Part shown: piece after piece, positions 1-64,000 of the stretch
How positions within the stretch are numbered: the stretch's first letter is position 1
How the letters are laid out: each line of letters opens with the position of its first letter
Source: a virus
Strand: one strand, 5' to 3'
Length of the DNA: 64,000 nt
IMG/VR virus record: IMGVR_UViG_2881341136_000002
Coordinates: 1,733 to 65,732 of that record
Position numbers and translations under genes: made by a program
The notes under the pieces: model-generated
What the model saw: the letters and a program-made list of their open reading frames with translations, nothing else
Databases searched by the model: none
What the model was told of the DNA's origin: nothing

Positions 1-136
1 TGATGTACTCGTAACTCGCTGACTGATATTCCCGTGTAGCAGGATTAACGTGATAAACAGTAATCCATCCCGTGTTGATGGCTAATCCGCGTTCGTTCAG
101 TTCTGCGTTTTTAATTTGTGTTGAATAGTTGCTCAT
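1..136 (-). CDS. Tail fibre assembly protein (partial, runs off window)
   Basis: Own translation MSNYSTQIKNAELNERGLAINTGWITVYHVNPATREYQSASYEYI; TAATG overlap with the tail fibre stop. Confidence 0.85.
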   Translation of the reverse strand, partial: MSNYSTQIKNAELNERGLAINTGWITVYHVNPATREYQSASYEYI

Positions 137-1551
137 TATGCTGCTCTCACGATGTAGTTAAATGCGATATTGCGCGGGCGGGTTTCAGTGCCACCTTCCG
201 CACCAGTTATTCCGATATCATCGATAGAAAACCATGAAAAACTACCACCTCGGTCATTATCCCCACCTGGTGTTAGATATTTCGGGACATTACCGTGCGC
301 ATGCGCCTTCAGTTCATCGGATTGCCCTGACAACAACGCGCGACCAGCGTCAACCCCGCGTCCGTCATCCCAACCACGTACGAATTCACCACGTAAATCA
401 GGCAGGAAACCGGACGGGTAGCGGGACGCTAAAACAGGAAATTGTGCCGTGTCGAACTGCTGGCCGTTGCATTTCAGCCAGCCAGAGGGCGCAACCGCGC
501 CGGGGAATAGCTGCGGTAGTCCGGCGATTTCTACCGCCGTTACTGGCTGTTTTAGATTTTTATCAGTCCACAACTCGTGCTTTGTTGTCACTGTTCCGTC
601 GTTGTTGCCCGTCACCATGCTAATGCCGCCGTACGCCACGGTCGAATCTGGTGATATTCCCACCGATATTGCAGTCCACAAATCATCAGCGCGCATGATT
701 AGCGTCGGGGAATATTGTTTAGCTATCGTATTAATTGCGTCATTGCGTATGATTTGCGTAGGATTAGATGTGTTACGTAAAAATGGCAAAAAATCGGCAT
801 CAAACATTGAAATTTTTCCACCAAAACCACCAAATCCGTATTGCCCGACGATCATTATCGGGACATCGTTATGAAATAACTCGTTAGAATATATACGCAA
901 TGAACCACCGGATGAGGTGTTAGTACCCCCATCTGCAATGATTCTGGCATCATAATCGTTACCGTTACCGCTGGAGTTAAAATCTACAAACGGGGTGTTA
1001 GCTAAATTCTTAGAACCCAGTTCAACACCCGCATTTTTCGTATCAACAGTTACTGCTCCGACAAACACAGGGTTGTTGAGTAAACCGATGTTTTGCCTAA
1101 ATTGCGTTTTGTCTCGAATATCCGCGCCGTTCTGGTCTTTTGCCAACTTTCCATCTGCGTTTTGCATTGCAGCACGAACAGCGAGTGGTGTAGCCGCCAA
1201 TGTCTCTACGTCGCTGTTTGTCGCGCTACTGAGTCGCACAATCCCCGCGGTCGCTGTTGATGCGACGGGAATGTTACTGGCGGCGTTCTTTTGTAGGGCA
1301 ATCAATAGCGACTGCTGTAGTGCTGCGATATTCCCGTTATCTAACACGTCGGCATCATTCGTATCTGCAATAAACTGAGCCACGACAGACGCAATTACAG
1401 AGGCCTGCCGGACCGCTTTATTGATTTGCGCTGACGAGGCTTTACCGGACGTGAATCCGCTAAAGAGTGCCGGCAGGCTCTCCCATTCAGATTGTGATGT
1501 AACGTTAGCTCCCGCCGCTGTCGCGAACGGTTTAAACTGATTGTTAGCCAT
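136..1551 (-). CDS. Tail fibre protein with C-terminal tail-collar domain
   Basis: GWLKCNGQQFD...LPDLRGEFVRGWDDGRGVD...ETRPRNIAFNYIVRAA collar motifs; position after baseplate genes. Confidence 0.92.
   Translation of the reverse strand: MANNQFKPFATAAGANVTSQSEWESLPALFSGFTSGKASSAQINKAVRQASVIASVVAQFIADTNDADVLDNGNIAALQQSLLIALQKNAASNIPVASTATAGIVRLSSATNSDVETLAATPLAVRAAMQNADGKLAKDQNGADIRDKTQFRQNIGLLNNPVFVGAVTVDTKNAGVELGSKNLANTPFVDFNSSGNGNDYDARIIADGGTNTSSGGSLRIYSNELFHNDVPIMIVGQYGFGGFGGKISMFDADFLPFLRNTSNPTQIIRNDAINTIAKQYSPTLIMRADDLWTAISVGISPDSTVAYGGISMVTGNNDGTVTTKHELWTDKNLKQPVTAVEIAGLPQLFPGAVAPSGWLKCNGQQFDTAQFPVLASRYPSGFLPDLRGEFVRGWDDGRGVDAGRALLSGQSDELKAHAHGNVPKYLTPGGDNDRGGSFSWFSIDDIGITGAEGGTETRPRNIAFNYIVRAA
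1075..1100. other. gix/cix-like invertase crossover site inside the tail fibre gene
   Basis: GTTGAGTAAACCGATGTTTTGCCTAA matches the Mu gix site as recalled (TTCCTGTAAACCGAGGTTTTGGATAA) at 19/26 positions. Confidence 0.55.
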
Positions 1552-2215
1552 TTAGTGATGTCTCCCATGCGCCGGAATCAAACCCAGCGATGTATTCATT
1601 TTCGATGTCAAAACCGAAAAACTGATTTCCGACTGACGGATACAGAATTTCCCCTGAAAAAACTCCCGCAGCTTTTACTGTTAAATACCCCTGCCGGATA
1701 ACGGCTAATATTTCACGCGAAACGGAATCAATAGACGTTTCCGGGAACACCCAGACCGAGATCGTCATATCTTGATTATCGATAATCTGCATGCTCAGCC
1801 CCGACCCTGCTGTCGCAAAGTCAAGGATTGCGGGCAACGAATCGTTTTGCCCATCCCAACTGTTAATCGCAATTTTTGTGCGCAGCACAATGCGGTAGGC
1901 TTCATCTGATAAATCGACAAAGCCGGAATCGGGATCGAACTGGCGCTGCCATACGCCTTGGTCATACCCGACGTTGTCTGTGTCGAATGAAAAATAAACG
2001 CCGACAATCGGCTGCATAACAGCACGTGATCGACCTATCCACTCTCCGAGCACATCAAGCTGATCGCCGGCTGCGTTATCAATATCAAACGCACTAACAA
2101 GCGCCTGCATTTGGCTGGAAACATCAATAAGCGGTCGGGTTGATAAGTCAACGTGCTGGACGAAAAGCGATTTTGTTGCGTTGTAGTTGGGAATTAGCTT
2201 GGTGTATTTGCTCAT
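1544..2215 (-). CDS. Baseplate protein, DUF2612-like
   Basis: AFDIDNAAGDQLDVLGEWIGRSR motif; position between J-like gene and fibre. Confidence 0.8.
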   Translation of the reverse strand: MSKYTKLIPNYNATKSLFVQHVDLSTRPLIDVSSQMQALVSAFDIDNAAGDQLDVLGEWIGRSRAVMQPIVGVYFSFDTDNVGYDQGVWQRQFDPDSGFVDLSDEAYRIVLRTKIAINSWDGQNDSLPAILDFATAGSGLSMQIIDNQDMTISVWVFPETSIDSVSREILAVIRQGYLTVKAAGVFSGEILYPSVGNQFFGFDIENEYIAGFDSGAWETSLNG

Positions 2216-3411
2216 GGCACCACCGTGATCGATATGTTGTCAGCGCTGCATATTGGGGATTCATCGTATGCAGTAACGACATTTGCGGGCGCAACACTGC
2301 CCGAGGTGCGCCCCAACTTTAATTCGATAATGTCGTAATACCGCGCATCACCGCCACTCACTACGCCGAGGTTGGCCGGGGAATAAACACGGCTCAGCAA
2401 CACATCATCACCGATATCGAGTGAATTGATGTAGTCAGCAATCGATCGCCGCATTTGCTCATCTACTGCTGTCGTGTAACCCGTAAACACACGCATAGAG
2501 ATTGAAACGAATATCGGGACATCGATCGGGCGAGAGAACCGGATTACGTGATTGTTCCCATATGTGTCCGGTACCGTGACGGCTGTAGTTCCGAACGTCG
2601 CCACCCCCTGCCCTTTCTTCCCCCGAATTGTCTGTGCAATCTGCGTAACGTTCCCGCCCTCAATGATTGCGCCGATCGAATGTGCTGGCAGGCCGTTAGC
2701 ATCAACAGAACCCGTGTCATTCTCATACAATTTGTGTCGTGTAACCCCGTCAATTCCTGCTATCGCCCCATCGACAGCCTCAAACGGGGTGAGGGACGCA
2801 ATCGCAACGCTACGCGCTTGCCGTACGCGCAATGCCGCGTCGGTTTCTGCTGCCGCGCCTACATCAGCCGCGTTGGGGTTGGTTACAGATAACCAGCCAC
2901 GCGTCGGCGTGTTGATTTGATTCACTGAGTTCGCAACAGCGGCCACGGTTCCCGCTGTTGCACACGTCGCGGTAACAATAACGGTACCGTTTATGCCAAT
3001 GCTCACAGATGCAGGAAGATTCCAGATAACGCCGTTGGAGTCTTTCACGGATCCGTTCGTAATGGTTGTGCCTGCTGTGCCGCTTAGCGTCACATCAACC
3101 GTTGAATTAACCGCAGCGTGACGTGAAATCCCGTTGATTTTCACATTACGCGTCAGGGCATCAGATAGCGCGGTTGTCGGAGAGAATGAGTTATAAACAG
3201 CAATGGCCGATGTGTTCGCATCGTGTATAGCCAGCGCCACCAGCGCAACCATTTGCCCGTCTTTACTGTCCGGCTCCAGATAGGCATCGGTACCGTAAAT
3301 CTGTCTGAAGTAGTCAGTAATGGTGCTGAGTATGGTCTGATAATCGGGCGCACTGATCCCCTGAGCGGTTACCGTTGCCGATAAGCCCAGCGTGTCAAGA
3401 TTTAAGGCCAT
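2212..3411 (-). CDS. Baseplate J/gp47-like wedge protein
   Basis: Length, ETDAALRVRQ motif, synteny. Confidence 0.88.
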   Translation of the reverse strand: MALNLDTLGLSATVTAQGISAPDYQTILSTITDYFRQIYGTDAYLEPDSKDGQMVALVALAIHDANTSAIAVYNSFSPTTALSDALTRNVKINGISRHAAVNSTVDVTLSGTAGTTITNGSVKDSNGVIWNLPASVSIGINGTVIVTATCATAGTVAAVANSVNQINTPTRGWLSVTNPNAADVGAAAETDAALRVRQARSVAIASLTPFEAVDGAIAGIDGVTRHKLYENDTGSVDANGLPAHSIGAIIEGGNVTQIAQTIRGKKGQGVATFGTTAVTVPDTYGNNHVIRFSRPIDVPIFVSISMRVFTGYTTAVDEQMRRSIADYINSLDIGDDVLLSRVYSPANLGVVSGGDARYYDIIELKLGRTSGSVAPANVVTAYDESPICSADNISITVVP

Positions 3412-3764
3412 TACGCCTCCGAGGTTACTGTCGTTGTACCGTAGATTGTTTCGATGGTCGCAGTAAACGATACGCGCCGAGTAGCACTGTTTACTGTCGT
3501 GTTGAATTCGCTAATGCTGCTGACGCCCTGCGTTTCAAGGATGCGCTGGCGAATAGCCAGGTTGTAAGTGTCAGATCGCTGCTTTCCTAGCACGGACTGA
3601 ATCCACGGCGTGCCAGCGGCGGTATCCAGAAACCACTGACCGAGCCATAACTCGAAGCGGGTTTTTACCGCCTGCGCCACCGCTTCAGGTGAGTTAATCA
3701 GCCAGGTATCATCACCCTGCCCGAATGTGTAATCACCGTCCTCGCTTTCTCGTCGGTATCGCAT
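3411..3764 (-). CDS. Baseplate wedge protein (gp46/W-like)
   Basis: AVAQAVKTRFELWLGQWFLDTAAGTPW motif; synteny. Confidence 0.75.
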   Translation of the reverse strand: MRYRRESEDGDYTFGQGDDTWLINSPEAVAQAVKTRFELWLGQWFLDTAAGTPWIQSVLGKQRSDTYNLAIRQRILETQGVSSISEFNTTVNSATRRVSFTATIETIYGTTTVTSEA

Positions 3765-4519
3765 CAGTTCGGCGCTCCTGTATTCCCGCTGCCCGGCTGA
3801 ACGCCGCCGTGCGTATGCGTCATTACGCTCTTGCCACCAGCGGTAACATCATTGGTGACGTTCACGGGACCATTCATTGTTGCCGTTCCGCCGCGGTCAC
3901 CCATGCCCTGAGACAGATTGCCGTTAATCGTGACGTTGCCATTTAGCACAATCGACGGTGATGTGATTTCGGTACCGCCCTGCGCGCTGGCGGTCAACTT
4001 GCCCGGCGTGGTGACGGTAATGTTGTGATCGGCTGCCACTTCGACAAATGCCGCGCCGTCATCAGTTCGCAGCTGCGCAGCACTAGTACTGATGACGCTA
4101 ATTTTCTGCGCCTGTGATTGCGGACCCACAATGACGAAAGCATCAGACAGGTTGTGCATGCGGTCAGATACTGGCTCCTGAACGCCGCCAGACTGCCACC
4201 AAAAATCGATACAGCGATCGGCAAAAATAATCAGGCACTCATCACCAGGCGATACAGGAAACGTCAGCGTGCAACCGCCGCCGCGTGGGAATACAACGGG
4301 AACGTCTGTTAGCAGTTGCAGCGGATTTGACTCTTTATTGCTGTCACTACCTGTGTCCTGCCCCATAAGCGATGGCTGGACAACACACGTAACATCGTCT
4401 GGATTGAATGACTGAATAACACCGGGCATGGCAACGCGCAGACTGGACATCACGCGCTTCATCACGGTGTCGATCAAGTCTTGTTCGCTGTTGGTTTGGG
4501 ATTTAAGTGGTACGGGCAT
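3764..4519 (-). CDS. Baseplate central spike (Gp138/gpV-like)
   Basis: RVAMPGVIQSF...GDECLIIFADRCID; C-terminal THTHGGVQPG iron-binding motif. Confidence 0.88.
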   Translation of the reverse strand: MPVPLKSQTNSEQDLIDTVMKRVMSSLRVAMPGVIQSFNPDDVTCVVQPSLMGQDTGSDSNKESNPLQLLTDVPVVFPRGGGCTLTFPVSPGDECLIIFADRCIDFWWQSGGVQEPVSDRMHNLSDAFVIVGPQSQAQKISVISTSAAQLRTDDGAAFVEVAADHNITVTTPGKLTASAQGGTEITSPSIVLNGNVTINGNLSQGMGDRGGTATMNGPVNVTNDVTAGGKSVMTHTHGGVQPGSGNTGAPN

Positions 4520-4534
4520 ATTTTCTCCGGGCGT

Positions 4535-4558
4535 AAAAAAACCCGCCGGAGCGGGTTT
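4535..4558 (-). terminator. Intrinsic terminator closing the moron
   Basis: AAACCCGC-CGGA-GCGGGTTT stem; U-run on minus strand. Confidence 0.8.
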
Positions 4559-4586
4559 GAAGTGGTTTTAATAAGGTATTTTTATG

Positions 4587-4991
4587 TTAAGGAAGTAACC
4601 TTACAACCTCTTTAGCTAAGGCAATTGATGTAGCCCTATCGGTTTCTTTCATGGATACCTCCAGTCGATAATCTGCCTTAGTTCTTAATTGCTTACCAAG
4701 ATTCAAAAAGCCAGCAATCTTGGACTGAGTATCATTAGACAATCCACCGCATAAACTACCACATGTACCATTAGAAAATGATGATATCAACCGATGATGC
4801 ACACCGCCAGTTGTTTGGGGTAACGGTATTTTGGAGTCGCCAACTTTTTGTTTTGCATGTAAATACCCTGAATAGTACGCCCTGCTAATTGAATTCCTTA
4901 ACTTCATTTCATCCGAAGCTAATTGAGGGCTTTCTGCTATCACTAGAAAATCATTCGGTAAAACTGACATAAGTCTCAAGCTCCGAATCAC
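4587..4991 (-). CDS. HEPN-like domain protein (moron; start may be the internal MSVLP)
   Basis: RNSISRAYY...GGVHHRL...LRTKADY resembles the HEPN RAYY/RxxADY pattern; AT-rich. Confidence 0.6.
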   Translation of the reverse strand: MIRSLRLMSVLPNDFLVIAESPQLASDEMKLRNSISRAYYSGYLHAKQKVGDSKIPLPQTTGGVHHRLISSFSNGTCGSLCGGLSNDTQSKIAGFLNLGKQLRTKADYRLEVSMKETDRATSIALAKEVVRLLP

Positions 4992-5757
4992 TTGCTACAA
5001 AAATCGCACCAACAGACCAGTCTGTCACACCAGCCTTAACTCGATCAGATATCAGTTCAATATTCATCTCCGCGCATTTTTCAGCACTTGCGCCGCATAT
5101 ATGCAACTCATACAGAAGAGATGGCGCATCATCACTGAGATCAAGGAGTCGATTTGCTGAGTTCAATTTTTGTTGCAAATCCAGCTTGCTAGTCATTAGC
5201 ATGGATATTGATTTTATCTCGCTATGCTTGTTATAACGCTCAGAAATATCCGCGTCTCTCTTTCCTTTCAGCATATTTCCCTCATCATTTTCACGTAGCA
5301 GTTCATCATATTTTCCTGTTTTTGTTATGAAGTTATGCATTTCAAGAAAGTATGAATAATCAGCCGAGTTGGACGAGTAAAAGCACCCCTCATAAGCTAG
5401 CGCGGGGCTTTTTGTGGCAGGAATGGCTCTCCTTGTGATCTCAAGAGCTTTATCAGACCCACCTCGCCAAAAAGAGCACAGAATGTAGTGCCGCCATGTA
5501 ACAATATCATGTGGCATAAGGCTCACAGCTTCCTCAGCTAACTGTATCCCCTTATCCAAATTATTAATTGTAAAATAATAAAAAAACCAAGCGGCGCAAC
5601 TAAGACCCGGATCTTTTACATCAAGTATTTGTCTGAGTGTTCTCTCCTTAACGAACGGAGTTAACTCGCACTCAAAACATAGCACGGGAGTAAGGCTCTC
5701 CACCACTCTGTTTACAGTCCTGATGTCATTTGATTTTTGCGTCTTTGGGGTAGCCAC
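4951..5757 (-). CDS. Hypothetical protein with TPR-like helical region (moron), GTG start
   Basis: 268-aa AT-rich ORF; GIQLAEEAVSLMPHDIVTWRHY TPR-like segment; overlaps the HEPN gene. Confidence 0.6.
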   Translation of the reverse strand: MATPKTQKSNDIRTVNRVVESLTPVLCFECELTPFVKERTLRQILDVKDPGLSCAAWFFYYFTINNLDKGIQLAEEAVSLMPHDIVTWRHYILCSFWRGGSDKALEITRRAIPATKSPALAYEGCFYSSNSADYSYFLEMHNFITKTGKYDELLRENDEGNMLKGKRDADISERYNKHSEIKSISMLMTSKLDLQQKLNSANRLLDLSDDAPSLLYELHICGASAEKCAEMNIELISDRVKAGVTDWSVGAIFVASDSELETYVSFTE

Positions 5758-5816
5758 TATGACTCACTCTAGTTAATTTTTCTTTTAGCCTAACAGTTAT
5801 ACAGTGAATGCTCCAA

Positions 5817-6161
5817 TCACTTCACTTTTTTACAATCATACGACCAGAACCGCCGAGGTTCATCCATGTTCCTGCGAATGACTTCGACGTTGAGGATCGG
5901 TTTGCTATCTCGTCTTATGTAGTCCATACCTAACCAGCGCCCCAGATTTTTATCCAGCACCATGATTTGAATCTTCATGTTGGCATAATCATCTTTTTCT
6001 TTTAAGAAAATGATTTTCTGCGTTTCTGGTTCAACTCCATTAACGCGCATCAATCCGTCATCTTTTGCCTGAAGGTAAAACGGGCCACATTGAAGGGCTG
6101 CGAGTGATGGAAGCGGAAGAAAGACAAGTAACGAAATAGACAATATGCGGCGCATGATCAT
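5817..6161 (-). CDS. Small exported protein
   Basis: Signal-peptide-like MRRILSISLLVFLPLPSLA; Cys near each end of the mature part. Confidence 0.7.
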   Translation of the reverse strand: MIMRRILSISLLVFLPLPSLAALQCGPFYLQAKDDGLMRVNGVEPETQKIIFLKEKDDYANMKIQIMVLDKNLGRWLGMDYIRRDSKPILNVEVIRRNMDEPRRFWSYDCKKVK

Positions 6162-7270
6162 TATTGTAGGTCAACCTCTTTAATCATCGATGGACTCATT
6201 GGGCTCATATTTCCTTTCGCCAGACAGAGCAAATCCATGTACCAAGCCTGTCCGCGAGTATCTCCAGTATAATTGATCATGCCGACAAAGTAATCGCCGT
6301 CTGCGTCAACGCCTGGCCCCGCATAGGCAATGTCGGTATCTATCATTTTCGGGCGCTGCGGGGTGTCTACCACCAGCACGCCATCCTGATTTCTCTCCGA
6401 TATCCGCCCGTTCGCCATCGCCACATCACCATTACCCAGCGCTGCGCGATACACCGAAGCCTGATCGATGCGTATCAGCCCGCCCAATTTAATGTTTGGG
6501 TTAATCAGACACCGCACATTCACCCCGCCGCCCATCGTCTGCTGTGGCATACCGATAAGGCCCGTATCAGCGTTCAGTACAACCGCTTTTGCGCCAATAT
6601 ATTTATCTTTAGGGATGATGTTGACCTGATTATTGTCATACCAAAAATACGCGTTACAGTTTTCGGCGATCTCAGTCATCAGTTTGCTGGTTGTGCTGTA
6701 AATAGTGCAACCACGCGGGAATACAGTGTTATGCAACACGTCAGGTACATTGCCACGGGTAATACCAAATGGCTCCAGCGATTTCATGCCGAGGTTAAAC
6801 AGGTCGTCATACGTCCATCCCGCCGCCACCGTCGTTTTGACCCTGCCGTGAAGATGACCTTCCCAGCAATCAATACATTGCAGCAGTATCCAACTGTCGG
6901 TGGCATTATCCTTGCCTTTGATGGTGAAGCGGATATCACCGTTAAAAATCAGGCCATAGTTCCGATCATCCATTTGACCAACATCATCACCATTCACGCT
7001 CCGCGCTACGCCGACCTCGGAGGCCTTAACGTCTGGCGCAATACCATCATATCCGGCAATAACGCGGATTTTGCTGAACTCGTTACCCATAATGCGGTTT
7101 TGGGTATCGCGTGACAGGTTATAAACCCTGAAATTACCCACGAACCCGCCAAATTGGGATGATGGCATCTTTTCAATGTTAAACGTCACTTTGAAATTAC
7201 TTAGGCGAATACCTTCGCCCTTATCATTCAGCACTTGCAGTTCAAAATGACGCATCCAGTTTTTAGACAT
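6161..7270 (-). CDS. Baseplate hub protein
   Basis: 369 aa; NWMRHFELQV...LNADTGLIGMPQQT; synteny. Confidence 0.75.
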   Translation of the reverse strand: MSKNWMRHFELQVLNDKGEGIRLSNFKVTFNIEKMPSSQFGGFVGNFRVYNLSRDTQNRIMGNEFSKIRVIAGYDGIAPDVKASEVGVARSVNGDDVGQMDDRNYGLIFNGDIRFTIKGKDNATDSWILLQCIDCWEGHLHGRVKTTVAAGWTYDDLFNLGMKSLEPFGITRGNVPDVLHNTVFPRGCTIYSTTSKLMTEIAENCNAYFWYDNNQVNIIPKDKYIGAKAVVLNADTGLIGMPQQTMGGGVNVRCLINPNIKLGGLIRIDQASVYRAALGNGDVAMANGRISERNQDGVLVVDTPQRPKMIDTDIAYAGPGVDADGDYFVGMINYTGDTRGQAWYMDLLCLAKGNMSPMSPSMIKEVDLQ

Positions 7271-7272
7271 GA

Positions 7273-7575
7273 TTACTCCGTTACCACATAAAGATGGCTG
7301 TAAATGCCGAGATCGGTTTTGGTTGGGTTCTCCTGTCCGGCGACATCACAGACAACGACCAGAGAAAAACCCAGATTCAGGTAGGTGTATTGCAGTAGCA
7401 GGTCATAACCCGTTATTAGTGGGATACTTCCTGCCACAAGCCCCCCAGCGCTATCCATCAGATTCAGTGACCAGAACGTTTCGCGCCAAACGATGCTTAT
7501 CTGGTATGTCACACCAGCAAGCTGGGTGCTGAACGTCTGGTTGTTAGGGCTTAACGGGATTTCAGTAACATTCAT
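7273..7575 (-). CDS. Baseplate/tail protein
   Basis: 100-aa ORF in the tail operon, IPLITGYDLLLQY motif. Confidence 0.65.
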   Translation of the reverse strand: MNVTEIPLSPNNQTFSTQLAGVTYQISIVWRETFWSLNLMDSAGGLVAGSIPLITGYDLLLQYTYLNLGFSLVVVCDVAGQENPTKTDLGIYSHLYVVTE

Positions 7576-8195
7576 AAGCCCCCCACCAATCCCGATATAG
7601 CTCCGCCAATAGAACTGAGCACTGACTGGTTATTGACGGGTGTCGGGGTTTTAACCCCCGAATCAATGACCGCGGATGTGCTGGTTCCCAATGCCATGTT
7701 TTCTTTCGGCGCAACATTGATGTCACTCGTTTCGGAGATAATCAGCTCTCGTAACGTGATAACCGCCATCAGCACATTTTCGCTGGTTCTGTCCGTGGTC
7801 ACATCCAGCGAGCGGATCAACATGTTCTGATACTGACGCTTGCCTGTCGTCACATCGAATGGCAGTCGCAGGCGTTGCAGGTCGAGCAGCTGCTGATAAA
7901 CCTCCTTGGGGCTAAGGCCAATACTCAGACCGATTCTTGATGTATCGAGCAGCGATGAATCCAGCAATGAACCACCGCCAGCAAAACCCACCTCCATCAC
8001 AATTTCTGAGGGTCGCCGGTAGGCATGATCGGAAATCGTTCCTGAATACTGGGATGCAACGATATTCGTCGGCCGTTCAACGGGGTGTTCCGTGATTTCC
8101 AGCACATCGGAATGTTTTTCTGAAATAACAACATCGGGAATAATCAGGCCGATAGACCGACTTCGCTGATTAAACAGTACGGATAGCACATCCAT
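7572..8195 (-). CDS. Tail tube initiator/baseplate protein
   Basis: LEITEHPVE...VTTGKRQYQNMLI motifs; directly after tape measure. Confidence 0.7.
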   Translation of the reverse strand: MDVLSVLFNQRSRSIGLIIPDVVISEKHSDVLEITEHPVERPTNIVASQYSGTISDHAYRRPSEIVMEVGFAGGGSLLDSSLLDTSRIGLSIGLSPKEVYQQLLDLQRLRLPFDVTTGKRQYQNMLIRSLDVTTDRTSENVLMAVITLRELIISETSDINVAPKENMALGTSTSAVIDSGVKTPTPVNNQSVLSSIGGAISGLVGGL

Positions 8196-10168
8196 TAGTT
8201 AGGCTCCGGTTGTTGCGTCATTCTGGAATTCACACCATCCTGACTACCCGCGATCGCGTCAGCTGTCGCCTGCGCATCAGTCGCGCCGTAGACGGTGATA
8301 TTGGTTTCCTGATTGATAGAGGGGCCTGTCACAGACGTTGCGGCGCGGTTTATCAGGTCGCCTGAATAAATGTTCCGGCCATTTTCATGATGAATAATGC
8401 CATTCATGAGCCCGCCGAGAACCTGCGGGTTTTGCAGATTCAGCGCGGCCTGCGGATGCACGCCCAGCCGTTTCGCCATCGCATTAACATATGCGCCGGT
8501 ATCATTTTCAGATGAGGGTGCCCATGTTGAGATAATGCCCTCAACGGTGTTAATGCCTCGCTGGGCATACAGCGACAGTTGTCGCCCCATTGCGCGTAAA
8601 CCATCAAATGCAGTATCGAATTTTGCGAACCGACCACCATCGCGCTCAAGCGTTGCGCCTGCCTGCCCCGCAAAGTTTAAATTGCCGGGATTGTTATTAC
8701 GCTCTCCGCGTTTCAGTGATGACGGGATCATGCTAGCTGATGAATCAAAGACAGGTGAAAGCCAATCAGAAACACGGTTTACGACCCCCTCGCCTACCGC
8801 GGCGACGCCCTGCGCAACGGGGCTGCTAACAAACGCAACGGCGGCATCTTTCAGGGATGAGTATGCCCCAGAAAAATCGCCGCTAATCAGTTTCGTCAGC
8901 GCATCGACCATCGCCCCCAGAACCTTTGTCGCACTGCGTACACTCTCAATGATCTGGTCGAATAGCCATTTACCAGAAAATTTCGAGGTGTCGATATCGA
9001 TAAATTCAAGGAGTGCCTTTATCGCGTCCCACGTTGCCTTACCGAGATCGGCCACTTTGTCATAGAGGTCGCCAAAATCCCCGCTGAGTCCTCCAATGGC
9101 TTTCTTGGCGTATTCAATGCCCGGCTCCCACTTCTCCCAGTCAATCAGGCTTTGACCGCCCTCTTTCCACGTAACGTAGTCTTCAACCAGCGCGGCCAGT
9201 GCCGCCGCCAGCATGATGATCCGTCCGATGGGTGACATGGCGAACGCGCTGTTCAGCAAACGCCATGCGACCACCAGCGCGCCGAATGCCGCAATTACCC
9301 CCTTTGTGGATTTATCTAGGGAGTTCCACCAGTCAATAACCGCGCCAACCGCTTGAATCAACCGATAGACCACCCGCCCGATAATGTCAGCCATCCACAG
9401 AATAGACCTGATAACGGCCGTTATCCCCGCCTCAATGCGTGGGAAATTATCGACGATGAGTTTACGGAAGTTATCGATAGAGCCCGCCAGACCGCTGGCG
9501 AGATTCGCGCCGATTTTGTCCCGCGCCATACCCGCCATCATGCCGAACGAGCTCAGCGAGGTCATAAACCGATTCGAGCTGGCTGCCGCCTGCTCTGCAT
9601 TGAATCCGATCGCCTTGGCGGTGGCGGTATATTCCGCGCTGAATTGTCCCAGACCCCGCCGCATTGCCATCAGTGTGTTTTCGTCAATGCCGAGCATCTG
9701 CGCATACTGATTAGCCCGGTAGTACGGCATGCTGTTCAGACGCTGGCCTACGCCCGTAAAAATACTGGCCATATCCCGCATCTGGCCACTGGCGTCCCGC
9801 GTCTGCACACCCAGCCGATTTAAAAAACCCTCGGCACCCGGGCTGTTTCGTATGAACTGCGCCAGATTTTCCAGTGATGAGCGTGCGGCGTTGACGCTCC
9901 CGCCCATTTGCCCGACCGCATAGCCGATGCGCTGAATGCCCGCTACCGTCGCACCCGTGCGCTGGGATGCCCAATACAGATCATCCAGCCCGCTGGCTAT
10001 TTTGGTGGTAAACGCAACAACAGACAGCGCCGCCGCCTGCACCGCCACCCCCAGCGTCACGACTTTTGCGGTCGCGCTGACAATCCCCGCCTCAAACTTG
10101 CGCTGCCCTGCCTCATCAACGTCAAATCCCAGCGAGACGAGAAACGATTTGATAGCCTCAGCGTTCAT
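8195..10168 (-). CDS. Tape measure protein with C-terminal lysozyme-like domain
   Basis: Ala/Gly-rich helical body; RNNNPGNL...IISTWAPSSENDT lytic-domain motif. Confidence 0.85.
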   Translation of the reverse strand: MNAEAIKSFLVSLGFDVDEAGQRKFEAGIVSATAKVVTLGVAVQAAALSVVAFTTKIASGLDDLYWASQRTGATVAGIQRIGYAVGQMGGSVNAARSSLENLAQFIRNSPGAEGFLNRLGVQTRDASGQMRDMASIFTGVGQRLNSMPYYRANQYAQMLGIDENTLMAMRRGLGQFSAEYTATAKAIGFNAEQAAASSNRFMTSLSSFGMMAGMARDKIGANLASGLAGSIDNFRKLIVDNFPRIEAGITAVIRSILWMADIIGRVVYRLIQAVGAVIDWWNSLDKSTKGVIAAFGALVVAWRLLNSAFAMSPIGRIIMLAAALAALVEDYVTWKEGGQSLIDWEKWEPGIEYAKKAIGGLSGDFGDLYDKVADLGKATWDAIKALLEFIDIDTSKFSGKWLFDQIIESVRSATKVLGAMVDALTKLISGDFSGAYSSLKDAAVAFVSSPVAQGVAAVGEGVVNRVSDWLSPVFDSSASMIPSSLKRGERNNNPGNLNFAGQAGATLERDGGRFAKFDTAFDGLRAMGRQLSLYAQRGINTVEGIISTWAPSSENDTGAYVNAMAKRLGVHPQAALNLQNPQVLGGLMNGIIHHENGRNIYSGDLINRAATSVTGPSINQETNITVYGATDAQATADAIAGSQDGVNSRMTQQPEPN

Positions 10169-10400
10169 TATCTTCTCTCCATTTCGCTATGCGGTATTCG
10201 TTGTCGGCCTTCATGTCGAGGTAATCATTCATGCGCGCGATATCCGCCAGATCGACAGATCCGTCTTTCAGTGCAGGGTAAAGAATATGCCCGGCATCAA
10301 CCGGACGCATGATGTAGTCTTCGCCGTCAGGCAGTGTATCGAGGGTTAGGCCGCTGGCGGGGTGGGCGTCGCGCTGTCGGGGAGTTCGTGCAAAAAATTT
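10158..10400 (-). CDS. -1 frameshift extension of the tail assembly chaperone (G-T-like)
   Basis: Slippery A AAT TTT at 10400-10394; the -1 frame is open to TGA at 10158 (…LTLDTLPDGEDYIMRPVDAG…KWREDNER) and has no start of its own before codon M14. Confidence 0.8.
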   Translation of the reverse strand, partial: KFFARTPRQRDAHPASGLTLDTLPDGEDYIMRPVDAGHILYPALKDGSVDLADIARMNDYLDMKADNEYRIAKWREDNER

Positions 10401-10756
10401 CCGAGGGAGTCGGCGACCACCCGCGCCACCAGCGACAGCAGGGTGAACAGATCGATATCGTCAAACATCAACTCGCCCTGGCTAAAGACTGGCGTCCAGC
10501 CTTTGTCGTGCTTACGCGCTACAACAGTCAGGCAGGGGTGAATGATCGCGTTAACATCATCGTCCGGTAACGCAGCAATCGCATCAGCAATCTGGGGTAA
10601 CGCCTTCATGGCACCGTCCGTCTTTAGCGATTTCAACTCACCCGCGTTAGACAGCATGCCAGCCAGCATCGGCAGCAGTTTTCGCGTTACCTTCAGTTGG
10701 TCAAAAACACCCAGCTTTGACAGGCGATAATCATGGCCTTTCAGTGTGATTTCCAA
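10346..10756 (-). CDS. Tail assembly chaperone
   Basis: Position between tube and tape measure; slippery site near the 3' end. Confidence 0.8.
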   Translation of the reverse strand: MEITLKGHDYRLSKLGVFDQLKVTRKLLPMLAGMLSNAGELKSLKTDGAMKALPQIADAIAALPDDDVNAIIHPCLTVVARKHDKGWTPVFSQGELMFDDIDLFTLLSLVARVVADSLGNFLHELPDSATPTPPAA

Positions 10757-11197
10757 TTAAAACTCTCCCAGTAGTTGGTCGATTTTGCCGCAGTCGAACA
10801 CCCATGAAACGGTGTTACCGACCTTGGCGTTAGCGTGATCCGGCTGCTTCTGGAACGCGACAGACCGCGCCGTTGATGTATCACCCGATGCTTTGTTTCG
10901 CACCACAATAACGTTGTTGCCCCACGTCGCGGACGACTGGCTCTGCGCGTTGTACGCCAGGGACAGCTTCTTATTAACCGGGGAGGTCTTCAGCAGCGTG
11001 ACAGTGATGGTGCCCGATTTCCCCGCGTGCAGGCTGTGCATTACTTCGCCGTCCGCACCTACTGTCATGGTGTTTTTCGCCTCGGTCATGGCGATGGTTA
11101 TCCCCTCCTCCGAGGCTGCCGAGCCGTAACCGAAATCGATAATTCCGGTGGGGCCTGCAAGGGACGCGGTAACGTCCAGAAATGAATATGTGCTCAT
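10757..11197 (-). CDS. Tail tube protein (DUF3277-like)
   Basis: MSTYSFLDV...GADGEVMHSL...; follows sheath. Confidence 0.82.
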   Translation of the reverse strand: MSTYSFLDVTASLAGPTGIIDFGYGSAASEEGITIAMTEAKNTMTVGADGEVMHSLHAGKSGTITVTLLKTSPVNKKLSLAYNAQSQSSATWGNNVIVVRNKASGDTSTARSVAFQKQPDHANAKVGNTVSWVFDCGKIDQLLGEF

Positions 11198-11206
11198 TGA
11201 TCCCCC

Positions 11207-12352
11207 TTAACGAACAACGTTGATTTGTACGTCAGCGTAATGCACAGCGCCGGCCAGCTTGCACGCCACCTGAATAACGGGCGCTTTACGGGCTTCGCGG
11301 TCTGCCTGTGCCTGCGCGGATATCGGCTGCGCATAGACGTAGTAGCCTTTTGTCAGCGTGTCACCGCTTGCCAGCTGGCCTATCGGTCCACCATTCCACA
11401 CACCGGGTGCAACCAGTCCATTCGTCACGCTCTGATCCATTGATTGTTCAACGTTCGCCAGCAGGCGTGTGACACCCGCATCGGTTTGAGGCACTTTGGT
11501 TGTGCTGGTGTACAGCACGTTGTAGAGGTTGGTCTGTACGTAGTTTTGTAGCCAGTCCAGTCCGTGGCGTTCATCGAAGAAGTCGCCGTTTGCCATGACG
11601 CCCTGCTGAAGGATTGCCGTATCGTTTTCGTAGTACACATAAACGTTACAGTTTTTCGCATCAACGGCAGCGGCCTGATTGATTTGCAGGGTTTCGTACG
11701 TGACGCCAGGCTCCTGTTTGAATTTCAGCGTAATGGTGGTGTTGCTGCCGTTAAAATTCACGGTAAACGCCCGACCAAACGCAGACAGCGCCGCGTATTT
11801 GCTGCTGGTGGAATACTGCGTGAATGTGCGCGCATACCCCGCCGCCTTCAGTTTTGATGCCAGATCGTCGGCGCTGGTTGTACTCAGTGTTGCCGCCGCA
11901 TCAGTAGTAACGGCAAAGATGCGACTGACGCGGGCCGACTCAATCGCCGCCGCTGCCGCCAGTACATCAGCATCAGTCAGATCGTTACTATCAGCGATGC
12001 CCAGCCCATACCAGTTGGTAAACTGAAGTGAGGCATTGACGGCCTGAATCAACGTTTCAACGGTGCCAGTTTCTCCGGCCTCCAGCGTTTTCGCCCAGCG
12101 TCCGATGTACACCTGCGTCGGTTTCGGGGATTGCGAAAAGAACACCGTGGCGGCGGCGTATTCTGGCGAATCCACACCGAAATCCTCCCCGATATCTTCA
12201 ACGCCGGAATAAAGCCGCAGGCGCTCGGTGACGGGAATAATGGTTGATGTGCCGAGAATCAGCAACGAGCCAAAGTTTCGGCCTGTCGCCGCCGTGGGCG
12301 ACATGATGACATCCACGTTGACAACGTTGGACAACGGTAAGCCCTGTGCCAT
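11207..12352 (-). CDS. Tail sheath protein (DUF3383-like)
   Basis: [14 protein letters not shown]; [13 protein letters not shown]; C-terminal [15 protein letters not shown]. Confidence 0.88.
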
Positions 12353-12355
12353 GAA

Positions 12356-12916
12356 TTAATCTCCAAAGAATACTGGCGCATCCACCAGCGTTTTGATGTT
12401 GTACGTACGCGTGTTTTTGCGGGATAGCGTGACAGTGATGTCGTAGCGCCTCACCCACTGGTTGTTAATGAGCTCAGGCAGGTTATAGAGAGTCCCCGCC
12501 TCCACCAGCGATAGCCCGGTCAGGTTTAGTTCGGCGTTGTTCTGCTCAACGAAGATGCCCGCGCGGAACGTGGCCGCCGTGCTGGCACCGAGAGGACCAT
12601 AGAAGCAGCAGATAACCGTCACGGTTTCCCATGCCCACTGCTCGGACTGGTCTTCCGAAACCTGAACGTCTGACTGGCTGAGCGGCTGAGGCACGGTGGT
12701 GATACCGAATCCGCACCATGTCACGCCGTTTTTCGGGATTTGTGGCTGCGGGTCTGTCCAGCGCGGGAAAACCTGCGCGGCAGGCAGGCCAGACACGCCA
12801 CGGATCCATCGACTGATTTCCCGCTCAAGCTCTTCGTCATAAGCAGGTGTATCCCCGACCGGGCTAAGATAGCCACGCGATGTACTGTCATTGCTCAACG
12901 GGTATCCCTCCGTCAA
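12356..12916 (-). CDS. Neck/tail terminator protein
   Basis: Synteny before sheath; PELINNQWVRRYD motif. Confidence 0.7.
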   Translation of the reverse strand: MTEGYPLSNDSTSRGYLSPVGDTPAYDEELEREISRWIRGVSGLPAAQVFPRWTDPQPQIPKNGVTWCGFGITTVPQPLSQSDVQVSEDQSEQWAWETVTVICCFYGPLGASTAATFRAGIFVEQNNAELNLTGLSLVEAGTLYNLPELINNQWVRRYDITVTLSRKNTRTYNIKTLVDAPVFFGD

Positions 12917-13295
12917 AATCCATTAACTCGCAGTGCGCCTGAACAAATCCCGCGCCATAGCTCGTATACGGACCGACAAACGTCACGCGGTATCGGCGTC
13001 CGTTATAGGACACCACATCGGCATCCAGTCGCGGCGTGGTGCCTGACGACGGTTGCCCCTGCGTCAGCCGGAACTGCGTCACGATGAGAATGGCCCCCCT
13101 GATGTTCTGTCCGGCAGCCATGCGCCGTGCTTCGAGTGAGCGGTCGACTGTCACCACGCCAGAGAATGGGATGTCCTGCGGTGTGTTGGTTGGAAAGTTG
13201 TCATCGTCCACGGTCTGCACCTGCCGATGACAAATCAGCGAGAAATCAGCAAAATCGGGATCGAGCAGTATTTCGGAAACATCGAGCAGCGGCAT
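12888..13295 (-). CDS. Head closure/head-tail adaptor
   Basis: MPLLDVSEILLDPDF motif; synteny. Confidence 0.7.
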   Translation of the reverse strand: MPLLDVSEILLDPDFADFSLICHRQVQTVDDDNFPTNTPQDIPFSGVVTVDRSLEARRMAAGQNIRGAILIVTQFRLTQGQPSSGTTPRLDADVVSYNGRRYRVTFVGPYTSYGAGFVQAHCELMDFDGGIPVEQ

Positions 13296-13297
13296 GA

Positions 13298-13801
13298 TTA
13301 TTTCCTCACAACATAGGTGATAGAGCGCAACAGGTAGCCGTGTGCGTATAGCGGCTTTTCACCTAGCAACCCGTTAGCCCGTCGTTTTTTTAGTGTTTTT
13401 TCGGAAAGCGGCGCGAGTCGGTCACCATCACTGATCACCTTTTTCGCGCCGTCAGAGGCGATAATCCCAGCGCGTTCGAGTTCACGCTCAGCGCCAGCGG
13501 CGTTCCCCTCCAGAGCCAGTTCTGCGGCGGCTTTCAGGTGTGCGGTGGTGCGGTCGCGCGTATCCTCAATACCGATATCCAGAAAGGGGCGCGGTGGTAA
13601 CGTGACGACAGCACCGTCGATCTCAATCGTTGCACCGGTTGATTGCAGGTAACCGATCTCGGCGTTGTTCAACTGGCCGTCATCACACGACGCATTGCCC
13701 TCGGGTATGCCCACCAGCACGTCCATTCCAGATAAGCGCGTCAGGGCATCGATAATTGAGTCGGCGTTATCCGCCGTTACCGTCACGCCGCTTTTCTTCA
13801 T
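13298..13801 (-). CDS. Neck/tail completion protein (start reassigned to the ATG overlapping the upstream stop)
   Basis: VLVGIP...PPRPFL...KPLYAHGYL; ATGA overlap at 13798-13801. Confidence 0.7.
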   Translation of the reverse strand: MKKSGVTVTADNADSIIDALTRLSGMDVLVGIPEGNASCDDGQLNNAEIGYLQSTGATIEIDGAVVTLPPRPFLDIGIEDTRDRTTAHLKAAAELALEGNAAGAERELERAGIIASDGAKKVISDGDRLAPLSEKTLKKRRANGLLGEKPLYAHGYLLRSITYVVRK

Positions 13802-14217
13802 AGCAACTGCCTCCCACCCGCGCCATACATCGACCACCACCAGAAAAACTCGCGCCCGTATCCGGTGTTGTTCCAGAACCCCGCGTCAGGGTTAATAATC
13901 CCTGATACGTCGTAGCTGGCGCTGACCTTATCCACCGATTTTGATGTCAGGACACCACCACCAGATGAATTCACCCCCCCGCCAGCCGTAGCAGACGCCA
14001 GAGCGCGTCCACGCAATTCGGTGTAGTGCGCGGTAAACAGCTCAGCCAGGTACACGAACTGATCGCCCTGCATATTCTGGTCGAGCAATATGTCAGCCTG
14101 CCCCAGATAAAAATTCACTGCGGCATCGGGGTAACGGGTGGTATTGGAGAATTCAGGGAAGTCATCGCGGAATTTCTGGACGGTCGGTAGCAGACTATTT
14201 TTAGGCATATCTACCAC
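13798..14217 (-). CDS. Head-tail adaptor (DUF4054-like)
   Basis: FRDDFPEF...AHY...SKSVDKVSASY...TGYGREF. Confidence 0.8.
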   Translation of the reverse strand: MVDMPKNSLLPTVQKFRDDFPEFSNTTRYPDAAVNFYLGQADILLDQNMQGDQFVYLAELFTAHYTELRGRALASATAGGGVNSSGGGVLTSKSVDKVSASYDVSGIINPDAGFWNNTGYGREFFWWWSMYGAGGRQLL

Positions 14218-14222
14218 CTGTT

Positions 14223-14594
14223 TTATTTCTTGGCGTTAGCGCCTTTTTCTGCCGCTGCCAATGCAGTAGAAAGCTGCTCTTGCAGGCCTGCCAGTTCAGT
14301 ATCCTTTCCAGCCAGTTGAGCGGACAGGTCTTCGCTGATTTGGCTCTGTGCTGCCAGTTGCGTTTTCAGCGATTCGTTTTCCTCGCTCAGCACAGTAAGT
14401 TGAGCGGACAGGTCTTCGGTCTGCTTTTCTTTTTCCACCTCTGATTTATCCAGCGGCTTGGCATAGGACGTAAACGCCCAATGCTTTCTCACTGACTCAG
14501 GGAGATTGTTACTGTCGTGAATGCCGGCTTGCAATTCAAAGCGCGTACCGTCTGGAAAGCTGAGCATTGCGCCGCCTGAAATGATGTATTTCAT
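14223..14594 (-). CDS. Hypothetical coiled-coil protein
   Basis: 123-aa ORF after capsid; repeated EDLSAQL. Confidence 0.7.
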   Translation of the reverse strand: MKYIISGGAMLSFPDGTRFELQAGIHDSNNLPESVRKHWAFTSYAKPLDKSEVEKEKQTEDLSAQLTVLSEENESLKTQLAAQSQISEDLSAQLAGKDTELAGLQEQLSTALAAAEKGANAKK

Positions 14595-14607
14595 GCTGTT
14601 ACTCCAT

Positions 14608-14631
14608 AAAGAAAGGCGGGTTACCCCGCCT
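14608..14631 (-). terminator. Intrinsic terminator after the major capsid gene
   Basis: AGGCGGG-TTAC-CCCGCCT stem with a U-rich tail on minus strand. Confidence 0.7.
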
Positions 14632-14643
14632 GTGCTGTCGCTA

Positions 14644-15591
14644 TCAGGACACCGGAACGTCGAGATAGGAAATCGTGTTTGAATACGGTGTTTCCACTTG
14701 CCCCAGCTTGCCGTAGTACACGCTCAACTGTTGCATGCCGCGATATTCCAGCGGGGTATTCAGCAATGGAACCATCGGGAATCGCACGTATTTTTCATCC
14801 TGCGTATACGCAACGATACGGTGAGCACCACCCGCGCCGAGGCCTGACGCCCATTTCATTGAAACGATTTCCAGCGGTTCACCGTTCTCCTGAAACGCGA
14901 TGGTGTTGATTTTCACGTATTCCAGCACCGAGATGTTCCCTGCGGACGACACTTTTTTGCTCGACAGCAGGGCGAACAACTCAGGAGCTAGCCCGATTTT
15001 TGACGGACACACCGCATAACCTGACCGCACCCACGCTTCAATCAGTGCCAGGTTAATATCCTGAACAATAACGTCAGGATCGGTTGTCGCTGTCCACGGT
15101 GCCGCCGCTGCGATCGGGAAAACGTCAGGCAGATTCAGCAGTCCGCGCACACCCAGATCGGTATCACCGATATAGACCTGCTCGTCAGTGTCCATCGCAA
15201 ACTTCAGCTTCATCCCTTCGTATTTCTGAACATCAATCGGGCGTCCGAGTTTTTGTGCCGATGCCAGTTCCAGTACCGTCCATCCGAGCTCCATCGCCCA
15301 CGGCGTCAGGTTGTTACGCGTCGGTACGATATTCAGTTCAACACCCGGTACCGCCGTTCCCTTTTTCCCCATCCAGTTTTTACCGCGCGGGTTAGGTCCG
15401 CCTACGCTGGCAAAATCGGAGTTAGTGAATGATGAAACCTCATCCGCGATCGAAATGTCGCTACGCAGAGGCATGTCGCGTGACCATTTAACTGAGGTCA
15501 GCGGCATGTTCAGATTTTGATCCATGCGCTCCAGCTCTCCGACCAGAAACGCGCCGGTGGAGTCGATGGTTGCTCTGTCAACTGTAAACAT
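14644..15591 (-). CDS. Major capsid protein (DUF2184-like)
   Basis: 315 aa; GAFLVGELERMD; synteny after decoration gene. Confidence 0.88.
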   Translation of the reverse strand: MFTVDRATIDSTGAFLVGELERMDQNLNMPLTSVKWSRDMPLRSDISIADEVSSFTNSDFASVGGPNPRGKNWMGKKGTAVPGVELNIVPTRNNLTPWAMELGWTVLELASAQKLGRPIDVQKYEGMKLKFAMDTDEQVYIGDTDLGVRGLLNLPDVFPIAAAAPWTATTDPDVIVQDINLALIEAWVRSGYAVCPSKIGLAPELFALLSSKKVSSAGNISVLEYVKINTIAFQENGEPLEIVSMKWASGLGAGGAHRIVAYTQDEKYVRFPMVPLLNTPLEYRGMQQLSVYYGKLGQVETPYSNTISYLDVPVS

Positions 15592-15600
15592 TGTTGCCCC

Positions 15601-16104
15601 TTAGATTTTGTAGGAAATTTCGATACGGCCGTCGGCTTCCCCCGGCCCCATAACTTCGGCGTTCGGCAGCTGCGGCGTGTTGGTCGCTGTGGCGTCTGGT
15701 GTCAACAAAAACGACCCGACAGGGCTGGCTGTTGAACCCGCAGCGACACGGACGTATACCGGGGATCCCTTCTTCGCTGTTGCTGCGTTACCTGCCGTGG
15801 CTTTCACGCAGATGTAGCCGCGCTTCAGGTTGTCACCGACCTGATTTACCGTGACGCCGAGGTATGCCAAATCAGCAACGGACGTGATTGGGTACGGGCG
15901 AACCAAAATCCCCGCCACATTCGCGATAGCGTCGCCAGATTCGAGCGGGACAAACTTGTCATTCACGTACTTCCCTGCGAGGCCATAGCCCGCGAACTGC
16001 TTCTGGTAATCCAGCGTTACAGGTTCGATAGTCAGATCGCGAGGACGTGTTACAGCACCCGCGATGCCGATTGGCATCCGGTGTAAATATGAATTTCCTG
16101 CCAT
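15601..16104 (-). CDS. Head decoration/cement protein
   Basis: YLHRMPIGIAGAVTR motif; position. Confidence 0.7.
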   Translation of the reverse strand: MAGNSYLHRMPIGIAGAVTRPRDLTIEPVTLDYQKQFAGYGLAGKYVNDKFVPLESGDAIANVAGILVRPYPITSVADLAYLGVTVNQVGDNLKRGYICVKATAGNAATAKKGSPVYVRVAAGSTASPVGSFLLTPDATATNTPQLPNAEVMGPGEADGRIEISYKI

Positions 16105-16114
16105 TGTGGTTACC

Positions 16115-17368
16115 TTATTTGCGTTTGCTCCAGAACTCAGCGTTCAGCTTATTCAGCTCCGCTGGGCTCATGCGCTTGGTTTGTGGGGCGCTGTCAGTGG
16201 TACGCGCCGGATTCAGCGGGTTGATGTGATTCTTCGCTTTATTCAGCGCTACAGCAGCAGTAAACACGGCGTCTACCGTTGCCTTTGGCACTGCGGTGAA
16301 ATCACTCACGCCAAACGATTTCAGACTGTCGCCAGTGCGCACCGCGTGGTTGAGGACCTGACGTTTCAACGCCTTGTCGCCAGTTGGCTGAAATCCGGGG
16401 GAAATGATTTCCGCATCAGCGATCAGGTTCTGTTTAAACGCCGCGTCACCTGTCACCTTCCGGTCTTCCTCTTCGTCCTCATCGCCCGTTTTGTTGGGAT
16501 CTGAATCAGTAGTTTTTCCCTCGAGCGCTTCCAGACGAGTAATTAGCGCCTTTGCCCAGGCAGGAACTTCTTCATCACCCGTAGGCTCTTTTTTCTCCGG
16601 GTTATCATCCGTTGTCGTGCGCTGCTCTGCGGGTAGCGATGTAGACTGTGACGGGATGTTGATGTTGATGGTTGAGCCAGGGATCGAGCTCATGCCGTCG
16701 GATGGCATATCCGGCGCTTCGTCAATGAGTTGCTGTAACGCTGCCTCATCTTTCGTTTTGATCGCAGTGACCAGTTTTTTAAGCCATGACATTGCAGGCC
16801 TCTCCTTTTTTGTTGATGGGGCAGAATCCCCGATTGCACAACGGCCACCCGCGCGGCCACGGTCGATACCGACAGCCAGGTGATTTCCGGTGATTTGGTA
16901 TTGCTTACCCTTTCCGGGTGATAACTGCTTGTACAGGGCGTCGTAACCGCAACTGACATCGGTCAGGCCAGCATTGATAGCATCGATAGCTTCTTGCCGC
17001 TTAACCAGCACGTCAGCAATGAGCAGGTCCGCTTTATCGCCGGTACCGCGCCGGACGTTCTGAATGTGTCCGTGAGAGAGTTCCGAGAAGTTCGACGGGT
17101 TAACGAAGACGATTTCCCCGTCATCCCCCTCAGGGTGTCCCAGCGTGACGGCTACGCCCTCAAAACTCGCTATTGTTTCAGGGGAAAAAACTTCGTCTTC
17201 AGTGCGCCATACGGTTACGGTTCCGCTTGAATCTGGCTCAAGTCCGACTTCTTCAGGTAGATAAACCTGCGTCCCCGTCCTTGCGATTGGGACGTCTTTG
17301 CACAGGAGCGAGCCATCCGCCTGTAAATAGCGCGTCTCGCCGAGGCGGGTAGTGAAAAAATATTTCAT
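16115..17368 (-). CDS. Prohead protease/scaffold (DUF2213-like)
   Basis: PIARTGTQVY, VTLGHP, VSCGYDA, NHLAV..GRAG motifs. Confidence 0.88.
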   Translation of the reverse strand: MKYFFTTRLGETRYLQADGSLLCKDVPIARTGTQVYLPEEVGLEPDSSGTVTVWRTEDEVFSPETIASFEGVAVTLGHPEGDDGEIVFVNPSNFSELSHGHIQNVRRGTGDKADLLIADVLVKRQEAIDAINAGLTDVSCGYDALYKQLSPGKGKQYQITGNHLAVGIDRGRAGGRCAIGDSAPSTKKERPAMSWLKKLVTAIKTKDEAALQQLIDEAPDMPSDGMSSIPGSTININIPSQSTSLPAEQRTTTDDNPEKKEPTGDEEVPAWAKALITRLEALEGKTTDSDPNKTGDEDEEEDRKVTGDAAFKQNLIADAEIISPGFQPTGDKALKRQVLNHAVRTGDSLKSFGVSDFTAVPKATVDAVFTAAVALNKAKNHINPLNPARTTDSAPQTKRMSPAELNKLNAEFWSKRK

Positions 17369-17394
17369 GGGTTACCTGCTGAATGGCGGGTATT

Positions 17395-17417
17395 AAAAAG
17401 GCCGCACATAGCGACCT
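17395..17417 (-). terminator. Intrinsic terminator (near-identical copy at 23617)
   Basis: Minus strand AGGTCGC-TATGT-GCGGCCT-TTTT. Confidence 0.7.
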
Positions 17418-17418
17418 G

Positions 17419-18237
17419 TTATTTTCTTGGCTCAGGGATATGAACCTCTGACCAGCATTTGCAATTAGGTAAGCACCCAGCATGGCCAGTCATGCCGTCA
17501 AGCGTTGGCGGGTTATCCCATCGTACGAATTTATCTTTCATTTTTCGGTGTGATGGACGCGTGCCGGCACCCTCAATGCGCCACCAGTATCCGTCAGAAC
17601 CGACGGCCAGCGCTCGCGCCTGAGTCAGCGCCCCCGTGGCTCTGCCTATTTCTGTTCGTGCGATGAGGCGAGCACGACTGGCAGCCACTTGACCGGACGC
17701 CATAATCATTTCGTAGAGTTGATCCGGCCGTTCACCGTTGACAACTGCCAGCATTGCGCGTTCCTGTATCTCAGATACGCGGCTGGCCGCCTCCAGAGGT
17801 AACGACTTCATGTACTGAATCTGGCGCGCTACGATATCCTGCGCGACGTAACCGACTGGCGTATTCCCGACGACATCACGCAAGCCAGCAGCGATTTCCT
17901 GCGATACCGATCGCCACTGATTCCACTCCTCCTGTTCAACCTGCTCGAACATTTTTTTACCGACCATTTCCGCCCAGTCGCCAATCACGTCCGAATAATC
18001 CACCAGCGTGTTAGTTATCGAGTCAGCGCTATTTTGAGAACCATCGTAGGAACCAGCCACTATCGCGCCGATTTGCTGCGCTATCGCCTGTAGGCTTTTG
18101 AGGTACTGGCGCTCGGATTTCCGGCGGAGCCCCGGCCTCAAGTTCAGGCTCCTCCCACTCAGCTTTGGCATCTTCAATATCCTTGTCAGTAATTGAGCCG
18201 CCGATACCGATAACGTCAGCCAGGTTGCGCAGGTCAT
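17419..18237 (-). CDS. Head morphogenesis protein (SPP1 gp7/Mu F-like); true start probably downstream
   Basis: RARLIARTEIGRA...RPSH...GCLPNCKC motifs. Confidence 0.85.
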   Translation of the reverse strand: MTCATWLTLSVSAAQLLTRILKMPKLSGRSLNLRPGLRRKSERQYLKSLQAIAQQIGAIVAGSYDGSQNSADSITNTLVDYSDVIGDWAEMVGKKMFEQVEQEEWNQWRSVSQEIAAGLRDVVGNTPVGYVAQDIVARQIQYMKSLPLEAASRVSEIQERAMLAVVNGERPDQLYEMIMASGQVAASRARLIARTEIGRATGALTQARALAVGSDGYWWRIEGAGTRPSHRKMKDKFVRWDNPPTLDGMTGHAGCLPNCKCWSEVHIPEPRK

Positions 18238-19498
18238 TCAGCGCCGCATGCTGAGACATGCCGACATCACGAACCGCAGTAGCCAGCGCCGTCACAACAT
18301 TATTCGCCATCGTCGCCCGGTCAACGTCTGACATTTCCCAGAGCTTGTTAAACTCGAATGTAAAATCGTCCGGCAATGGCTCACCAAACTGAGAGCGCCA
18401 GCTGATATCCAGCAGCCAGCGAATATGACGGCGCAATCGGCGTTCCTGTAGTAAGTTGACGCGGCTGTAATAATTCTCAAGGTCACCGTCACCCGTATTG
18501 AATCCTGCGGGGGATTGACCGAATAACCGCACCAGCGGAATTCCTGTGGCGCCGGAAACCTGTTCAGCAAAGCGAAGGATGACGTCAGCCACACCCGCAA
18601 ACGAATAGCTGTGCGTGGCGAACTGGTCTTTGCTGTCCATGAGAGTCATTCCCTCAATGGTCTGAAACTCGCGGATCATGTCCATGTGTTTCATCAGCCC
18701 CGCTTTTGCAGGACTGTCATCAGGCATAGCCAGTACGGCTCGCAGCCCTTCAATGCTGTAGGTGCGTAAATGCGCCTTATGGATTAACTGAGTTGTCCCC
18801 ACCGTGGCCGTGTCGAATGCCTCAATGCGTTCAAAAATGCGTTCAACAACCGACATCCCCCAGCCGTTTTCGGTCTGCGCCTGCTGGAATGGCAGTGTAT
18901 CGCCCTCCATGCGAATGAGTCGGCTGTGATGGATTCTCCACGGCGGGATGCCCTGCTGGCTGACAACCACCTTGTAGTATTTGGGCTTTCCAAAGCTCGG
19001 ACCGTAATCCGTCACCAAATCACTATACGTTGGCGTAACCATCCAGCGATCAAGGGTCATTACCCCTTTGAACTGACCTTTTTTGATGCGGTCCAGCTTC
19101 AGGGGCGTGGACATGTCCTGCCCTTCAATCAGAACCACCAACAATGCGCCGCCGTACAGTCTCGACCACTTGAGCGTGTCGTTAATGCCGTCCCATATCC
19201 CTATCTCATCCCAAAACGTTTCAATCTTTCCCTTCTGTCCAGATTTCAACTGAGAACTGATACTGATCCCCTTGCGGGTCATGTCATCAGCCATCGCATC
19301 CACGCCTGCACCAACTAGAAACGATGACCGATACGCAAATTCCAGCATCACACGGTTACGGGTGATATAACCGGGGGTATAGGTGCCACCCGTCTGGATG
19401 TTCTGGGTATTGTTGCCTAGTTTGGCCGTGAAATTGTTGTACCCGTCCGTAGTCGCAACGGGCTGCTGTGCGCCGTTACGGCGTTTCTTTCGGGACAT
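18029..19498 (-). CDS. Portal protein (DUF1073-like)
   Basis: KWSRLYGG, IHHSRL, IPLVRLFGQSPAGFN-GDGDLENYY; follows TerL. Confidence 0.88.
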   Translation of the reverse strand: MSRKKRRNGAQQPVATTDGYNNFTAKLGNNTQNIQTGGTYTPGYITRNRVMLEFAYRSSFLVGAGVDAMADDMTRKGISISSQLKSGQKGKIETFWDEIGIWDGINDTLKWSRLYGGALLVVLIEGQDMSTPLKLDRIKKGQFKGVMTLDRWMVTPTYSDLVTDYGPSFGKPKYYKVVVSQQGIPPWRIHHSRLIRMEGDTLPFQQAQTENGWGMSVVERIFERIEAFDTATVGTTQLIHKAHLRTYSIEGLRAVLAMPDDSPAKAGLMKHMDMIREFQTIEGMTLMDSKDQFATHSYSFAGVADVILRFAEQVSGATGIPLVRLFGQSPAGFNTGDGDLENYYSRVNLLQERRLRRHIRWLLDISWRSQFGEPLPDDFTFEFNKLWEMSDVDRATMANNVVTALATAVRDVGMSQHAALNDLRNLADVIGIGGSITDKDIEDAKAEWEEPELEAGAPPEIRAPVPQKPTGDSAANRRDSGWFLRWFSK

Positions 19499-19500
19499 AA

Positions 19501-21117
19501 TTACTCTCCAGCCAATCTGGCCCATATATCGAGTGAGGATTCCATCGGTGCGTAGTTGATCATGACCGAGTCGGCCAGGTTCGGAGACTTCGTTCCTTCC
19601 GGCTGTTTGTCGACAACAATTTTTCCGACGCCGTTGATCGAATAAGTCGGCTGAGACAGTTCAATAACGAGCTTTTCTTTGTTCTCTATCGAGCTACTGA
19701 TTGAAATGATTTCGTCAGGGTGGTAATCCATGCCCTGAACAGCGCGATACGTGTTGCGGAATAGTTTTCGCAGATGCCACCAGCTCTGTGCTTTCGCATT
19801 TGCGAAGAAATCTTTATTGATGCGGGCTGGTTTTCCGTTGTCGCCTGGTACGGCCTCATCGTCAGGATCAAACACGCCGCCACTGCCACGGAACGGTGTG
19901 GCTGTGATTTGCCGGACACCTTCAGCGCTGCGCAGTTCGTTAATCACTCTCGCGTCACCACGAGCGCCAGCGCCTAATCCATCTTCGTCAAACCGAAACT
20001 CATCGAGCCCGTACTCGTCACAGAAGCCGAACGATTTCTCAACTGACGCGTAAATGTCGCTGCCAACACCAGGCCACTCCTTTACGTCCTGAAGCAGGAA
20101 ACCGTAACGCGCAGAGAATGCGTTTTTATCCTTACCTTCATCAGCAATATCCATTGCGCCGAGTCGGCGGCCAGATGGTTGGATGCCCAGCTTGATATGA
20201 GCATCAACAGCAGCCTGTACCCATTCTGATGGGATGAGAATGCCCTCGGCAGATGCCTGATAGTTGAGATCCAACTCCTGCGCGACAACAACGGGGTTAT
20301 CCAGTTTTTCACATTCTTTCCGGTACCATTCATCATCCTTGCGTGGATCGCTACGCCAGTGAAACGTGAATACTGGGATGCGCCCGCTATGGCGCTTCTG
20401 AGCAAAGGGGTTGCTCATTCCGTTTACTGATGAGAGATCGATACGGCAACGGGTTGTCTGTGATAGCGCGGCGTCAATCAACATCGGTCGCTGAAGGAAC
20501 GCCGCCTCATCCACGAAATAAAGCGTTGTACGGTCACCGCGGCCTATATTGTCCCCCGCTTCACCCTTGATGACGGCACCAGTATCGGGAAACTCCACAC
20601 GCATATACGGTGCGTGCTTTTTATCACTCCACGTTCCGCGAAACTCAGCGGGGAGCATTTCGACAAACTTCCGCGCTTTCCAGAAGAGTGCCTTTGGGTC
20701 GCCGGTACTATCAACGTATTCTTCTTTACGGGAACCGAAGCCGATCACCATTTCTTTGTTAAAGAGACATAGGGAGCAGGCCAGGCCGATTGATGTCCAA
20801 CTCAGTCCCATCTCACGGCTTTTTTCAGTAATGCCGTTTTCGAGATTCTGTCTGCGGGTCATGATCCAGTGAATCCACTCCTCCTGTTTGGGGAACAGCA
20901 GAAACGGGATTGTGACAGGTAGCCCATAGTCGATGTTGCGGGGGTCGGTAGTCATTCCCCAATCGATAATGAACTGCGCCGGATTGTCTTTGTAGAATTG
21001 CCGCAGCGCCGGAAGTTGCTCAGGGTTCTGGCGAATGCGCTGTAACCGCTCCATCCGCCACTCGAAAACCTGCATGTAGTCCGGGTTTTTGAAGTCGAAC
21101 GGAAACGGAATAGGCAT
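19501..21117 (-). CDS. Terminase large subunit
   Basis: [10 protein letters not shown] Walker A region, YFVDEAAF Walker B, MDIADEG and SPNLADS nuclease motifs. Confidence 0.92.
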
Positions 21118-21336
21118 GAGTAGCTACTCTGGAAAATGTGTGAGATTTTGGACTTTTTAACATAATGGATGTTTTGCGCACCGCCGAAACATCACTTACC
21201 ACGCAAGCCGCGTGAAGTGCTTATTTACCTATGTTTTCTCTCTGAGATTGGTCAAAAATCGGTGAATAAATCGTGCATAAAACAGGGCTAAAAATGCATA
21301 GCCCCTTTACCGCCTGAAACGGTTATTTTTGCAGTT

Positions 21337-21810
21337 TTACCCCATCAGCTTTTTATAGGCGTCTGCTGCTTCCTGCGGCGATAGGTTTGTAACCTGCGTT
21401 TGAATGGGTCCGCCATCCTTGCCTGTGCTCTCTACCTTCAGTTTGTTGGTGTATGCATCTCCGACCTCTTTAGCAGCCTGCTCCATCAACTGGGCGGTCA
21501 TCCCATAGTTCTTTGCCTTTTCAGTGTTCGCCGCCATGCGATCAAGCACCCGCAGCCGATACGCTTTATTCGCAATCGGGATATCAGCCGTCTCGTTTTG
21601 AAAACGCTCCCGTGTCGCGTAGAACATATCCACCCACCGTTTTGCAAGTCCTTTCCCTGCCGCCTTGGTAGGGTCGTGTGAAGCTACCTGCTGTCGAGTG
21701 ACCTGAACCTTAAATTCTTTTTGTACGGACTCAACTATTTGCGATGGCGTATCAAGGCACGCAAGCTCTTGAACGATGAAGGCTTTCACTTCTGGTTTCA
21801 GTGATGCCAT
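21337..21810 (-). CDS. Terminase small subunit (DUF2280-like)
   Basis: FIVQELACLDTPSQI...IPIANKAYRLRVL; precedes TerL. Confidence 0.85.
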   Translation of the reverse strand: MASLKPEVKAFIVQELACLDTPSQIVESVQKEFKVQVTRQQVASHDPTKAAGKGLAKRWVDMFYATRERFQNETADIPIANKAYRLRVLDRMAANTEKAKNYGMTAQLMEQAAKEVGDAYTNKLKVESTGKDGGPIQTQVTNLSPQEAADAYKKLMG

Positions 21811-21841
21811 ATTCCACCATCCGTATCAAACAGTATTAAAT

Positions 21842-22006
21842 TTACGCCAATTTTAATAAGCACGTTCCGCACGCTCTGGCGACATCAACCTGAGCAGGAA
21901 CAACGGGCAGATTCATGCGCTCTTTGTACGCTACGCCAGACGCTGCTAAATCGACGTTAACCTTGTCGCGTTCTTCACGCGGTAAATCACCCAGATTGTG
22001 CGACAT
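21842..22006 (-). pseudogene. holE: Chimeric 54-aa ORF: DNA Pol III theta (HolE/Hot)-like N-terminus fused to a foreign C-terminus
   Basis: Own translation [54 protein letters not shown]; residues 14-35 match the HolE [22 protein letters not shown] motif; GGAGGG RBS. Confidence 0.75.
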
Positions 22007-22059
22007 ATGCCCTCCCGATTTTTTGGGAAAGTATACAGCATTATCACAAGCGCTCAGTG

Positions 22060-22282
22060 AACACTCGCCACACTCTCGCAGTGGCCGCGCCCATGCCCTT
22101 GAGTCGCTGTCGCATCATCGCCGCTGATAACCGGTGCGCGTCTGGCTTTCGCGCTGCTTTACCGGAGCTTTTTCTAATCGAAGAACCTTAACCCGTCACT
22201 ACACAGGCTCGCTCGATGGCGACTCAGGGCAGTATCATTACTGCTGCATAGCCTTTCGGCTGCGGTCTAACCGCTTTAGTGC
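22060..22282 (-). ncRNA. Candidate structured RNA
   Basis: Nested and serial stems (see findings), no convincing ORF. Confidence 0.5.
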
Positions 22283-22283
22283 T

Positions 22284-22832
22284 TCATAACGATTCTCCTG
22301 TTATTGCGTTATAGGCGCGTTCACACGTCATTCCCGCTCGGTAAGCGCTGTCAGCCTCTGTCGCATACTCTCCCGCTGCTTTGTCAGATTCACTAAGCAA
22401 CTCGGCAAGCAGTATTGCGGCCTCGGCTTTTGCCGCGCCTGTTGCGGCAATTGCGGAAATTCGGCCAGTTTCACTTGCTGCCAGTTGCCGTTTGAGTTTT
22501 CCGATTGCTGACTGCAACCCGACAGCAGCAGACTGAGCGTTAACAGCATCAGCCTGCGCTTGTTCAATTGCACGCTGCGCATTAGTCGATATCGCATTGA
22601 TCGCTTCCTGTCTGCGTCGTTCTTCCTGACGCTCATCAGATTGACGTTTCGCCAGCGCTTCAGTATCTGCTGTATCGCGCCGAGCCCACTTTAATTGCCA
22701 CGCAGCATTCGCATCATCACGCCCTGCCGTATATCGCCAGTGCGAGAATCCCCATATTAGAAAAGCCACCAGCGTTATGAGCGCTAATGGCTTCAAGTGT
22801 GCTTTGAAAAAAGCAATGGCTGTTGCCGTCAT
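22284..22832 (-). CDS. Rz-like i-spanin (DUF2514-like)
   Basis: N-terminal TM, coiled coil, AGMTCERAY C-terminus; after endolysin. Confidence 0.82.
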   Translation of the reverse strand: MTATAIAFFKAHLKPLALITLVAFLIWGFSHWRYTAGRDDANAAWQLKWARRDTADTEALAKRQSDERQEERRRQEAINAISTNAQRAIEQAQADAVNAQSAAVGLQSAIGKLKRQLAASETGRISAIAATGAAKAEAAILLAELLSESDKAAGEYATEADSAYRAGMTCERAYNAITGESL

Positions 22833-23356
22833 TTATCCAGCCCCCAGCACGATAATTCAGACTCTTGATCGCGCCGCTCTATCTGCCCGTAACAGTTATT
22901 TGAACGGATACGGCAATCGCGGCCACCATCCCAAATCCAGCGCTTAATCTCACGGCATGCACCGAGCCGGTCACCAGCATTTAATTTCCTGTAGAACGTG
23001 GACGGGAAACAACGCCCGGGGCCGATGTTCCACGGACAGAATGAGGCGATGCCGACTTTTTGAGGTTCTGTGAGCGTCACTTTAACGTTTCGGTCTACCC
23101 AATCGAGCGCCTTTTTCTGTTCTTCAGCGTCAATCTGCGCGCAATGCTGCGCCGTAAGTCGCATACCTTTAACTACAGGCTTCCCATCAACGCGAGTCAC
23201 GCCGCCGCAGATTGTCCAGATGCCGCCGCCATCGGGATAGGCCACCAGCCGCACACCTTCTTTTTCTTGCTGAAACTGAGCCATCATGACGGGGGCTGAC
23301 GCGCCAGCAGCAATAAGCGCCAGCATTACCGGACTGAGCTTGCTTACTTTTGGCAT
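22829..23356 (-). CDS. SAR endolysin (GH24 lysozyme)
   Basis: Weakly hydrophobic N-terminus then EKEG..AYPDGGGIWTIC catalytic triad. Confidence 0.92.
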   Translation of the reverse strand: MPKVSKLSPVMLALIAAGASAPVMMAQFQQEKEGVRLVAYPDGGGIWTICGGVTRVDGKPVVKGMRLTAQHCAQIDAEEQKKALDWVDRNVKVTLTEPQKVGIASFCPWNIGPGRCFPSTFYRKLNAGDRLGACREIKRWIWDGGRDCRIRSNNCYGQIERRDQESELSCWGLDK

Positions 23357-23568
23357 TACTCACCCCGTGCCGCTTTTCGTCTGTCTTCTCGTATCTTGAA
23401 ATACAGATTTGTCAGAAACGTAAGCGCAGCGAATGCCAGGCTACCCAAAACGCCAATTGCCGCCCACTGTTCCGGCGAATAACCGTCTAGCAGTTTTTTA
23501 AACCAGAATAAGAAGCTGCCACCAGACGCGCCGTATGCGGCTCCTGTTGTGAAATTTGTCATACGCAT
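23356..23568 (-). CDS. Pinholin (phage 21 S-like) with dual-start Met-Arg-Met
   Basis: [11 protein letters not shown]...[18 protein letters not shown] matches the S21 C-terminus. Confidence 0.92.
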
Positions 23569-23616
23569 AGCCTCACCTCCGGCGTCGCCGTGGCGCTGTG
23601 TGATTTACAGGAAATA

Positions 23617-23639
23617 AAAAAGGCCGCACATGGCGACCT
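23617..23639 (-). terminator. Intrinsic terminator before the holin
   Basis: Minus strand AGGTCGC-CATGT-GCGGCCT-TTTT. Confidence 0.72.
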
Positions 23640-23657
23640 TGATTGGTTTTTCTTTGA

Positions 23658-23945
23658 TTAGACTATCTGAAGTTTTTCTCTCATCCGATACGGCATCCAA
23701 ATTCCCGCTGATTTTGCGGCTACTGACGCGTTATCTGAAAGTTTTTCAACAAGTGACTGAGGCCAATAAACCAAAAAATCCCCGTCGTCTATCTCGACGA
23801 AAGCGCCACCACCTGAATTGGAGGGAGGCAGGACTCTCGCTGATGAAATGTGATGGCATATCTCGCCAAGTTCATGCACAAGGAATTTTACGAAAAATGG
23901 TGATTTTGATTGATGGGCAATAGTCATGCTCACTCCTGATTGCAA
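23658..23945 (-). CDS. Hypothetical moron protein between Q and holin
   Basis: ORF with a SD-like upstream sequence, flanked by terminators. Confidence 0.55.
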   Translation of the reverse strand: MQSGVSMTIAHQSKSPFFVKFLVHELGEICHHISSARVLPPSNSGGGAFVEIDDGDFLVYWPQSLVEKLSDNASVAAKSAGIWMPYRMREKLQIV

Positions 23946-23976
23946 GTTGAGAGCACGTCTTACGCTCTTTGTTTTT

Positions 23977-23999
23977 AAAAACCCGCACGATGGCGGGTT
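23977..23999 (-). terminator. tR'-like terminator after Q
   Basis: AACCCGC-N6-GCGGGTT plus U-run on minus strand. Confidence 0.75.
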
Positions 24000-24036
24000 G
24001 GATTGTACGCATACATTAATAGCAGCGTATAAAATA

Positions 24037-24600
24037 CTACTGGCTCAATGGTTCAAATGTCAATGGCTTTATTTTATCGCGCTGCAATTTTAATTTTTTG
24101 CGCTCCGTCATAGCTTCATGCAGGCGCAAATACAGTAGATATTCTGCGGCATTAATCATTTCCGCTGATTCTCTGCGGCACGTTGATAACGACGGAACAT
24201 CTGTCGTGCGGTGTGTGGGGCCATTGTGTGATATTAGGCAATTAACACTGTCATTATCAGCTATAGCACTGGCGTCACCAGTCATGAGTATTTGACGATA
24301 TACTCTCGCTAGGTGCCGATCGCTACTGCCATACACATAACGACAAAATAATAATACCCACGCTGTCCGGCTGGTTGCGTATATCTCATCAAAAATATGG
24401 CTAATAAGCTCGCCGTCATCATCGGTGCATATTGGGCGTGATGGCATTTCTGCGGGCCTGACTCGCGACATAAACTGATAAATCATGCTCGTCTGCCGTC
24501 TATCCATTCGACCAGAATAAATCCATGCCCCAAACTGTTCCAAAATCGGGGTTAACCATTGTTGTTGTTCCCGCGTCAATTTCAATTCACTGGCGCTCAT
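24037..24600 (-). CDS. Q: Late antiterminator Q-like
   Basis: LEQFGAW...SRPICTDDDGELI; position just upstream of lysis. Confidence 0.78.
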   Translation of the reverse strand: MSASELKLTREQQQWLTPILEQFGAWIYSGRMDRRQTSMIYQFMSRVRPAEMPSRPICTDDDGELISHIFDEIYATSRTAWVLLFCRYVYGSSDRHLARVYRQILMTGDASAIADNDSVNCLISHNGPTHRTTDVPSLSTCRRESAEMINAAEYLLYLRLHEAMTERKKLKLQRDKIKPLTFEPLSQ

Positions 24601-24881
24601 AGTTTCCCCTCAGATATTAGAATGTTTAGTGTTCTCATCACCCCTTCGGCATGGCAAAGGCGTTCTGTTTCTGTATCTGTGTGCCGCGTTCTGCGATCTA
24701 TTTCGTCGTGACAGGAGCTGCACGCCCACGCACCCTGTATATCGTCGGGCTTAATTCCAGTGCCGCAGGTTCCAGCCAATCTATAATGAGCGAGTACGGT
24801 TGTTTCAGGATTGAAATTGCACACGCCAGGTATGCGTATCTGACAATCGCGGCCGCGTGCCTCTTTTTTGAAATTGGTCAT
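24597..24881 (-). CDS. DUF1364/YbcO-like protein
   Basis: ARGRDCQIRIPGVCN..ETTVLAH..AWACSSCHD. Confidence 0.88.
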   Translation of the reverse strand: MTNFKKEARGRDCQIRIPGVCNFNPETTVLAHYRLAGTCGTGIKPDDIQGAWACSSCHDEIDRRTRHTDTETERLCHAEGVMRTLNILISEGKL

Positions 24882-25951
24882 GCATCCCCCTCATCAATAG
24901 CGCATGTGAATGGTTCGCACGATTCAGAGCAGGAGCCTGATTCATAGTTGCGCCCAGATCGCAGGCGTCCGGCCAACTCGTCGCGCTCATACATTGAAAA
25001 CATGCCAATAACGCCGAGGAATGTGTTTTTTTTGCGGTACATTTGCAGGTGGCGGCCAATGCGATTCTCTTCGATCCTGACCTCATCAGATGTCAGTGCA
25101 GACCAGTAATCTTTAGCCAGTTGCGGTTCGTCCATAGCCGCTAGCGCAACTTTGGGGAGCGATTTTTTAATGCAGAAAACACAGTTACCCAGATGCTCAT
25201 CAATTTCTAAATCGAATGATTGGGCAGCCCACCATGAAATAATGTCGGATTTTGTGTATTCAGATACTTCAGCCAAGTAATACAGATTTTCGTTAACTTT
25301 TGACTTCAGATGTTTAAACAGTCGATCTGCCAAATCTTCATGAAACCCATTATCTGTACGAAGATATGCATAACCCACAGCATCCGATTCCCTCGTCTTG
25401 CCAATGGCGTCAATAAAGATGGTGCTGATTTCATCGCGTGTGTATCCCTCCTCATCTAATGATTCGTAGTTTTTATCTCCCCACAGTCGGGCTGGCTCAT
25501 CAAAACGGATGCCCAGCCAAGTGTTATATTTTTTCCGTCCAAAATGATCCTTGCAGTAATGCTGATATGGAGCCTGCTTCATTCTGTCTGTGCATCGAGC
25601 CCCACCAATGAATGGCGTTCCGTACTTCTCCAGCATCCCGATCCATGCTTCCATGTCTGGGATTAATTCATCCTGACTAATCAACCGGTACGTTGATGCT
25701 TTTCCGTGCTGCGGGTTGTATACAACACGAATTAGAGCGATCGGTATCTCCCATTCGTTGATGATGTTCTTTATAAAATCGTACGTACCGGGATGCTCCA
25801 TTCCGGTATCCATGAACGCGTGAGCTACTTTTTCATTGCGGTAAAATGCGTGGGTTTCCATCATGTTGGATAAATACGCTGATGTCCGACCGCCTGAGCA
25901 ACTAACAACGTTAATTAGTCCGTTATTGACCACTTCGCTGATTTTTCTCAC
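24878..25951 (-). CDS. PAPS-reductase-family (adenine nucleotide alpha-hydrolase) protein, GTG start
   Basis: SCSGGRTS PP-loop, FMDTGMEHP, CTDRMK, WLGIRFDE, GNCVFC; GTGA overlap with the upstream stop. Confidence 0.82.
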   Translation of the reverse strand: MRKISEVVNNGLINVVSCSGGRTSAYLSNMMETHAFYRNEKVAHAFMDTGMEHPGTYDFIKNIINEWEIPIALIRVVYNPQHGKASTYRLISQDELIPDMEAWIGMLEKYGTPFIGGARCTDRMKQAPYQHYCKDHFGRKKYNTWLGIRFDEPARLWGDKNYESLDEEGYTRDEISTIFIDAIGKTRESDAVGYAYLRTDNGFHEDLADRLFKHLKSKVNENLYYLAEVSEYTKSDIISWWAAQSFDLEIDEHLGNCVFCIKKSLPKVALAAMDEPQLAKDYWSALTSDEVRIEENRIGRHLQMYRKKNTFLGVIGMFSMYERDELAGRLRSGRNYESGSCSESCEPFTCAIDEGDA

Positions 25952-26541
25952 GCTGCGTACTCCAGCAGCTGCGCGGCTGCGCTCTCCGCTGCCTGCTGGG
26001 TGGGGAATGTGCGATAGAGGATGTAATTCCATAAGACGTTAAGGACAGCGCTGTACAGCTCAGAGAATTCAGCTTCGTCCATTTTTGCAAACGAGATAGA
26101 TTTAGGTTCGCGGCGGATGCTGCCGTCAGGCATCAGGAATGAAACGTAAAAATCAGCTTCGATTGTTGCCCATGCGCGGAACGCCTCAAATGACTTAACC
26201 GCACTGATATTGCCTGCGCGATTTTTTGCGGCGTCGTCCAGATATTGGTTTGCCAGTTCTTGCAGTGTGGACTCATGCCCAGCGTAGTATGCGACCCATT
26301 TTGCAAAACCAGATACCAGCGCTTTATCGGCCGGTGATATGGCGCCGCCTTTCGGCTCCCAGTAGTGGAACCCTAGATTCAGGAGTGAGAAAAATTTACG
26401 GTGAAATGCTGCGTTTCGTGCCTGTCTGAAATCGGCATAAATAACCGCGCCCGTCTTTAGCTTCTTGACGAACTCGTTAGAATCAGGCGTGGCGGGAATT
26501 AATATCCCACCAGCTGACTTTACAAATGAATGCTGTGCCAT
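25948..26541 (-). CDS. DUF1367-family protein
   Basis: RNAAFHRKFFSLLNLGF...PKSISFAKMDEAEF. Confidence 0.85.
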   Translation of the reverse strand: MAQHSFVKSAGGILIPATPDSNEFVKKLKTGAVIYADFRQARNAAFHRKFFSLLNLGFHYWEPKGGAISPADKALVSGFAKWVAYYAGHESTLQELANQYLDDAAKNRAGNISAVKSFEAFRAWATIEADFYVSFLMPDGSIRREPKSISFAKMDEAEFSELYSAVLNVLWNYILYRTFPTQQAAESAAAQLLEYAA

Positions 26542-26625
26542 TACCTATCCTCAGTAATGGCGCAGTTGCTTTGTTTGGGTTGTCGGGTGTTCAGTCCGAT
26601 GTGTTATTATAATCCATAGTGCAGT

Positions 26626-26874
26626 CTATTCATAATACGTATTCTTTAGTTCGTTGCTTTTAGTCCATTCTGGGTGGTTATTTTTCATAAAATCATTAAA
26701 GTGATTTAGTGAGGTGTCGATATCATATTTTTTCATTTCATCCCTAAAGTCATAGAAAGATATTGTTTTCATCTCCTTATTGAATTTTGATATATATCGT
26801 TTTTTTAATGAAGCCGTGAAAGCTTTTTTTGAATTATCCGCTACGATCCCCATAAATACCTCACCTTGTGACAC
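26626..26874 (-). CDS. Small AT-rich hypothetical protein
   Basis: ORF in a markedly AT-rich patch. Confidence 0.5.
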   Translation of the reverse strand: MSQGEVFMGIVADNSKKAFTASLKKRYISKFNKEMKTISFYDFRDEMKKYDIDTSLNHFNDFMKNNHPEWTKSNELKNTYYE

Positions 26875-26883
26875 GTCACGTCA

Positions 26884-27222
26884 CTATATATCTATTTTTA
26901 TTTCGTGCCACCCGCTTGTATTCCAACACTCAGAATCACCGCTCATGCAGCATGATGCGACGGGCAACGACTCACCGCATTTCCCGCAAATCCGATGACC
27001 GATCGCCTTTATTTTTTGGCGCACTCTGGCGTCATCCTGCCGTATCAACATCTGGATATACTCGTCCATGTCATACGCCTCCTTGCCTGGTCGTCGCGCA
27101 GCGCAATTGCGGCGCAGCATTTCCAGTTCCTGAGCATCCAGATTCAGTTCCAGCTTTGTTACGCCAGCTTCGCGCTGGCGCTCCCGTTGTGCTCGTTTAC
27201 GTTCTGCTGATGATTTACCCAT
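26884..27222 (-). CDS. Hypothetical protein (start reassigned to MGKSSAERK)
   Basis: AERKRAQRER and CGKCGESLP..CC..GDSEC motifs seen in prophage nin-like regions. Confidence 0.65.
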   Translation of the reverse strand: MGKSSAERKRAQRERQREAGVTKLELNLDAQELEMLRRNCAARRPGKEAYDMDEYIQMLIRQDDARVRQKIKAIGHRICGKCGESLPVASCCMSGDSECWNTSGWHEIKIDI

Positions 27223-27232
27223 TCGCTCAGCC

Positions 27233-27550
27233 CTAACCCTTGCAAATGACGGTTGCGAAATAAGCGCCGCGGCATGGGGTGTCACGCCCGTAATGCCATG
27301 TTGTCCAGTTACCTCCACTGATGGGGCTGACCTTAAACCACGATTGATAAATGCGGGCGTATGGGTTAATTCCCACTAACCATTGCTCTGCGTCATCAGC
27401 GTCGATGATGTTTTGATGCACTGCGGCCTGAATAACGTCAGCCTCACTGTAATCACCACGCATCACTAACATGCGCTCCTCGTCGTTGGTCAGGTAATCG
27501 ACAATTCCGTCATGTCTTCCTTTTTTAGTTGGCTTGATTAATTCACTCAT
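27233..27550 (-). CDS. Hypothetical protein
   Basis: Coupled ORF in operon. Confidence 0.6.
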   Translation of the reverse strand: MSELIKPTKKGRHDGIVDYLTNDEERMLVMRGDYSEADVIQAAVHQNIIDADDAEQWLVGINPYARIYQSWFKVSPISGGNWTTWHYGRDTPCRGAYFATVICKG

Positions 27551-28572
27551 GCGTCACCGTCCTTGCGTTCCACCTGCGGAGCAGCGGAAACCATGGCGGT
27601 GTATATGTCGCTATAGTTCACGTCAAGAGAGCCGCCCATACCTCTGGTTACTCCACAACCAATAGCGGCACCTGTCATTTCCGGCGTCGGCGCTAACGGC
27701 ACCAATACCCAATCATCCGGAATTACCGGAGATTTGCCACCTCGGAGCATGGCGGCGCGGCAGGCGTTCCAGCCTGATTTTTGCTGGACGATTCCAAATT
27801 GCCTTAGCATCTCAGCAACAGCGATGAATGAGCCAAATTCATAATATTTCGCCGGATCATTATCTTGATGGCGTCCACCTAGATGCGCTGCCCAATCTCC
27901 ATAGGTCCATTCAAAACGATCGCTATGTTGTTCATCCGGCACCGTGTAAGGCTGGCTAATGCTTGAATGCAGAGCGCGGGTTTCACGCAGGCATGTATTC
28001 CAGGCTATGAAAGCGGCCTGTTGCTCTGCGTCTGTACGTAGACCCCACTTAGCTCTTGCTTCATGCATTGTAATGCCGGACGGGAGCTCTAGTTGGCTTG
28101 CGGCTGGTGGAAGCGAATAGACGAGAGCGCCAGCGGGGACGTCACATAGCCACGTCACTGATCCATTGTCTTGGTCAATTTCACCAATCGGTTCGGCTAC
28201 CATAATCGCCTTTCCGTCATAAGCTGCGAGTCCCGTCCGTAACTGCTGGTTCTCTTCTTGGTGCTCTTTTGCCGTTCTGCGTAGCTTGTTCGCCAGCACT
28301 ACTGATTCGGACAGCTCAGATCGCAGTGATAGCACTGCGTCGTTTAGTCGCGATATTTCGGCAATGACGCCAGCCTGAACGCTTGTATTGACCGGGATAT
28401 TCAGCGCGGAACGGATGCTGTTTAGTTGCAAATCCATGTCAGCGTTTGCCGCCACCAGCATTTCCATGCGATTAGCGATAGCGTTTAGTTTTTCGCGCCC
28501 CTGCTCCGTGTCTGCTATGCCAGCAACGGTGCGCATCGCTTCGATTAATTGAGCTGTTGATAATGTGGTCAT
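27547..28572 (-). CDS. Ead/Ea22-like mosaic protein
   Basis: WNACRAAML and VIPDDWVLVP.PT.EM modules. Confidence 0.6.
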   Translation of the reverse strand: MTTLSTAQLIEAMRTVAGIADTEQGREKLNAIANRMEMLVAANADMDLQLNSIRSALNIPVNTSVQAGVIAEISRLNDAVLSLRSELSESVVLANKLRRTAKEHQEENQQLRTGLAAYDGKAIMVAEPIGEIDQDNGSVTWLCDVPAGALVYSLPPAASQLELPSGITMHEARAKWGLRTDAEQQAAFIAWNTCLRETRALHSSISQPYTVPDEQHSDRFEWTYGDWAAHLGGRHQDNDPAKYYEFGSFIAVAEMLRQFGIVQQKSGWNACRAAMLRGGKSPVIPDDWVLVPLAPTPEMTGAAIGCGVTRGMGGSLDVNYSDIYTAMVSAAPQVERKDGDA

Positions 28573-28823
28573 TTGGTCTTGCCTCGTTTTTGGTCGTGAT
28601 ATTCGCGCCAGTGATTCAGGCGCGCTCTAAAATGTTCCCGATACTGCTCCGCTACCGTGTCCAGCTCTTTTTCAACGTGGCGCCGCAGTGTTTTTCCCGC
28701 GATTAACGAGTTGATCAGCTGATTGGCTCGTTTATCCAGTTCCAACTTGTCCTGAAACTCTCGCGGCCACTCAGCGATATTGATCGGTAGCCCAGCGGGC
28801 AGATAATCCGAGTTTTCGTACAC
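28569..28823 (-). CDS. Hypothetical protein
   Basis: Coupled ORF in operon. Confidence 0.65.
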   Translation of the reverse strand: MYENSDYLPAGLPINIAEWPREFQDKLELDKRANQLINSLIAGKTLRRHVEKELDTVAEQYREHFRARLNHWREYHDQKRGKTK

Positions 28824-28825
28824 GG

Positions 28826-29305
28826 TTATTCACCCGTCATGCCGCGACCGGCCCGGTCTGAATTCAGATAAAAATCTTTATCAACCGACTCAAGAGTGAA
28901 TTCAGGCGTCGGTTTTTCGTGACGTGTAATTTTTACGTGCGGGGAATTGATCATTGATGTCAGTCGCCCACTGAGTTTTATCAGCGTCGTACCATGACCG
29001 GGATAGTGTTTATCCAGTGCTGCCAGAATCTGTGTTTTAGTCAGCGTCTTCCCGATCATCACGCTGATGAGGCTTTTTGCATCCAGCGTTACATGTGGCT
29101 TGGCCTTTTTCTGTTTCCGGCTAGCAGTTTTAAGGAGTGGAGCGAACTTAGGTTTAACAACCTGAACTGGCGCAGGAGCCGGCACGTACGGTGAACGTGT
29201 GCGAGCGCGGGCGTTTGCGTTCATAGTCCAGATGATCCGCGCGGTGTGGTCGCAGCCATCGTCGGTCATGAATGGGCGTGCGTAAATAACATCAATTGTA
29301 ATCAT
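28826..29305 (-). CDS. Hypothetical (possible DNA-binding) protein
   Basis: ORF after helicase with motif RBS. Confidence 0.65.
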   Translation of the reverse strand: MITIDVIYARPFMTDDGCDHTARIIWTMNANARARTRSPYVPAPAPVQVVKPKFAPLLKTASRKQKKAKPHVTLDAKSLISVMIGKTLTKTQILAALDKHYPGHGTTLIKLSGRLTSMINSPHVKITRHEKPTPEFTLESVDKDFYLNSDRAGRGMTGE

Positions 29306-29352
29306 TTGGTCTTGCCTCTTTGGTCGGTTAATTAGGCGCTGGTCAGGCGCGG

Positions 29353-30762
29353 TTAAAATGCTTGGATTGTTTCTTTTTTGGTGTAACGTCTTGCCCTGGG
29401 TGTTTCGTTTCTGCTTCTTCGTTGTGCGATATCCTCATCAGTTGTGTCTCTGAAGTACCCATCTGTCAGCAGGACATGAGCGGTACCGGATGGCCCCTCA
29501 CGGTTTAATCGCAAAATCACCTCAGTCAGTTGTGGGTCTGCGTTCTCGTCATAGACACCTTCCCGATAGAGGCCGATCCACACGTCGCAATCTTGCTCGA
29601 TCTGTCCGCTGTCCTTACTGTCCGAGGGTAACGGGCGTTTATCTGCTCGTTGCTCAAGGCTGCGGTTAAGTTGAGTGAGCAACAGCACAACGCAATTCAA
29701 TTCTTTCGCCAGATTCTTTAGGCCTGTCGTTATCGCGCCGTAGCTGATATCTCGCCGCTCTGCGGCTTCTCCACGCATTAGTGTGAGGTAGTCAATAGCA
29801 ACCAAGCCAACGGCACCACGCTGGCGCTTGATTCGTCTACACTCCCCTGTAACGTGGGCAAGAGAAATGCCAGACGTGCTGTCAATAAACATGTTCGACT
29901 CAGCGATGTCTTTTGCCATCGCCATTGCTCGGCTCATGTCGCTTTCGTTGTGAGCGCCAACATAGAAAATATTCGAGCTGGTGCGGGATTCTTGACTCAC
30001 CATTCTTTCAATCAGTCGGGCATCGGTCATTTCCAGACTAAACAGCAGCGTTGGTAATCTGTGGTTCAAAGCGAAATGGGTGGCTACGCGGTTGTAAAAC
30101 GCGGTTTTCCCCATTTTGGGGCGTGCACCAACGACAACGAGCGAACCGCGTAAAACATGTTTGGGCTCCATCACTCGATCGAGGTCTTCTATCCCCAGGG
30201 TCAGGCCACCAGCATGCTCAGGGTTACTGAATCGCTGCTCAACTTCCGCAAGCCAATCATCAACAACGTCAAGCGCTGGCCGTAATCCGCTGCTGCGCCC
30301 TGTAGCTGTTGCCTCGAAAGCCTGATTAACTAATTGCTGGGCGCTGCTTAAACGCTCTTCGATGCTCATTGAACCGCGAGCAACGATGATTTCTGCGCTG
30401 GCGGCCAGCTTGCGCTGAATATAGCGAGCCATTGCGTTATCACGAACGATCCCCGCATATGCCAATACGTTTGCAGCTGCCGGAATCTTGCAGATATCGG
30501 CCAGATACGAAAAACCGCCGCAAAGCTCAATTTCTCCTCTGGTTTTCAACTCATCACTCAGGGTGATCAGATCAATGGGCTGGTGCTGCCTGACTAGATC
30601 CGTTATGCACTGATAAATCAATTTGTGCTGACGGAGATAAAACGATTCTGGTTTCAGCATCGATAGCACGGTACCGCGCAGATCATCATCGTCATGCAGC
30701 ATCAGGCCGCCCAGCGTAGCCTGTTCAGCGCCGGTGTTATGCGGCGGTACGAATTCACCCAT
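29353..30762 (-). CDS. Replicative DnaB-like helicase
   Basis: GARPKMGKT Walker A, FSLEM, IDYL, LTQLNR, SDSKDSGQIEQDCD. Confidence 0.95.
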   Translation of the reverse strand: MGEFVPPHNTGAEQATLGGLMLHDDDDLRGTVLSMLKPESFYLRQHKLIYQCITDLVRQHQPIDLITLSDELKTRGEIELCGGFSYLADICKIPAAANVLAYAGIVRDNAMARYIQRKLAASAEIIVARGSMSIEERLSSAQQLVNQAFEATATGRSSGLRPALDVVDDWLAEVEQRFSNPEHAGGLTLGIEDLDRVMEPKHVLRGSLVVVGARPKMGKTAFYNRVATHFALNHRLPTLLFSLEMTDARLIERMVSQESRTSSNIFYVGAHNESDMSRAMAMAKDIAESNMFIDSTSGISLAHVTGECRRIKRQRGAVGLVAIDYLTLMRGEAAERRDISYGAITTGLKNLAKELNCVVLLLTQLNRSLEQRADKRPLPSDSKDSGQIEQDCDVWIGLYREGVYDENADPQLTEVILRLNREGPSGTAHVLLTDGYFRDTTDEDIAQRRSRNETPRARRYTKKETIQAF

Positions 30763-31357
30763 GATTACCCGTCCTGTAGCTGTCCCATGCGAACGGGATT
30801 ACCGCGGCGCTTTCCATAACGCGATCCATTGCCCGGTAACCGAGAAACGTGTCCAGTTCTTCCCGCGTGTAGTTGCTCACCAGAATGCACGGCAGCATCT
30901 GTTCATACCGAGTGTTGATGACCTCAGAAACCAGCAGGCGCTCTGAGTCGGTTCCGTGCTGCATGCCGATCTCATCGATAACGAGTAAATCCTGATCGCA
31001 GTAAAAGCCGAGGACGTCATACTCGGTGCGCTCACTGTTCTGTCTCCAACTGTCACGCATGGCACGAATGATGCGCTGTGCGGTTGTGAGGTAAACGTCA
31101 GCGTCGTGACGCTCAATCAGAGCGCGCATCACTGCGACAGATAGGTGCGTTTTTCCGGTGCCTGGTCGTCCCAGCAGGAGCATGTTTGATCCGTTCTCCG
31201 TCACCCCGCCCCATTCGCTGACGAATTGCTCGCAGGCGTTAAGGGCCTGTTTTGCTGGTTCGTTGATTGGGTTGAAATTCTCAAGTGATGCAGAAGAGAA
31301 CCGACGACCAACGCCGCTGTTTTGCGTCAGAATCTTTGTGATTTCGTCACTGGTCAT
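30755..31357 (-). CDS. DnaC/IstB-like helicase loader
   Basis: GRPGTGKTHL, LLVIDEIG, SN, DRV motifs. Confidence 0.92.
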   Translation of the reverse strand: MTSDEITKILTQNSGVGRRFSSASLENFNPINEPAKQALNACEQFVSEWGGVTENGSNMLLLGRPGTGKTHLSVAVMRALIERHDADVYLTTAQRIIRAMRDSWRQNSERTEYDVLGFYCDQDLLVIDEIGMQHGTDSERLLVSEVINTRYEQMLPCILVSNYTREELDTFLGYRAMDRVMESAAVIPFAWDSYRTGNHG

Positions 31358-32181
31358 TATTTCCGCTCCCCATGTCTAAAGCTGAAGCTGGCGGTACCGT
31401 AATCGCGAGACTGCATATCCTTCGTTGTATCGCTGGGCTTTGTTGCTGGGCGAAGCTGTTGCGGCTGCGAAGACACCACCCATGAGTTTTCCCATTCACG
31501 ACTGGGGCCATAGAACCGCTGCGCCTGCATCACGTACGGTGTGCCACTTTGCCCTTTTGCTACACAGAACGCGGCGTAGCGCTGAGTGCCTGCCAGCAGT
31601 TCATCCGGAGTGACCCCCTCTTTGATTCGGGCCTGCCAGTGTTTGAATGCATGATTTTTCGGATTTGACCCCTCTCGTTTTGGATATGCTTTCCAGCAGG
31701 ATTCAAATTCATCCGAGTGGGGGTTGGTTAATTTCTTGCTCGCGTCATCGCCAGATGACACAAGTGTTTTTTTGTTTGTATTCAGTTCTTGTTTTAATTC
31801 ATTACTTATTAGTGGGGGATTTGCCGTCTCCGGCTTAACCGTCGCCGGATTATCCGTCTCCGGTGAAATTCGAGGTACTTCGCTGACCACGTAAGACACG
31901 CCATCAAACGATCCAGTGGTGTTACGTTTAGTATCAGCGTGCACGTACCCGGATGTTTTTAACTCGTTGAGTAATCCCCTAACAGCATCCCGCCCTGCTG
32001 GTTTGCCAGATCCCTTTGTCTGGTTAATCAAATCAGCAACGGAAACCTCCCAGTTATCTGGCTTGCCGAGCAGGTAAATCAATAGCCCACGTGCGCCCCA
32101 AGACAACGAGAGATCTTCACTAATCGATTTATCCAGCGTATAAAATTGCGATTCAGGCCGCGGGCCTCGTCTGATAGCCAT
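31357..32181 (-). CDS. Replication initiator protein
   Basis: LSWGARGLLIYLLGKPDNW wHTH; FESCWKAYPKR C-domain; internal iterons. Confidence 0.85.
   Translation of the reverse strand: MAIRRGPRPESQFYTLDKSISEDLSLSWGARGLLIYLLGKPDNWEVSVADLINQTKGSGKPAGRDAVRGLLNELKTSGYVHADTKRNTTGSFDGVSYVVSEVPRISPETDNPATVKPETANPPLISNELKQELNTNKKTLVSSGDDASKKLTNPHSDEFESCWKAYPKREGSNPKNHAFKHWQARIKEGVTPDELLAGTQRYAAFCVAKGQSGTPYVMQAQRFYGPSREWENSWVVSSQPQQLRPATKPSDTTKDMQSRDYGTASFSFRHGERK
31824..31863. repeat. Three 10-bp iterons (CCGTCTCCGG/CCGTCGCCGG), 15-bp period: probable origin
   Basis: Repeats at 31824, 31839, 31854 next to an AT-rich tract at ~31765-31810. Confidence 0.7.
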
Positions 32182-32183
32182 AA

Positions 32184-32408
32184 TTAAACCCCCAGCGCGT
32201 CCGCTATCTGCCGTACTGCGTCCTGATATTCTTCAGGTGATAGGTTCAGCATTTTTAATGCCGCCTTGCTTTTCTCGTATTGCTCCCACACGGAAAGCGC
32301 AACAACGCGACGGCCATCAAATACCGGTTCAACATCTTCAATGCTGACGGGCTGGCCATTCAGCCGGAATCCGTTCCGGTATGTAATCCTGTCGATTCGT
32401 GTAAGCAT
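32184..32408 (-). CDS. Hypothetical protein (start reassigned to MLTRIDR)
   Basis: ATG preceded by the GAGGCAAGACCA motif. Confidence 0.7.
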   Translation of the reverse strand: MLTRIDRITYRNGFRLNGQPVSIEDVEPVFDGRRVVALSVWEQYEKSKAALKMLNLSPEEYQDAVRQIADALGV

Positions 32409-32421
32409 TGGTCTTGCCTCG

Positions 32422-32874
32422 CTATGCAACTAACTGCTGAGTAACTGGCAACAGCGCATACATCGCCTCTGTCGCTTTATTTATTCGTTGTGACATGTCA
32501 CAGCATCCGAGCAACACAGCACTCATCGCTGTGGAAAATTCACGGATGGCGATCGCGGTCAGGTAGTTAACAGATCGGTCATTCTGCAAACGAGCCCGCC
32601 GTTCTCCGGGTAATGCCGCCAGCATCACTGGCGCCAGCAACTGGATTTTTCTCTGTGCTGCGCGTGAGCCACTACGCAACCAGCGGAAAATCTGCTGCCT
32701 GTTGTTATTAATGGCTTTCCAGTCAGCAACGCCGTGCTGCTCGATTTCATGCAGCCGGATATGTGGATCGCCGCCAGCAAGAAAAAATCGCCTGGTTATC
32801 TCGATCGCTACAGTTTCCTGTCCTGCATCAACCGCCCACAATTCGATCTCGTTCGTCAGCTCCTGAATATTCAT
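32422..32874 (-). CDS. YdaT/CII-like regulator
   Basis: NRQQIFRWL...IQLLAPVMLAALP; position after cro. Confidence 0.75.
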   Translation of the reverse strand: MNIQELTNEIELWAVDAGQETVAIEITRRFFLAGGDPHIRLHEIEQHGVADWKAINNNRQQIFRWLRSGSRAAQRKIQLLAPVMLAALPGERRARLQNDRSVNYLTAIAIREFSTAMSAVLLGCCDMSQRINKATEAMYALLPVTQQLVA

Positions 32875-32919
32875 TGCGTCTCCTGTCGCAAATTGATTTT
32901 TGATAATCAGATTTTTTGG

Positions 32920-33114
32920 TTATGCCTCGTTATTGTTTTGCCCATACAAAACAGGGTCGTATTTCAATACGCCATTTGTCATGCGCTCTAAAAGTAGCGC
33001 GTACTTCCATGGGACCAGATCAGGCCAGACAGATACTGTAGATTTAGCTATCCCCAAAAACTTAGCGGTGGCAGTCGTCCCACCGAGATGCTTGAGTACT
33101 TTTTCCTTTTCCAC
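32920..33114 (-). CDS. cro: Cro-like repressor
   Basis: GGTTATAKFLGIAKSTVSVW HTH; divergent from cI. Confidence 0.85.
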   Translation of the reverse strand: MEKEKVLKHLGGTTATAKFLGIAKSTVSVWPDLVPWKYALLLERMTNGVLKYDPVLYGQNNNEA

Positions 33115-33146
33115 TTAAAACCTCGAGATTGATTACCATGACAAAC

Positions 33147-33210
33147 AGTTTAATTTTACGAACAATAAAAAGTCAAGAATACGAACCTTATTTGTTCGAA
33201 AATAAGAACA
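33147..33210. promoter_or_regulatory. OR operators (AGTTT-N7-CGAAC type)
   Basis: AGTTTaattttaCGAAC at 33147; GTTCGaaaataaGAACA at 33194. Confidence 0.65.
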
Positions 33211-33866
33211 TGAAAAAAATGAACATACACGACCGAATCAACTTAAGAATGGCCTTGCTTACATTGAAAAGCAGGCACTTAGTTGATGCTACCGGGGCTT
33301 CCAAAGCGACAGTAAGTCAGTGGGTGAATGGCGGTTCCGAACCCTCTGCCAGATACATCCCTTCGCTTGCTAGAGTTCTCAGGGTTTCAGAAAACTGGCT
33401 CTTAGAAGGGGGGCCATTAATTGAGCCTCATCCAGAGACTGGGCACTCAATACCCATCCGCGTTAGAGACATACCGCTAATAACTCTTGAGCAAGCTGCA
33501 ATCTGGCACTCTTTAATGACCGACTCCTTTGAGGACGAGATAGAATTAATAGAGGTTCCTGATCTGGTAACGCCCTATGCGTTTGCTGTGAGAATGGAAA
33601 ATAATTCTATGATGGACCTATCTGGGCAGGGGTTGTCGATACCAATAGGTTCAATACTGATAACTGATGTGGGCAGGCAGGTAAAATCGGGCTCAATTGT
33701 TGTCGCAGCGATCGAGAATCACCGTGAAGCGGTAATAAAACGCTACGTTGCTGACGGCCCAAACAAATATTTAATGTCTATAAATCAAAGTTTTGACAAA
33801 ATACTTTTTAATGAAAAAAGCACGATTATTGGCGTCTGTGTAAAAATGCAAATGAACCTAATCTAA
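33210..33866 (+). CDS. cI: CI repressor (HTH + S24 peptidase), start reassigned to MKKMN
   Basis: ASKATVSQWVNG HTH; RMENNSM Ser motif and AVIKRY Lys motif. Confidence 0.9.
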   Translation: MKKMNIHDRINLRMALLTLKSRHLVDATGASKATVSQWVNGGSEPSARYIPSLARVLRVSENWLLEGGPLIEPHPETGHSIPIRVRDIPLITLEQAAIWHSLMTDSFEDEIELIEVPDLVTPYAFAVRMENNSMMDLSGQGLSIPIGSILITDVGRQVKSGSIVVAAIENHREAVIKRYVADGPNKYLMSINQSFDKILFNEKSTIIGVCVKMQMNLI

Positions 33867-33890
33867 CCTAACCCACCCTCTTTACAAACA

Positions 33891-33913
33891 AGCCGGCTGA
33901 AGCCGGTTTTTTT
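33891..33913 (+). terminator. Terminator after cI
   Basis: CCGGC-TGAA-GCCGG followed by T7. Confidence 0.8.
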
Positions 33914-33928
33914 GTGTCCAACACAAAA

Positions 33929-33982
33929 AGTTTATCGTTACGAACAAAACGGGATTGACAGAAAAGTTCGTTTATATAAACT
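33929..33982 (+). promoter_or_regulatory. OL operators overlapping pL
   Basis: AGTTTatcgttaCGAAC (33929) and GTTCGtttatatAAACT (33966) flank TTGACA at 33955, with a -10-like TAAACT at 33977. Confidence 0.7.
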
Positions 33983-34075
33983 AATATCCATCAGCAGCGA
34001 ACGGGCAGAACTCCTACGAAGCAATACCATGAGTTACTTTGTGACCTGCCTAGCTAAGTAGCCAGTCCGAGGCAA

Positions 34076-34516
34076 ATGAATATGACGACGGTTGATGAAT
34101 GTATAGACCATGGAAGAGTTGGAAATGCAGATGGGTACCTTGCTACAAACAGAAAAATAGATGGTGTTTTAAGAAGTTGCTATCTGCACAGGTTGGTTTA
34201 TTGCCAATCACAAGGGTTAACTCTTGAAGATATTAACGGATTAGTTGTCAGGCACAAATGCGACAACCCGCGGTGCGTAAACCCGAACCACCTAGAAACA
34301 GGGACGGTAAGGGACAACAACATAGATTGCGTTTTGAGAGGGAGACACCCAAAACCAAACGCAAGGATCGATTTGGAAACCGCTGAAAAGATACGCAGCG
34401 AATATAAAACGAGAGAAGTAACACAGAAGCAAATTGGCGAGAAGTACGGACTTTCTCGAACGCACATCGGAGGTATTGTGCGGCATGAGGCTTGGAAAGC
34501 AAACGAAATTACGTAG
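34076..34516 (+). CDS. HNH homing endonuclease with C-terminal HTH
   Basis: VRHKCDNPRCVNPNHLETGT..DN motif. Confidence 0.88.
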   Translation: MNMTTVDECIDHGRVGNADGYLATNRKIDGVLRSCYLHRLVYCQSQGLTLEDINGLVVRHKCDNPRCVNPNHLETGTVRDNNIDCVLRGRHPKPNARIDLETAEKIRSEYKTREVTQKQIGEKYGLSRTHIGGIVRHEAWKANEIT

Positions 34517-35114
34517 CCACAGCGGGAAAGTGTGGCAAGGCAAGACCAACCCACATCGCAGACCACGCTCACTGAGTGGCGATGTGGGAAATCAACCAGG
34601 CGCAGTTGCGCTTTTTGGGTAACACGTTCTGACAGCGGGAAAGACTGCGATCACACCAGAGATACGGTCGTAAGTTCTGCTCCGATTGGAGTGGTAAAGC
34701 GACGCCGGATAGCGTAACCGGCACAAATTTGATTTGGAACGCTCCCCACCTGACGGTTTCTGCGGAACTGAACGGTGTGTTCTCCTGACGCATAGAGAGT
34801 CAATGCTAAGGCCGTCCGATGGCGCGTAAACGGGGTTAGCCTGAGTCCTCGATAAACCACGGATAAAACAGTGCCGTCCGCTCCACGTTACGGAGCACTG
34901 AATTTAAAGCATGGCGAAAGCCGAAAGACTTGAAGGCGATTTTCTCGGTTTGCGCGCTAAAGCATAGCGGGGGTGAAATCGGGGCGGAGAAGCAGAATCC
35001 GCGATGTCGGGACTTGATACTTCCGGCCAGACCAACAAGCCGACTGGTAGCGTTACTACCCTTTGCACCTAATCCGGCGAGGTAGCGCTGCCGGACCGGA
35101 TTAGGTGAATCGCT

Positions 35115-35290
35115 CACAACAGATAAGAGCATTTAGGGGACGGCGACTGTTTTACAGGCTGACAAGCGAACCGGAGATAGTGCTCTTATCGTTGTGGTGA
35201 ATGCACAGGCTGATGTGCCAAACCAGACTGGAAACAGTCGGGAGTCAGGCAAGACAAAGCTGGGATAACCGGTGGCGGCCACCACACAAA
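35115..35290 (+). ncRNA. C4-like antisense RNA with upstream a1/b1-like hairpin
   Basis: TGTGGTG/CACCACA closing stem, GTGAATGCACAGGCTGATGTG head; 16-bp CACAAC-GATAAGAGCA/TGCTCTTATC-GTTGTG leader stem. Confidence 0.65.
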
Positions 35291-35293
35291 ATT

Positions 35294-35352
35294 TAGCGAT
35301 CAGGTGATTAATGGGTTTCCCTGCCCGTTACTCGGTTCGACTCCGAGCGCTA
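35294..35352 (+). other. tRNA-like element (acceptor-like stem plus T-arm, no complete cloverleaf)
   Basis: TAGCG/CGCTA closing stem; CTCGG-TTCGACT-CCGAG T-arm; central TAATGGG/CCCGTTA hairpin. Confidence 0.5.
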
Positions 35353-35403
35353 TTCGAAATCACGTTGCCATCGTGAGAACTGCGAGAGAACTGCTGTGTA
35401 GTC

Positions 35404-35450
35404 ATTGGGCGGTGTGGGTTTTCGACCTTTACCCTATCCGCCAATTTTTT
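35404..35450 (+). terminator. Intrinsic terminator in the early-left operon
   Basis: ATTGG(G)CGG...CCGCCAAT stem followed by T6. Confidence 0.65.
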
Positions 35451-35459
35451 CGCAGACGT

Positions 35460-35596
35460 AAAAAAGCCCACCGTTAGGCAGGCTTCGTTACCCCGGTTAA
35501 CCGACCAAAGTATCACCGGGAGCGACAGAGGGGACCAACCCTCCATCGAGGCAAGACCAATGACAACCGAAGCCGACATTGATCGGTGTGATTATA
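35460..35596 (-). ncRNA. Predicted ~125-nt antisense RNA with its own -10 and terminator
   Basis: Minus-strand TATAAT at 35596-35591 (weak -35); terminator AAGCCTGC-N6-GTGGGCTT-TTTT at 35485-35460. Confidence 0.5.
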
Positions 35597-35901
35597 CGAG
35601 GAACGCTATGAAAGCGCCAGAAATCACAATCACGCTGTACCTCCATCTCAGCGCTTATACAGCTAAACCATTAATTGGCACATGTGACATGTCACAATAT
35701 GGTCATGCGTTAATTTCAACGTGTGAAGTCTCTGTGCCATTCCCTGAAGTAACCCCCGAATATCTGGCTGAACGCAAGATGTCAGCACTAAGAGAGCAGC
35801 AACAAAAGGTTCTCTCCGACGCTCAAACCAAAGCGAATGAACTTGAAGACCAGGTTCAGAAATTGCTGTGCGTTGAGCGCCAGTCAAAAAACCACGCTTA
35901 A
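35560..35901 (+). CDS. Hypothetical protein (alternative start MKAPE)
   Basis: ORF with motif RBS; coiled-coil C-terminus. Confidence 0.7.
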   Translation: MTTEADIDRCDYTRNAMKAPEITITLYLHLSAYTAKPLIGTCDMSQYGHALISTCEVSVPFPEVTPEYLAERKMSALREQQQKVLSDAQTKANELEDQVQKLLCVERQSKNHA

Positions 35902-35919
35902 CCGACCGAGGTAAGACCA

Positions 35920-38175
35920 ATGCCAAACTTTATTGTGGATTACGATCCCAAAAAATCAGCCCTGAAAAACGGGGCTGTTTCGTTAGCTATCACCGTTGAT
36001 GCAAAAAATAAAAAGCTGGCTGAGATGTCAGCGACCATGAAAATGGAGGAGGAGTTTCCGGGCGCAAGCGACAACTTTCTCAAACCGCGTGTAATAGAAG
36101 ACGCGATCGGCTCTCCACGCCCCGCACTTAATAAATTCGATGAAGTATTCCCGAAAGAAAACGAGGTTGTAGATGGTGTCTGGCGGCGTATCGAAGCGCC
36201 GGCACAAGCTAACGATCTCGTCGATTTCTCGACACTGTCGTTGCGCGAAAAAATCGCTGCGTTCGCGCTGTATGCGCAGGTTGAAATCACAGAGCATGAG
36301 TTTTCGATGGTGTGTGATTATCTCGATCTGCCTGATGGCGATGGGGATGCTGACGCAGACACGGACAAGCTGATCCGTGTACTCAGCGGCATTGAATTGC
36401 TGGAGCAGGCCACTGACGACTTGCTGCTCAATGTAGTGAATTCGGTTACTGCTCAATTCCCATCTATCGCCGATGTACCAGAGCGAGAAATTCTGGCGTT
36501 CGTTGATACGCTGACAAACAAACCCAACGAAGATACTCCAGCAAAAATACCATCGATCGCTGGGCTTGATCGTGAGCGTCAGTACACCCATACGTACGCC
36601 ATGTTGGATAAAGAAGTTGCGGCGGCTCTTGTGCGTGACGCAGCAGACTGCTGGGAACTGACAGCCGATCATGTCCGTGAATCTAATGTCCTGATTAATC
36701 AAAACGGTGAAGAATTCCAGCGCTGGTCTATGGAATTGCGTACGGCAGAAAACGCACTAAAAATCCCCCGCCCTATTGTTTTCGCGCTGGTTAGCGCAGG
36801 GAAAAAACGCCCTGAACTACTGAAAGACGCAAACGCCCGCCGCCAGTTCGTGGTTGATTTTCTCGCAGAGCATATGCAATCAGAATCCACCATATCGCAG
36901 AACCACAAAGCAGAAGGAGGGATGTCCACTGAAGAAGAAGAAGAACACGCCAGAGAAAATCTGCGCAGAGGATTTGAGGAATTTAGCAGGAAAACTGACG
37001 CAATATTCGACAATTCCCCTCAGGTTGAAAACCTCGGTCGTGGCCGATTCTCTATTGATGGCCTAACTGGTGACTCAGCATCAAATCAGGGCGAAAAAAC
37101 GGAAGTGGCCAGCGCAATCAATACACCTAAGGCTGAATCAAAGCAGCCTGAAACCGTTACGCCCCTCACACAAGGCGGCGCAGCTGGTGAACAGGTTATC
37201 AGCGACAGCACCGCGCAGCAGGCAAAAGAGTCGCTCGATCAATTGGGGTACGGTGTTTACGCAACCGAAACGGAAGCACCAGCACCAGCACCAGCAGACG
37301 ATTTTCAGCAAAGGGCTGAAGCTATAGAAGCCGAGATCGCAAAGAAAACCGATGGGGAACAAGAAAACCTCAATATCTGGAAACGGGTACAGCGCACAGA
37401 TCCGCGCTACACGAAACCGCTTGCAGGTGCAGGATTTGAAGGTACCAGCATTAACAGCGAATACATGATCATGCGGGCTACTGAAATCTTTGGCCCAGTC
37501 GGTAGCGGCTGGGGTTATCGCGTTTTGGAAGAGAAAATGATCCCTGGCGCGCCGCTGAGTGAATCGCTCTATGACGACAACAAAAAATTCATTGGCGTAA
37601 AACTGCTGCGTGATGCGGACGGGTCGCTTATCAGTGAATTGAATCACTCGCTGAAAATCGCCTTTTGGTACCTCAGCGATGAAAGCGAGCGTTCAGAGAT
37701 CGAAGCATATGGCGCAACGCCGTACATGTACAAAACCAAGACGGGGATTAAAGCAGACTCTGAAGTTATGAAAAAGAGCCTCACTGACTCCATCAAAAAA
37801 GCGCTGTCGCTGCTTGGTTTCAGTGCGGACGTGTGGCTCGGTATGCATGACAATCCTGAATACGCGATCGAAAACGCGATTGAATTCCAAATCAAAAACG
37901 CGAGCGATCGGGCTGAAGATACCGTGCGCCTGCGCACCGAGCTTGATGAGAAATTCACGAAGAACGCAGCGACGCTGGAGAAAGCTGTCAACGTCAACGA
38001 GGTTAACAAGGTGTTCGGTACCATCGCTCGTGAATTGGAAGTACACAGAAAAAACGCAGAGGCCAAAGGCGACACTGAGCACGCTAGATACCTCGCTGGC
38101 CGCCTGCGCCGCCTGAACCAAATCAAAGACGAGCGCATTTCAGCGCTTAACGCCACTGAAGGAGAAAAAGCATGA
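35920..38175 (+). CDS. RecE-like N-terminal region fused to a Rad52/Sak-like annealing domain
   Basis: N-terminal PRPALNKFD RecE-like segment; C-terminal FGPVGSGWG...KKSLTDSIKKALSLLGFSADV. Confidence 0.7.
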   Translation: MPNFIVDYDPKKSALKNGAVSLAITVDAKNKKLAEMSATMKMEEEFPGASDNFLKPRVIEDAIGSPRPALNKFDEVFPKENEVVDGVWRRIEAPAQANDLVDFSTLSLREKIAAFALYAQVEITEHEFSMVCDYLDLPDGDGDADADTDKLIRVLSGIELLEQATDDLLLNVVNSVTAQFPSIADVPEREILAFVDTLTNKPNEDTPAKIPSIAGLDRERQYTHTYAMLDKEVAAALVRDAADCWELTADHVRESNVLINQNGEEFQRWSMELRTAENALKIPRPIVFALVSAGKKRPELLKDANARRQFVVDFLAEHMQSESTISQNHKAEGGMSTEEEEEHARENLRRGFEEFSRKTDAIFDNSPQVENLGRGRFSIDGLTGDSASNQGEKTEVASAINTPKAESKQPETVTPLTQGGAAGEQVISDSTAQQAKESLDQLGYGVYATETEAPAPAPADDFQQRAEAIEAEIAKKTDGEQENLNIWKRVQRTDPRYTKPLAGAGFEGTSINSEYMIMRATEIFGPVGSGWGYRVLEEKMIPGAPLSESLYDDNKKFIGVKLLRDADGSLISELNHSLKIAFWYLSDESERSEIEAYGATPYMYKTKTGIKADSEVMKKSLTDSIKKALSLLGFSADVWLGMHDNPEYAIENAIEFQIKNASDRAEDTVRLRTELDEKFTKNAATLEKAVNVNEVNKVFGTIARELEVHRKNAEAKGDTEHARYLAGRLRRLNQIKDERISALNATEGEKA

Positions 38176-38672
38176 CAACCACCGCTATTGCGCTTGCGCA
38201 TGATTTGCAGAAGCTCCAGCAATTGCTGGAAACGTCCGACGATTTAACGCCAGAAATGATCGCCGACACAATGGAAGGGTTAGAGCTGGAGTTAGCAGAC
38301 AAACTGGATGGCGCATACATCCACGTCCGCAACCTGGAGGGATTGGCAAAAACGTGTGATGAAGAAGTTAAGCGCCTTACCGACCGCAAAAAATCGTTTG
38401 AGAACCGCGCCAAATCAATCAAGGGCTATGTGTTGAATTGCCTGCTGGCTGCCAACCTCGACAAGCTCAAAACGACCACCAACACATTTACAGCCCGTAA
38501 GGGTGTCGCAAGTGTGATTATCGATAATGAAGGCCTGTTGCCTGATGATTTGGTAGCAGTTCAAACTATCGTGGCGCCGGACAAAAAAGCCATCAAAGAG
38601 GCCATTGAAAACGGCGTGGAAGTACCCGGTGCGCACATTGAGATTGGCGCGCGTTCTCTGCAAGTTCGATAA
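38172..38672 (+). CDS. Siphovirus Gp157-family protein
   Basis: IADTMEGL...PDKKAIKEAIENGVEVPGA. Confidence 0.85.
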   Translation: MTTTAIALAHDLQKLQQLLETSDDLTPEMIADTMEGLELELADKLDGAYIHVRNLEGLAKTCDEEVKRLTDRKKSFENRAKSIKGYVLNCLLAANLDKLKTTTNTFTARKGVASVIIDNEGLLPDDLVAVQTIVAPDKKAIKEAIENGVEVPGAHIEIGARSLQVR

Positions 38673-38707
38673 CGGCTGACCACCGTATAGCAAGCGAGGC
38701 AAGACCA

Positions 38708-38884
38708 ATGCTAAAAATGTCGGCAAAGCGAGGGGACGTTATCCATATCGTCTTACCAGATGGCCGGAACGGAATGATAGCAGTGCATTCGCGTAGCGTG
38801 TTCGCATTCCACTTTCCGCCTGATGTTAGGGTGACGTGCGAACGTCGCCAGCCGGAGCAACTGATTAACGATAATCAGAAATAA
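38708..38884 (+). CDS. 58-aa CsrA-like protein (not in ORF track)
   Basis: Own translation MLKMSAKRGDVIHIVLPDGRNGMIAVHSRSVFAFHFPPDVRVTCERRQPEQLINDNQK; motif RBS; ML..S.K.GD.I.I and P.DV.V..E pattern. Confidence 0.6.
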   Translation: MLKMSAKRGDVIHIVLPDGRNGMIAVHSRSVFAFHFPPDVRVTCERRQPEQLINDNQK

Positions 38885-38930
38885 CCCGCCATTAGCAATA
38901 CCGTGTGACCTCCATTTTACGGGGGTCACA

Positions 38931-39137
38931 ATGCAATCATGGAAACCGGGCAAATGCCTGCTATCTGATTTCGACATCAAAATCGGTCGGCTGTCTGCGA
39001 GCGTTAGAAAAATTACCCTAACGCAACAGGATATAGACCAATCCTGCGCAGCGGCCGACGCAATCATTGATAAATTAAGGCAAGACCATGACCGACCTAT
39101 TAACCGACGACGAGCTAATAGAACTGACAGGCTATAA
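38931..39137 (+). CDS. Hypothetical protein overlapping xis
   Basis: ORF with SD sequestered in a 10-bp hairpin. Confidence 0.5.
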   Translation: MQSWKPGKCLLSDFDIKIGRLSASVRKITLTQQDIDQSCAAADAIIDKLRQDHDRPINRRRANRTDRL

Positions 39138-39303
39138 GTATGCGTCAAAGCAACGCGCCGCTCTAACCCGATCCGGCATTTCGTTTATCACCCGTAGGGA
39201 TGGGCGACCCAGCGTCACATGGGCGGCAATTAATGCCAGCCTATCCACTGTGAAAGCTGAGCAATTTAAAGACGTTGAACAGCCTAATTTTGATGCGATT
39301 TAA
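39088..39303 (+). CDS. xis: Excisionase (DUF4224-like)
   Basis: LTDDELIELTGYKYASKQ...RRDGRPSVTW; directly before int. Confidence 0.82.
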   Translation: MTDLLTDDELIELTGYKYASKQRAALTRSGISFITRRDGRPSVTWAAINASLSTVKAEQFKDVEQPNFDAI

Positions 39304-39305
39304 TC

Positions 39306-40331
39306 ATGGCTCGTAAACGTAAAGATCCCCGCGATAACGCATTACCGCCACGCGTATATCGCGGGAAAAGTAAATATGAATTCCACCCGATTGGTGGCGG
39401 CTCTATTTCACTATGCCCTCTCGATTCCCCCATTCCACTAATCTGGGAGAAATACGACGCGGCAAATAATTATCGCGAGGAAAAATTCACTCTTGAGCGA
39501 ATGGCAGAGCGATTCATGCAATCACCAGACTTCCTCGATCTCGCGAGTGAAACACAAAAGGACTACCGGAAATACTCTGCGAAAATAATTCCAGTTTTTG
39601 GTGAGATGTCGCCCGACTCAATCAAGCCCGAACACATCAGGAAATATATGGATAAGCGCGGAGTGAAAAGCAAGACACAGGCAAATAGGGAAAAGGCGTT
39701 TATGTCACGCGTATTCAGATGGGGTTATGAGCGGGGGCTATGTAAAGGTAACCCATGCAAGGGCGTTAAACAGTTCAAAGAAGTGGCGCGAGATCGTTAC
39801 GTGACTGATGACGAGTATAACGCCCTGTACTCCGTCGCAGCTCCATTTGTCCAGGTGGCTATGGAAATAGCCTATCTGTGTCTCTCACGGCAGGGGGATG
39901 TTCTCTCGCTGACTGAGGGGCAAATATTAGATCAGGGGATTTTTATCGCTCAGGGAAAAACGGGCGCAAAACAAATCAAGGCATGGACGGACAGGCTGAG
40001 AGCTGCTGTAACAAATGCACGTAACTTGCCAATAAAACCGGGCATCAGCAGCATGTACATAATTCATCAGGCGACCGGAGGGCGCTACACTCGCGACGGA
40101 TTCAACAGCCGCTGGCAGCAGGCCAAAGAAGATGCGGCCGCGGCGTTCCCACACTTGAGCTTTGATTTCACGTTTCACGATCTCAAGGCTAAAGGGGTTT
40201 CAGATCTCGATGGGACGTTAGCAGAAAAACAGGCAATATCGGGACACATGACAATCAGCCAGACAGCACGATATGACCGCAAAATACCGATCGTTCCAGT
40301 TGTCGGCGGTCAGAATAAAAATTCACGATAA
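39306..40331 (+). CDS. int: Tyrosine integrase of prophage 1
   Basis: LSRQGD, KTG, FHDLKAK, GH, TARYDR catalytic residues. Confidence 0.93.
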   Translation: MARKRKDPRDNALPPRVYRGKSKYEFHPIGGGSISLCPLDSPIPLIWEKYDAANNYREEKFTLERMAERFMQSPDFLDLASETQKDYRKYSAKIIPVFGEMSPDSIKPEHIRKYMDKRGVKSKTQANREKAFMSRVFRWGYERGLCKGNPCKGVKQFKEVARDRYVTDDEYNALYSVAAPFVQVAMEIAYLCLSRQGDVLSLTEGQILDQGIFIAQGKTGAKQIKAWTDRLRAAVTNARNLPIKPGISSMYIIHQATGGRYTRDGFNSRWQQAKEDAAAAFPHLSFDFTFHDLKAKGVSDLDGTLAEKQAISGHMTISQTARYDRKIPIVPVVGGQNKNSR

Positions 40332-40359
40332 TTGCATATTTACCAAACACGCAAAAATC

Positions 40360-40381
40360 ATATTAGGAAGAATATTAGGAA
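40360..40381. repeat. Direct repeat ATATTAGGAA x2 (probable integrase arm sites)
   Basis: Copies at 40360 and 40372 between int and the tRNA fragment. Confidence 0.55.
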
Positions 40382-40395
40382 AGGGATTTCAGGCA

Positions 40396-40417
40396 CAAAA
40401 AAACCGCCTTACGGCGG
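40396..40417 (-). terminator. Terminator downstream of the tRNA 3' end
   Basis: Minus strand CCGCC-GTAA-GGCGG-T7. Confidence 0.75.
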
Positions 40418-40464
40418 CTCACGACATTGCACATAAGTGCTTGTTTTAATTCTTTTTAAATCAA

Positions 40465-40519
40465 TGGTGCCCGGGGCGGGACTTGAACCCGCACAGCGCG
40501 AACGCCGAGGGATTTTAAA
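40465..40519 (-). pseudogene. leuZ: 3' half of tRNA-Leu(TAA), attachment-site remnant shared by both prophages
   Basis: Minus strand TTTAAAATCCCTCGGCGTTCGCGCTGTGCGGGTTCAAGTCCCGCCCCGGGCACCA; 5' half absent. Confidence 0.9.
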
Positions 40520-40646
40520 AAGTTACACCACATTAAATAAAACAATAGGTTAAATGATATCAACAAGTTGCAATTACGGAATTGTACGGAATATTGCGCT
40601 ACGCTCGTTTTTGCTGCCATCAAATCTGACAATGGCAGCGATCTGA

Positions 40647-41654
40647 TTACTTATCTATTTCTAATGAATCAAACGGATTTAGGGTAACAGCCGCATCGAG
40701 ATGATCTGGTGCAAAGTGGGCATAACGCATCGTCATGGTGATAGTGCTGTGACCTAAAATCTGTTGCAGTACCAGAATGTTTCCGCCGTTCATCATGAAG
40801 TGTGATGCGAATGAGTGACGTAAAACGTGGGTAAGCTGCCCGCTCGGTAGTTCAATGCCTGCACGTTTAATGGCGTACTTGAAAGACTCATAAGCTGGGG
40901 TGAAAAGCGACCCGCGTTTTTTAGGCAGCAGGCTGCGCATCTTCTCAGAAATTGGCACCGTTCTATTCTTGTTGCCTTTCGTCCTGGTGAAAGTAACGCG
41001 ATTTGGCAAGATTTGAGATTGCTTTAAATCTTGTGCCTCACTCCATCTTGCACCTGTCGCCAGGCACAGACGAACGATGATACCCAAATCTTTATTATCT
41101 GATTCATCACACGCAGCCAGCAGGCGCTTTATCTCATCCGGATAGAGAAATGCCAGCTCCTGATCACCTTCTTTGAATTGGCGTATGCCATCTAGCGGAT
41201 TTTCTTTATCCCACTCCCCCATCCTTTTCAGCTCGGAAAAGACCGCACGCAGGTAAGAGTATTCACGGTTGACCGTCGCTTCTTTCAGAACAGCTTTACC
41301 CTTTGGATTCCATTCACCTTTCAGCCGTCGTTCGCGGTACACAGCAAACATATTTTTATCAACGTCGATAGCAAACGGATCACCCAAACGTTCACAGATG
41401 GCGAGTAATTTCGTGTAGCGGGAATCACCGGAGGATAGTGTTTTACCGTGCATGTCATACCAGCGCTGAACCAAATCTTTCAGAGTGATATTACTGGTTG
41501 TGGTATCAATGCCTTTTTTATCGGCCATAAGGCGGCGCTCATAAGAAAGCGCCTCGCCACGTGTAGCAAACTGTTTGCGAATGCGTTTACCATCACGGCC
41601 ATAAGGGAAGCACTGGCAAAGCCATTTGCCGGATGGGAGTTTACTTACAGCCAT
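40647..41654 (-). CDS. int: P2/186-type tyrosine integrase
   Basis: TGARWSE, THVLRHSFASHF, ILGH..ITMTMRYAH. Confidence 0.95.
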   Translation of the reverse strand: MAVSKLPSGKWLCQCFPYGRDGKRIRKQFATRGEALSYERRLMADKKGIDTTTSNITLKDLVQRWYDMHGKTLSSGDSRYTKLLAICERLGDPFAIDVDKNMFAVYRERRLKGEWNPKGKAVLKEATVNREYSYLRAVFSELKRMGEWDKENPLDGIRQFKEGDQELAFLYPDEIKRLLAACDESDNKDLGIIVRLCLATGARWSEAQDLKQSQILPNRVTFTRTKGNKNRTVPISEKMRSLLPKKRGSLFTPAYESFKYAIKRAGIELPSGQLTHVLRHSFASHFMMNGGNILVLQQILGHSTITMTMRYAHFAPDHLDAAVTLNPFDSLEIDK

Positions 41655-41658
41655 GCGT

Positions 41659-42000
41659 TTATCTCTCTTCCTTTTTCTGAGAAATTATTGCTTCTGCTTT
41701 ATCAATAATTTCCAAAACTTCATTGTGTGGAATATCCTTTAGATTCAGATTGATAGATTTGTTATTTTCTAAAGTCACAACAAATATGATCTCTCTTTTT
41801 TTCGATAAATTTTTTAAAACAGCAAGAATTTTCTTTGCTGCTTCCGTTGCAGTACGAAAGGTTGCAATAAGAGATCCGGCGCTAGAGGCGGAGTAATTCA
41901 CGGTATAACTGACATCTATATCGTGACTTTTAAGCTGAGATATCACATCATCTTTACAGTCATCATCAAGATAAAGCCTGAGGACGTTTATGAGGCTCAT
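41659..42000 (-). CDS. Small AT-rich accessory protein
   Basis: 113-aa ORF with GAAGGAG RBS. Confidence 0.65.
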   Translation of the reverse strand: MSLINVLRLYLDDDCKDDVISQLKSHDIDVSYTVNYSASSAGSLIATFRTATEAAKKILAVLKNLSKKREIIFVVTLENNKSINLNLKDIPHNEVLEIIDKAEAIISQKKEER

Positions 42001-42264
42001 TTTTATCGGTTCTCCTTCACTAAAGCAGCGTATTTATCGCTTTAGCCTTTTTTTATTTGTTGCTATCAGTCAATTATGCGGACGTAACACACTTTTGACG
42101 ATGGATCGGTTTAGCTCCGCTGATGAGGTCAAAAGTGGTAACGGCTTTATCGTTCTACTAAATAGAGATAAAAAACCATCCTCCCCATAAAATAGAAGGT
42201 ACTAATAAAGCCGTTTGTTGGAAAGGGAGAGCTTATCCCATAGTGACTGTTGTATAATTAAATT

Positions 42265-43095
42265 TTAACCAATGCATACTTTAGTAAACGCTTTACCATA
42301 ACTTGTTAGGCCAAAGCATTTTTTATAAATTACTGCATGACTGTCACAAGTGCTGTTGATTTTGTTAATCATATCAGCCACATGTGTTTCTTTTAAAACC
42401 TCATCATATTGTTCTTGTTTCATATAAGAAAGACCATTGGGTATTTCACATATCCCGAGCCTACACAGATTATCTACATACATAGAGAATTTTTGATGAC
42501 TATTAATTCCAGCCTCTACTCCCACTAAAGAATAATTTCTTATAAAAGGTGCCTCCCCACCCGTGGCATTCATTTTTGCGTTGACATCAATTATAGGGAT
42601 GGAGTATTTATCATTAATTAATTTTATTATCACTGCTTCATTAGAGCTAAGTTGTTTTATAATTTCCACAAAGCTAGGGTGAATGTTATCAGCCTTATTT
42701 TTATCCATGGCTGAAGCCAAAAGATTAGCAAAAACATCACTTATAAAATCATCATCGCCGCTATACCGCAATGCTTCAATTAAAGGAACTGCTATATTAG
42801 CCTTAGGTGTAATAATATCTTCCGGCTTTGTATCTTTTAATTTCTCAGTAACTTTAGGAATGAATTTTCTTTCTATATCATCAATTTTCCACACCATCAC
42901 ACGTAACGGTAAAAGGGCGGAATTTATTGATTTGGCAATAACAGCAAGACCTTTACCTAGCTCCTGTGCTGCTGGTTGTATCAAATCCTGATACACAGAC
43001 ACTGACTGTGTAAGCCCAGTCACAGCATTAATAGTTTCTGCAACTTTGTTATTTCCAGAGGGATTACCTTTTTCTGAGTTATTTTCATCGTTCAT
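42265..43095 (-). CDS. DUF4393/Abi-alpha-like protein
   Basis: VYQDLIQPAAQELG...IAVPLIEAL...FANLLASAMD...HPSFVEIIKQLS. Confidence 0.75.
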   Translation of the reverse strand: MNDENNSEKGNPSGNNKVAETINAVTGLTQSVSVYQDLIQPAAQELGKGLAVIAKSINSALLPLRVMVWKIDDIERKFIPKVTEKLKDTKPEDIITPKANIAVPLIEALRYSGDDDFISDVFANLLASAMDKNKADNIHPSFVEIIKQLSSNEAVIIKLINDKYSIPIIDVNAKMNATGGEAPFIRNYSLVGVEAGINSHQKFSMYVDNLCRLGICEIPNGLSYMKQEQYDEVLKETHVADMINKINSTCDSHAVIYKKCFGLTSYGKAFTKVCIG

Positions 43096-43120
43096 TTTCC
43101 AACCTCATAAATTAAATGTA

Positions 43121-44008
43121 TTAAACTGCGTAACTTTGCCATTGTTCTTCACTAAGGATTTTTAACGCAGCGCCTCTGTTATCTCGATAATCGATCGCTT
43201 TCTCTATTTTTCTGCCATGAGCCTGATAACGCCAATGTTTACAACTTAAGGTGCCAATAATCAGGTAGTCCAATTTCAGAGTGATGTTATCAACAACCTT
43301 TCCACCAGCTAATTCTATGGCTTCTTTACAAACAGACCTTTTGCCATATAGGAAATCACCCGTTAGGCAAACAACTGCACCATTGAGATTCAGGCTATCA
43401 ATATCATCTACTGGTAAACTGGTTGATAATCCATCAACAATCCCGTTATCAATATCGCTACCTGTAAAAGCGATTAATGCCTGTTTTAGCTCTTCCCGTT
43501 CTTCAGGGGTAATGATGCCATCATCAAGAATTCGCTTAACCAATGCATAAAGCTCTTTGCCTGGGTAATTGACCTTAAGAGCGCCATTAGAGGTTAACCA
43601 CCAGTTAAGGTATTTCACTTCTGAATCATTAAGTTGATGATTGGCTAACATTCCTTTGCATAAACCTTCCAGCAAGTGTTTATCAGCCTCTTCTGAGTAC
43701 AAATCCAGCTCAGGTAAATCAGATAAATCTTTTTGCACTTTAATTAAGTCAGCTTTCAAAAATTTTAACTCATGGGGTTCAATTACCCCGTCAGCCAAAA
43801 TATCAGCGATTCTATGTGAAAGCATTTTTACACAGTAATTCTTATTAATCAGTTCTGATTCTTTTAACCATACATCAAGAAAAAGCACCTCTTTATCATC
43901 AAATTTTCCATCGCTATTAATCCCTTCGATGATATTGATAAGATTAATGAGTAATTTTTCTTTATTGCGTTTGTAGTTAAAGATTTCAATATTATTTTCA
44001 TCAGTCAT
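43121..44008 (-). CDS. BRCT-domain protein with duplicated TerB-like helical repeats
   Basis: Two GI..DG...E...L..W repeats, then CLTGDF...GG.V...DYLIIG...GRKIEKA BRCT. Confidence 0.75.
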   Translation of the reverse strand: MTDENNIEIFNYKRNKEKLLINLINIIEGINSDGKFDDKEVLFLDVWLKESELINKNYCVKMLSHRIADILADGVIEPHELKFLKADLIKVQKDLSDLPELDLYSEEADKHLLEGLCKGMLANHQLNDSEVKYLNWWLTSNGALKVNYPGKELYALVKRILDDGIITPEEREELKQALIAFTGSDIDNGIVDGLSTSLPVDDIDSLNLNGAVVCLTGDFLYGKRSVCKEAIELAGGKVVDNITLKLDYLIIGTLSCKHWRYQAHGRKIEKAIDYRDNRGAALKILSEEQWQSYAV

Positions 44009-44056
44009 GATTTGATCACCAATTTATTTAAATTTATATTCTTAGAGAAACTGATA

Positions 44057-44659
44057 TCAATGCGCCAACAACATTCCCAGCACGATACCCGCCGCAAGTA
44101 CTGCGCCAAAGATCCGTGGTTCTGCTTTTAGGGTATTTACCACATCCTGCCACGTCTGCACTTTTGGGGATGATGCGTTGGGTGTAGTTCTGCCCTGCCG
44201 TTCATCCAGCCATCTCATTGCTTGCTGAAGCTGGGGGCGGGTTAAATCAATTAACCGGCTTGTACCAAAATTGATGTGACAGAATCGCGTAAGCTGTTCA
44301 CGTAATTCGTTCTGCTGCGTACTTCTTAATAGTTGGGACACTAATTTTTTATTGGCATCCTTTTCCCGACTGCGATCATGTAACGCATTCAGGAAACTTA
44401 GCGCCGTGGAATACTGGCTGATGGTGATTTCTTCAATGCCATTCACACCGAGTTCAGCATGTAAGCGACGCCAAACAAAACGAGCCTCTTCACGCCCTGC
44501 TTCTGCAATATCTTTTACCAGTTGGTTTAATTGGGAACGCTGTGCACTAACCAACGGGCGCAAATCTTCTTTAGTCTGTGGGGCGGCAATATTGATATTT
44601 TTTTCGTAATAATCACGTCCTGCGACCCGATTACTATCCCCTTGAGCCTCTACGGTCAT
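44057..44659 (-). CDS. Hypothetical protein with C-terminal membrane anchor
   Basis: N-terminal RVAGRDY motif; C-terminal IFGAVLAAGIVLGMLL. Confidence 0.7.
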   Translation of the reverse strand: MTVEAQGDSNRVAGRDYYEKNINIAAPQTKEDLRPLVSAQRSQLNQLVKDIAEAGREEARFVWRRLHAELGVNGIEEITISQYSTALSFLNALHDRSREKDANKKLVSQLLRSTQQNELREQLTRFCHINFGTSRLIDLTRPQLQQAMRWLDERQGRTTPNASSPKVQTWQDVVNTLKAEPRIFGAVLAAGIVLGMLLAH

Positions 44660-44681
44660 CCATTACATCCTTGCTGCTTCG

Positions 44682-45098
44682 CTACTTCTTGCCTTCGTGA
44701 TAGTCCCTGCCCGCTACGCGCTGGCCGCTACCCGTTACGTTTATCGATCCTGCTGTTGCAGAACTACCCGCCGTCAATGCAGCTAAAGCAGCGGCTTTTA
44801 TCGCCAGTGGCGCAGCACGATAGATTTTGATTAGCTCTAATTCGTCATTAGAAATGTCACCAAGGTCAGGGGTTCTTTTTCCCGTGAGGATATACAAAGT
44901 ATCCATGCCGTAATTTTCACTAAGAAAAGCAAGCGTTGCACCATCAGGCGCAGTTTCGCCACGCTCGTATTTTCCCCAAGTCCTTGTTGTCGTGCCTAAT
45001 TCTTCAGCAATTGCACTCTGACTTTTACCAATCGTTTCCCGCTCTTCGCGCAAACGCCCACCAATAAGGAATAAAAATTCCTCTTTCGAAGTTGACAT
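44682..45098 (-). CDS. XRE-family immunity repressor
   Basis: GGRLREERETIGKSQSAIAEELGTTTRTWGKYERG HTH; divergent from early operon. Confidence 0.85.
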   Translation of the reverse strand: MSTSKEEFLFLIGGRLREERETIGKSQSAIAEELGTTTRTWGKYERGETAPDGATLAFLSENYGMDTLYILTGKRTPDLGDISNDELELIKIYRAAPLAIKAAALAALTAGSSATAGSINVTGSGQRVAGRDYHEGKK

Positions 45099-45158
45099 AG
45101 GAAGTTTTCTTCACTAGATTGTGTTGAACAGGAACTTAGTGGATCACAACATATCACT

Positions 45159-45353
45159 ATGACACAAGAAAATCATGATCAGAGATCGCGTTTACCGCGT
45201 GGTATCGCGTCCAAAAACCCTACCCCAATGCGCTTATCAGACGATGAGCGCGACAAGTTAGCGGCATTGGCAGCACAAGAAAGTCGCTCACTTTCAAGCA
45301 TGGCCCGTCTGGTGTTTCTGCGGGGGCTGGAATCTTTTAACGCACAAGGATAG
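45159..45353 (+). CDS. Ribbon-helix-helix-like regulator
   Basis: PMRLSDDERDKLAALAAQESRSLSSMARL pattern. Confidence 0.7.
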   Translation: MTQENHDQRSRLPRGIASKNPTPMRLSDDERDKLAALAAQESRSLSSMARLVFLRGLESFNAQG

Positions 45354-45364
45354 TAGGTGGTGAA

Positions 45365-45577
45365 ATGGCTAAGGCATTAAACATTAATATCACCGTCCCT
45401 ACCCCATATGTTTCATTAAAAACATATTCAGAAATGACGGGTATTCCATTGCGTACCTGCGAAGGAATGGTTTCTGACGGAAGGATTATCATTCGTCCCA
45501 AAAAGGCGCGAATGGAGAAAGTCGAGGTTAATTTAATCGCCATGCTTCGGGATGCGATAACCAATAGCGAAATTTAA
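45365..45577 (+). CDS. Cox/Apl-like regulator-excisionase
   Basis: PYVSLKTYSEMTGIP...VEVNLIA. Confidence 0.8.
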   Translation: MAKALNINITVPTPYVSLKTYSEMTGIPLRTCEGMVSDGRIIIRPKKARMEKVEVNLIAMLRDAITNSEI

Positions 45578-45579
45578 TC

Positions 45580-45810
45580 ATGGAAAAAAATCGGCTGGTA
45601 TTTTTAGGTATCGATCATGCATTAATTAAAGTCAGCGAACATACCAGCGTTTATCGCGGATTTTCTATTATTCGCTGTCCCAGAACAGCAACTAACCCAA
45701 TAACGCGTTATCGCGTAAGTCAGGGCGATCAATCATTCGGTATGTTTGATGCGCTGGGTCAAGCAACTTCTTATATTAACGAACTGCACGGCATGAGGAA
45801 TTCAGCATGA
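45580..45810 (+). CDS. P2-like early hypothetical protein
   Basis: Coupled ORF in early operon. Confidence 0.65.
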   Translation: MEKNRLVFLGIDHALIKVSEHTSVYRGFSIIRCPRTATNPITRYRVSQGDQSFGMFDALGQATSYINELHGMRNSA

Positions 45811-46007
45811 TTAGCACAGCGCGTTTATTAAAAGAAAAATCACCATCACCGCAGCAAGAAAATAAAGGCTGGCTGGAATTACCAAACGGCCAGCGTTTCC
45901 AGCCTACTCCCGCGCAGGCTTATTTTGCGCCGTGGAGCAAAAAGCCCCGTATGCTAGCGCCTAAAAAGCGCCGTTGGTTCGTGCGGTTAATAAATACCTT
46001 TGCGTAA
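45807..46007 (+). CDS. Fil-like early protein
   Basis: MISTARLLK.KSPSP..GWLELPNG.RF.P. Confidence 0.6.
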   Translation: MISTARLLKEKSPSPQQENKGWLELPNGQRFQPTPAQAYFAPWSKKPRMLAPKKRRWFVRLINTFA

Positions 46008-46019
46008 CGGTGATGACTA

Positions 46020-46306
46020 TGAACGGAATTAATCACAACCCAGCAATATGGCTGCAAGCTGCTGATGATGCCGCGAACAGTTTTTTATCTCAGCCTCCCG
46101 CGCAACGCGAGAGTGGTAATGATAACAGCTATTGCAAAATTAGCGTTTTGTCGTCACTGGAGGCGCTGGGCGATGCGGTTTATTACCTTAACTATCCGTT
46201 GTATCAGTTCATTAAGATCCACAGCAATCAGTGGTACAGCGAAGGCATGACACGCCAGCCGGAGTTTTCTGCCGCCTGGGCGGAATGGGTGCGTAATCAC
46301 GGCTGA
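46020..46306 (+). CDS. Early hypothetical protein
   Basis: ORF MNGINHNPAIW...; start approximate. Confidence 0.5.
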
Positions 46307-46351
46307 TGCCGAAACTATCCGCGTCATTCAAAGCCGAGAGAGGAAACAGTT

Positions 46352-46555
46352 ATGACTGAAAGTCAGTTGTGCTATGTGCTAGGAAGAATAATCCCCGAAA
46401 TGTGTGAACGCGGTTTTTCAATAAAAACAGCTAACGGGGAATTGTCTCTTGATGGTGAATCAGAAGCACAAAAACAATTTATTTCTCAATTAAAAAGCGA
46501 GTTTGAAAAACGATTGATTGAAATCAGCCGAAATAAGAGATACGGCGTTTTTTAA
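46352..46555 (+). CDS. Early hypothetical protein
   Basis: ORF with GAGAGG RBS. Confidence 0.6.
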   Translation: MTESQLCYVLGRIIPEMCERGFSIKTANGELSLDGESEAQKQFISQLKSEFEKRLIEISRNKRYGVF

Positions 46556-46633
46556 TTTCAAATAACCACTTCGTAAATTAATTAAAGGCGTAAATCCGCC
46601 GAGCTTTCTATTACCTAAAAAAAGGAAATCACG

Positions 46634-46867
46634 ATGAGAAATGCAGAAGTTAAACAAATGCAAGTGGCTAGTGATAACGCGCTTGTTGAGTTGCTGAACA
46701 AGGCACGCCAGGAAGAAAGAAAAGACCAGCATTTAGGGTTTTCCTTGCGTCTGGCCGCGCTGTCTATCCACGCGCAGAAAAAAGAGTTTTCCGCCGCAGA
46801 GGTTATCGAGCTGCTGCGCAAAGAGGCAGAACGCTTCGAGCACTCAGCACAGGAGATCATTGCATGA
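46634..46867 (+). CDS. DUF2732-like protein
   Basis: LLNKARQEERK...AAEVIELLRKEAE. Confidence 0.75.
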   Translation: MRNAEVKQMQVASDNALVELLNKARQEERKDQHLGFSLRLAALSIHAQKKEFSAAEVIELLRKEAERFEHSAQEIIA

Positions 46868-47763
46868 ACAACGTCATGATTGATATTGAAGCGCTGGGGA
46901 AAAAGGCTAATGCCCCAATCGGATCCATCGGTGCGGTGTTCTTCAACCCCCAAACCGGCGAACTGGGCGAAAAGTTCTATTGCCGTGTCGATTTTGAAAA
47001 CGACATGCTCAATGGTGCTGTACCAGACGGCGACACAATCAAGTGGTGGTTGCGTCAGTCATCAGACGCCCGTGCCGAATTAATTAGTGATGATGCTACC
47101 CCGATTTGGGGCGCACTCAGCGCATTTAGCGACTGGCTGACAGATCACGCTGAAAGCCTAGGAACATTGCATGTGTGGGCGAATAGCCCGTCGTTTGATT
47201 GCACCATCCTGAAAACAGCGTTTGAGCGAACGGATATTGACGTTCCGTGGAATTACTGGAATGAGCTTGACGTTAGAACGATGAAGGAAGTCGGGTTCGC
47301 CATCATGAATATGACCCCCTTTCTTGGTACGGCAGAAACCATCGGAGTTAAGCATAACGCGCTGGATGATGCGATCAGCCAGGTCGCGTTGGTTTCTGCG
47401 GTTATGTCTCGGTTGGCCGGTAATAAACAGGAGCAATTAAGCGGCTGCGACTGGATTGATTGGAACGAATTAAGTAAGCGAGGGCTATTAGTCCGGATTA
47501 ATCAGGAAATTATGCACCCACTTGGCCTCGCTGTTTTTCGTGATCAGGAAACGGGGGGATCAGGCGGTGCATTAATTTCCCCTGATGGCAAATGGGAGTA
47601 CAGCAAAAATCTACATGAGCCATTAAGCAATCTGATATTCAGTGAGATTGCTGATTTCTTCGCTGGCTTAGAACAGCCCAATGCGCCACGTTCAGCCGCC
47701 GATATGCAAAAGGCGCTACTTTGTCGCTTAGAGCAGGTGATAAACGCGAGGGTGCCGAAATGA
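46864..47763 (+). CDS. DEDD 3'-5' exonuclease with extra C-terminal domain
   Basis: VMIDIEALG, TIKWW, NSPSFD, LDVRT, HNALDDA. Confidence 0.85.
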   Translation: MNNVMIDIEALGKKANAPIGSIGAVFFNPQTGELGEKFYCRVDFENDMLNGAVPDGDTIKWWLRQSSDARAELISDDATPIWGALSAFSDWLTDHAESLGTLHVWANSPSFDCTILKTAFERTDIDVPWNYWNELDVRTMKEVGFAIMNMTPFLGTAETIGVKHNALDDAISQVALVSAVMSRLAGNKQEQLSGCDWIDWNELSKRGLLVRINQEIMHPLGLAVFRDQETGGSGGALISPDGKWEYSKNLHEPLSNLIFSEIADFFAGLEQPNAPRSAADMQKALLCRLEQVINARVPK

Positions 47764-48602
47764 TCCGCCCGTTCATCAAATGGGCGGGGGGTAAAACCCG
47801 CGTCCTGCCGAATTTGTTGCCGCTTCTTCCAAAGGGTGACCGGCTGTTTGAACCCTTTGTCGGTGGCGCGTCGGTTTTCCTGAATACCGACTTTCCCCGT
47901 TATGTGCTGGCTGATATTAACGCCGATCTGATTAATACATATCAGATGGCTAAGAATGCTACTCAGGCATTTATCAGTACTGCGAAAGAGTTATTCAAAA
48001 ACGGTAATGGCTCGGCTGAGTATTATCGCAATCGAAACACATTCAACGCTATACATGACGATGAGCGACTGTTAAAGGCTGCTTTATTCCTGTACCTGAA
48101 TCGCCATTGCTTTAACGGTATTTGCCGATATAACAACGCTGGTTTTTTTAATGTCCCATTCGGGAACTATAAAAAACCTTATTTCCCAGAAGCAGAGATA
48201 AGGCTATTTGCAGAGAAAGCAAATGACACCACAACCTGCTTTATTGCGGAAGACTTCCGAAAAGTGCTGGCCGCGAAAGCGATAAACGAAAACAGTGTTA
48301 TTTATTGCGACCCGCCTTACCTGCCAGCCAGCGATACGGCCAATTTTACGCAATACCACCATTCTGCATTTACCCGCGAACATCACCACGATTTGGCAGG
48401 GGTGCTCCTGAACCTAAACCGTTCACGCGGTGTGCCTGTCGTTATCTCAAATAGCGACACTCCCGCCACTCGCGAGATTTACCAACATTATCAGTTTCAT
48501 GAAGTCGCGGTTCAGCGATCTATCAGCGCAAACGGAATCACGCGCGGTGCTGCAAAAGAAGTGATCGGCGTGCTGAAGGCAGGGAGATTGCGCAATGCCT
48601 AA
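47760..48602 (+). CDS. dam: DNA adenine methyltransferase (start at MIRPF)
   Basis: KWAGGK, EPFVGGASV, YCDPPY. Confidence 0.92.
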   Translation: MIRPFIKWAGGKTRVLPNLLPLLPKGDRLFEPFVGGASVFLNTDFPRYVLADINADLINTYQMAKNATQAFISTAKELFKNGNGSAEYYRNRNTFNAIHDDERLLKAALFLYLNRHCFNGICRYNNAGFFNVPFGNYKKPYFPEAEIRLFAEKANDTTTCFIAEDFRKVLAAKAINENSVIYCDPPYLPASDTANFTQYHHSAFTREHHHDLAGVLLNLNRSRGVPVVISNSDTPATREIYQHYQFHEVAVQRSISANGITRGAAKEVIGVLKAGRLRNA

Positions 48603-48861
48603 CCCTATCGTTATTGGTGTAGATGAGGGTTGTGGCGCAGATACAACGATTTATGCAGTAGTTGAGAGCGTGTTGGATCGTTGGAAAATGCACGATTTTT
48701 GGATTGTTAGCTTTATAGCCTTCGATGTCTATAGCGGAGACTCTGTCCATAATCAATTTTTCTTTGATACGGCGAGAGAGGCGTACAAATTCAAGGCGGG
48801 GCGTGCAGTCACATGGCGGTATGACGTTATCGATTGTGATGATGATGAGTTGCCGTTCTGA
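48595..48861 (+). CDS. Hypothetical protein
   Basis: Coupled ORF before gene A. Confidence 0.55.
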   Translation: MPNPIVIGVDEGCGADTTIYAVVESVLDRWKMHDFWIVSFIAFDVYSGDSVHNQFFFDTAREAYKFKAGRAVTWRYDVIDCDDDELPF

Positions 48862-51377
48862 TGGTTGCATATTCTGAACAGTGGGCCTATCCGTGGAATG
48901 CACCACGTCCAGCGATCTCCATACCACAGGGGATCGCTGACTCATTTCTCCCTTCTGCCACAAATACCATCAAGCCACACCCAGCCGTCGAACAGCATCT
49001 TAAGCGGCTGGTATCGCGCGCCGCTTTCTCCGATCTTGATTTCGATCAGGCCGTCGCGCGGCTGGACTATTTCGAGCCTAATGCAACGTTACTGACGATG
49101 CGCCGCCAGTTCGCTGAGGCTGAGAGGGACGAGCATCAAGCGGCATTGCATAACTGGATGGAAACACCGGAAGGTGTTGAGGGGCGCTTGCTGGAACAGC
49201 CGTTTTTTATCCGTGATACATACAGGAAAAAAATAGAATGGCTGCGCGCGAACCGCGAAGTGAGACACGTCAGCGCCTTTTTCATGGGAACCGTGAAAAA
49301 AGCCCTGCTGCGTCTTGATGCTGTGCGTGCCAAGCAAGGTGTGCGCGATGGTTTTACGTCAGAACTGGCAAGCTACTGGCGCGCACGCTGGCAGCATTTA
49401 GCAGAGTTTACGAAACATGAAGCGATCAACGCCGGTCATGCTATTGCGGCCAGCATCGCGGAAATGTTTGAAACCGAATGCGGCAACACCTTGCCCGCCG
49501 ATATGACCAACGACGAGATTCAGGCGCTTTTCTGGCATTTAGGCCGTGAAATGCTACCGCTACGCGTAACGCCGCCATGCTGGGGCGTGATCATTGGCGA
49601 TAACGAATCAAAAAAACGTATTTGCTCCGCCATTCTGCGCATCATAAGCCCCGAATGGTGGGGGCGTAAGTTATGGCGTTTGCGCTGCGAATGGCGAGAA
49701 AACCAGTTCCGCGCCATTGGTGTGATCCATAAAAAACGGATGCCTTACGTCAGTATTGATGCGCTGAATCAGTGGCAGGAGCAACGCCGGAAAAACCGCG
49801 AATTCTTTAAGGCGCATGAGCTGGTCGATGAAGACGGTAACGTCGCATCGTTGGAAAACATGGTATACGCCAGCGTCAGCAATCCAGTTATTCGCCGTCA
49901 CGAACTCATGACACGCATGGCAGGCGTTGAAATGGTTGCCATATCGCGTAGTGATGAGGGCGTTTTTCTTACTATCACCTGCCCGTCACGCTATCACGCC
50001 ACCATTCAGAGCGGTCATCAAAATCCCAAATGGGATACGTCATCCCCCCGGCAGGGACAGCGCTATCTATGTAAGACATGGGCTAAAGCCATGTCGAAAC
50101 TGAACCGGCGCGGCCTGCGCCCGTATGGCTTTCGTGTCGCAGAGCCGCACCACGACGCTACGCCACACTGGCACGTATTGCTATTCATGCCGCCAGAAGA
50201 CCGGAAAGAAATCACTGAAATTCTGCGTGAATACTTCATCGCTGTAGACCGTGCCGAGCTGGGACGTAATACCGGCGCACGCTTTAAAGCGAAGCGTCTT
50301 GATCCCAAGAAAGGCAGCGCTACGGCATACGTCGCGAAATATATCAGTAAAAACATTGATGGTTACGCGTTGGATGGAGAATTGGACGGTGAAACCGGAA
50401 AGCCTCTGCGCGAAACCGCAAAGTTTGCGATGGCCTGGGCGTCTCAACATAACATCCGGCAGTTTCAGCCGTTCGGCCTGCCGCCGGTCACTGTCTGGCG
50501 CGAGCTGCGCAAGCTGGCGAATCAGCTTACCGCAGTACAGAAAGAAGCCGGAACCTTCAAGCGCGGCGCTTCTCAGTTAGCCGATCCGGCAATGGATGCC
50601 GTGCTGGCCTCTGCGGACGCAGGCTGCTTCGCTACTTACATTGAGAAACAAGGCGGCGTGCTGATCCCGCGTGAGCTTTACACCGTGCGCATAGCGTATG
50701 AGGAAGCTGACGAGCAAAACGACTACGGCGAGACACCGAAAAAAATCTTTGGCGTTTTCTCCCCGCGTCTGGGTGAGCTATCGCGCATCTGTACCCGTCT
50801 CGTTAAGTGGAAAATCCGCAAAAAACAGGCCGCAGACGCAGGCGCTAATGATAGCGTTGGGAATGGTTTAGCTGTTACGTCGCCCACCGGCGACGCTTGG
50901 AGTTCTGTCAATAACTCTACGGGCGACGAAAAAGTAAGCATTTCCGAACCCGCCGATAGAGAGATTGGCAGTACGTCAGAGCCAGAAATTACCGACTTTG
51001 AGCACATGACCGACACGGAACGGCGTGGATTGCTCAACCGCCTTAGATCGCAGCCGCCGGATCGGCGACATAAAGAACACTCGTCCACAACTCAGCCCTA
51101 TAAAGAGAATGAAAAACAGACTGTTAGTAAACGGTCGGACGAGTGGCGCGCCAGCGTTGCTGATTTCGCCCACTCGATGGGCTGGGATATCAGCGCCGGT
51201 GAGTTGCGGCGGCTGGAAACAGGTAATGCGATAACACTCGCGGGTTATTCCTACGTTGCCAGCTCTGATGGTTGTCTGTATCGAACGCCGACGAGTAAGA
51301 AAAAAGACGCGGAATATCAGGATAGGGCGGCAGCACTGCTGCAACGTATTGCAGTGTTAGCAAATAGGAAAATTTAA
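48861..51377 (+). CDS. A: Rolling-circle replication protein A
   Basis: EPHHDATPHWH HUH motif; YVAKYISKNIDG tyrosines; NIRQFQ. Confidence 0.95.
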   Translation: MVAYSEQWAYPWNAPRPAISIPQGIADSFLPSATNTIKPHPAVEQHLKRLVSRAAFSDLDFDQAVARLDYFEPNATLLTMRRQFAEAERDEHQAALHNWMETPEGVEGRLLEQPFFIRDTYRKKIEWLRANREVRHVSAFFMGTVKKALLRLDAVRAKQGVRDGFTSELASYWRARWQHLAEFTKHEAINAGHAIAASIAEMFETECGNTLPADMTNDEIQALFWHLGREMLPLRVTPPCWGVIIGDNESKKRICSAILRIISPEWWGRKLWRLRCEWRENQFRAIGVIHKKRMPYVSIDALNQWQEQRRKNREFFKAHELVDEDGNVASLENMVYASVSNPVIRRHELMTRMAGVEMVAISRSDEGVFLTITCPSRYHATIQSGHQNPKWDTSSPRQGQRYLCKTWAKAMSKLNRRGLRPYGFRVAEPHHDATPHWHVLLFMPPEDRKEITEILREYFIAVDRAELGRNTGARFKAKRLDPKKGSATAYVAKYISKNIDGYALDGELDGETGKPLRETAKFAMAWASQHNIRQFQPFGLPPVTVWRELRKLANQLTAVQKEAGTFKRGASQLADPAMDAVLASADAGCFATYIEKQGGVLIPRELYTVRIAYEEADEQNDYGETPKKIFGVFSPRLGELSRICTRLVKWKIRKKQAADAGANDSVGNGLAVTSPTGDAWSSVNNSTGDEKVSISEPADREIGSTSEPEITDFEHMTDTERRGLLNRLRSQPPDRRHKEHSSTTQPYKENEKQTVSKRSDEWRASVADFAHSMGWDISAGELRRLETGNAITLAGYSYVASSDGCLYRTPTSKKKDAEYQDRAAALLQRIAVLANRKI
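50895..50918 (+). other. P2-type replication origin/nick site inside gene A
   Basis: GCTTGGAGTTCTGTCAATAACT resembles the P2 ori as recalled (CCTCG^GAGTCCTGTCAATAACT). Confidence 0.7.
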
Positions 51378-51514
51378 GAAACTGTCACTTCCAAAGCTAA
51401 AATTTTCAGATTTACTACGAATAAATGCATATCGATAATGGTAAAAGCAGCCTCTACTAAAAGGGGAAGCTCAAGCCGTCAAAATATAAAACGTTATTAT
51501 CTGGATAAAATAAA

Positions 51515-51922
51515 ATGCATATCAAAGAGTTAGATTTAGAAGAGCATATTAGTAAGAAGAAAGGTGCAACTGTACAACTGCAAAAAGCAGCCGAAGATGC
51601 TGGCTTTGTAACCCTCCCCTATAAGCAGCATGAGATAGATAAGGCTATTTTCGTATTAGAGTTCACTGAAATAAAAGATCTTTCTGAGATCGATGAATTC
51701 ATTAATCAGAATATTTCCGCTATCAAAAACTTTTTTGCAAAAATTGTAGAACTTGACGCTGGCTATTCGATATGGGAAACACCACTACCCTATTTGTATC
51801 AATTAGTTAGCATACTTAGAAAACCTTCTCTTTTAAATAAATACATAGAATTAACGTCTCCAAGTGAGCGCATAGGAAAAATTATAGAAATTGCCATAAC
51901 TGATTATCAGTCCAATCACTAA
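51515..51922 (+). CDS. AT-rich hypothetical protein in the A-Q accessory locus
   Basis: 135-aa ORF between A and cos. Confidence 0.6.
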   Translation: MHIKELDLEEHISKKKGATVQLQKAAEDAGFVTLPYKQHEIDKAIFVLEFTEIKDLSEIDEFINQNISAIKNFFAKIVELDAGYSIWETPLPYLYQLVSILRKPSLLNKYIELTSPSERIGKIIEIAITDYQSNH

Positions 51923-52060
51923 GTTATGTCTTCTGTGTGTGCACAACCCCGCACACCAATGCACAATTTTTTTGATGCTACTACCCCCTACCCGCGCCAG
52001 TTCTGGCGCGGGTTTGTCCCTGCTGCACAACTGCACAAAAACGCACTATTTTCGTGTGCG

Positions 52061-52079
52061 GGCGTGGCGGGGGAACCCT
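52061..52079. other. cos site
   Basis: GGCGTGGCGGGGGAACCCT matches the phage 186 cohesive end as recalled (GGCGTGGCGGGGAAAGCAT) at 16/19. Confidence 0.78.
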
Positions 52080-52308
52080 CGCGCGCTGAGGGGGATAAGA
52101 GGGGTATGCTGGTTCATATGCTGCTGCATCCTCATCACGTCGCTATTGCGCTGTATCGATCTCGGTCAATCTTGGCGTCGTTCGGTTATTGCGATGCTCA
52201 AAATGGCATTCAGGCGCTTTTACGCAGACATGAAAAAACCGGGCAACCTTGCGGCTGTCCGGTCTGCTGTTTGATAGCTAGTTGAGTGGTTTTGAATGAC
52301 TTTCTCGG

Positions 52309-53376
52309 TTACATTGCACCTTCGGCCAGAGCATAAGGCTTGAACCGAAGTACCTCGATCCCTAACCAGTCGTTAAGCTCTTTCAGGCTTTCCATTATCG
52401 GCATGAGTTCGTTGATGGCGAACACCTTAGCGGCTTTTTCCACGTCACCAAATCCCCCTGCATTGTTCGGCATAATCCCCATTAAGTTAGGCGGTACACG
52501 GTGCGCGGCTAACATATCGTCACGGGTTGCATCCTTGATGCCGGTAAACTCATCTTTGGCCGCAATCTGGCTGAACGGCAGGATTTGCAGGCCGTCTTTC
52601 TTCCCGCCTGCCGCGTAAACAAACAGGTTCTTAAATGCCCCGCCACCGCGTGCATCTTTCAGTGACTTCTTCAGTTGTTCGACGTCAGCATTGTTGGTGA
52701 TGGGATCCGTGAGGTAGACGATCACCCCTGCATGGCTACCGTTGATGTAGTAATTACGCCGGAACAACGTGGCTTCACCGTTCAGCATCGCTGATTGGAT
52801 CACCGCCATATATTCCGGTGTGCCGTATATCTCTTGGTGAATGCTGGGGCTTTTAACGTGGAACATGCTGCCTGGCTCGAATTCGTGATCGTTGGCGTAG
52901 TACGTCACAAACCAGTACTGATCCAGATCCTCCCCGCGTCGGGTGTACTTGGCGTGGGTGTGCTTTAGCTTCAGCGGTTGGCCGATGCGGTTCCTTCTCA
53001 GTTCCAAATAGGCATTACCGAATACCAACCAGTCGAGTACAAAGGCGCTGGCATCCTGCCGCGATAACAGCGGGTGCGGCTCGTAGCAGGACATGATGAC
53101 ATTGCGTTTGAACAGTATTGGTGACTGATGATGCACGGCAACGTCAAACATTCGCGCCAGACCGTAGGTGCTGATCGGTGGCTCATACCAACGGCCGTTT
53201 CTGGCGCACTCCATGCAGTCCAACAGGTCGCGTCTGTCCATGATGGGCTGTGCGTCGCCAAACGAAAAAGACTGTAGCGACTCAATCGGCTGTTGGGTCA
53301 ATTCCCCTGTTACGGGTGCCTGTGCGACTGGGGCTCGTAGATTGGCCGTGCGCGAGTACTGTTTCTTACGTGACAT
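52309..53376 (-). CDS. Q: Portal protein
   Basis: P2 gpQ motifs HQEIYGTPEY, DMLAAHRVPP, FGDVEKAA. Confidence 0.95.
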   Translation of the reverse strand: MSRKKQYSRTANLRAPVAQAPVTGELTQQPIESLQSFSFGDAQPIMDRRDLLDCMECARNGRWYEPPISTYGLARMFDVAVHHQSPILFKRNVIMSCYEPHPLLSRQDASAFVLDWLVFGNAYLELRRNRIGQPLKLKHTHAKYTRRGEDLDQYWFVTYYANDHEFEPGSMFHVKSPSIHQEIYGTPEYMAVIQSAMLNGEATLFRRNYYINGSHAGVIVYLTDPITNNADVEQLKKSLKDARGGGAFKNLFVYAAGGKKDGLQILPFSQIAAKDEFTGIKDATRDDMLAAHRVPPNLMGIMPNNAGGFGDVEKAAKVFAINELMPIMESLKELNDWLGIEVLRFKPYALAEGAM

Positions 53377-53378
53377 GG

Positions 53379-55091
53379 TTAAAATTCCTCAACAAATCCA
53401 TCATTACCGCCCGACTCGCTGCCGATTGGTTCATTGTGTAACGCGTGCATGGTTGCCCAGGCAATGTCGCCGTGGCTGCTACCTTTTGTTCTGTCTGATG
53501 CATACGACGTCATGCCGCCCTGCGTAACAAATTTCCGTACCGTCATGAAGGAACGGGCCAGCTCCATCATCCCCGCGTCATACTCAAAACGCCCCGCGCG
53601 GATCAGCATTTGGGCTTTCAGTACGAGTTCACGTTTCACGCTGGGCGAGTATTGATATTTCACGGCGGCGGGGAAAAATTTGACGACAAGCTGATGCACA
53701 GCGCTGCCGTTGCCAGTGCTATCAATACCGATAAACTGCACGTTGTATTGGTGTGTCAGCTCCTTGATGACTTCAGCCTGTTTTTCGAATGTCATGCCGC
53801 GTAACTGTCGTACCTCAATCACACGGAACTTGCCGCCAGGAACGGCGGGCGGGGATACGATGGATAGACCGGCACTGTCACCTGTACCGCTGTCACCGCT
53901 CGGATCATAGCCTATCCATACGGGGCGGTTACCTAGCGGCCGCTGCGTGTAGGGTCGCCAGTCCGGCCAGACATCATCGTTGTAGCCATCCACACCGCAG
54001 TTAATCAGCGCGGTATAGTCAAAGGCACGCTCACCGACGCTGACAAAGCGGCACGCGTAGAGATTTTCAAAATCGTCGGGGCTGTTTTCAGATTTAATTT
54101 CATCCAGATCAACCAGGTCAAAACCTTGTTCTAACGTGTCATGAATAGTGACGATCTGCCGCCAGATATTGTCACCGCACAACAGCCCTTTCTTTAGAAC
54201 CTTGTGGGTGACATCGATTTCTACCCGTTCCGCTTTAGGGCGGCTTTTGTTAAAGAAATCCCCTGTCCAGAACGTGTAGGCTTCATGTTCTTCACTGGAT
54301 GGCGTGGAAAAGTACGTGCGGCGCAACCCTTTTTGCGTCGCCATCCCCGCCGCGACTTTACGCAGGTTAAGAAAGTTGCTAACCCAAAAGAATTCATCAA
54401 AGTACAGATTGCCGGTGTAACTCTGTGCGGTTGCCGCTGACGTACCGAGGAAGTACAGCGTTGCGCCGTTCGACAGCACAATCGCGTCACCGCCTTTCAG
54501 CTCCACACCGATACTGGATGCCAGTAGTTGAATAAACCGTTTGAACTGATAAGCCTGCGCCCGACTGGCCGACAGAAAGATTTGGTTAGTGCCGGTTTCC
54601 AGTGCATCTAACAGCGCTTCACGCGCAAAATACCAACTGGCACCTATCTGGCGGCTTTTCAGTATCGCGCGGTTACGCTGCTTGCGTTTTTTGTACCAGC
54701 GCTTTTGGTGTTCGTAGAGTGATTCAAGTACCAGGGCGCGCAACTCTGCGATCTGTTCGTCCGTAAAATGGTTCTTCGGCGCTTTCTTCCGTGTCTCCTT
54801 TTCCTGGTCCTTTCGTTCATCGCGTGAGAAACGCGCCATCTGACGGCCTAACAGGTCGATGGTTTTAAAGTCATGCGGCGTGAGGTCTTCTTTCTCTATC
54901 AGCCGTAAATAGCGTACTTCTGTGCGCTCCTGCGCCCGCTGGATCGGCGTGCTGTCGTCCCATTTATCCCTGCGCCGCCATGAATAGAGCGTGTTGTTGC
55001 TCACCCCCAGCCGCTGCGCGATTTGAGGAATGCTATAGGCCTGCCAGTAAAGGCTTTTGGCTTCTGTGCGGATATCGAGAAGTAGATTCAT
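53379..55091 (-). CDS. P: Terminase ATPase subunit
   Basis: LKSRQIGASWYFA, YFDEFFW, GYDPS, HGDIAWA. Confidence 0.95.
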   Translation of the reverse strand: MNLLLDIRTEAKSLYWQAYSIPQIAQRLGVSNNTLYSWRRRDKWDDSTPIQRAQERTEVRYLRLIEKEDLTPHDFKTIDLLGRQMARFSRDERKDQEKETRKKAPKNHFTDEQIAELRALVLESLYEHQKRWYKKRKQRNRAILKSRQIGASWYFAREALLDALETGTNQIFLSASRAQAYQFKRFIQLLASSIGVELKGGDAIVLSNGATLYFLGTSAATAQSYTGNLYFDEFFWVSNFLNLRKVAAGMATQKGLRRTYFSTPSSEEHEAYTFWTGDFFNKSRPKAERVEIDVTHKVLKKGLLCGDNIWRQIVTIHDTLEQGFDLVDLDEIKSENSPDDFENLYACRFVSVGERAFDYTALINCGVDGYNDDVWPDWRPYTQRPLGNRPVWIGYDPSGDSGTGDSAGLSIVSPPAVPGGKFRVIEVRQLRGMTFEKQAEVIKELTHQYNVQFIGIDSTGNGSAVHQLVVKFFPAAVKYQYSPSVKRELVLKAQMLIRAGRFEYDAGMMELARSFMTVRKFVTQGGMTSYASDRTKGSSHGDIAWATMHALHNEPIGSESGGNDGFVEEF

Positions 55092-55136
55092 ACATACAGG
55101 CTATCGCGCCCGCGCGCGGCAAAATATCGGCTCCCG

Positions 55137-55156
55137 TTGTCGTGGTTCCGCAACAA
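55137..55156. promoter_or_regulatory. Ogr/Delta-type activator site for the divergent P/O late promoters
   Basis: TTGT-N12-ACAA. Confidence 0.75.
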
Positions 55157-55237
55157 CCCGCACCGATAGCGCCTGCGGTGAAGCGTGGCGATGATAGGGG
55201 TATCAGACAGACACCCTGTTATCACCGGAGCATTACC

Positions 55238-56083
55238 ATGCCGATTTCAAAACCGTTTCTTGCCGCTGTTGAAGGCGCGACCTGCGACGGCCGTACCCTT
55301 GAACGTGCGCACATTTCGCAAATGGCGAAAAACTTCAACAAACAGGTGCGCGGTGCTCGCGTGAACCTTGAACACATTCGCGGTTACTCACCAACCAGTG
55401 ATTTTCGTGCATATGGCGACGTAGAAGAAGTGAGCGAGTTTGAGATTCAGGACGGGCCGCTTAAAGGCAAGTTGGCGCTACAAATCAAGATTGATGCCAC
55501 TGATGAAATGGTCGCATTGAACAAAAAACGCCAGAAGATTTACCCCAGCGTTGAAATTCACCCTTCTTTTGCTGACACAGGCGAGGCCTATTTGATGGGC
55601 CTGGGAATGACGGATGATCCGGCCAGTCTGGGTGTCGGCATTCTGGAATTTAACGCCAAGTGCGGCGGAAAAGGCCCGTTGGACGGGCGAAAAACCAGCC
55701 CTGAATGTTTCTTCACGGCCGCTGATACGCCGATCACGCTGGAATTTGAAGACGATGCGCCAGTGGGCGACGCTGGCCGAAACTTCTTTTCCCGCATCAC
55801 CGAGCTGCTAACCGGCAGTCAGCAACGATTCAGTAAAGAAAATGGCGAGCTGAAACAGGCCGTTGAGCTTATCGCTCAAAGTCAGCGTGATTTGCTGGAT
55901 AAAACCGAAACATTCAGTGCGTTGCAAAAGCAAAACACCGAGCTGAAGGGCAACGTGGAAGCGCTGAATAAGTCATTAACCGATCTGAAAGAACAGCTTG
56001 CCGGACAGGATGGCAACTTTAGCCAGCGCCCGCCTGCCTCCGGCGGCAATCCGCAATCCGGCATCGTGTTAGCTGACTGCTAA
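55238..56083 (+). CDS. O: Capsid scaffold/protease (start reassigned to MPISK)
   Basis: EGATCDGR, VNLEH, YLMGLGMTDDPASLG; GGAG RBS. Confidence 0.92.
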   Translation: MPISKPFLAAVEGATCDGRTLERAHISQMAKNFNKQVRGARVNLEHIRGYSPTSDFRAYGDVEEVSEFEIQDGPLKGKLALQIKIDATDEMVALNKKRQKIYPSVEIHPSFADTGEAYLMGLGMTDDPASLGVGILEFNAKCGGKGPLDGRKTSPECFFTAADTPITLEFEDDAPVGDAGRNFFSRITELLTGSQQRFSKENGELKQAVELIAQSQRDLLDKTETFSALQKQNTELKGNVEALNKSLTDLKEQLAGQDGNFSQRPPASGGNPQSGIVLADC

Positions 56084-56117
56084 TCACCCTTTAAATCGAC
56101 TATCGCAGGAACCTAAC

Positions 56118-57167
56118 ATGCAAAATGAAACACGCGTTTTGTTTGACGCTTATATTAATCGGCAGGCTGAGTTAAACGGCATCCAGCCAGCACATGTCAC
56201 GACGCAATTCAGCATTGCACCGTCGGTACAACAGAAGCTGGAAGATAAAATCCAGCAATCCAGTGAATTGCTGCAAAAAATTAACATCACTGGCGTATCT
56301 GAACAGGAAGGTCAAAAGCTGGGACTCGGTATCAGTGGTCCGGTTTCCAGTTCAAGCACGTCAAGTACGGAACGTCGTGAACCGAAATCGGTTCACACGC
56401 TGGATGATGATAAATACCGCTGTGAGCAAACCAATACGGATACGTTTATCAGCTATCCACAGTTGGATGTGTGGGCCAAGTTCCCCGACTTCCAGCAGCG
56501 CATTAGCAATCAGATCATCAAGCGTAAAGCGCTCGACCGTATCATGATTGGTTTTAACGGTACGTCGCGTGCCGCTAAATCCGACCTGGCAAACAACCCA
56601 CTGTTGCAGGATGTGAATATCGGCTGGCTGGAAAAATACCGTCTCCATGCATCACAACGCGTGATGAAAAACATCACCGTCACCAGTCGTGATGATGAAA
56701 ACAAAGTCATCGCGAAAGGCGATTACGGCAACCTTGACGCCGTGGTCTATGACGCTACCAATTCACTGTTGGATGAGTGGTTTAAATCGTCGCAAGACTT
56801 AGTGGTCATCTGTGGTCGTCAGATCATGGTCAGCAAAGAATATCCGCTTATTAACGCCATCAATACTACCAATCCGAATTCGGAAGCACTGGCCGGCCAA
56901 CTGCTGGTATCGCGTAAAGCTATCGGCAACCTGCCGACCTTCATTGCGCCGTTCTTCCCTGATGGCAGCATGTTCATTACCCCATTCAGTAACCTGTCAA
57001 TCTACTTCCAGGATGGCAAGCAGCGCCGCGCCGTGCGGGATGAGATGGAATTTAACCGTGTGGCGACCTATGAGTCATCCAATGACGCCTATGTCATTGA
57101 AGACTACGGCACCGGATGCCTGATTGAAGGCATTACGTTTGCCGCGGCAGCACCGACGCAAGGCTAA
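56118..57167 (+). CDS. N: Major capsid protein
   Basis: P2 gpN motifs LDRIMIGFNG, NPLLQDVNIGW. Confidence 0.95.
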   Translation: MQNETRVLFDAYINRQAELNGIQPAHVTTQFSIAPSVQQKLEDKIQQSSELLQKINITGVSEQEGQKLGLGISGPVSSSSTSSTERREPKSVHTLDDDKYRCEQTNTDTFISYPQLDVWAKFPDFQQRISNQIIKRKALDRIMIGFNGTSRAAKSDLANNPLLQDVNIGWLEKYRLHASQRVMKNITVTSRDDENKVIAKGDYGNLDAVVYDATNSLLDEWFKSSQDLVVICGRQIMVSKEYPLINAINTTNPNSEALAGQLLVSRKAIGNLPTFIAPFFPDGSMFITPFSNLSIYFQDGKQRRAVRDEMEFNRVATYESSNDAYVIEDYGTGCLIEGITFAAAAPTQG

Positions 57168-57218
57168 TTTCAACGGCAAGCAGGCCGGATAACACGCGGC
57201 CTGCATCAAGGGGGCATC

Positions 57219-58028
57219 ATGCTGACACCTGCGCAGCGACATTTTCAAACTGTCATGGCCCAGCGCCACGGCAAATCAAACGGCGGTGACGTTGAGCGCA
57301 CCGCCTACGAACAGCAATTGCATCGGCTGAGGATGGATAAATCCCGTTTAAGCCAGGTGCAGTCTGCCACGACAAAGGCCGAACTAAAGCGCGAACTGCT
57401 ACCCGACTATCAGGGCTGGGTTAATGGCGTATTGGCGGCAGATAGCGGCCACGCTGATGAAGTGCTGACCACAATCATGATCTGGTCGATTGATGCTGGA
57501 TTGGTGGGTGATGCGCTGCGTATTGCTGATTATGTACTGCGCCATCGCCTGCCGATGCCCGACCAGTACACCCGCACGGTTGCCACTGCGCTGGTTGATG
57601 AGATTTGCGATCCCGCACTGGCAGCGTTTAAAGCCGATGTTAGCGTTGCGCCTCTGGCTGCTGACCTGCTGTTGCAATTGGAACGGCTTACCGCTAGCGA
57701 AGACATGCCTGATCAGGTGCGCGCCAAACTTTACAAGACGTTGGGCTACACCCTGCGTTTGGATACCAACGAGCTGGGCGCCGCGCGCGACTGGTTGCAA
57801 CGCGCTGTCACGCTGTTTGATGGCATCGGGGTTAAACGCGACATCGAGCTACTGGGGCGGGCGCTCAAGAAAGCAACTGAGCCAGAGGAAGAAAACACTG
57901 ATGCGCCACCGCCTGCGGATAAGCCAGCCGACAAACCCGCAGCCAAAGCAACGAAAGCGCCGCGTAAATCGACGGCGGCGAAAGCATCACGAACTACGAC
58001 ACCACGCGCCAAAAAAAGCGCGTCGTAA
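57219..58028 (+). CDS. M: Terminase endonuclease subunit
   Basis: MLTPAQRH, KRELLPDY, MPDQVRAKLYK, GVKRDI. Confidence 0.92.
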   Translation: MLTPAQRHFQTVMAQRHGKSNGGDVERTAYEQQLHRLRMDKSRLSQVQSATTKAELKRELLPDYQGWVNGVLAADSGHADEVLTTIMIWSIDAGLVGDALRIADYVLRHRLPMPDQYTRTVATALVDEICDPALAAFKADVSVAPLAADLLLQLERLTASEDMPDQVRAKLYKTLGYTLRLDTNELGAARDWLQRAVTLFDGIGVKRDIELLGRALKKATEPEEENTDAPPPADKPADKPAAKATKAPRKSTAAKASRTTTPRAKKSAS

Positions 58029-58124
58029 CCAAACGTGCCCCCGCGCACCAGGCGGCACGGCGTAAGACGGGCAATTTATTGTGTCGTGTTGCGTCGTCCA
58101 CCGCCTGTCTTTTGAGGTAATGCC

Positions 58125-58631
58125 ATGAGCCTGATTGCCACAGAGCCGGTAGGGCCGGCCACGCAGGACACCATCAACGATGGTGATGCGAAAGTGACGA
58201 GCCATGCATTTTGGCCAGTGATTGTCCTGTCCGCTCTGCGTCGCGCGATGCGTCTTGACGGGCAAGTGACAACGGATCGCCTGATGGATAAGGCCATCGA
58301 AGCGGTAGCACATGTTAACGGCCAGTTGGCCGACTGGCGAAACACTCAGGAGCAACGTGGTTTTGCCGTTCTGCCAGAGGTTAAACCCGATAGCACTGAC
58401 GAAATCGACGAGATCAATGGCGAGTCCGTTTTGGTTTGGCGCTATCGCCGTGCGGTGTACTCCATCACCAAAGCGTTATTGATCGAGGGCTACCGTGATA
58501 TCGACACCACGCGCGAAGGGGAAAAACACGCAGAGGCGTTGAGTTCACAGATTGACACGCTGTGGCGCGACGGCCGCTGGGCAATACGCGACATCCTCGG
58601 CGTTAATCGTGGTCTGGCTGAGTTGGTCTGA
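58125..58631 (+). CDS. L: Head completion protein
   Basis: FWP...YRRAVY...YRDIDTT.EG. Confidence 0.9.
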   Translation: MSLIATEPVGPATQDTINDGDAKVTSHAFWPVIVLSALRRAMRLDGQVTTDRLMDKAIEAVAHVNGQLADWRNTQEQRGFAVLPEVKPDSTDEIDEINGESVLVWRYRRAVYSITKALLIEGYRDIDTTREGEKHAEALSSQIDTLWRDGRWAIRDILGVNRGLAELV

Positions 58632-58834
58632 TGGAGGTTCGTGCGCAGCAAAATGACACTGTCGATCTACTGTGCTGGCGCTATTACGGCAGAACAGACG
58701 GCGTAACCGAAGGGGTTTACGCGGCCAATCCGGGATTGTGTGAGCGTGGGCCATTGTTACCGGCTGGCCTGCTGGTCACGCTGCCTGATGTCGCTGCGGC
58801 AACACAACAGGAAATCATACAGCTATGGGACTGA
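58631..58834 (+). CDS. X: Tail protein X
   Basis: DTVDLLCWRYYG...ANPGL...IQLWD. Confidence 0.92.
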   Translation: MEVRAQQNDTVDLLCWRYYGRTDGVTEGVYAANPGLCERGPLLPAGLLVTLPDVAAATQQEIIQLWD

Positions 58835-58864
58835 ACATTAACACCCGAATGAGGGTAACGGACA

Positions 58865-59188
58865 ATGAGAATGAGTGATAAAGATCCTGATGTATGGGCG
58901 TCAGTATTGGCCGGACTTAAGTCCGCATGGCCCACGATTTACGCTGCCTTATTGGCGGGGCTTATTGCCTATGCTCGCCTGATTTATGACGGTGGTGAGC
59001 GTAAGAACAAATGGGCTGAGGGCGTCATTTGCGGGGCGTTGGCATTAACCATTTCTGGCCTACTGGATTATTTCGGCTTGCCTGTCAGCTTGACGCCGTT
59101 CTTAGGTGGAATGGTCGGATTTATTGGCACAGATCAGTTGCGTGGGATCGCCGTAGGCATGTTAAAGCGTAAAACGGGGAGTAGCTGA
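58865..59188 (+). CDS. Holin (lambda-S-like, three TM segments)
   Basis: Hydrophobic segments, GGMVGFIGTDQLR, Met-Arg-Met start. Confidence 0.8.
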   Translation: MRMSDKDPDVWASVLAGLKSAWPTIYAALLAGLIAYARLIYDGGERKNKWAEGVICGALALTISGLLDYFGLPVSLTPFLGGMVGFIGTDQLRGIAVGMLKRKTGSS

Positions 59189-59190
59189 TC

Positions 59191-59574
59191 ATGTTTATAT
59201 TTGGTTCTGTTAGCGAAAAAAACCTTATTGGCGTTCATTGCGATTTAGTACGGGTTGCACGCCGAGCATTGGTGCTAACAACAATCGATTTTCGTGTCAT
59301 TGAGGGGCTGCGAACCAAAGAACGCCAGCAGCAGTTGGTTAACAGAGGCGCGAGTACCACAATGAACAGCCGTCATCTTACTGGGCATGCGATCGATATC
59401 GTGCCGCTGCCTGATGGAAAGGTAAGTTGGGACTGGAAATATTTTTACCCATTAGCTGAGGCAATGAAACGGGCTGCGGATGAGTTAGGCGTAACACTTG
59501 AATGGGGAGGTGACTGGAAAACCTTTAAAGACGGCCCGCACTTTCAGCTATCCCAGCGGAACTATCCGGTATGA
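59191..59574 (+). CDS. Endolysin, M15-family peptidase
   Basis: EGLRT.ERQ, SRHLTGHAIDI, WGGDWKTFKDGPHFQL. Confidence 0.9.
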   Translation: MFIFGSVSEKNLIGVHCDLVRVARRALVLTTIDFRVIEGLRTKERQQQLVNRGASTTMNSRHLTGHAIDIVPLPDGKVSWDWKYFYPLAEAMKRAADELGVTLEWGGDWKTFKDGPHFQLSQRNYPV

Positions 59575-59984
59575 ACTGGCGTTTGATTATCGGTGTGTCG
59601 TTGTTATGCCTGGCAATCATCGGCGTATTACAGCATCGACGCATCGCCACACTGTCGGAAAACAATGCTGTATTACTCGCAGAACGAGATAGCACCGAGC
59701 GCGTTATCAGCAATCAGCAACGTACCTTCCAGATATTCAACACGCTGTCACGCGAGGCTGAACATGGTAAACGCCAGATACAACAAGATGCCGATACACG
59801 TAGTCAGACGATTAATCAGGCATTGGCCGGTCAAGTCTGTGCTGATGAGTTTGTGCCTGATGGCGCTGCTGTGCCGTTGCTCGACTACGCGAACCGTTTA
59901 CGTGCCGATAGTTTGCGTTCCTCTGCCAGCGAACCTAACCGCACCGACAGTAATACCGCTGCCGCAGGGCGCGATAGTCAATAA
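59571..59984 (+). CDS. lysB: i-spanin (LysB/Rz-like)
   Basis: N-terminal TM plus coiled coil after endolysin. Confidence 0.75.
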   Translation: MNWRLIIGVSLLCLAIIGVLQHRRIATLSENNAVLLAERDSTERVISNQQRTFQIFNTLSREAEHGKRQIQQDADTRSQTINQALAGQVCADEFVPDGAAVPLLDYANRLRADSLRSSASEPNRTDSNTAAAGRDSQ

Positions 59985-60135
59985 CCGTCTGACCTACGGC
60001 CAGTCTGTTAACTGGAATAGCTTGCTGCTGGCTGCGCTGGAAAGTGCCAACCACGATAAAGCGCTAATTCGCCAGGCTGAACAACAGAGAGAGCGACAAC
60101 ATGCTAAAAGCGGAACTGCTGAGAAAAACCATTAG
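59845..60135 (+). CDS. lysC: o-spanin (LysC/Rz1-like lipoprotein); start approximate
   Basis: Hydrophobic leader and Cys, Pro-rich PLPANLTAP, LTYGQSV; overlaps lysB. Confidence 0.6.
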   Translation: MSLCLMALLCRCSTTRTVYVPIVCVPLPANLTAPTVIPLPQGAIVNNRLTYGQSVNWNSLLLAALESANHDKALIRQAEQQRERQHAKSGTAEKNH

Positions 60136-60592
60136 CGAACAGGTGCTGTGGTTGCGGGAAAACCCCGATCAACTTGTCGTCTATGTACAGAAGGGGAATG
60201 CAATCAGTACCGGTGGGCGTTATGCCTCTTTTGAATACCGTTACACGCTGGAAGTGCTGGCAATGGACTACCCGCACTCCATCGATACGCTGATGGTGCC
60301 AATACTGATGTGGGCGCGAATCTATCAGCCAGATTTATTACTCAACCCAGAACGGCGTAAAACGGGTATTACGTTCGACGCTGATTTGCTGAGTAACAGC
60401 ACTGCCGATTTATTGATCCGCATTCAGGCCGATGAGGCGGTGATCGTCACCCCCTGCATTGAAACTGGGGAAATCAATATTCGTCATCGCGCTGATCCGC
60501 CTCCCGATCCGATGGAAGGTATGGACGGATGGTCACTGCTGACAAATGGTTATGCAGTAAACAAAACTTCTCATGACTCGACGGCAGGTTAG
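60101..60592 (+). CDS. R: Tail completion protein
   Basis: MLKAELLR...SFEYRYTL...QPDLL. Confidence 0.88.
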   Translation: MLKAELLRKTISEQVLWLRENPDQLVVYVQKGNAISTGGRYASFEYRYTLEVLAMDYPHSIDTLMVPILMWARIYQPDLLLNPERRKTGITFDADLLSNSTADLLIRIQADEAVIVTPCIETGEINIRHRADPPPDPMEGMDGWSLLTNGYAVNKTSHDSTAG

Positions 60593-60594
60593 CA

Positions 60595-61233
60595 ATGAGC
60601 CAGAACGATGCAATGTTTCAGGAGCTAGATGGTTATCTGCAATCTGTTGTCGAACACCTGGCCGCGAATCAACGGCGTCGCTTATCACGACAGATTGCAA
60701 CGGGGCTGCGTAAGCGTCAGCAGCAACGGATTGCACAGCAAAAGAATCCTGATGGTTCGTCTTACGAAGGGCGCAAAAAGAAAACGCGCCGCACACAAGG
60801 CGGCGTCCGGTTTCTGTGGAAAGGTGAGGCGCGAGAGCTGCGTAACTGGCACAGCAGCAAAGGCCGCAGCGGTGAACGAATGATTACCGGCTTTGATGTT
60901 GGGCGCGGTGGTTTGCGCTCGTTCCTGCGTGCTGATATCGATCACTATCTCAGTATTAACGTCAGTAGCGTATCCACCGCGCCGGCACGTAAAGAAAAGA
61001 TGTTCCGCAAGTTGCGTACCGTCCGTTTTTTACGTATCGACACGTCACCTAATAGCGCGGCTGTTGGTTTCAGTGGTCATGCAGCCCGCATCGCCCATGC
61101 TCACCAGTTCGGCGAGACTGACAAAATAGGGCGCTCGTCCGTGCGTTACCCCATTCGTGAGTTACTGGGCTTAACGCCCTCTGATCTGGACTGGGTGGCC
61201 AGTGAAATTACGGACTTCATTCAGCCCGATTAG
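60595..61233 (+). CDS. S: Virion morphogenesis protein
   Basis: QQQRIAQQKNPDGS...MFRKLRT...HQFG...RELLG. Confidence 0.9.
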   Translation: MSQNDAMFQELDGYLQSVVEHLAANQRRRLSRQIATGLRKRQQQRIAQQKNPDGSSYEGRKKKTRRTQGGVRFLWKGEARELRNWHSSKGRSGERMITGFDVGRGGLRSFLRADIDHYLSINVSSVSTAPARKEKMFRKLRTVRFLRIDTSPNSAAVGFSGHAARIAHAHQFGETDKIGRSSVRYPIRELLGLTPSDLDWVASEITDFIQPD

Positions 61234-61253
61234 TTGTTACCGACCCCCTACAA
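61234..61253. promoter_or_regulatory. Ogr-type activator site of the V promoter
   Basis: TTGT-N12-ACAA upstream of V. Confidence 0.75.
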
Positions 61254-61323
61254 CCCCCTTTCGTTGTACGCCCGCGCGCGACACATGAAACTGGCGCTAT
61301 GAATTAATTACCGAGCGCCAGCC

Positions 61324-61908
61324 ATGACATCCAATGAGTTTGACCGTCTCCTGAATAACCTGATCCGTATCGGTACGGTTGTTGACGTCGATCACGTTCG
61401 TCATTTGGCGCGCGTGGAAACCGGCGGGAATACCACGGGATGGATACGTTGGTGTGTGCAGCGTGCGGGTGATGCCAAAACGTGGTGGCCGCTGTCAGTA
61501 GGTGAGCAGGTTCTTATGGCTTCACCAGGCGGCGATCTGGAAACGGCTGTGATCGTATTAAGCCTTTATTCCAACCAGCACAGTGCGCCCAGCAGCACAC
61601 CAAAGGTATACACCACTGATTATCCCGATGGTGCAAGCGAAACGTATGATGCCAACACCTCAACGATGACCGTTAAAGGCGTCAAAAATGTGATCGTGGA
61701 AGCGGCTGAATCTATCACGCTGGACACCCCGAAAGTAATTTGCACCCAGCATCTCAGCACTCAAACGCTCAGCGTAGAAAAAGGCGGCACGATGCAGGGC
61801 GATATCACCCACACTGGCGGCCAAATGTCATCAAACGGCGTGGTCGTAGACAGTCACACTCACGGCGGCGTACAGCGCGGTGGTAGCCAAACGGACGGCC
61901 CGCAATGA
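61324..61908 (+). CDS. V: Baseplate spike
   Basis: NLIRIGTV, WWPLSVGEQV, HTHGGV. Confidence 0.93.
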   Translation: MTSNEFDRLLNNLIRIGTVVDVDHVRHLARVETGGNTTGWIRWCVQRAGDAKTWWPLSVGEQVLMASPGGDLETAVIVLSLYSNQHSAPSSTPKVYTTDYPDGASETYDANTSTMTVKGVKNVIVEAAESITLDTPKVICTQHLSTQTLSVEKGGTMQGDITHTGGQMSSNGVVVDSHTHGGVQRGGSQTDGPQ

Positions 61909-62264
61909 GCAATGAAAAATACATCGGCATGAATGCCAGTACTGGTCGCGCGATTACTGATGATGAGCACATTAGCCAGTCAGTACGCGATATTTTAATC
62001 ACCCCTGTCGGTAGCAGAGTGATGCGGCGCAGTTACGGATCACAGCTTTTTTCTCTGATTGACGAGCCTCAAGAGCCCGCAATAAAGCTAAAGATAATGT
62101 CAGCCATCTACAGCGCATTAATGCGCTGGGAGCCTCGCATTACACCAACAAAAATTACGCTGGAAACCCGTGGTGCCGGACTCGCTGCCGTCACGCTTCA
62201 GGCACAGCGCACGGATAATCTGGCGGTGTTTAGTTCTACGATTTCACTACAGGGGGCACGATGA
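61905..62264 (+). CDS. W: Baseplate wedge protein
   Basis: HISQSVRDILITPVGSRVMRRSYGS. Confidence 0.93.
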   Translation: MSNEKYIGMNASTGRAITDDEHISQSVRDILITPVGSRVMRRSYGSQLFSLIDEPQEPAIKLKIMSAIYSALMRWEPRITPTKITLETRGAGLAAVTLQAQRTDNLAVFSSTISLQGAR

Positions 62265-63172
62265 GCGGATTGATTGATTTATCCCTGCTGCCTGCGCCTG
62301 ATGTCGTTGAAACACTGGACTACGAAACGTTGTATGCGGAACGCAAGGCGATGTTTATCGCTCTGTTTCCAGTCGAGCAACGTGATGCCATCACGCGCAC
62401 GCTGACGCTGGAATCCGAACCGTTAACCAAGTTGCTGCAACTGTCTGTCTATCATGAGTTGTTATTGCGTCAGCGGGTTAACGAAGCGGCCAGCGCCACC
62501 ATGCTGGCCTACGCAGCAGGAACCGATCTTGATCAGCTTGCTGCCAACGTTAACGTGCAGCGTTTGGTTGTCACCGCAGAAGATACAACGGCGATCCCTG
62601 CAATTGCGGCGGTCATGGAGTCTGACGCCGATCTGCGTACACGCGCGCAACAGGCATTTGAGGGGCTGAGTGTTGCGGGGCCAACCGCGGCCTATGAATT
62701 TCACGCACGTAGTGCCGATGGTCGAGTCGCTGACGCCAGCGCAGTTAGCCCCAGCCCTGCCGCCGTCACGGTAACCGTGCTGTCGCGTGAAGGAAATGGC
62801 AGCGCCAGTGATGAATTATTGCAAGCCGTTGCTGCTGCACTGAACGCCGAGAATGTGCGGCCGGTTGCAGATCGTGTAACCGTTCAATCCGCAGAAATCA
62901 TCCCTTATGAAATTGCCGCGGCGTTGTACGTCTATCCAGGGCCAGAGGCTGAGCCTATCAGAATTGCAGCAGAAACCCGATTACAGGCGTATATCACTGC
63001 GCAGCATCGGTTAGGCCGTGATATTCGCCGCTCTGCCATCTTTGCCGCACTCCATGTTGAGGGCGTACAACGCGTTGATTTGGAAAGCCCTGCCGCAGAT
63101 ATCGTGCTGGATAAAAGCCAGGCATCCTACTGCGCTAACTGGACGTTAAATATCGGGGGTTCCGATGAATAA
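62261..63172 (+). CDS. J: Baseplate protein J
   Basis: IDLSLLPAPDVVE...SVAGPTAAYEFHA. Confidence 0.94.
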   Translation: MSGLIDLSLLPAPDVVETLDYETLYAERKAMFIALFPVEQRDAITRTLTLESEPLTKLLQLSVYHELLLRQRVNEAASATMLAYAAGTDLDQLAANVNVQRLVVTAEDTTAIPAIAAVMESDADLRTRAQQAFEGLSVAGPTAAYEFHARSADGRVADASAVSPSPAAVTVTVLSREGNGSASDELLQAVAAALNAENVRPVADRVTVQSAEIIPYEIAAALYVYPGPEAEPIRIAAETRLQAYITAQHRLGRDIRRSAIFAALHVEGVQRVDLESPAADIVLDKSQASYCANWTLNIGGSDE

Positions 63173-63773
63173 CAGCTTGTTACCCGTTGGTTCATCTGAG
63201 TTGGAAATTGCCGCAGCCAAAGCCTGCGCGGAATTGTCCCGCACGCCGATTCCGTTACGTCAGTTATGTGATCCGGAAAGTTGCCCGTCAAACCTGCTGC
63301 CCTATCTGGCATGGGCATTCTCAGTTGATCGCTGGGATGAAAAATGGCCGGAAGTCATTAAGCGCCAGGCGATAAAAGATGCCTACTTTATCCATCGTCA
63401 TAAAGGCACGATTGGTGCGCTGCGGCGTGTGGTGGAGCCGTTTGGTTACCTGATCCGTATCAGTGAATGGTTTCAGAACGGCGGAGAGCCTGGCACGTTT
63501 CGCCTGGACATTGGCGTGCAGGATAGCGGCATTACCGAAGAGGTATTTAACGAGCTGGAGCGGCTGATAGCCGACGCCAAACCCGCGTCCCGTCACCTGT
63601 TGGGGCTGAATATCAACCTTGACACGCCAGGCGCGGCCTACGTTGCCGCTACAACATACAGCGGCGATGACCTGACCATTTACCCCTATTTTCCTGAAAC
63701 CATTACTGTGTCCGGTCTGGATGTGACTGGGGCAGCACTTCATTTAATCGACAACGTGAGCGTAACCGCATGA
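63165..63773 (+). CDS. I: Tail protein I
   Basis: CPSNLLPYLAWAFSVDRW...HRHKGTIGALRR. Confidence 0.94.
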   Translation: MNNSLLPVGSSELEIAAAKACAELSRTPIPLRQLCDPESCPSNLLPYLAWAFSVDRWDEKWPEVIKRQAIKDAYFIHRHKGTIGALRRVVEPFGYLIRISEWFQNGGEPGTFRLDIGVQDSGITEEVFNELERLIADAKPASRHLLGLNINLDTPGAAYVAATTYSGDDLTIYPYFPETITVSGLDVTGAALHLIDNVSVTA

Positions 63774-64000
63774 GTGCAACCTATTTTGCCCTGTTAACCA
63801 ACATCGGCGCCGCCAAATTGGCTAACGCTACCGCGCTGGGTAACCGCCTGAGCATCACCAAAATGGCTGTCGGGGATGGCGGTGGCACACTGCCGACACC
63901 GAACCCAGCACAAACCACACTGATTAGTGAAAAACGACGGGCAGCGCTCAATACCCTAAGTGTTGACCCGAAAAACCCTAGTCAGATTATTGCCGAGCAA
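63770..64000 (+). CDS. H: Tail fibre H (partial)
   Basis: Own translation MSATYFALLTNIGAAKLANATALGNRLSITKMAVGDGGG...IIAEQ. Confidence 0.9.
   Translation, partial: MSATYFALLTNIGAAKLANATALGNRLSITKMAVGDGGGTLPTPNPAQTTLISEKRRAALNTLSVDPKNPSQIIAEQ

Follow-up and report, generated by a model that had tools for sequence, protein, structure and literature searches.

A short ribosome-binding motif that recurs at early-gene starts in this phage is likely the pairing site of a single phage-encoded antisense RNA, which would repress an early regulon private to the phage. The 64,000-nucleotide stretch of DNA analyzed here (the window) is, to judge from its sequence, a provirus related to Pectobacterium phage ZF40. 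The original prediction held that one trans-acting factor serves this phage-private set of genes, and our results agree: across four classes, the motif changes together with an element that the phage itself encodes. This factor is probably the antisense small RNA encoded at positions 35460 to 35584, a feature that the original prediction had noted separately.

The ribosome-binding sequence common to six or seven early genes is 12 to 17 bases long. With at most one mismatch allowed, AGGCAAGACCA occurs nine times in the window, whereas shuffled sequences contain 0.93 on average and never more than 3, so the motif is real and clustered, as had been proposed. All nine copies lie within 10.5 kb (28.5 to 39.1 kb), each in gene orientation, and an ATG adjoins seven of them (at 28572, 29305, 32408, 35560, 35920, 38708, and 39088). 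On the minus strand, the putative trans targets are the ribosome-binding sites of a 74-aa gp13-like gene (motif at 32409 to 32419; predicted duplex with the RNA, −33.1 kcal/mol), which heads a tightly spaced block encoding a replication initiator, a DnaC-like loader, and a DnaB-like helicase; a 159-aa gp16-like gene (29307 to 29317; −30.0 kcal/mol), followed after 2 nt by a theta-subunit-like gene; and a 341-aa gp18-like gene (28574 to 28584; −33.0 kcal/mol), whose motif falls inside the theta-like coding sequence, at its 3′ end. On the plus strand, they are those of a 751-aa RecE-like exonuclease gene (35909 to 35919, reading AGGTAAGACCA with one mismatch; −31.3 kcal/mol), whose end overlaps the start of a Gam-like gene; a 58-aa gp05-like gene (38697 to 38707; −31.0 kcal/mol); and a DUF4224 excisionase gene (39078 to 39088; −29.9 kcal/mol), with the integrase gene beginning 3 nt after its stop codon. 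The predicted duplexes thus range from −30 to −33 kcal/mol; the corresponding background value for the window is −11.7 ± 3.7 kcal/mol. A second GACCA upstream of the sites, also part of the original prediction, is confirmed, with seven instances observed within 60 nt and 0.36 expected. Likewise, TTAACCGACCAAAG is indeed identical at 35497 to 35510 (plus strand) and 29331 to 29318 (minus strand); the latter site, directly upstream of the 29307 motif, is a 14-nt complement of a loop of the small RNA (the HP2 loop, below). TTAACCGACC at 35898 to 35907, next to the exonuclease ribosome-binding site, also matches this loop.

The small RNA gene lies on the minus strand and is approximately 125 nt long, with a predicted 5′ end. 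The RNA begins with a 5′ hairpin, HP0 (GAUCAAUG..CAUUGGUC), followed by a single-stranded seed, UUGCCUC, the hairpin HP1 with loop UUGGUC, the hairpin HP2, whose loop is CUUUGGUCGG, and a terminator hairpin ending in a U-run. The 5′ part of the RNA is exactly complementary to the motif. The predicted fold has an energy of −56.4 kcal/mol (z = −4.8). In an alignment of 21 sequences, 95.5% of cells in the four helices pair, and double (compensatory) changes occur in 14 of 33 pairs, as opposed to at most 6 in slid controls. Because 163 of the 693 helix cells are G-U pairs, only 71% would be pairable on the sense strand, compared to 95% on the antisense strand; these strand-specific G-U pairs indicate that it is the antisense RNA that forms the conserved hairpins. 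Three GACCAA sequences were correctly located by the original prediction at 35503, 35533, and 35555, but the sense-strand hairpins in which it placed two of them are better read as antisense RNA hairpins presenting UUGGUC.

A −10 box, TATAAT, is found at 35591 to 35596 (minus strand), where it overlaps the region in which the oppositely oriented gp08-like gene starts. Among distinct homologues, 68 of 72 have a TAnnnT hexamer (TAAAAT, TATACT, TATATT, TATAAT, or TATAGT) 20 to 31 nt upstream of UUGGUC, with TTGTGC or TAGTGC at −35 spacing from it. A simple promoter scan of the window did not call this promoter, whose −35 element is weak. A terminator scan identified an intrinsic terminator at 35461 to 35485 (minus strand), and its helix is conserved with compensatory changes. 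The Rfam isrB model matches the window RNA over its full length at 21.9 bits, under Rfam's 35-bit threshold, and a covariance model built from the family itself gives the window RNA 92 bits; for Gifsy-1 isrB the score is 34 bits (E = 7e-9). The same model also scores the opposite strand of the 29318 to 29331 site, at 20.5 bits. The promoter, structure, terminator, and strand evidence shows that this is a genuine RNA gene; its expression in this phage is presumed and its exact 5′ end predicted. The RNA is a distant, 5′-extended homologue of Salmonella Gifsy IsrB.

Three of the nine copies require separate consideration. The cis copy (35549 to 35559, plus strand) is the DNA complement of CAUUGGUCUUGCCUC in the RNA and is followed by the ATG at 35560. 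This ATG does adjoin the motif, as predicted, but by comparison with relatives it is not a conserved gene start: an in-frame ATG follows the cis copy in this phage only, and what follows it in relatives is a 4-codon mini-ORF, AAC, or ATA (the last in ZF40). In relatives the gp08-like gene starts at ATGAAAGC, which corresponds to 35608 in the window. We therefore read the cis copy as conserved because it belongs to the antisense RNA gene, and not as a ribosome-binding site. Two further copies had been described as lacking a start codon. One of these (34538 to 34548, plus strand), which heads a noncoding leader of about 1 kb and has a hairpin with a GGAAAG loop upstream, is conserved, being kept at the equivalent place in ZF40, L147, L134, and L254; it may serve as a decoy or mark a site of processing or of termination control. 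The other, AGGCAAGACAA at 35247 to 35257 (plus strand; one mismatch), is doubtful: it has no counterpart in ZF40, and because about one match with one mismatch is expected, it may have arisen by chance. Since the 34538 and cis copies are not ribosome-binding sites, the RNA would have a further role.

How might a single RNA act on these sites? We propose that (C/A)GAGGCAAGACCA(A)AUG pairs with the RNA made from the minus strand between about 35584 and 35460. The seed, a single-stranded mimic of an anti-Shine-Dalgarno (SD) sequence, would nucleate pairing, and CAUUGGUC, which adjoins the seed and is held in the 5′ hairpin, would extend the duplex to 16 or 17 contiguous base pairs, from the SD through the spacer to the start codon. 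Both hairpin loops, UUGGUC and CUUUGGUCGG, contain a UUGG of the YUNR type and may add contacts at the GACCA(A) or CCGACCAAAG sequences just upstream of several targets. Such pairing should block 30S binding, and repression is therefore expected, a direction of effect that we infer from the geometry. One point against this scheme is that a predicted hairpin takes up the 5′ half of the anti-motif, so that full pairing would need strand invasion. The targeted cistrons head blocks of closely spaced or overlapping genes (gp13-like to initiator, loader, and helicase; exonuclease to Gam; excisionase to integrase), within which translation may be coupled. One RNA would probably hold down replication, recombination, and excision together, as the targeted cistrons head these blocks. 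Such repression could operate during lysogeny, or at an early stage after infection or induction.

The pairing of motif and RNA extends well beyond the window. ZF40 has the motif at orthologous places; Pectobacterium is a host genus of these phages. Exact copies occur across proviruses of 36 to 50% GC with unrelated flanks, and those of 36 to 43% GC have five to eight copies each. At the orthologous starts of the exonuclease, gp13-like, and excisionase genes, nearly all lineages have the motif, either exactly or with a single mismatch or 1-nt indel (exact or with one mismatch in 13 of 14 exonuclease contexts). A pattern scan for the RNA only returned 102 loci, all with invariant UUGGUCUUGCCU. 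At least two motif copies accompany 99 of these loci (mean, 4.0), whereas 12 chance matches of the same scan have none, an outcome that bears out the suggested check on co-occurrence of motif and antisense RNA. In addition, each of five further multi-motif records has exactly one RNA gene. Altogether, RNA and repeated motif co-occur in more than 100 proviruses, and they do so in the genomes of approximately 32 Enterobacterales species.

These distributions bear on whether the motif is simply an efficient ribosome-binding cassette, spread and homogenized by recombination as a mosaic linker without a dedicated trans factor. A GAGG followed by an 8-nt spacer is close to the optimum, the motif-bearing phages encode a RecE-like exonuclease, and the motif fronts about 10 unrelated gene families, with different, nonhomologous genes in different phages, as linkers at module junctions would. 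Yet 11 to 17 nt of identity is short for homologous exchange, and a cassette would leave unexplained why a single structured antisense RNA carrying the complement accompanies the motif in every phage that has it, why the motif is kept at the RNA gene without a gene start, why the upstream start-less copy is conserved, and why four alternative spacers exist, each matching its own RNA. We consider this explanation quite improbable.

RNA and motif also covary across the four classes, which are defined by a core triplet that falls in the predicted single-stranded seed. Besides the canonical class, there are three in which the RNA core UUG is changed to AUA, AUG, or AGU, and these cores occur with the motifs AGGTATGACCA, AGGCATGACCA, and AGGACTGACCA, respectively, at early-gene starts of the same phage. 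Each of 33 variant-class matches, a few of which are tandem-repeat artifacts (L367, L460, and the L398/L461 pair), has one to five exact trans copies of the motif implied by its own core; the other 89 matches have none. Three variant-class proviruses fetched whole (by CheckV, two 100% complete and one 71%) have five or six copies of their own class motif and zero or one of any other, and genome G057 has eight copies of its own, compared to about 1.8 expected. The AUA and AUG classes also have a start-less copy of the 34538 type, in their own class motif. Flanking positions covary as well: U at RNA +2 occurs with A at target −2 (81% and 69%), and G at RNA +2 with C at target −2 (12/18 and 4/6). 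AGU-class RNAs have CCUUA, and UA precedes their targets. The early genes of Gifsy-1 share no motif and its IsrB has no anti-motif, which makes Gifsy-1 a natural negative control for RNA-motif pairing.

Because the cis motif and the RNA gene are the same DNA, covariation would also be expected from a protein of changing specificity or from gene conversion among copies. The original prediction favored a CsrA-like protein, and a phage RNA-binding protein such as the 58-aa gp05-like product could recognize GACCA(A) start sites, with the RNA being irrelevant or an antagonist. This protein is predicted to form five strands and a short helix in the same order as in CsrA (pLDDT, 86), its own ribosome-binding site has the motif, and both early operons have an excess of GACCA on their sense strand (15 and 12 copies versus about 4.7 expected). 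Its gene, at 38708, is present in five of five canonical-class proviruses tested but, against the predicted co-occurrence, was not found, in searches whose positive control worked, in five variant-class proviruses (two rated complete) in which both the RNA and the regulon are present. Moreover, the motif contains no GGA, and the protein had no CsrA match in Pfam (to E = 10), PDB sequences, or fold searches, the last of which gave generic beta folds at best (Z = 4.2). The strand-specific G-U pairs assign the conserved hairpins to the antisense RNA, and a protein would need four changes of specificity, where the RNA needs none beyond the sites themselves. A protein factor is thus unlikely, and the CsrA-like candidate is not upheld.

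A different partner for the spacer CAAGACCA would be 16S rRNA, making the motif a translational enhancer. The 8-nt complement involved is UGGUCUUG, which we take to be present near position 985 of E. coli-type 16S rRNA. In the 30S head, these nucleotides belong to a helix. In Pectobacterium polonicum, all seven rRNA copies read CCTACTCTTG there and the complement is absent, which contradicts the enhancer reading, and three other spacer classes work in related hosts; we regard 16S pairing as extremely improbable.

It is also conceivable that the RNA acts only in cis, on the gp08-like/exonuclease leader, and that the trans copies are titrating decoys that are not themselves regulated. The Gifsy homologue has a cis target only, where cis action is presumed, and start-less copies exist, both at 34538 here and in tandem in L254. 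However, most trans copies lie exactly at the SD-to-AUG interval with fixed spacing in about 10 gene families, a placement that decoys would not need, and pairing there would occlude the ribosome-binding site regardless of its "purpose." We find restriction to cis distinctly unlikely.

The antisense regulation we favor has several partial precedents. Salmonella IsrB is a mapped antisense RNA of 88/94 nt adjoining an exonuclease gene (PMC2330248), and its expression has been seen in a lysogen with silent lytic genes (PMC7067206); the literature searched reports no function for it. Like IsrB of Gifsy-1 and -2 (Rfam RF01386), the RNA described here is antisense, lies just upstream of a RecE-like exonuclease gene in the early-left operon, and has hairpins and an intrinsic terminator, and the HP2 loop GCUUUGGUCGGU is identical. 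Unlike IsrB, it has a 5′ extension (HP0 and seed) that completes the anti-ribosome-binding-site sequence, whereas Gifsy IsrB starts at about the seed position, without UUGGUCUUGCCUC, and its HP1 lacks UUGGUC.

P1/P7 c4 and P22 sar are likewise phage antisense RNAs that block translation by pairing loop-presented sequences around a ribosome-binding site, as is predicted here. Heteroimmune classes of c4 are set by a small number of bases that differ between the RNA and its target (PMC12197685), and our four core-triplet classes resemble them. However, c4 and sar control one operon (icd/ant), while the RNA here would control five to eight cistrons in two divergent operons with no involvement of an ant gene, and c4 is processed from the transcript it controls, while this RNA has its own promoter. 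An Rfam search of positions 33800 to 35700 (E up to 5) gave no C4 match. As in CsrA/CsrB, short motifs are repeated in loops and at SD sequences, but no protein tested matched the CsrA family, and the repeated loops are on the antisense RNA, complementing the sites rather than mimicking them. Cluster K mycobacteriophages have an asymmetric 13-bp SD-containing motif, SAS, immediately upstream of some gene starts; it is conserved across subclusters before unrelated gene families, has a second upstream element (ESAS) at about half of the sites, and was proposed to be recognized by "either RNA or protein" (PMC3203893). The motif described here shares this placement directly before starts of unrelated gene families, but differs from SAS (GGGATAGGAGCCC) in sequence, hosts, and phage lineage; no complementary RNA has been reported for SAS, whereas a matching antisense RNA is identified here.

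The window has nine copies of the 11-mer AGGCAAGACCA, which contains the Shine-Dalgarno (SD) sequence GAGG; seven are exact and two have one mismatch. Shuffled sequences average 0.93 copies and never exceed three. The enrichment is in keeping with the original prediction that this motif defines a regulon of early genes. All copies are confined to 28.5-39.1 kb, each lies on the strand of the local genes, and seven of the nine are followed by ATG after 0 to 1 nt. The motif coordinates of the original prediction proved correct on recount; a sequence check likewise verified that TTAACCGACCAAAG is identical at 35497 and 29331-29318 and that GACCAA is present at 35503, 35533, and 35555. The window derives from a 66-kb IMG/VR provirus record and is 84% identical to Pectobacterium phage ZF40 across 60% of the early region, and ZF40 carries the motif at orthologous places.

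The motif is distributed over two divergent gene sets. On the minus strand, cro-like and cII-like genes come first, followed by a motif-bearing gp13-like gene (74 aa; gp names are those of ZF40 genes) and then, with 2-nt gaps or overlaps, genes for a replication initiator, a DnaC-like loader, and a DnaB-like helicase. Further motifs precede a gp16-like gene, with a theta-subunit-like gene after it, and a gp18-like gene, with a 105-aa gene after it. The plus-strand genes run from the repressor gene through an HNH endonuclease gene and a stretch of about 1 kb without a credible open reading frame (ORF) to a gp08-like gene. Downstream of these are a RecE-like exonuclease gene (ATG at 35920; motif with one mismatch) overlapping a Gam-like gene, a motif-bearing gp05-like gene of 58 aa, and a motif-bearing excisionase gene with the integrase gene 3 nt downstream. 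Given this order and spacing, each closely packed block has the motif at its leading cistron, and the spacing suggests that whole blocks could be controlled through translational coupling. A copy at 35247 is probably a chance occurrence.

One copy of the motif, at 35549-35559(+), lies on the complement of a predicted small RNA gene at 35460-35584(-); we refer to it as the cis copy and to all others as trans copies. The RNA gene has a perfect TATAAT -10 box at 35596-35591 on the minus strand, and the RNA is predicted to start at about 35584. From 5' to 3' it comprises a 5' hairpin, a single-stranded seed, UUGCCUC, a hairpin with the loop UUGGUC (HP1), a hairpin with the loop CUUUGGUCGG (HP2), and a GC-rich hairpin with a U-run as terminator. 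Its 5' part, CAUUGGUCUUGCCUC, is the exact complement of GAGGCAAGACCAAUG. We searched viral contigs with a pattern limited to the HP2 loop and the nucleotides after it, excluding the motif, and obtained 102 RNA homologues. A BLAST search of a phage collection with the RNA region matched ZF40 only. An alignment of 21 sequences supports four helices, with pairing in 95.5% of cells and changes on both sides in 14 of 33 pairs; when one helix partner was slid by 1 to 3 columns as a control, pairing fell to 30-51% and double-changed pairs to 2-6. G-U pairs account for 163 of the 693 helix cells, and the sense strand would have A-C mismatches at these places. Therefore, it is on the antisense strand that the structure is selected, which argues against reading the hairpins as protein sites on the sense strand. 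Of 72 distinct contexts, 68 have a -10 hexamer of the form TAnnnT, in five sequence variants, 20-31 nt upstream. We infer that this phage produces the RNA, that it starts near the predicted position, and that it acts as a repressor. In RNA libraries of related lysogens, contigs of 1.6-17.7 kb span the region; these contigs are unstranded and possibly include DNA. Two raw-read runs under the same species label gave no matching reads.

The cis copy is not kept as a ribosome-binding site (RBS), because in relatives it precedes a four-codon mini-ORF, AAC, or ATA, and the gp08-like gene starts instead at a conserved ATGAAAGC that has a separate SD (35608 in the window). In ZF40, the annotated gp08 ORF (8800-9288) spans the small RNA gene and a motif copy, there before ATA. 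Since the start conserved in relatives lies further downstream, the deposited gp08 ORF is probably over-extended at its 5' end.

RNA and motif are closely associated. Of the 102 RNA loci, 99 have two or more copies of the 11-mer within about 10 kb (mean, 4.0; maximum, 7), compared with none at 12 chance matches of the HP2-loop pattern, and five further multi-motif records each contain exactly one RNA. Among species-representative genomes, the RNA is found in Providencia, Proteus, Morganella, Xenorhabdus, Photorhabdus, Yersinia, Rouxiella, Serratia, Pectobacterium, and Symbiopectobacterium, and two or more motif copies are present at each of these loci that is long enough to be assessed; chance matches in other phyla have only the pattern's own motif copy. 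A 12.5-kb scaffold of an alphaproteobacterial assembly titled Martelella alba carries the enterobacterial RNA gene with four motif copies, most likely through contamination or mis-binning.

The complementarity suggests how the RNA could act. Unbroken pairing would extend from position -2 or -3 across the SD and the spacer to the G of AUG, about 16-17 bp, and predicted duplexes at six trans sites have energies of -30 to -33 kcal/mol, compared with -11.7 +/- 3.7 kcal/mol for all 30-nt windows. Second sites matching an RNA loop are present at 29318-29331 (TTAACCGACCAAAG, 14 nt), at 35898-35907 (TTAACCGACC), and upstream of 28584 (CGACCAAA), and GACCA occurs within 60 nt upstream of motif sites seven times, versus 0.36 expected. 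UUGG, present in the RNA loops, is a YUNR-type motif of the kind found in antisense RNAs that pair fast. A duplex at the RBS would exclude the 30S subunit, so repression would be expected. The start-site motif is most likely the target of one antisense RNA rather than of a CsrA-like protein, the analogy drawn in the original prediction. Separately, the RBS of the HNH endonuclease gene (ATG at 34076) reads CCGAGGCAAATG at 34064-34078(+) and includes CGAGGCAA, an 8-nt complement of UUGCCUCG in the RNA seed; this gene may be a seed-only target.

We searched 151 Enterobacterales genomes with a covariance model. Most matches of 23-31 bits are without the conserved loops and look like terminator noise, and the only clearly real matches besides the seed genome's own copy were in one genome, G057. 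There the RNA core reads UGGUC-AUA-CCU instead of UGGUC-UUG-CCU, which predicts the motif AGGTATGACCA. This predicted motif has eight copies in the 3.7-Mb genome, compared with about 1.8 expected and two for the reversed control. Its copies are concentrated on the contigs that carry the RNA, where they lie at the starts of the exonuclease gene, a gp16-like gene, and other genes; the canonical motif is as frequent there as expected by chance. When we scanned for non-canonical cores, three classes emerged, named by their core triplets AUA, AUG, and AGU. Among 33 variant-class matches, a few of which are tandem-repeat artefacts (L367, L460, and the pair L398/L461), one to five exact trans copies of the match's own predicted motif are present, compared with 0 of 89 unrelated matches. 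We also took three variant-class proviruses whole (CheckV completeness, 100% for two and 71% for one); each has five or six copies of its own-class motif, none or one of another class, and none of the canonical motif. The own-class copies lie in the divergent early operons, mostly abutting ATG. Co-variation extends beyond the triplet: if the second RNA base after UUGCCU is U, target position -2 is A (81% and 69%), and if it is G, as in ZF40 and the window, that position is C (12/18 and 4/6). In the AGU class, whose RNA reads CCUUA, UA precedes the targets. The class-defining triplet itself falls inside the predicted single-stranded seed. RNA and sites have diversified together into at least four classes, and, together with the co-occurrence, these matched classes provide comparative support for the regulon interpretation.

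A start-less copy, at 34538 in the window, is conserved across classes (ZF40, AUA, and AUG) at the head of the non-coding leader, in each case with the class's own motif. We predict that it is a pairing site with another role, which could be that of a decoy or the control of processing or termination. Upstream of the RNA locus, some relatives have tandem motif copies about 25 nt apart, the first without a start codon (L254, 1650-1684(-); L341, 2049-2085(-)), and these look like paired pairing sites or decoys.

We considered whether a protein, such as the 58-aa gp05-like protein or another, could recognize the sites instead. The cis copy and the RNA gene occupy one and the same stretch of DNA, so co-variation alone would also fit a protein or gene conversion, and the 58-aa protein has a confidently predicted fold of five strands and a helix. 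However, this protein was not found in five variant-class proviruses that have the regulon, while the same search found it in 5 of 5 canonical ones, and a candidate RNA exists that is structured on the right strand and complementary to the sites over 16-17 nt. We therefore regard a protein factor as unlikely. The 58-aa protein has no Pfam match even at an E value of 10, a PDB sequence search returned no CsrA, and neither AGGCAAGACCA nor the GACCAA loops contain the GGA core. CsrA is a strand-swapped dimer, and in structure comparisons of the 58-aa model with Foldseek (pdb) and VIA-align (wide), which did not return CsrA (best Z, 4.2), a match may be missed because the model is a monomer. Readings of the site as an Hfq (ARN) or CsrA (GGA) motif were dropped after inspection by eye.

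The motif could also be a plain strong RBS or a recombination linker. This would leave the RNA, the copies outside RBSs, and the four matched classes unaccounted for, and we consider it quite improbable. By inspection, the motif has no pairing with the 3' tail of 16S rRNA beyond GAGG. Pairing with an internal 16S segment, UGGUCUUG, was ruled out because that sequence is absent from Pectobacterium 16S rRNA.

The antisense RNA favored by these results resembles a known RNA family. Salmonella IsrB was mapped experimentally as an RNA of 88/94 nt, antisense between a small gene and an exonuclease VIII gene (PMC2330248). A permissive Rfam scan of 33800-35700 placed isrB (RF01386) at 35461-35547(-), with an alignment over positions 1-87 of 87 but a score of only 21.9 bits (E, 0.4), below the gathering score of 35 bits; a scan of the whole window at gathering thresholds gave no matches. 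On comparison with the Gifsy-1 sequence, the window RNA has the isrB-type layout of two internal hairpins, an intrinsic terminator, and the conserved loop GCUUUGGUCGGU. It also has the isrB-type position, upstream of the exonuclease gene at 35920(+): Gifsy-1 isrB lies between STM2631 and an exodeoxyribonuclease VIII-like gene (PMC2330248), and the window RNA is likewise antisense between a small gene and an exonuclease gene. In the reciprocal direction, a covariance model (R1) built from the window RNA family matches Gifsy-1 isrB at 8322-8447(-) with 34.1 bits (E, 7e-9), a homology that covariance models detect beyond the reach of BLAST. The start of Gifsy-1 IsrB falls near the seed position, and this RNA has no anti-motif, whereas the window RNA has a 5' extension; the early genes of Gifsy-1, a negative control, share no common motif. 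On structure, position, and reciprocal search, though below the Rfam threshold, the window RNA is a diverged, 5'-extended relative of IsrB. The IsrB literature we searched gives no function for the RNA; its expression has been reported in a Gifsy-2 lysogen with silent lytic genes (PMC7067206). In G057, two contigs (C51 and C69) each carry one of two nearly identical AUA-class RNAs with a regulon, reminiscent of the duplicated IsrB-1 and IsrB-2 of Salmonella Gifsy-1 and Gifsy-2.

The proposed action is similar to that of c4 of P1/P7 and sar of P22, which also pair at an RBS and have matched RNA and target variants. As in P1/P7 c4, where RNA and target differ together between heteroimmune phages, here four core/RBS classes appear matched, as judged from sequence. 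Unlike c4 and sar, the RNA would address many cistrons, has its own predicted promoter, and would not control an antirepressor: the c4 target is the icd/ant antirepressor operon, whereas the putative targets here are exo, xis, and the gp13-, gp16-, gp18-, and gp05-like genes. To our knowledge, the phage antisense RNAs described so far (c4, sar, and OOP) each act on one gene or operon. The Rfam C4 covariance model has no match in 33800-35700 at E values up to 5. By analogy only, the motif also resembles the start-associated sequence (SAS) of Cluster K mycobacteriophages, an asymmetric SD-containing motif that lies directly 5' of the starts of some of the genes and is conserved before unrelated gene families (PMC3203893); the SAS consensus in Cluster K genomes, GGGATAGGAGCCC, differs from our motif in sequence and lineage. 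The factor for SAS is still unknown, and three Cluster K genomes each have a single SAS on the complementary strand (PMC3203893). By likeness to the cis copy, this would be a place to look for an antisense RNA. The ZF40 genome paper does not mention the motif, and a 2025 review of phage small RNAs includes neither IsrB nor a multi-gene RBS regulon. We found no earlier description of the motif or of an IsrB regulon in the literature searched, of which coverage was incomplete, such that a prior report is possible.

The comparative evidence is strong, and one small RNA appears to address five to eight cistrons, spread over two divergent operons, by way of an identical RBS private to the phage. 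This would give the IsrB family, known since 2008, the testable function that it has lacked, and a candidate mechanism for the unexplained mycobacteriophage sequences. More tentatively, and with somewhat less than even confidence, we speculate that the variable triplet in the seed and RBS spacer (CAA, UAU, CAU, or ACU) is an address code, by which related prophages of Morganellaceae, Yersiniaceae, and Pectobacteriaceae would fall into at least four orthogonal classes of translation control, such that a resident RNA would silence the replication, recombination, and excision genes of an incoming or co-resident phage of the same class and not those of other classes. If so, the code would constitute an RNA-based, multi-gene layer of immunity separate from the repressor and would explain the role of the IsrB family. 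The classes also offer a natural set of possibly orthogonal RNA/RBS pairs. ZF40-type phages are a model for anti-CRISPR regulation, and their annotation gains a small RNA gene, the probable true start of gp08, and the heads of coupled gene blocks.

We also noted features of the neighboring DNA. The DNA that separates the start-less motif copy from the small RNA, about 0.9 kb (34549-35455(+)), has no credible ORF and ends in a plus-strand terminator-like hairpin with a T-run (about 35405-35455), convergent with the RNA terminator. ZF40 has the gp09 ORF at this position, and parts of the sequence differ. ARAGORN called no tRNA or tmRNA here despite the T-arm-like GGTTCGACTCC near 35333. Short segments at 34775-34878, 34911-35134, and 35180-35218 match unrelated phages and genomes, where they are unannotated. 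These matches include Dickeya LIMEstone-type phages (90%) and Citrobacter phage phiNP with three E. coli chromosomes (81-82%), and a 39-nt exact match is present in many E. coli chromosomes; the matched stretches may be a mobile non-coding element. Beside the integrase gene, GC content drops to 36% at 42-44 kb, and the region 42265-45098 fits a foreign accessory module.

Follow-up and report, generated by a model that had tools for sequence, protein, structure and literature searches.

A predicted antisense RNA gene in the early-left operon

The locus described here raises the question of whether a short stretch on the minus strand of a prophage encodes a small RNA (sRNA) and, if so, whether this RNA could pair not only with the transcript that it overlaps but also with other early transcripts that carry the same motif at their ribosome-binding sites. 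The stretch lies within 64,000 nucleotides of DNA (the window, to which all coordinates refer) from an IMG/VR provirus of 66 kb, whose nearest named relative is Pectobacterium phage ZF40. On the plus strand, a cI-like repressor gene with its terminator (33129–33866) is followed by a PL-like promoter (33955–33982), an HNH endonuclease gene (34076–34516), about 1 kb without a credible open reading frame (34570–35460), a gene of the phrog_2479 family (35608–35901; 97 residues, function unknown), the gene of a 751-residue exonuclease (35920–38175) and a Mu Gam-like gene (38172–38672), after which come small genes, the excisionase and the integrase. This gene order makes the candidate an antisense RNA within the early-left (recombination) operon, one gene upstream of the exonuclease gene. 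ARAGORN gave no match on the window. A minus-strand open reading frame at 35328–35579 was considered as coding and rejected; it continues past the terminator with no stop codon, and relatives lack it.

The initial annotation had proposed a minus-strand TATAAT with a weak −35 element and, about 125 nt downstream, a minus-strand terminator, and these elements are indeed present. The −10 hexamer TATAAT (35591–35596, minus strand) immediately adjoins the anti-Shine-Dalgarno sequence of the gene on the opposite strand, and a 17-nt spacer separates it from the −35 hexamer TGGCGC (35614–35619, minus strand), which is located inside codons 2–4 of that gene. Because of its weak −35 element, the promoter is missing from the list of the sigma-70 scan; in the largest group of relatives the same position reads TTGTGC. 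The relatives carry a −10-like hexamer (TATAAT, TAAAAT, TATACT or TATATT) whose spacing to the first hairpin of the RNA (P1) is constant and which comes directly after the anti-Shine-Dalgarno sequence and the CAT of the opposite gene. The Rho-independent terminator (35460–35486, minus strand) consists of a 10-bp stem (35486–35463) and six U residues, and was found by the terminator scan, by folding and by covariation (helix 5). The scan called it on the minus strand at 35479–35466, followed by TTTTTT, and the U-run ends at 35460. With G35584 as the start, the predicted sRNA is 125 nt long (35460–35584, minus strand); as argued below, it belongs to the IsrB superfamily and carries a putative seed against start sites.

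The RNA is cis-antisense to the 5′ untranslated region of the phrog_2479 gene, and the start region of this gene carries the sRNA promoter. In at least 80 of 99 distinct relatives a member of the phrog_2479 family is found opposite the sRNA promoter (phmmer E-value of 2e-12 or better), and the start codon (35608 in the window) is always beside that promoter among the matches listed.

Conservation and covariation of the RNA

Related loci were searched with a covariance model (R1), which was built from 19 sequences, including that of the window, and from a structure voted from single-sequence folds. RNAalifold on a MAFFT alignment had given a long-range helix that was partly wrong owing to misaligned P3 stems, and the consensus of the single-sequence folds was used instead. 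R1 matched the window once (92.1 bits, E-value 1e-26; the second-best score was 15.5 bits). The same four hairpins were obtained for all 19 representative sequences when these were folded singly, that is, independently of R1. In the R1 alignment (108 matches, 63 of them distinct), 96.4% of the pair cells held a standard pair, against 39–58% with the partners slid, with the reservation that the alignment was fitted to R1 and pairing percentages are thus biased towards the model. Compensatory changes occurred in 22 of the 39 base pairs among the 63 distinct sequences, and none of 500 shuffles reached any of the five measures. The helices were 96.6% paired when read on the sRNA strand and about 81% when read on the mRNA strand, and 368 G-U cells were counted against 8 A-C cells; this excess of G-U assigns the structure to the minus strand. 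The structure, the promoter position and the terminator are thus conserved with covariation, which supports a genuine antisense sRNA gene.

A pattern with the loop CUUUGGUCGGU in a CCGG stem matched at least 120 viral contigs, some of which hold true isrB (47–99 bits). When UUGGUCUUGCC was added on the 5′ side, the pattern was found in at least 119 viral contigs and in 40 species genomes. Most pattern-positive genomes are from Providencia, Xenorhabdus, Photorhabdus, Proteus, Morganella, Yersinia, Serratia, Rouxiella, Pectobacterium and Symbiopectobacterium, and the hosts of prophages with this RNA family are Morganellaceae, Yersiniaceae and Pectobacteriaceae. In a random set of 151 Enterobacterales genomes, the weak matches of R1 were mostly bare terminators, and the family members were two loci (L283 and L284).

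RNA data for a related prophage were available as unstranded Logan contigs from one study. One contig with a depth of 56–131 spans the equivalent of 34535–35628, next to neighbours with a depth of 5–25; strand, ends and expression level are unreadable from such contigs, and carry-over of DNA is possible. In one run (X4) the high-depth contig ends about 14 nt short of the predicted 5′ end of the sRNA, which we take as a hint only.

Fold of the RNA and exposure of the anti-motif

The minimum free energy of the predicted sRNA is −56.4 kcal/mol (z-score −5.0), and none of 200 shuffled sequences folded as well. The fold consists of four hairpins (P1, P2, P3 and the terminator), with seven free nucleotides, UUGCCUC, after P1. 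The 5′ hairpin P1 (35555–35584, minus strand) has GAUCAAUG as its 5′ arm and CAUUGGUC, which includes the first copy of the anti-motif UUGGUC, as its 3′ arm; compensatory changes are seen in 6 of the 9 pairs of this helix (helix 1). This 5′ arm, for which the largest group has GAUCAGUGA, is similar to the target (GACCAAUG) but pairs via conserved G-U wobbles. Next to P1, the single-stranded UUGCCU(C) (35549–35554, minus strand; unpaired probability 0.78) is complementary to a Shine-Dalgarno sequence and would serve as the toehold of the seed. Opening UUGCCUC costs 1.15 kcal/mol, while P1 is worth −12.8 kcal/mol. UUGCCU(C) is invariant in alignment A1, the sequences of which were chosen by a search pattern containing that very word.

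The hairpin P2 (35523–35548, minus strand) presents the second anti-motif copy as a hexaloop UUGGUC (GACCAA on the plus strand at 35533–35538) with an unpaired probability of 1.0, and its stem, helix 2, shows compensatory changes in 8 of 10 pairs. The third copy is located in P3 (35491–35521, minus strand; GACCAA at 35503–35508) within CUUUGGUCGGU; here an inner 3-bp stem presents the UUGGUC loop (unpaired probability 0.93), and the hairpin comprises helices 3 and 4. The inner pair of P3 has changed from G-C to A-U in 21 of the 60 rows of the alignment.

The three UUGGUC copies that had been noted in the RNA are therefore there (GACCAA on the plus strand at 35503, 35533 and 35555), two of them in the hexaloops of P2 and P3 as described. 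The RNA also carries CAUUGGUCUUGCCUCG, the exact complement of the shared motif, opposite the motif copy GAGGCAAGACCAATG at 35548–35562. This complement had been placed in an unpaired stretch, which holds for UUGCCUC and does not hold for CAUUGGUC, which forms the 3′ arm of P1 with an unpaired probability of 0.0. Half of the long seed is thus sequestered, and pairing in trans would need P1 to open.

Complementary tags at the starts of early genes

The motif complementary to the RNA, hereafter the tag, occurs at 8 sites with at most three mismatches, whereas 1.8 sites are expected, and none of 100 shuffles reached 8. The window has seven exact copies of GGCAAGACCA and one GGTAAGACCA, every one of them on the coding strand and within the interval 28.5–39.1 kb. 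Six of these copies abut the starts of unrelated genes (minus strand: 28572, 29305 and 32408; plus strand: 35920, 38708 and 39088), one is located without a start in a leader (34537) and one inside the sRNA gene. The perfect 15-nt tag GAGGCAAGACCAATG is found at 32406–32420 (minus strand), at the start of a 74-residue phrog_2465 gene (32184–32408; predicted seed duplex −30.8 kcal/mol), and the perfect tag is again found at 38696–38710 (plus strand), at the start of a 58-residue phrog_2482 gene (38708–38884). At the exonuclease start (35898–35922, plus strand), TTAACCGACC is complementary to the P3 loop and stands before GAGGTAAGACCAATG, which has one difference from the tag that still allows a G-U pair (seed duplex −29.4 kcal/mol). 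The start of a 159-residue gene (28826–29305) is preceded by TTAACCGACCAAAG and directly thereafter GAGGCAAGACCAAATG (29303–29331, minus strand; −27.3 kcal/mol); TTAACCGACCAAAG is a 14-nt exact complement of the P3 loop. A GACCAA, a spacer and GAGGCAAGACCAAATG mark the start of a 341-residue gene (27547–28572; site at 28570–28595, minus strand; −31.4 kcal/mol), and AAGGCAAGACCATG (39077–39090, plus strand; −24.8 kcal/mol) marks that of a 71-residue open reading frame (39088–39303), which sits at the position of the ZF40 excisionase. Early-gene starts in both divergent operons thus bear perfect or near-perfect partners of the anti-motif, which supports the initial annotation on this point.

The complements of the P3 loop upstream of the tags at 29305 and 35920 stand in an order that fits antiparallel pairing with P3 and the 5′ seed. 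The duplexes between seed and tag have predicted energies of about −27 to −31 kcal/mol, against −12.8 kcal/mol for P1. In a scan of duplex energies over the whole window, the tag sites ranked in the top 0.1–0.3% and were not separated from the GC-rich background; the scan was therefore not used as evidence. The copy in the leader is part of an element (34517–34551, plus strand) in which a hairpin GCCACA...TGTGGC is followed by AAGGCAAGACCAACC without a start codon. The element is kept in ZF40 and in 12 of 160 related loci, at 100–1050 nt from the sRNA, and could be a site for the sRNA on the early-left leader.

For the copy under the sRNA gene, ATG 35560 had been taken as the tagged start of the overlapped gene. 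This start is not conserved, and the conserved one is at 35608. In 95 distinct contexts the triplet after this copy is ATG in 58, ACG in 21, ATA in 6 and another triplet in 10; ZF40 has ATA. Among the 58 contexts with ATG, 35 open a frame of four codons and 9 are open in frame as in the window. As there is no conserved usable start after the tag under the sRNA gene, this copy is kept for a reason other than the start of a protein.

The tag was then compared across relatives. In 120 related loci, 371 copies of the tag were found in trans, in 192 different contexts; 137 of the contexts have an ATG within 0–2 nt, and most of the other 55 overlap an ATG with the last A of the tag. A further GACC(A/G) is present within 30 nt upstream in 92 of the 192. 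Loci with an anti-tag RNA (1467 kb) contain 437 trans copies of GAGGCAAGACCA(A)TG, compared with a single copy in IsrB-like loci without the anti-tag (1239 kb). Similarly, CCGACCAAAG, a complement of the P3 loop, was found 47 times in trans in the anti-tag loci (2.9 expected) and not at all in the IsrB-like loci without the anti-tag.

Most telling of all, the predicted seed core of the RNA and the core of the tag change together in four lineages. The pair is UUGCCUC and GAGGCAA in the subfamily of the window, AGAACUC and GAGUUCU in loci L053 and L239, AAAACUC and GAGUUUU in the second prophage of genome G001, and AUACCUC and GAGGUAU in genome G047. Each lineage has two to four trans copies of the tag within a few kb of the RNA gene, and the flanks of the core in the RNA, CUCG and AUUGGUC, are constant save for one G-to-U change in the RNA of G001. 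The count of co-varying lineages is small (four), and another reader shared by all mRNA-strand copies of the tag, with that under the sRNA gene among them, would be an alternative cause.

Relation to IsrB and to other regulatory systems

At the gathering threshold, Rfam gave no match in the whole window, and the sRNA does not reach the isrB cut-off of 35 bits. A permissive scan returned isrB (RF01386) as a full-length alignment at 35461–35547 on the minus strand (21.9 bits, E-value 0.46). Four loci in our set (L004, L008, L018 and L088) pass the isrB gathering score with 47–99 bits. Conversely, R1 finds true isrB, namely L004 (99 bits for isrB) at 37.7 bits and an E-value of 7e-9, in a search among loci preselected for the common loop, so that the match is not wholly independent; it also finds, at 38–44 bits, an E. 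coli group located beside YdaE-family genes of Rac-like prophages. IsrB is an RNA of 88/94 nt that was experimentally mapped between the exonuclease gene sbcA and STM1010 in the Salmonella prophages Gifsy-1/2, antisense to both, and it is induced in starved lysogens (PMC2330248). Binding to Hfq or ProQ is reported for the Salmonella RNA only; it has been listed as associated with ProQ and ascribed a 'likely role in lysogeny maintenance' by a mechanism that was left undefined (PMC5391140).

The RNA of the window shares with IsrB-1 and IsrB-2 (Gifsy-2 and Gifsy-1; RF01386, 'isrB Hfq binding RNA') the antisense orientation in the early-left recombination region beside an exonuclease gene. Both have a hairpin with the identical 11-nt loop CUUUGGUCGGU that is closely followed by a Rho-independent terminator, and here covariation supports the two elements; covariance-model matches were obtained in both directions. 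The window RNA differs from IsrB in its length (125 nt versus 88/94 nt) and its score (21.9 bits versus the cut-off of 35 bits), and it has in addition a 5′ hairpin, a free anti-Shine-Dalgarno stretch and a second UUGGUC hexaloop. Unlike the IsrB loci, it has multiple perfect sites in trans at gene starts. For IsrB proper and for the YdaE-adjacent group, a search for 9–11 nt of exact complementarity gave nothing consistent nearby, indicating that action in trans would not extend to the superfamily as a whole. Overall, the window RNA is a distant relative in the IsrB superfamily that fails the membership score of Rfam.

In its proposed action the window RNA is comparable to a base-pairing sRNA with multiple targets and to the immunity RNAs of phages. 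Antisense immunity RNAs that pair with repeated sites in early transcripts, and thereby shut down early functions, are known from the phages P1 and P7 (c4 RNA) and from the satellite phage P4 (CI RNA). The pairing of c4 covers a ribosome-binding region, and c4 and CI are processed from their own target transcript, within one operon. The window RNA resembles them as a small phage RNA with exposed sequences complementary to repeated sites in early transcripts, but it has its own convergent promoter and has sites at many gene starts in both operons. A relationship in sequence or in Rfam is lacking: C4 was not among the matches at E-values up to 10 in 33800–36000, nor at the gathering score in the whole window. 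Cluster K mycobacteriophages reportedly have start-associated sequences, a conserved motif of some 13–15 nt directly upstream of certain start codons, and we know of no complementary RNA that has been linked to them. Those motifs and their hosts are unrelated to the ones described here, where in contrast an anti-motif RNA co-occurs and co-varies with the motif. The RegA protein of phage T4 is a translational repressor that acts jointly on many early mRNAs by recognising their start regions; the parallel is that of one phage factor for many early starts, whereas the reader proposed here is an RNA that would act by base pairing. Our literature search for the tag, the anti-tag RNA or their pairing found no description.

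Proposed mechanism and alternative explanations

We propose that a 125-nt RNA of the IsrB superfamily pairs in cis with the early-left transcript and in trans with the tags, and thereby represses the early genes jointly; we assign this reading a probability of roughly 0.6. The predicted repression of early-gene translation in trans by the sRNA is well supported by the comparison of loci, and probably a single sRNA could switch off the whole set of early genes together. In trans, the RNA would pair with GAGGCAAGACCA(A)UG; this pairing would mask both the Shine-Dalgarno sequence and the start codon in at least six early genes, distributed over the two divergent operons. The energies of the seed-tag duplexes, of P1 and of the toehold, together with the target-like 5′ arm of P1 that pairs through G-U, led us to propose a toehold mechanism. 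The free UUGCCUC would nucleate on GAGGCAA, after which the perfectly matched target would displace the weaker, G-U-containing 5′ arm of P1. The UUGGUC loops could make the initial contact with additional GACCA(A) or AACCGACC boxes, which are present just upstream of many tags; alternatively, they could form kissing complexes in cis with the mirrored loops of the early-left transcript. The U-turn pattern YUNR is known from recognition loops of antisense RNAs, and the UUGGUC hexaloops, which open with UUGG, fit it. The outcome would be a block of ribosome binding, probably with cleavage of the duplex, and joint repression of a phage-private set of early genes. Transcription from PL should interfere with the sRNA promoter, given the position of this promoter within the phrog_2479 start region. 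Such interference would favour the sRNA when PL is repressed, which fits the detectability of IsrB in lysogens. The analysis shows the sRNA gene, its structure and conservation, the complementarity and the co-variation; repression, the timing of expression and any part that the sRNA plays in lysogeny maintenance or exclusion are inferred.

Several other explanations were weighed against this proposal. Control by the RNA could be confined to the early-left transcript that it overlaps (phrog_2479 plus the exonuclease operon), as is presumed for IsrB, either by formation of an RNA duplex or by interference between convergent transcription events. The tag would then have another reader, for example the ribosome, for which it would enhance translation, or a protein of the phage. 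The tag copy opposite the sRNA would be just one more mRNA-strand copy. IsrB proper and the YdaE-adjacent group, which have the same position and architecture without sites in trans, agree with control in cis only, as does the overlap of the sRNA promoter with the phrog_2479 start region in all relatives, which is ideal for interference in cis, and the burial of half of the long seed in P1. However, the tag under the sRNA gene has no usable start in most relatives and the full tag is nevertheless kept, co-varying with the trans copies in four lineages; the 5′ arm of P1 mimics the target by means of G-U pairs, and selection on the structure acts on the sRNA strand; and the tags in trans are adjoined by further sequences complementary to the P3 loop. 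On balance we regard control restricted to the cis transcript as unlikely. The hairpins might also belong to the plus-strand early-left leader, for instance as an attenuator or a processing site, in which case there would be no independent minus-strand RNA. The region is indeed within a long structured leader, and the RNA contigs of the relative are deeper over the leader and the sRNA stretch than over their neighbours (their strand being unreadable), but the 368 G-U versus 8 A-C cells favour the minus strand, the U-run terminator would function on the minus strand only, the −10 hexamer stands at a conserved, fixed distance from P1, and the homologue IsrB was experimentally mapped on the antisense strand. 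The leader explanation is accordingly very hard to sustain.

A protein could instead read the tag, with the UUGGUC RNA (or its GACCAA complement in the mRNA) acting as a decoy or sponge in the style of CsrA and CsrB. The initial annotation had named a CsrA-like protein as another model, and its candidate was the 58-residue product of 38708–38884. The repetition of one hexamer in hairpin loops is reminiscent of sponge RNAs, and the 58-residue protein is conserved in related phages and its gene is itself tagged. Five beta strands are present in its AF2 model (pLDDT 86), and the Atlas features search listed for it a cluster with CsrA in 59% of its members (score 0.86), a sub-threshold lead that ranked below an AbrB-like cluster (0.93). 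Against this stands that a protein binding GACCAA would not bind the complementary UUGGUC, and that the hairpins are selected on the sRNA strand. The binding of CsrA requires a GGA core, which the tag does not have. No CsrA match was obtained in Pfam (E-values up to 1) or in a PDB profile search, and CsrA structures were absent from the matches that Foldseek and VIA-align wide listed for the AF2 model. The weak Atlas lead is thus the sole support for a CsrA-like protein, and we consider a protein reader improbable.

Implications for phage immunity and annotation

If the RNA acts as proposed, many unrelated early genes would answer to one RNA through an identical tag at their start sites, a clear example of a post-transcriptional regulon private to a phage. 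This would explain why an invariant 15-nt spacer is kept around the ribosome-binding sites of these phages. The tag is common to phages with different repressors, so the RNA of a prophage could silence incoming heteroimmune relatives. On this ground we suggest, tentatively and with less confidence than for the mechanism itself, that a group of temperate phages of the Enterobacterales holds its early genes under one private tag, that a single toehold-gated sRNA with three anti-tag copies closes all of them, and that the result is an RNA-based superinfection exclusion of heteroimmune relatives. Exclusion of this kind would explain the joint diversification of seed and tag between lineages, and if the RNA acts on incoming relatives, phage immunity and exclusion would gain an RNA-based layer. 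The design of toehold plus hairpin and the co-varying pairs of seed and tag are open to direct tests by compensatory mutation. IsrB itself has been known since 2008 without a mechanism, and the relative in the window offers one that is concrete and testable. For annotation, a family with members in at least 119 viral contigs has been missed by Rfam. In ZF40, the sRNA gene lies under the open reading frame call gp08, which is probably over-extended.

Organization of the leader upstream of the sRNA

Upstream of the sRNA (a predicted 125-nt minus-strand RNA within the early-left operon, window 35460–35584) lies about 1 kb of leader without open reading frames (34570–35460), whose structure is mosaic: it comprises at least three modules, each of them separately conserved in unrelated phages, in unchanged orientation and unannotated there. 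The first (34733–34890) is present in Dickeya LIMEstone-type lytic phages, where it adjoins their tRNA cluster, and the second (34910–35098) in Citrobacter phage phiNP and E. coli chromosomes. The third (35179–35283) is shared by Erwinia phiEt88, HK629, Klebsiella phages and E. coli lambdoid prophages, in an interval flanked by the Q and holin genes. It is overlapped by the ‘C4-like RNA’ of the initial annotation (35115–35290), a stretch in which the Rfam C4 model gave no match at E values up to 10; Rfam likewise yielded no match in any of the three modules. Across the leader (34570–35460), the depth of RNA contigs from a related strain exceeded that of the adjoining regions.

At the head of the leader (34517–34551), a hairpin (GCCACA...TGTGGC) precedes a copy of the tag, the motif of about 15 nt that is otherwise shared by early-gene start sites, here without a start codon. 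The hairpin-tag element is kept in the Pectobacterium phage ZF40 and in 12 related loci, and its distance to the sRNA varies among the loci from 100 to 1050 nt, which suggests that these two elements are fixed and that the leader between them is a hotspot for insertions. The window carries an HNH endonuclease gene (34076–34516) that separates the PL-like promoter from the leader; the corresponding position in ZF40 is without a gene, and gp09 lies deeper in the leader instead.

The annotated ORF of ZF40 gp08 (ZF40 locus, 5174–5662) begins 196 nt before the conserved start codon of phrog_2479 and spans the entire sRNA gene; the annotated start is probably over-extended. In one related contig (L210), the sRNA is present a second time, as a divergent copy (12166–12317, 50.9 bits) about 1 kb from the first.

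Tag-bearing protein families

The two most widespread tag-bearing families, phrog_2465 (74 aa, window 32184–32408) and phrog_2482 (56–60 aa), both start with Met-Leu, and the conserved sequence at the tag therefore takes in the first few coding bases (ATGCT). The 58-aa phrog_2482 protein (38708–38884), conserved in these phages, had alternatively been read as CsrA-like; no match to CsrA was obtained in Pfam, a PDB profile search, Foldseek or VIA-align. Its AF2 model (pLDDT 86) contains five beta strands; no structural neighbour reached significance (best VIA Z 4.8). The top-ranked cluster in the Atlas features search was AbrB/MazE-like (0.93).

Probable prophage end beyond the integrase

Immediately beyond the integrase gene, at about position 40387, the RNA contigs of the related strain part from the window. 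The minus strand of 40471–40510 resembles the 3′ part of a tRNA (T-arm and acceptor), and ARAGORN called no tRNA there. This stretch probably marks the end of the prophage at its attachment site.

Follow-up and report, generated by a model that had tools for sequence, protein, structure and literature searches.

A small early protein of a ZF40-like Pectobacterium prophage with weak similarity to CsrA, encoded beside a start-associated GACCA motif

What does a 58-amino-acid ORF do when its sequence faintly recalls the global RNA-binding regulator CsrA and its ribosome site carries a motif shared with other early genes? The ORF lies in a 64,000-nucleotide stretch of an IMG/VR provirus record, the whole of which is called the window below. 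An earlier note, made from the letters of the window, read the ORF as an unannotated CsrA paralog of shifted specificity. Its status as a gene, its relation to CsrA and its relation to the motif are considered here in turn.

A conserved early gene

The reading frame proposed in the earlier note, 58 codons from an ATG to a stop on the plus strand (Table 1), is borne out, as is the peculiarity that residue 44 is a cysteine followed by ERR. The product is basic and all-beta, with a conserved C-terminal LIxxNQK tail. It matches the PHROG profile phrog_2482 over its full length (E-value = 2.4e-24, residues 1-58 on profile positions 1-61 of 61) and exhibits 81% identity to gp05 of Pectobacterium phage ZF40 and 47% identity to a protein of Stenotrophomonas phages BUCT708/709. 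A word-indexed profile search returned 54 relatives of 50 to 87 residues, mainly from Enterobacterales prophages (chiefly of Pectobacterium, Brenneria, Serratia, Yersinia, Klebsiella, Rouxiella and Sodalis). Relatives as distant as 33% identity keep the length and both ends. No Pfam domain was found in any of the 54, and every named relative, that of ZF40 included, is a "hypothetical protein". The word "unannotated" was thus right for the ORF track used in the earlier note but not elsewhere, since relatives are annotated as hypothetical in ZF40 and many genomes. The nearest chromosomal relative of the window is a prophage of Pectobacterium polonicum, and the source is a ZF40-like Pectobacterium prophage.

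Substitutions between the window ORF and its ZF40 counterpart number 7, 3 and 26 at codon positions 1, 2 and 3, corresponding to 19 synonymous and 11 non-synonymous codons; judged from these sequences, the gene is under purifying selection. One could still argue that the ORF is not a gene at all and that an RNA element or the opposite strand accounts for its conservation, the ORF being short and overlapped by a 131-aa ORF on the minus strand. Against this stand the bias of substitutions to third positions in the plus frame, the full-length PHROG match, the retention of length and ends down to 33% identity, and a search of Rfam, which gave no match in 33000-40700. The non-gene reading is already refuted so far as sequence evidence reaches, and its probability is practically nil; the same comparisons confirm the ORF as a real, conserved early gene.

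Five residues of the family core are invariant (D18, G19, G22, I24, R29). The tail residues L52, I53, N56, Q57 and K58 are 72-90% conserved across the family, yet they are modelled as disordered. The LIxxNQK tail (residues 52-58, window positions 38861-38881) resembles a docking peptide and matches no recognised motif.

Gene order was read in ZF40, BUCT708, two metagenomic loci, one Sodalis prophage and many IMG/VR stretches. At every locus an S24 repressor is followed by small genes, a YdfE-like exonuclease, a Sipho_Gp157 gene and the gp05-like gene. On the 3' side there is sometimes one small ORF, then an excisionase-like gene (DUF4224 or HTH_17) and an integrase. Because this order is identical at every locus, the gp05-like gene is fixed in the early-left arm of one temperate phage group.

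Table 1. Position of the gp05-like ORF, its neighbours and the associated motif and hairpin in the window
Feature	Position	Strand	Remarks
YdfE-like exonuclease (phrog_2489)	35920..38175	+	First of conserved trio; RBS with motif variant GAGGTAAGACCAATG
Sipho_Gp157 family gene	38172..38672	+	Upstream neighbour; precedes the gp05-like gene at every locus seen
Short hairpin ACGG-CUGACCA-CCGU	38672..38686	+	GACCA in loop; just after the Gp157 stop codon
Shine-Dalgarno GAGG and 8-nt spacer CAAGACCA	38696..38707	+	GAGG 38696-38699, spacer 38700-38707; directly before ATG
gp05-like 58-aa ORF	38708..38884	+	ATG 38708, stop 38882-38884; ZF40 gp05 / phrog_2482 family
68-aa ORF	38931-39137	+	phrog_27062 (E-value = 5e-35); gp04 in ZF40 annotation
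DUF4224 excisionase-like gene	39088..39303	+	RBS also with motif (AAGGCAAGACCATG)
Integrase	39306-40331	+	Follows DUF4224 gene
Motif-bearing starts	28572, 29305, 32408	-
Motif-bearing starts	35560, 35920, 38708, 39088	+
Motif copy without start	34539

Sequence similarity to CsrA

The protein is not a CsrA (PF02599) in the Pfam sense. Pfam gave no match for it at E-values up to 1 (the CsrA gathering score is 27 bits), NCBIfam gave none either, and a family search of the provirus record returned nothing. BLASTP produced no alignment with the CsrA of a related host, and phmmer found nothing for the window protein among PDB sequences, where a profile of the phrog_2482-type family matched Bap repeats only.

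The alignment to CsrA that the earlier note had made by eye is nonetheless reproducible. Placed without gaps over residues 1-46 against the CsrA of the related host (L006), the window protein exhibits 8 identities (positions 1, 2, 9, 14, 37, 40, 42 and 45) and 18 positives, or about 17% identity; offset 0 is the sole register with a positive score (p = 0.0036 by residue shuffles). An ungapped profile comparison over the same residues scores +7.8 at offset 0 and -10 to -65 at all 24 other offsets (z = 5.1; none of 20,000 permutations reaches the score). Its positive columns (1, 2, 9, 10, 12, 14 and 32, 37, 39, 40, 42, 44) coincide with both of the stretches aligned by eye.

When 50 family members were compared by hhalign with 30 near-identical proteobacterial CsrA sequences, the probability was 6.6%. 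Against a diverse CsrA set, which included three phage copies, it was 49% (P = 1.7e-4, columns 29-46 on 29-46), a score reached by none of 300 column shuffles. A second run gave 43.6%, with an E-value of 2.4e-4 that holds for one single comparison. All these probabilities lie below 50%, and the match would fail correction for a Pfam-wide search. In a sub-threshold Pfam scan of the 50 members (E-values up to 10), CsrA was the commonest family (6 members, best E-value = 0.013), followed by SH3_2 (4 members). In ESM-Atlas features, CsrA is the sole Pfam family among the 100 nearest named clusters. Two CsrA clusters score 0.86 and 0.84, the second of them all-viral; only about half of the proteins in these clusters themselves pass Pfam. 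A 53%-identical relative gave the same outcome as the window protein.

Like CsrA, RsmA and RsmE, the gp05-like protein has about 60 residues and starts with ML, and G9, D/E10, P37, V40, V/I42 and, in most relatives, R44-E45 share the CsrA numbering. It differs in that R6 and E46 of CsrA are absent, the window protein has no C-terminal helix, R44 is replaced by cysteine, and the middle third is unrelated. In CsrA, this arginine at the junction of beta5 and the helix defines the RNA site and reads the first G of GGA (PMC7366521). Position 44 of the family is R in 60%, S in 28%, C in 6% and N in 6%.

Residues 15-28, which are unlike CsrA, resemble the PDG hairpin of Bap-type repeats, and this resemblance inflated matches to giant repeat proteins. 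A phmmer search against 1.84 billion representatives returned 7 small relatives and three such giants (P0007 of 3251 aa, P0011 and P0013). The best E-value of this exhaustive search, 1.5e-22, is a sum over about 29 identical 86-aa repeats, each matching only the 17 residues 8-24 with 11 bits. We rejected the three giants as kin, the match being a summed-repeat artefact.

The likeness to CsrA thus appears weak but specific, and it is sub-threshold by every single method. The chance that it reflects remote homology is, in our estimate, about even. Of the CsrA-like paralog proposed in the earlier note, the repeated likeness in one register stands, but a Pfam match, the helix, Arg44 and a solved CsrA chain among the listed structure matches are missing. 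Bona fide csrA genes carried by phages (Pseudomonas phi297 and F116, Vibrio VvAW1, Providencia PSTCR8lys) also lie in early-left operons. The main text of a PSI-BLAST survey of phage csrA does not mention ZF40 (PMC7366521).

Predicted structure

CsrA consists of strands beta1 to beta5 and a following helix (PMC7366521). The AlphaFold2 model of the window protein (pLDDT 87.7) exhibits five strands (residues 2-6, 11-15, 21-25, 30-34 and 41-45), which lie at CsrA-like positions, and no helix. It is a closed monomer with all five strands paired within one chain; residues 46-58 are of low confidence. The CsrA of the related host, run through the same pipeline as a control, came out open, with a helix at 45-55 and with beta1 and beta5, the strands exchanged in the intertwined CsrA homodimer, unpaired, and it retrieved 15 CsrA/RsmE chains from the PDB at E-values no higher than 1e-4. 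For the gp05-like model, no CsrA chain occurs among the listed PDB matches of Foldseek and VIA-align (best Z 4.2), and the listed matches of Foldseek against BFVD and AFDB clusters and of both VIA-align searches include no CsrA. The structures nearest to it are generic pieces of Ig-like or beta-sandwich type, with Z no higher than 4.2.

The ESM-Atlas shape search retrieved a viral CsrA cluster (TM 0.67/0.63, 46 residues, rmsd 1.5 Å) as the best shape match beyond three unnamed top clusters, which are probably the protein's own family. The nearest Atlas models of the control CsrA are all CsrA, the gp05 clusters not being among them. As to the CsrA fold expected from the earlier note, the model matches one viral ESM-Atlas cluster of CsrA and, among the listed PDB matches, no solved CsrA chain, and the monomer is closed. 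In AFDB Swiss-Prot the sole type of match was FlbT, the flagellin mRNA regulator of Alphaproteobacteria, whose N-terminal 40 residues align in many models (TM 0.51, rmsd 2.4, probability about 0.8) at a Foldseek E-value of about 2, which is noise level and makes FlbT a lead only. FlbT is a proposed binder of the flagellin mRNA 5'UTR (PMC4347634).

A start-associated motif at ribosome sites

The ribosome site of the ORF reads GAGG-CAAGACCA-ATG and carries the shared motif, as the earlier note had said. CAAGACCA has 7 copies in the window, a number that no shuffle reaches (1.75 expected); all but one lie directly against a start codon, on one strand or the other. The pattern (A/G)AGG(C/T)AAGACCA(0-2 nt)ATG is seen at seven early genes in both divergent operons (Table 1).

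Outside the window, the 15-mer that includes the ATG of the gp05-like gene is identical in ZF40 and three related prophages, and its exact form occurs in at least 120 IMG/VR stretches. The gene families behind it are headed by a 74-aa protein (49 loci), the exonuclease (44), the gp05-like gene (43) and a 103-aa protein (35); the DUF4224 gene and others also lie behind the motif in IMG/VR stretches. Variants are AGGAAAGACC in BUCT708 and AGGTATAACC in a distant phage (L180). The 10-mer AGGCAAGACC has 7 exact copies in ZF40 and 6 and 8 in two related IMG/VR records. The 5.1-Mb chromosome of P. polonicum holds 11, of which 5 are inside the prophage. By this distribution, the motif is private to the phages and not a ribosome-site habit of the host.

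The closest known element is the start-associated sequence (SAS/ESAS) of Cluster K mycobacteriophages, likewise an asymmetric repeat that includes the Shine-Dalgarno sequence, lies directly before starts, is oriented with the gene and serves a subset of genes (PMC3203893). Further points of likeness are 7-8 copies per phage, rarity in the host chromosome and an inverted repeat upstream of about 40% of sites. The motif described here differs in its sequence and its hosts, belonging to temperate phages of Enterobacterales, and the repeat upstream of it forms a short hairpin, in the loop of which the start-proximal core GACCA recurs. By analogy, it fits the description of an SAS and behaves like that of the mycobacteriophages. 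In both systems, there are conserved positions that presumably cannot pair with the 3' end of 16S rRNA. The question of what binds an SAS dates from 2011 (PMC3203893).

Upstream GACCA hairpins

A two-site layout like that of CsrA targets is real and enriched at the motif. Known CsrA targets combine a site in a loop with a site at the Shine-Dalgarno sequence (PMC7366521); the candidate sites here are likewise one in a hairpin loop and one at the Shine-Dalgarno sequence, GACCA lying between the latter and the AUG. They differ from CsrA sites in that the candidate RNA motif is GACCA and not GGA: the motif holds GAGG and GACCA, and no GGA. Of 91 non-redundant motif sites, 35 have a second GACCA in the 60 nt upstream (background 5%), with a peak at about 20 nt. 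In 68% of cases this GACCA falls in a hairpin loop closed by 4 bp or more, compared with 19% at other positions (odds ratio 9, p = 3e-12), and the stems have 26 different flanks.

In the window, the hairpin before the gp05-like gene has a stem of 4 bp and is absent from the minimum-energy structure given by RNAfold (z = 0.19). Weak by itself, it gains support from comparison, since CCCCG-GACCAA-CGGGG occupies the corresponding position before other gp05-like genes. Elsewhere in the window, a GAGGG-GACCAA-CCCUC hairpin at about 35528-35543 has an RNAfold z of -3.2, and GCGC-CUGACCA-GCGC occurs upstream of 29305. In two phages (L145 and L086) the loop upstream of the gp05-like gene reads AAACCAA in place of GACCAA and the start-proximal motif GGCAACACCC in place of GGCAAGACC; the two sites have either drifted together or changed specificity together. 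In five others (L062, L079, L153, L065 and L118) the place of the GACCA hairpin between the Gp157 and gp05-like genes is taken by a perfect palindrome, GTGACATGTCAC, which could be an operator or another hairpin.

Association between the protein and the motif

Does the motif travel with the protein? Fourteen of 15 stretches with at least 5 motif copies carry a gp05-like gene; in the exception (L087), the contig ends inside the exonuclease gene. Five records with 3-4 copies lack the gene in the motif-bearing stretch itself but carry it elsewhere in the record. Every phage with a gp05-like gene has the motif or a variant of it, and no motif-bearing phage without the gene was found among multi-motif records with a readable region. 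The co-occurrence across prophages that the earlier note called for is therefore total in the readable records, but it is confined to related phages. It is not independent evidence, because these phages are relatives that share the whole left arm.

The earlier proposal of autoregulation does not extend to the family as a trait. Among 22 non-redundant contexts, the motif stands at the gp05-like gene's own ribosome site in exact form in 14 and in variant form in 2, and 6 have neither, so that self-control would not be family-wide. Whether position 44 is R, S, C or something else, the phages concerned have the same motif; any reading of the motif by the protein would therefore not go through that residue. 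No RNA-binding signature was found in the other early products of the window phage. Four other motif-bearing proteins, of unassigned function, could equally be the binder.

Possible functions of the gp05-like protein

The best overall explanation, which we hold tentatively, is a diverged CsrA-like RNA-binding regulator of some kind; on its sequence, the ORF is plausibly a highly diverged offshoot of the CsrA superfamily. Such an offshoot would have kept two parts of CsrA in their original register, N-terminal beta1-beta2 and the 'xP..V.I.RE' segment of beta4-beta5. It would have lost the C-terminal helix and, in the window copy, Arg44, and would have gained the invariant PDG...G.I...R29 core and the LIxxNQK tail. 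We infer that it may act post-transcriptionally, probably in dimeric form, on early mRNAs of the phage itself. Its likeliest target would be the start-associated element with GACCA between Shine-Dalgarno sequence and AUG, often accompanied by a second GACCA in a short hairpin loop some 20 nt upstream. A protein bound there would lie over the ribosome sites of several early genes and, in the window phage, over that of its own gene. RegA of phage T4 represses translation by binding many early mRNAs at their ribosome sites. The likeness to RegA is one of concept only, namely that one small phage protein shuts off early messages at their ribosome sites.

A fuller version of this explanation would make the gp05-like proteins CsrA-derived, phage-private regulators whose specificity has moved from GGA to GACCA and whose dimer bridges the GACCA of the loop and that between Shine-Dalgarno sequence and AUG, thus setting the translation of a start-associated regulon. 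We consider this full version unlikely. The proposed regulon would comprise recombination, excision and replication-side early genes of ZF40-like temperate phages of Enterobacterales.

Equal weight, and hence the same tentative standing, is given to the main rival, a small beta-sandwich early protein unrelated to CsrA that binds other proteins. Its partner could be a conserved host factor, bound through the LIxxNQK tail in a takeover or inhibitor role like that of many small genes between recombination genes and xis/int, or it could be the YdfE-like exonuclease or Gp157, as a recombination accessory. The CsrA likeness would then be chance or convergence in a short beta-rich sequence. The confident closed AlphaFold2 monomer (pLDDT 87.7) with its generic Ig-like or beta-sandwich neighbours (Z no higher than 4.2) is in line with this, as are the position of the gene directly after Gp157 at every locus examined and a tail that is 72-90% conserved though modelled as disordered, which is typical of a docking peptide. 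The CsrA signal, moreover, is sub-threshold by every single method. What speaks against a chance resemblance is that four global searches agree on one named family and on one register. A role as general partner of Gp157 is unlikely, since the Sipho_Gp157 family (PF05565) is broad among phages and the gp05-like relatives found number only 54.

Two other readings carry little probability. The automatic name of the nearest ESM-Atlas cluster points to a swapped-hairpin DNA-binding protein of the AbrB/MazE/SpoVT type, and a short 'krGD.i.i..pDG' stretch of 14 columns matches the AbrB/MazE profile. That profile, used as a decoy in hhalign, reaches a probability of only 6% against 44-49% for CsrA, PF04014 is matched by no member even at an E-value of 10, and the cluster in question has no common Pfam family. 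We rejected this very unlikely candidate on the PF04014 and hhalign results. The earlier note also suggested that the protein poisons host CsrA, which as a mimic it might do through mixed dimers with CsrA/RsmA or by titrating CsrA partners. This we regard as extremely unlikely: the weak CsrA likeness does fall in strands of the dimer core, but identity to the related host's CsrA is about 17% (residues 1-46), the middle strands are unlike CsrA, and the model is closed, whereas strand exchange would call for an open one. In CsrA, the interleaved hydrophobic core as a whole makes up the interface (PMC7366521).

Phage-borne CsrA is already known. If the RNA-binding regulator reading is true, the novelty would be a derivative without the helix and the key arginine beside a non-GGA regulon, which would show the retargeting of a global RNA-binding fold to private use. 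On the full specificity-shift version, the protein would in addition be the first known binder of a start-associated sequence in any system. ZF40, a laboratory phage for which infection work in Pectobacterium has been published, offers one named candidate protein together with defined RNA sites. Should the CsrA likeness be due to chance, the family would still be a conserved small early protein with a strongly conserved, unexplained tail.

Other features of the locus

The 68-aa ORF at 38931-39137 and the start of the DUF4224 gene overlap by 50 nt. An HNH endonuclease gene lies within the early-left operon (34076-34516, plus strand) and is followed by about 1 kb (34516-35560) without a convincing ORF, which holds the motif copy at 34539 that has no start codon. 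Two tyrosine-integrase-like ORFs, at 39306-40331 on the plus strand and 40647-41654 on the minus strand, face each other about 300 nt apart. ARAGORN found no tRNA between them (40200-40800), and the two ORFs may mark two adjoining integrated elements.
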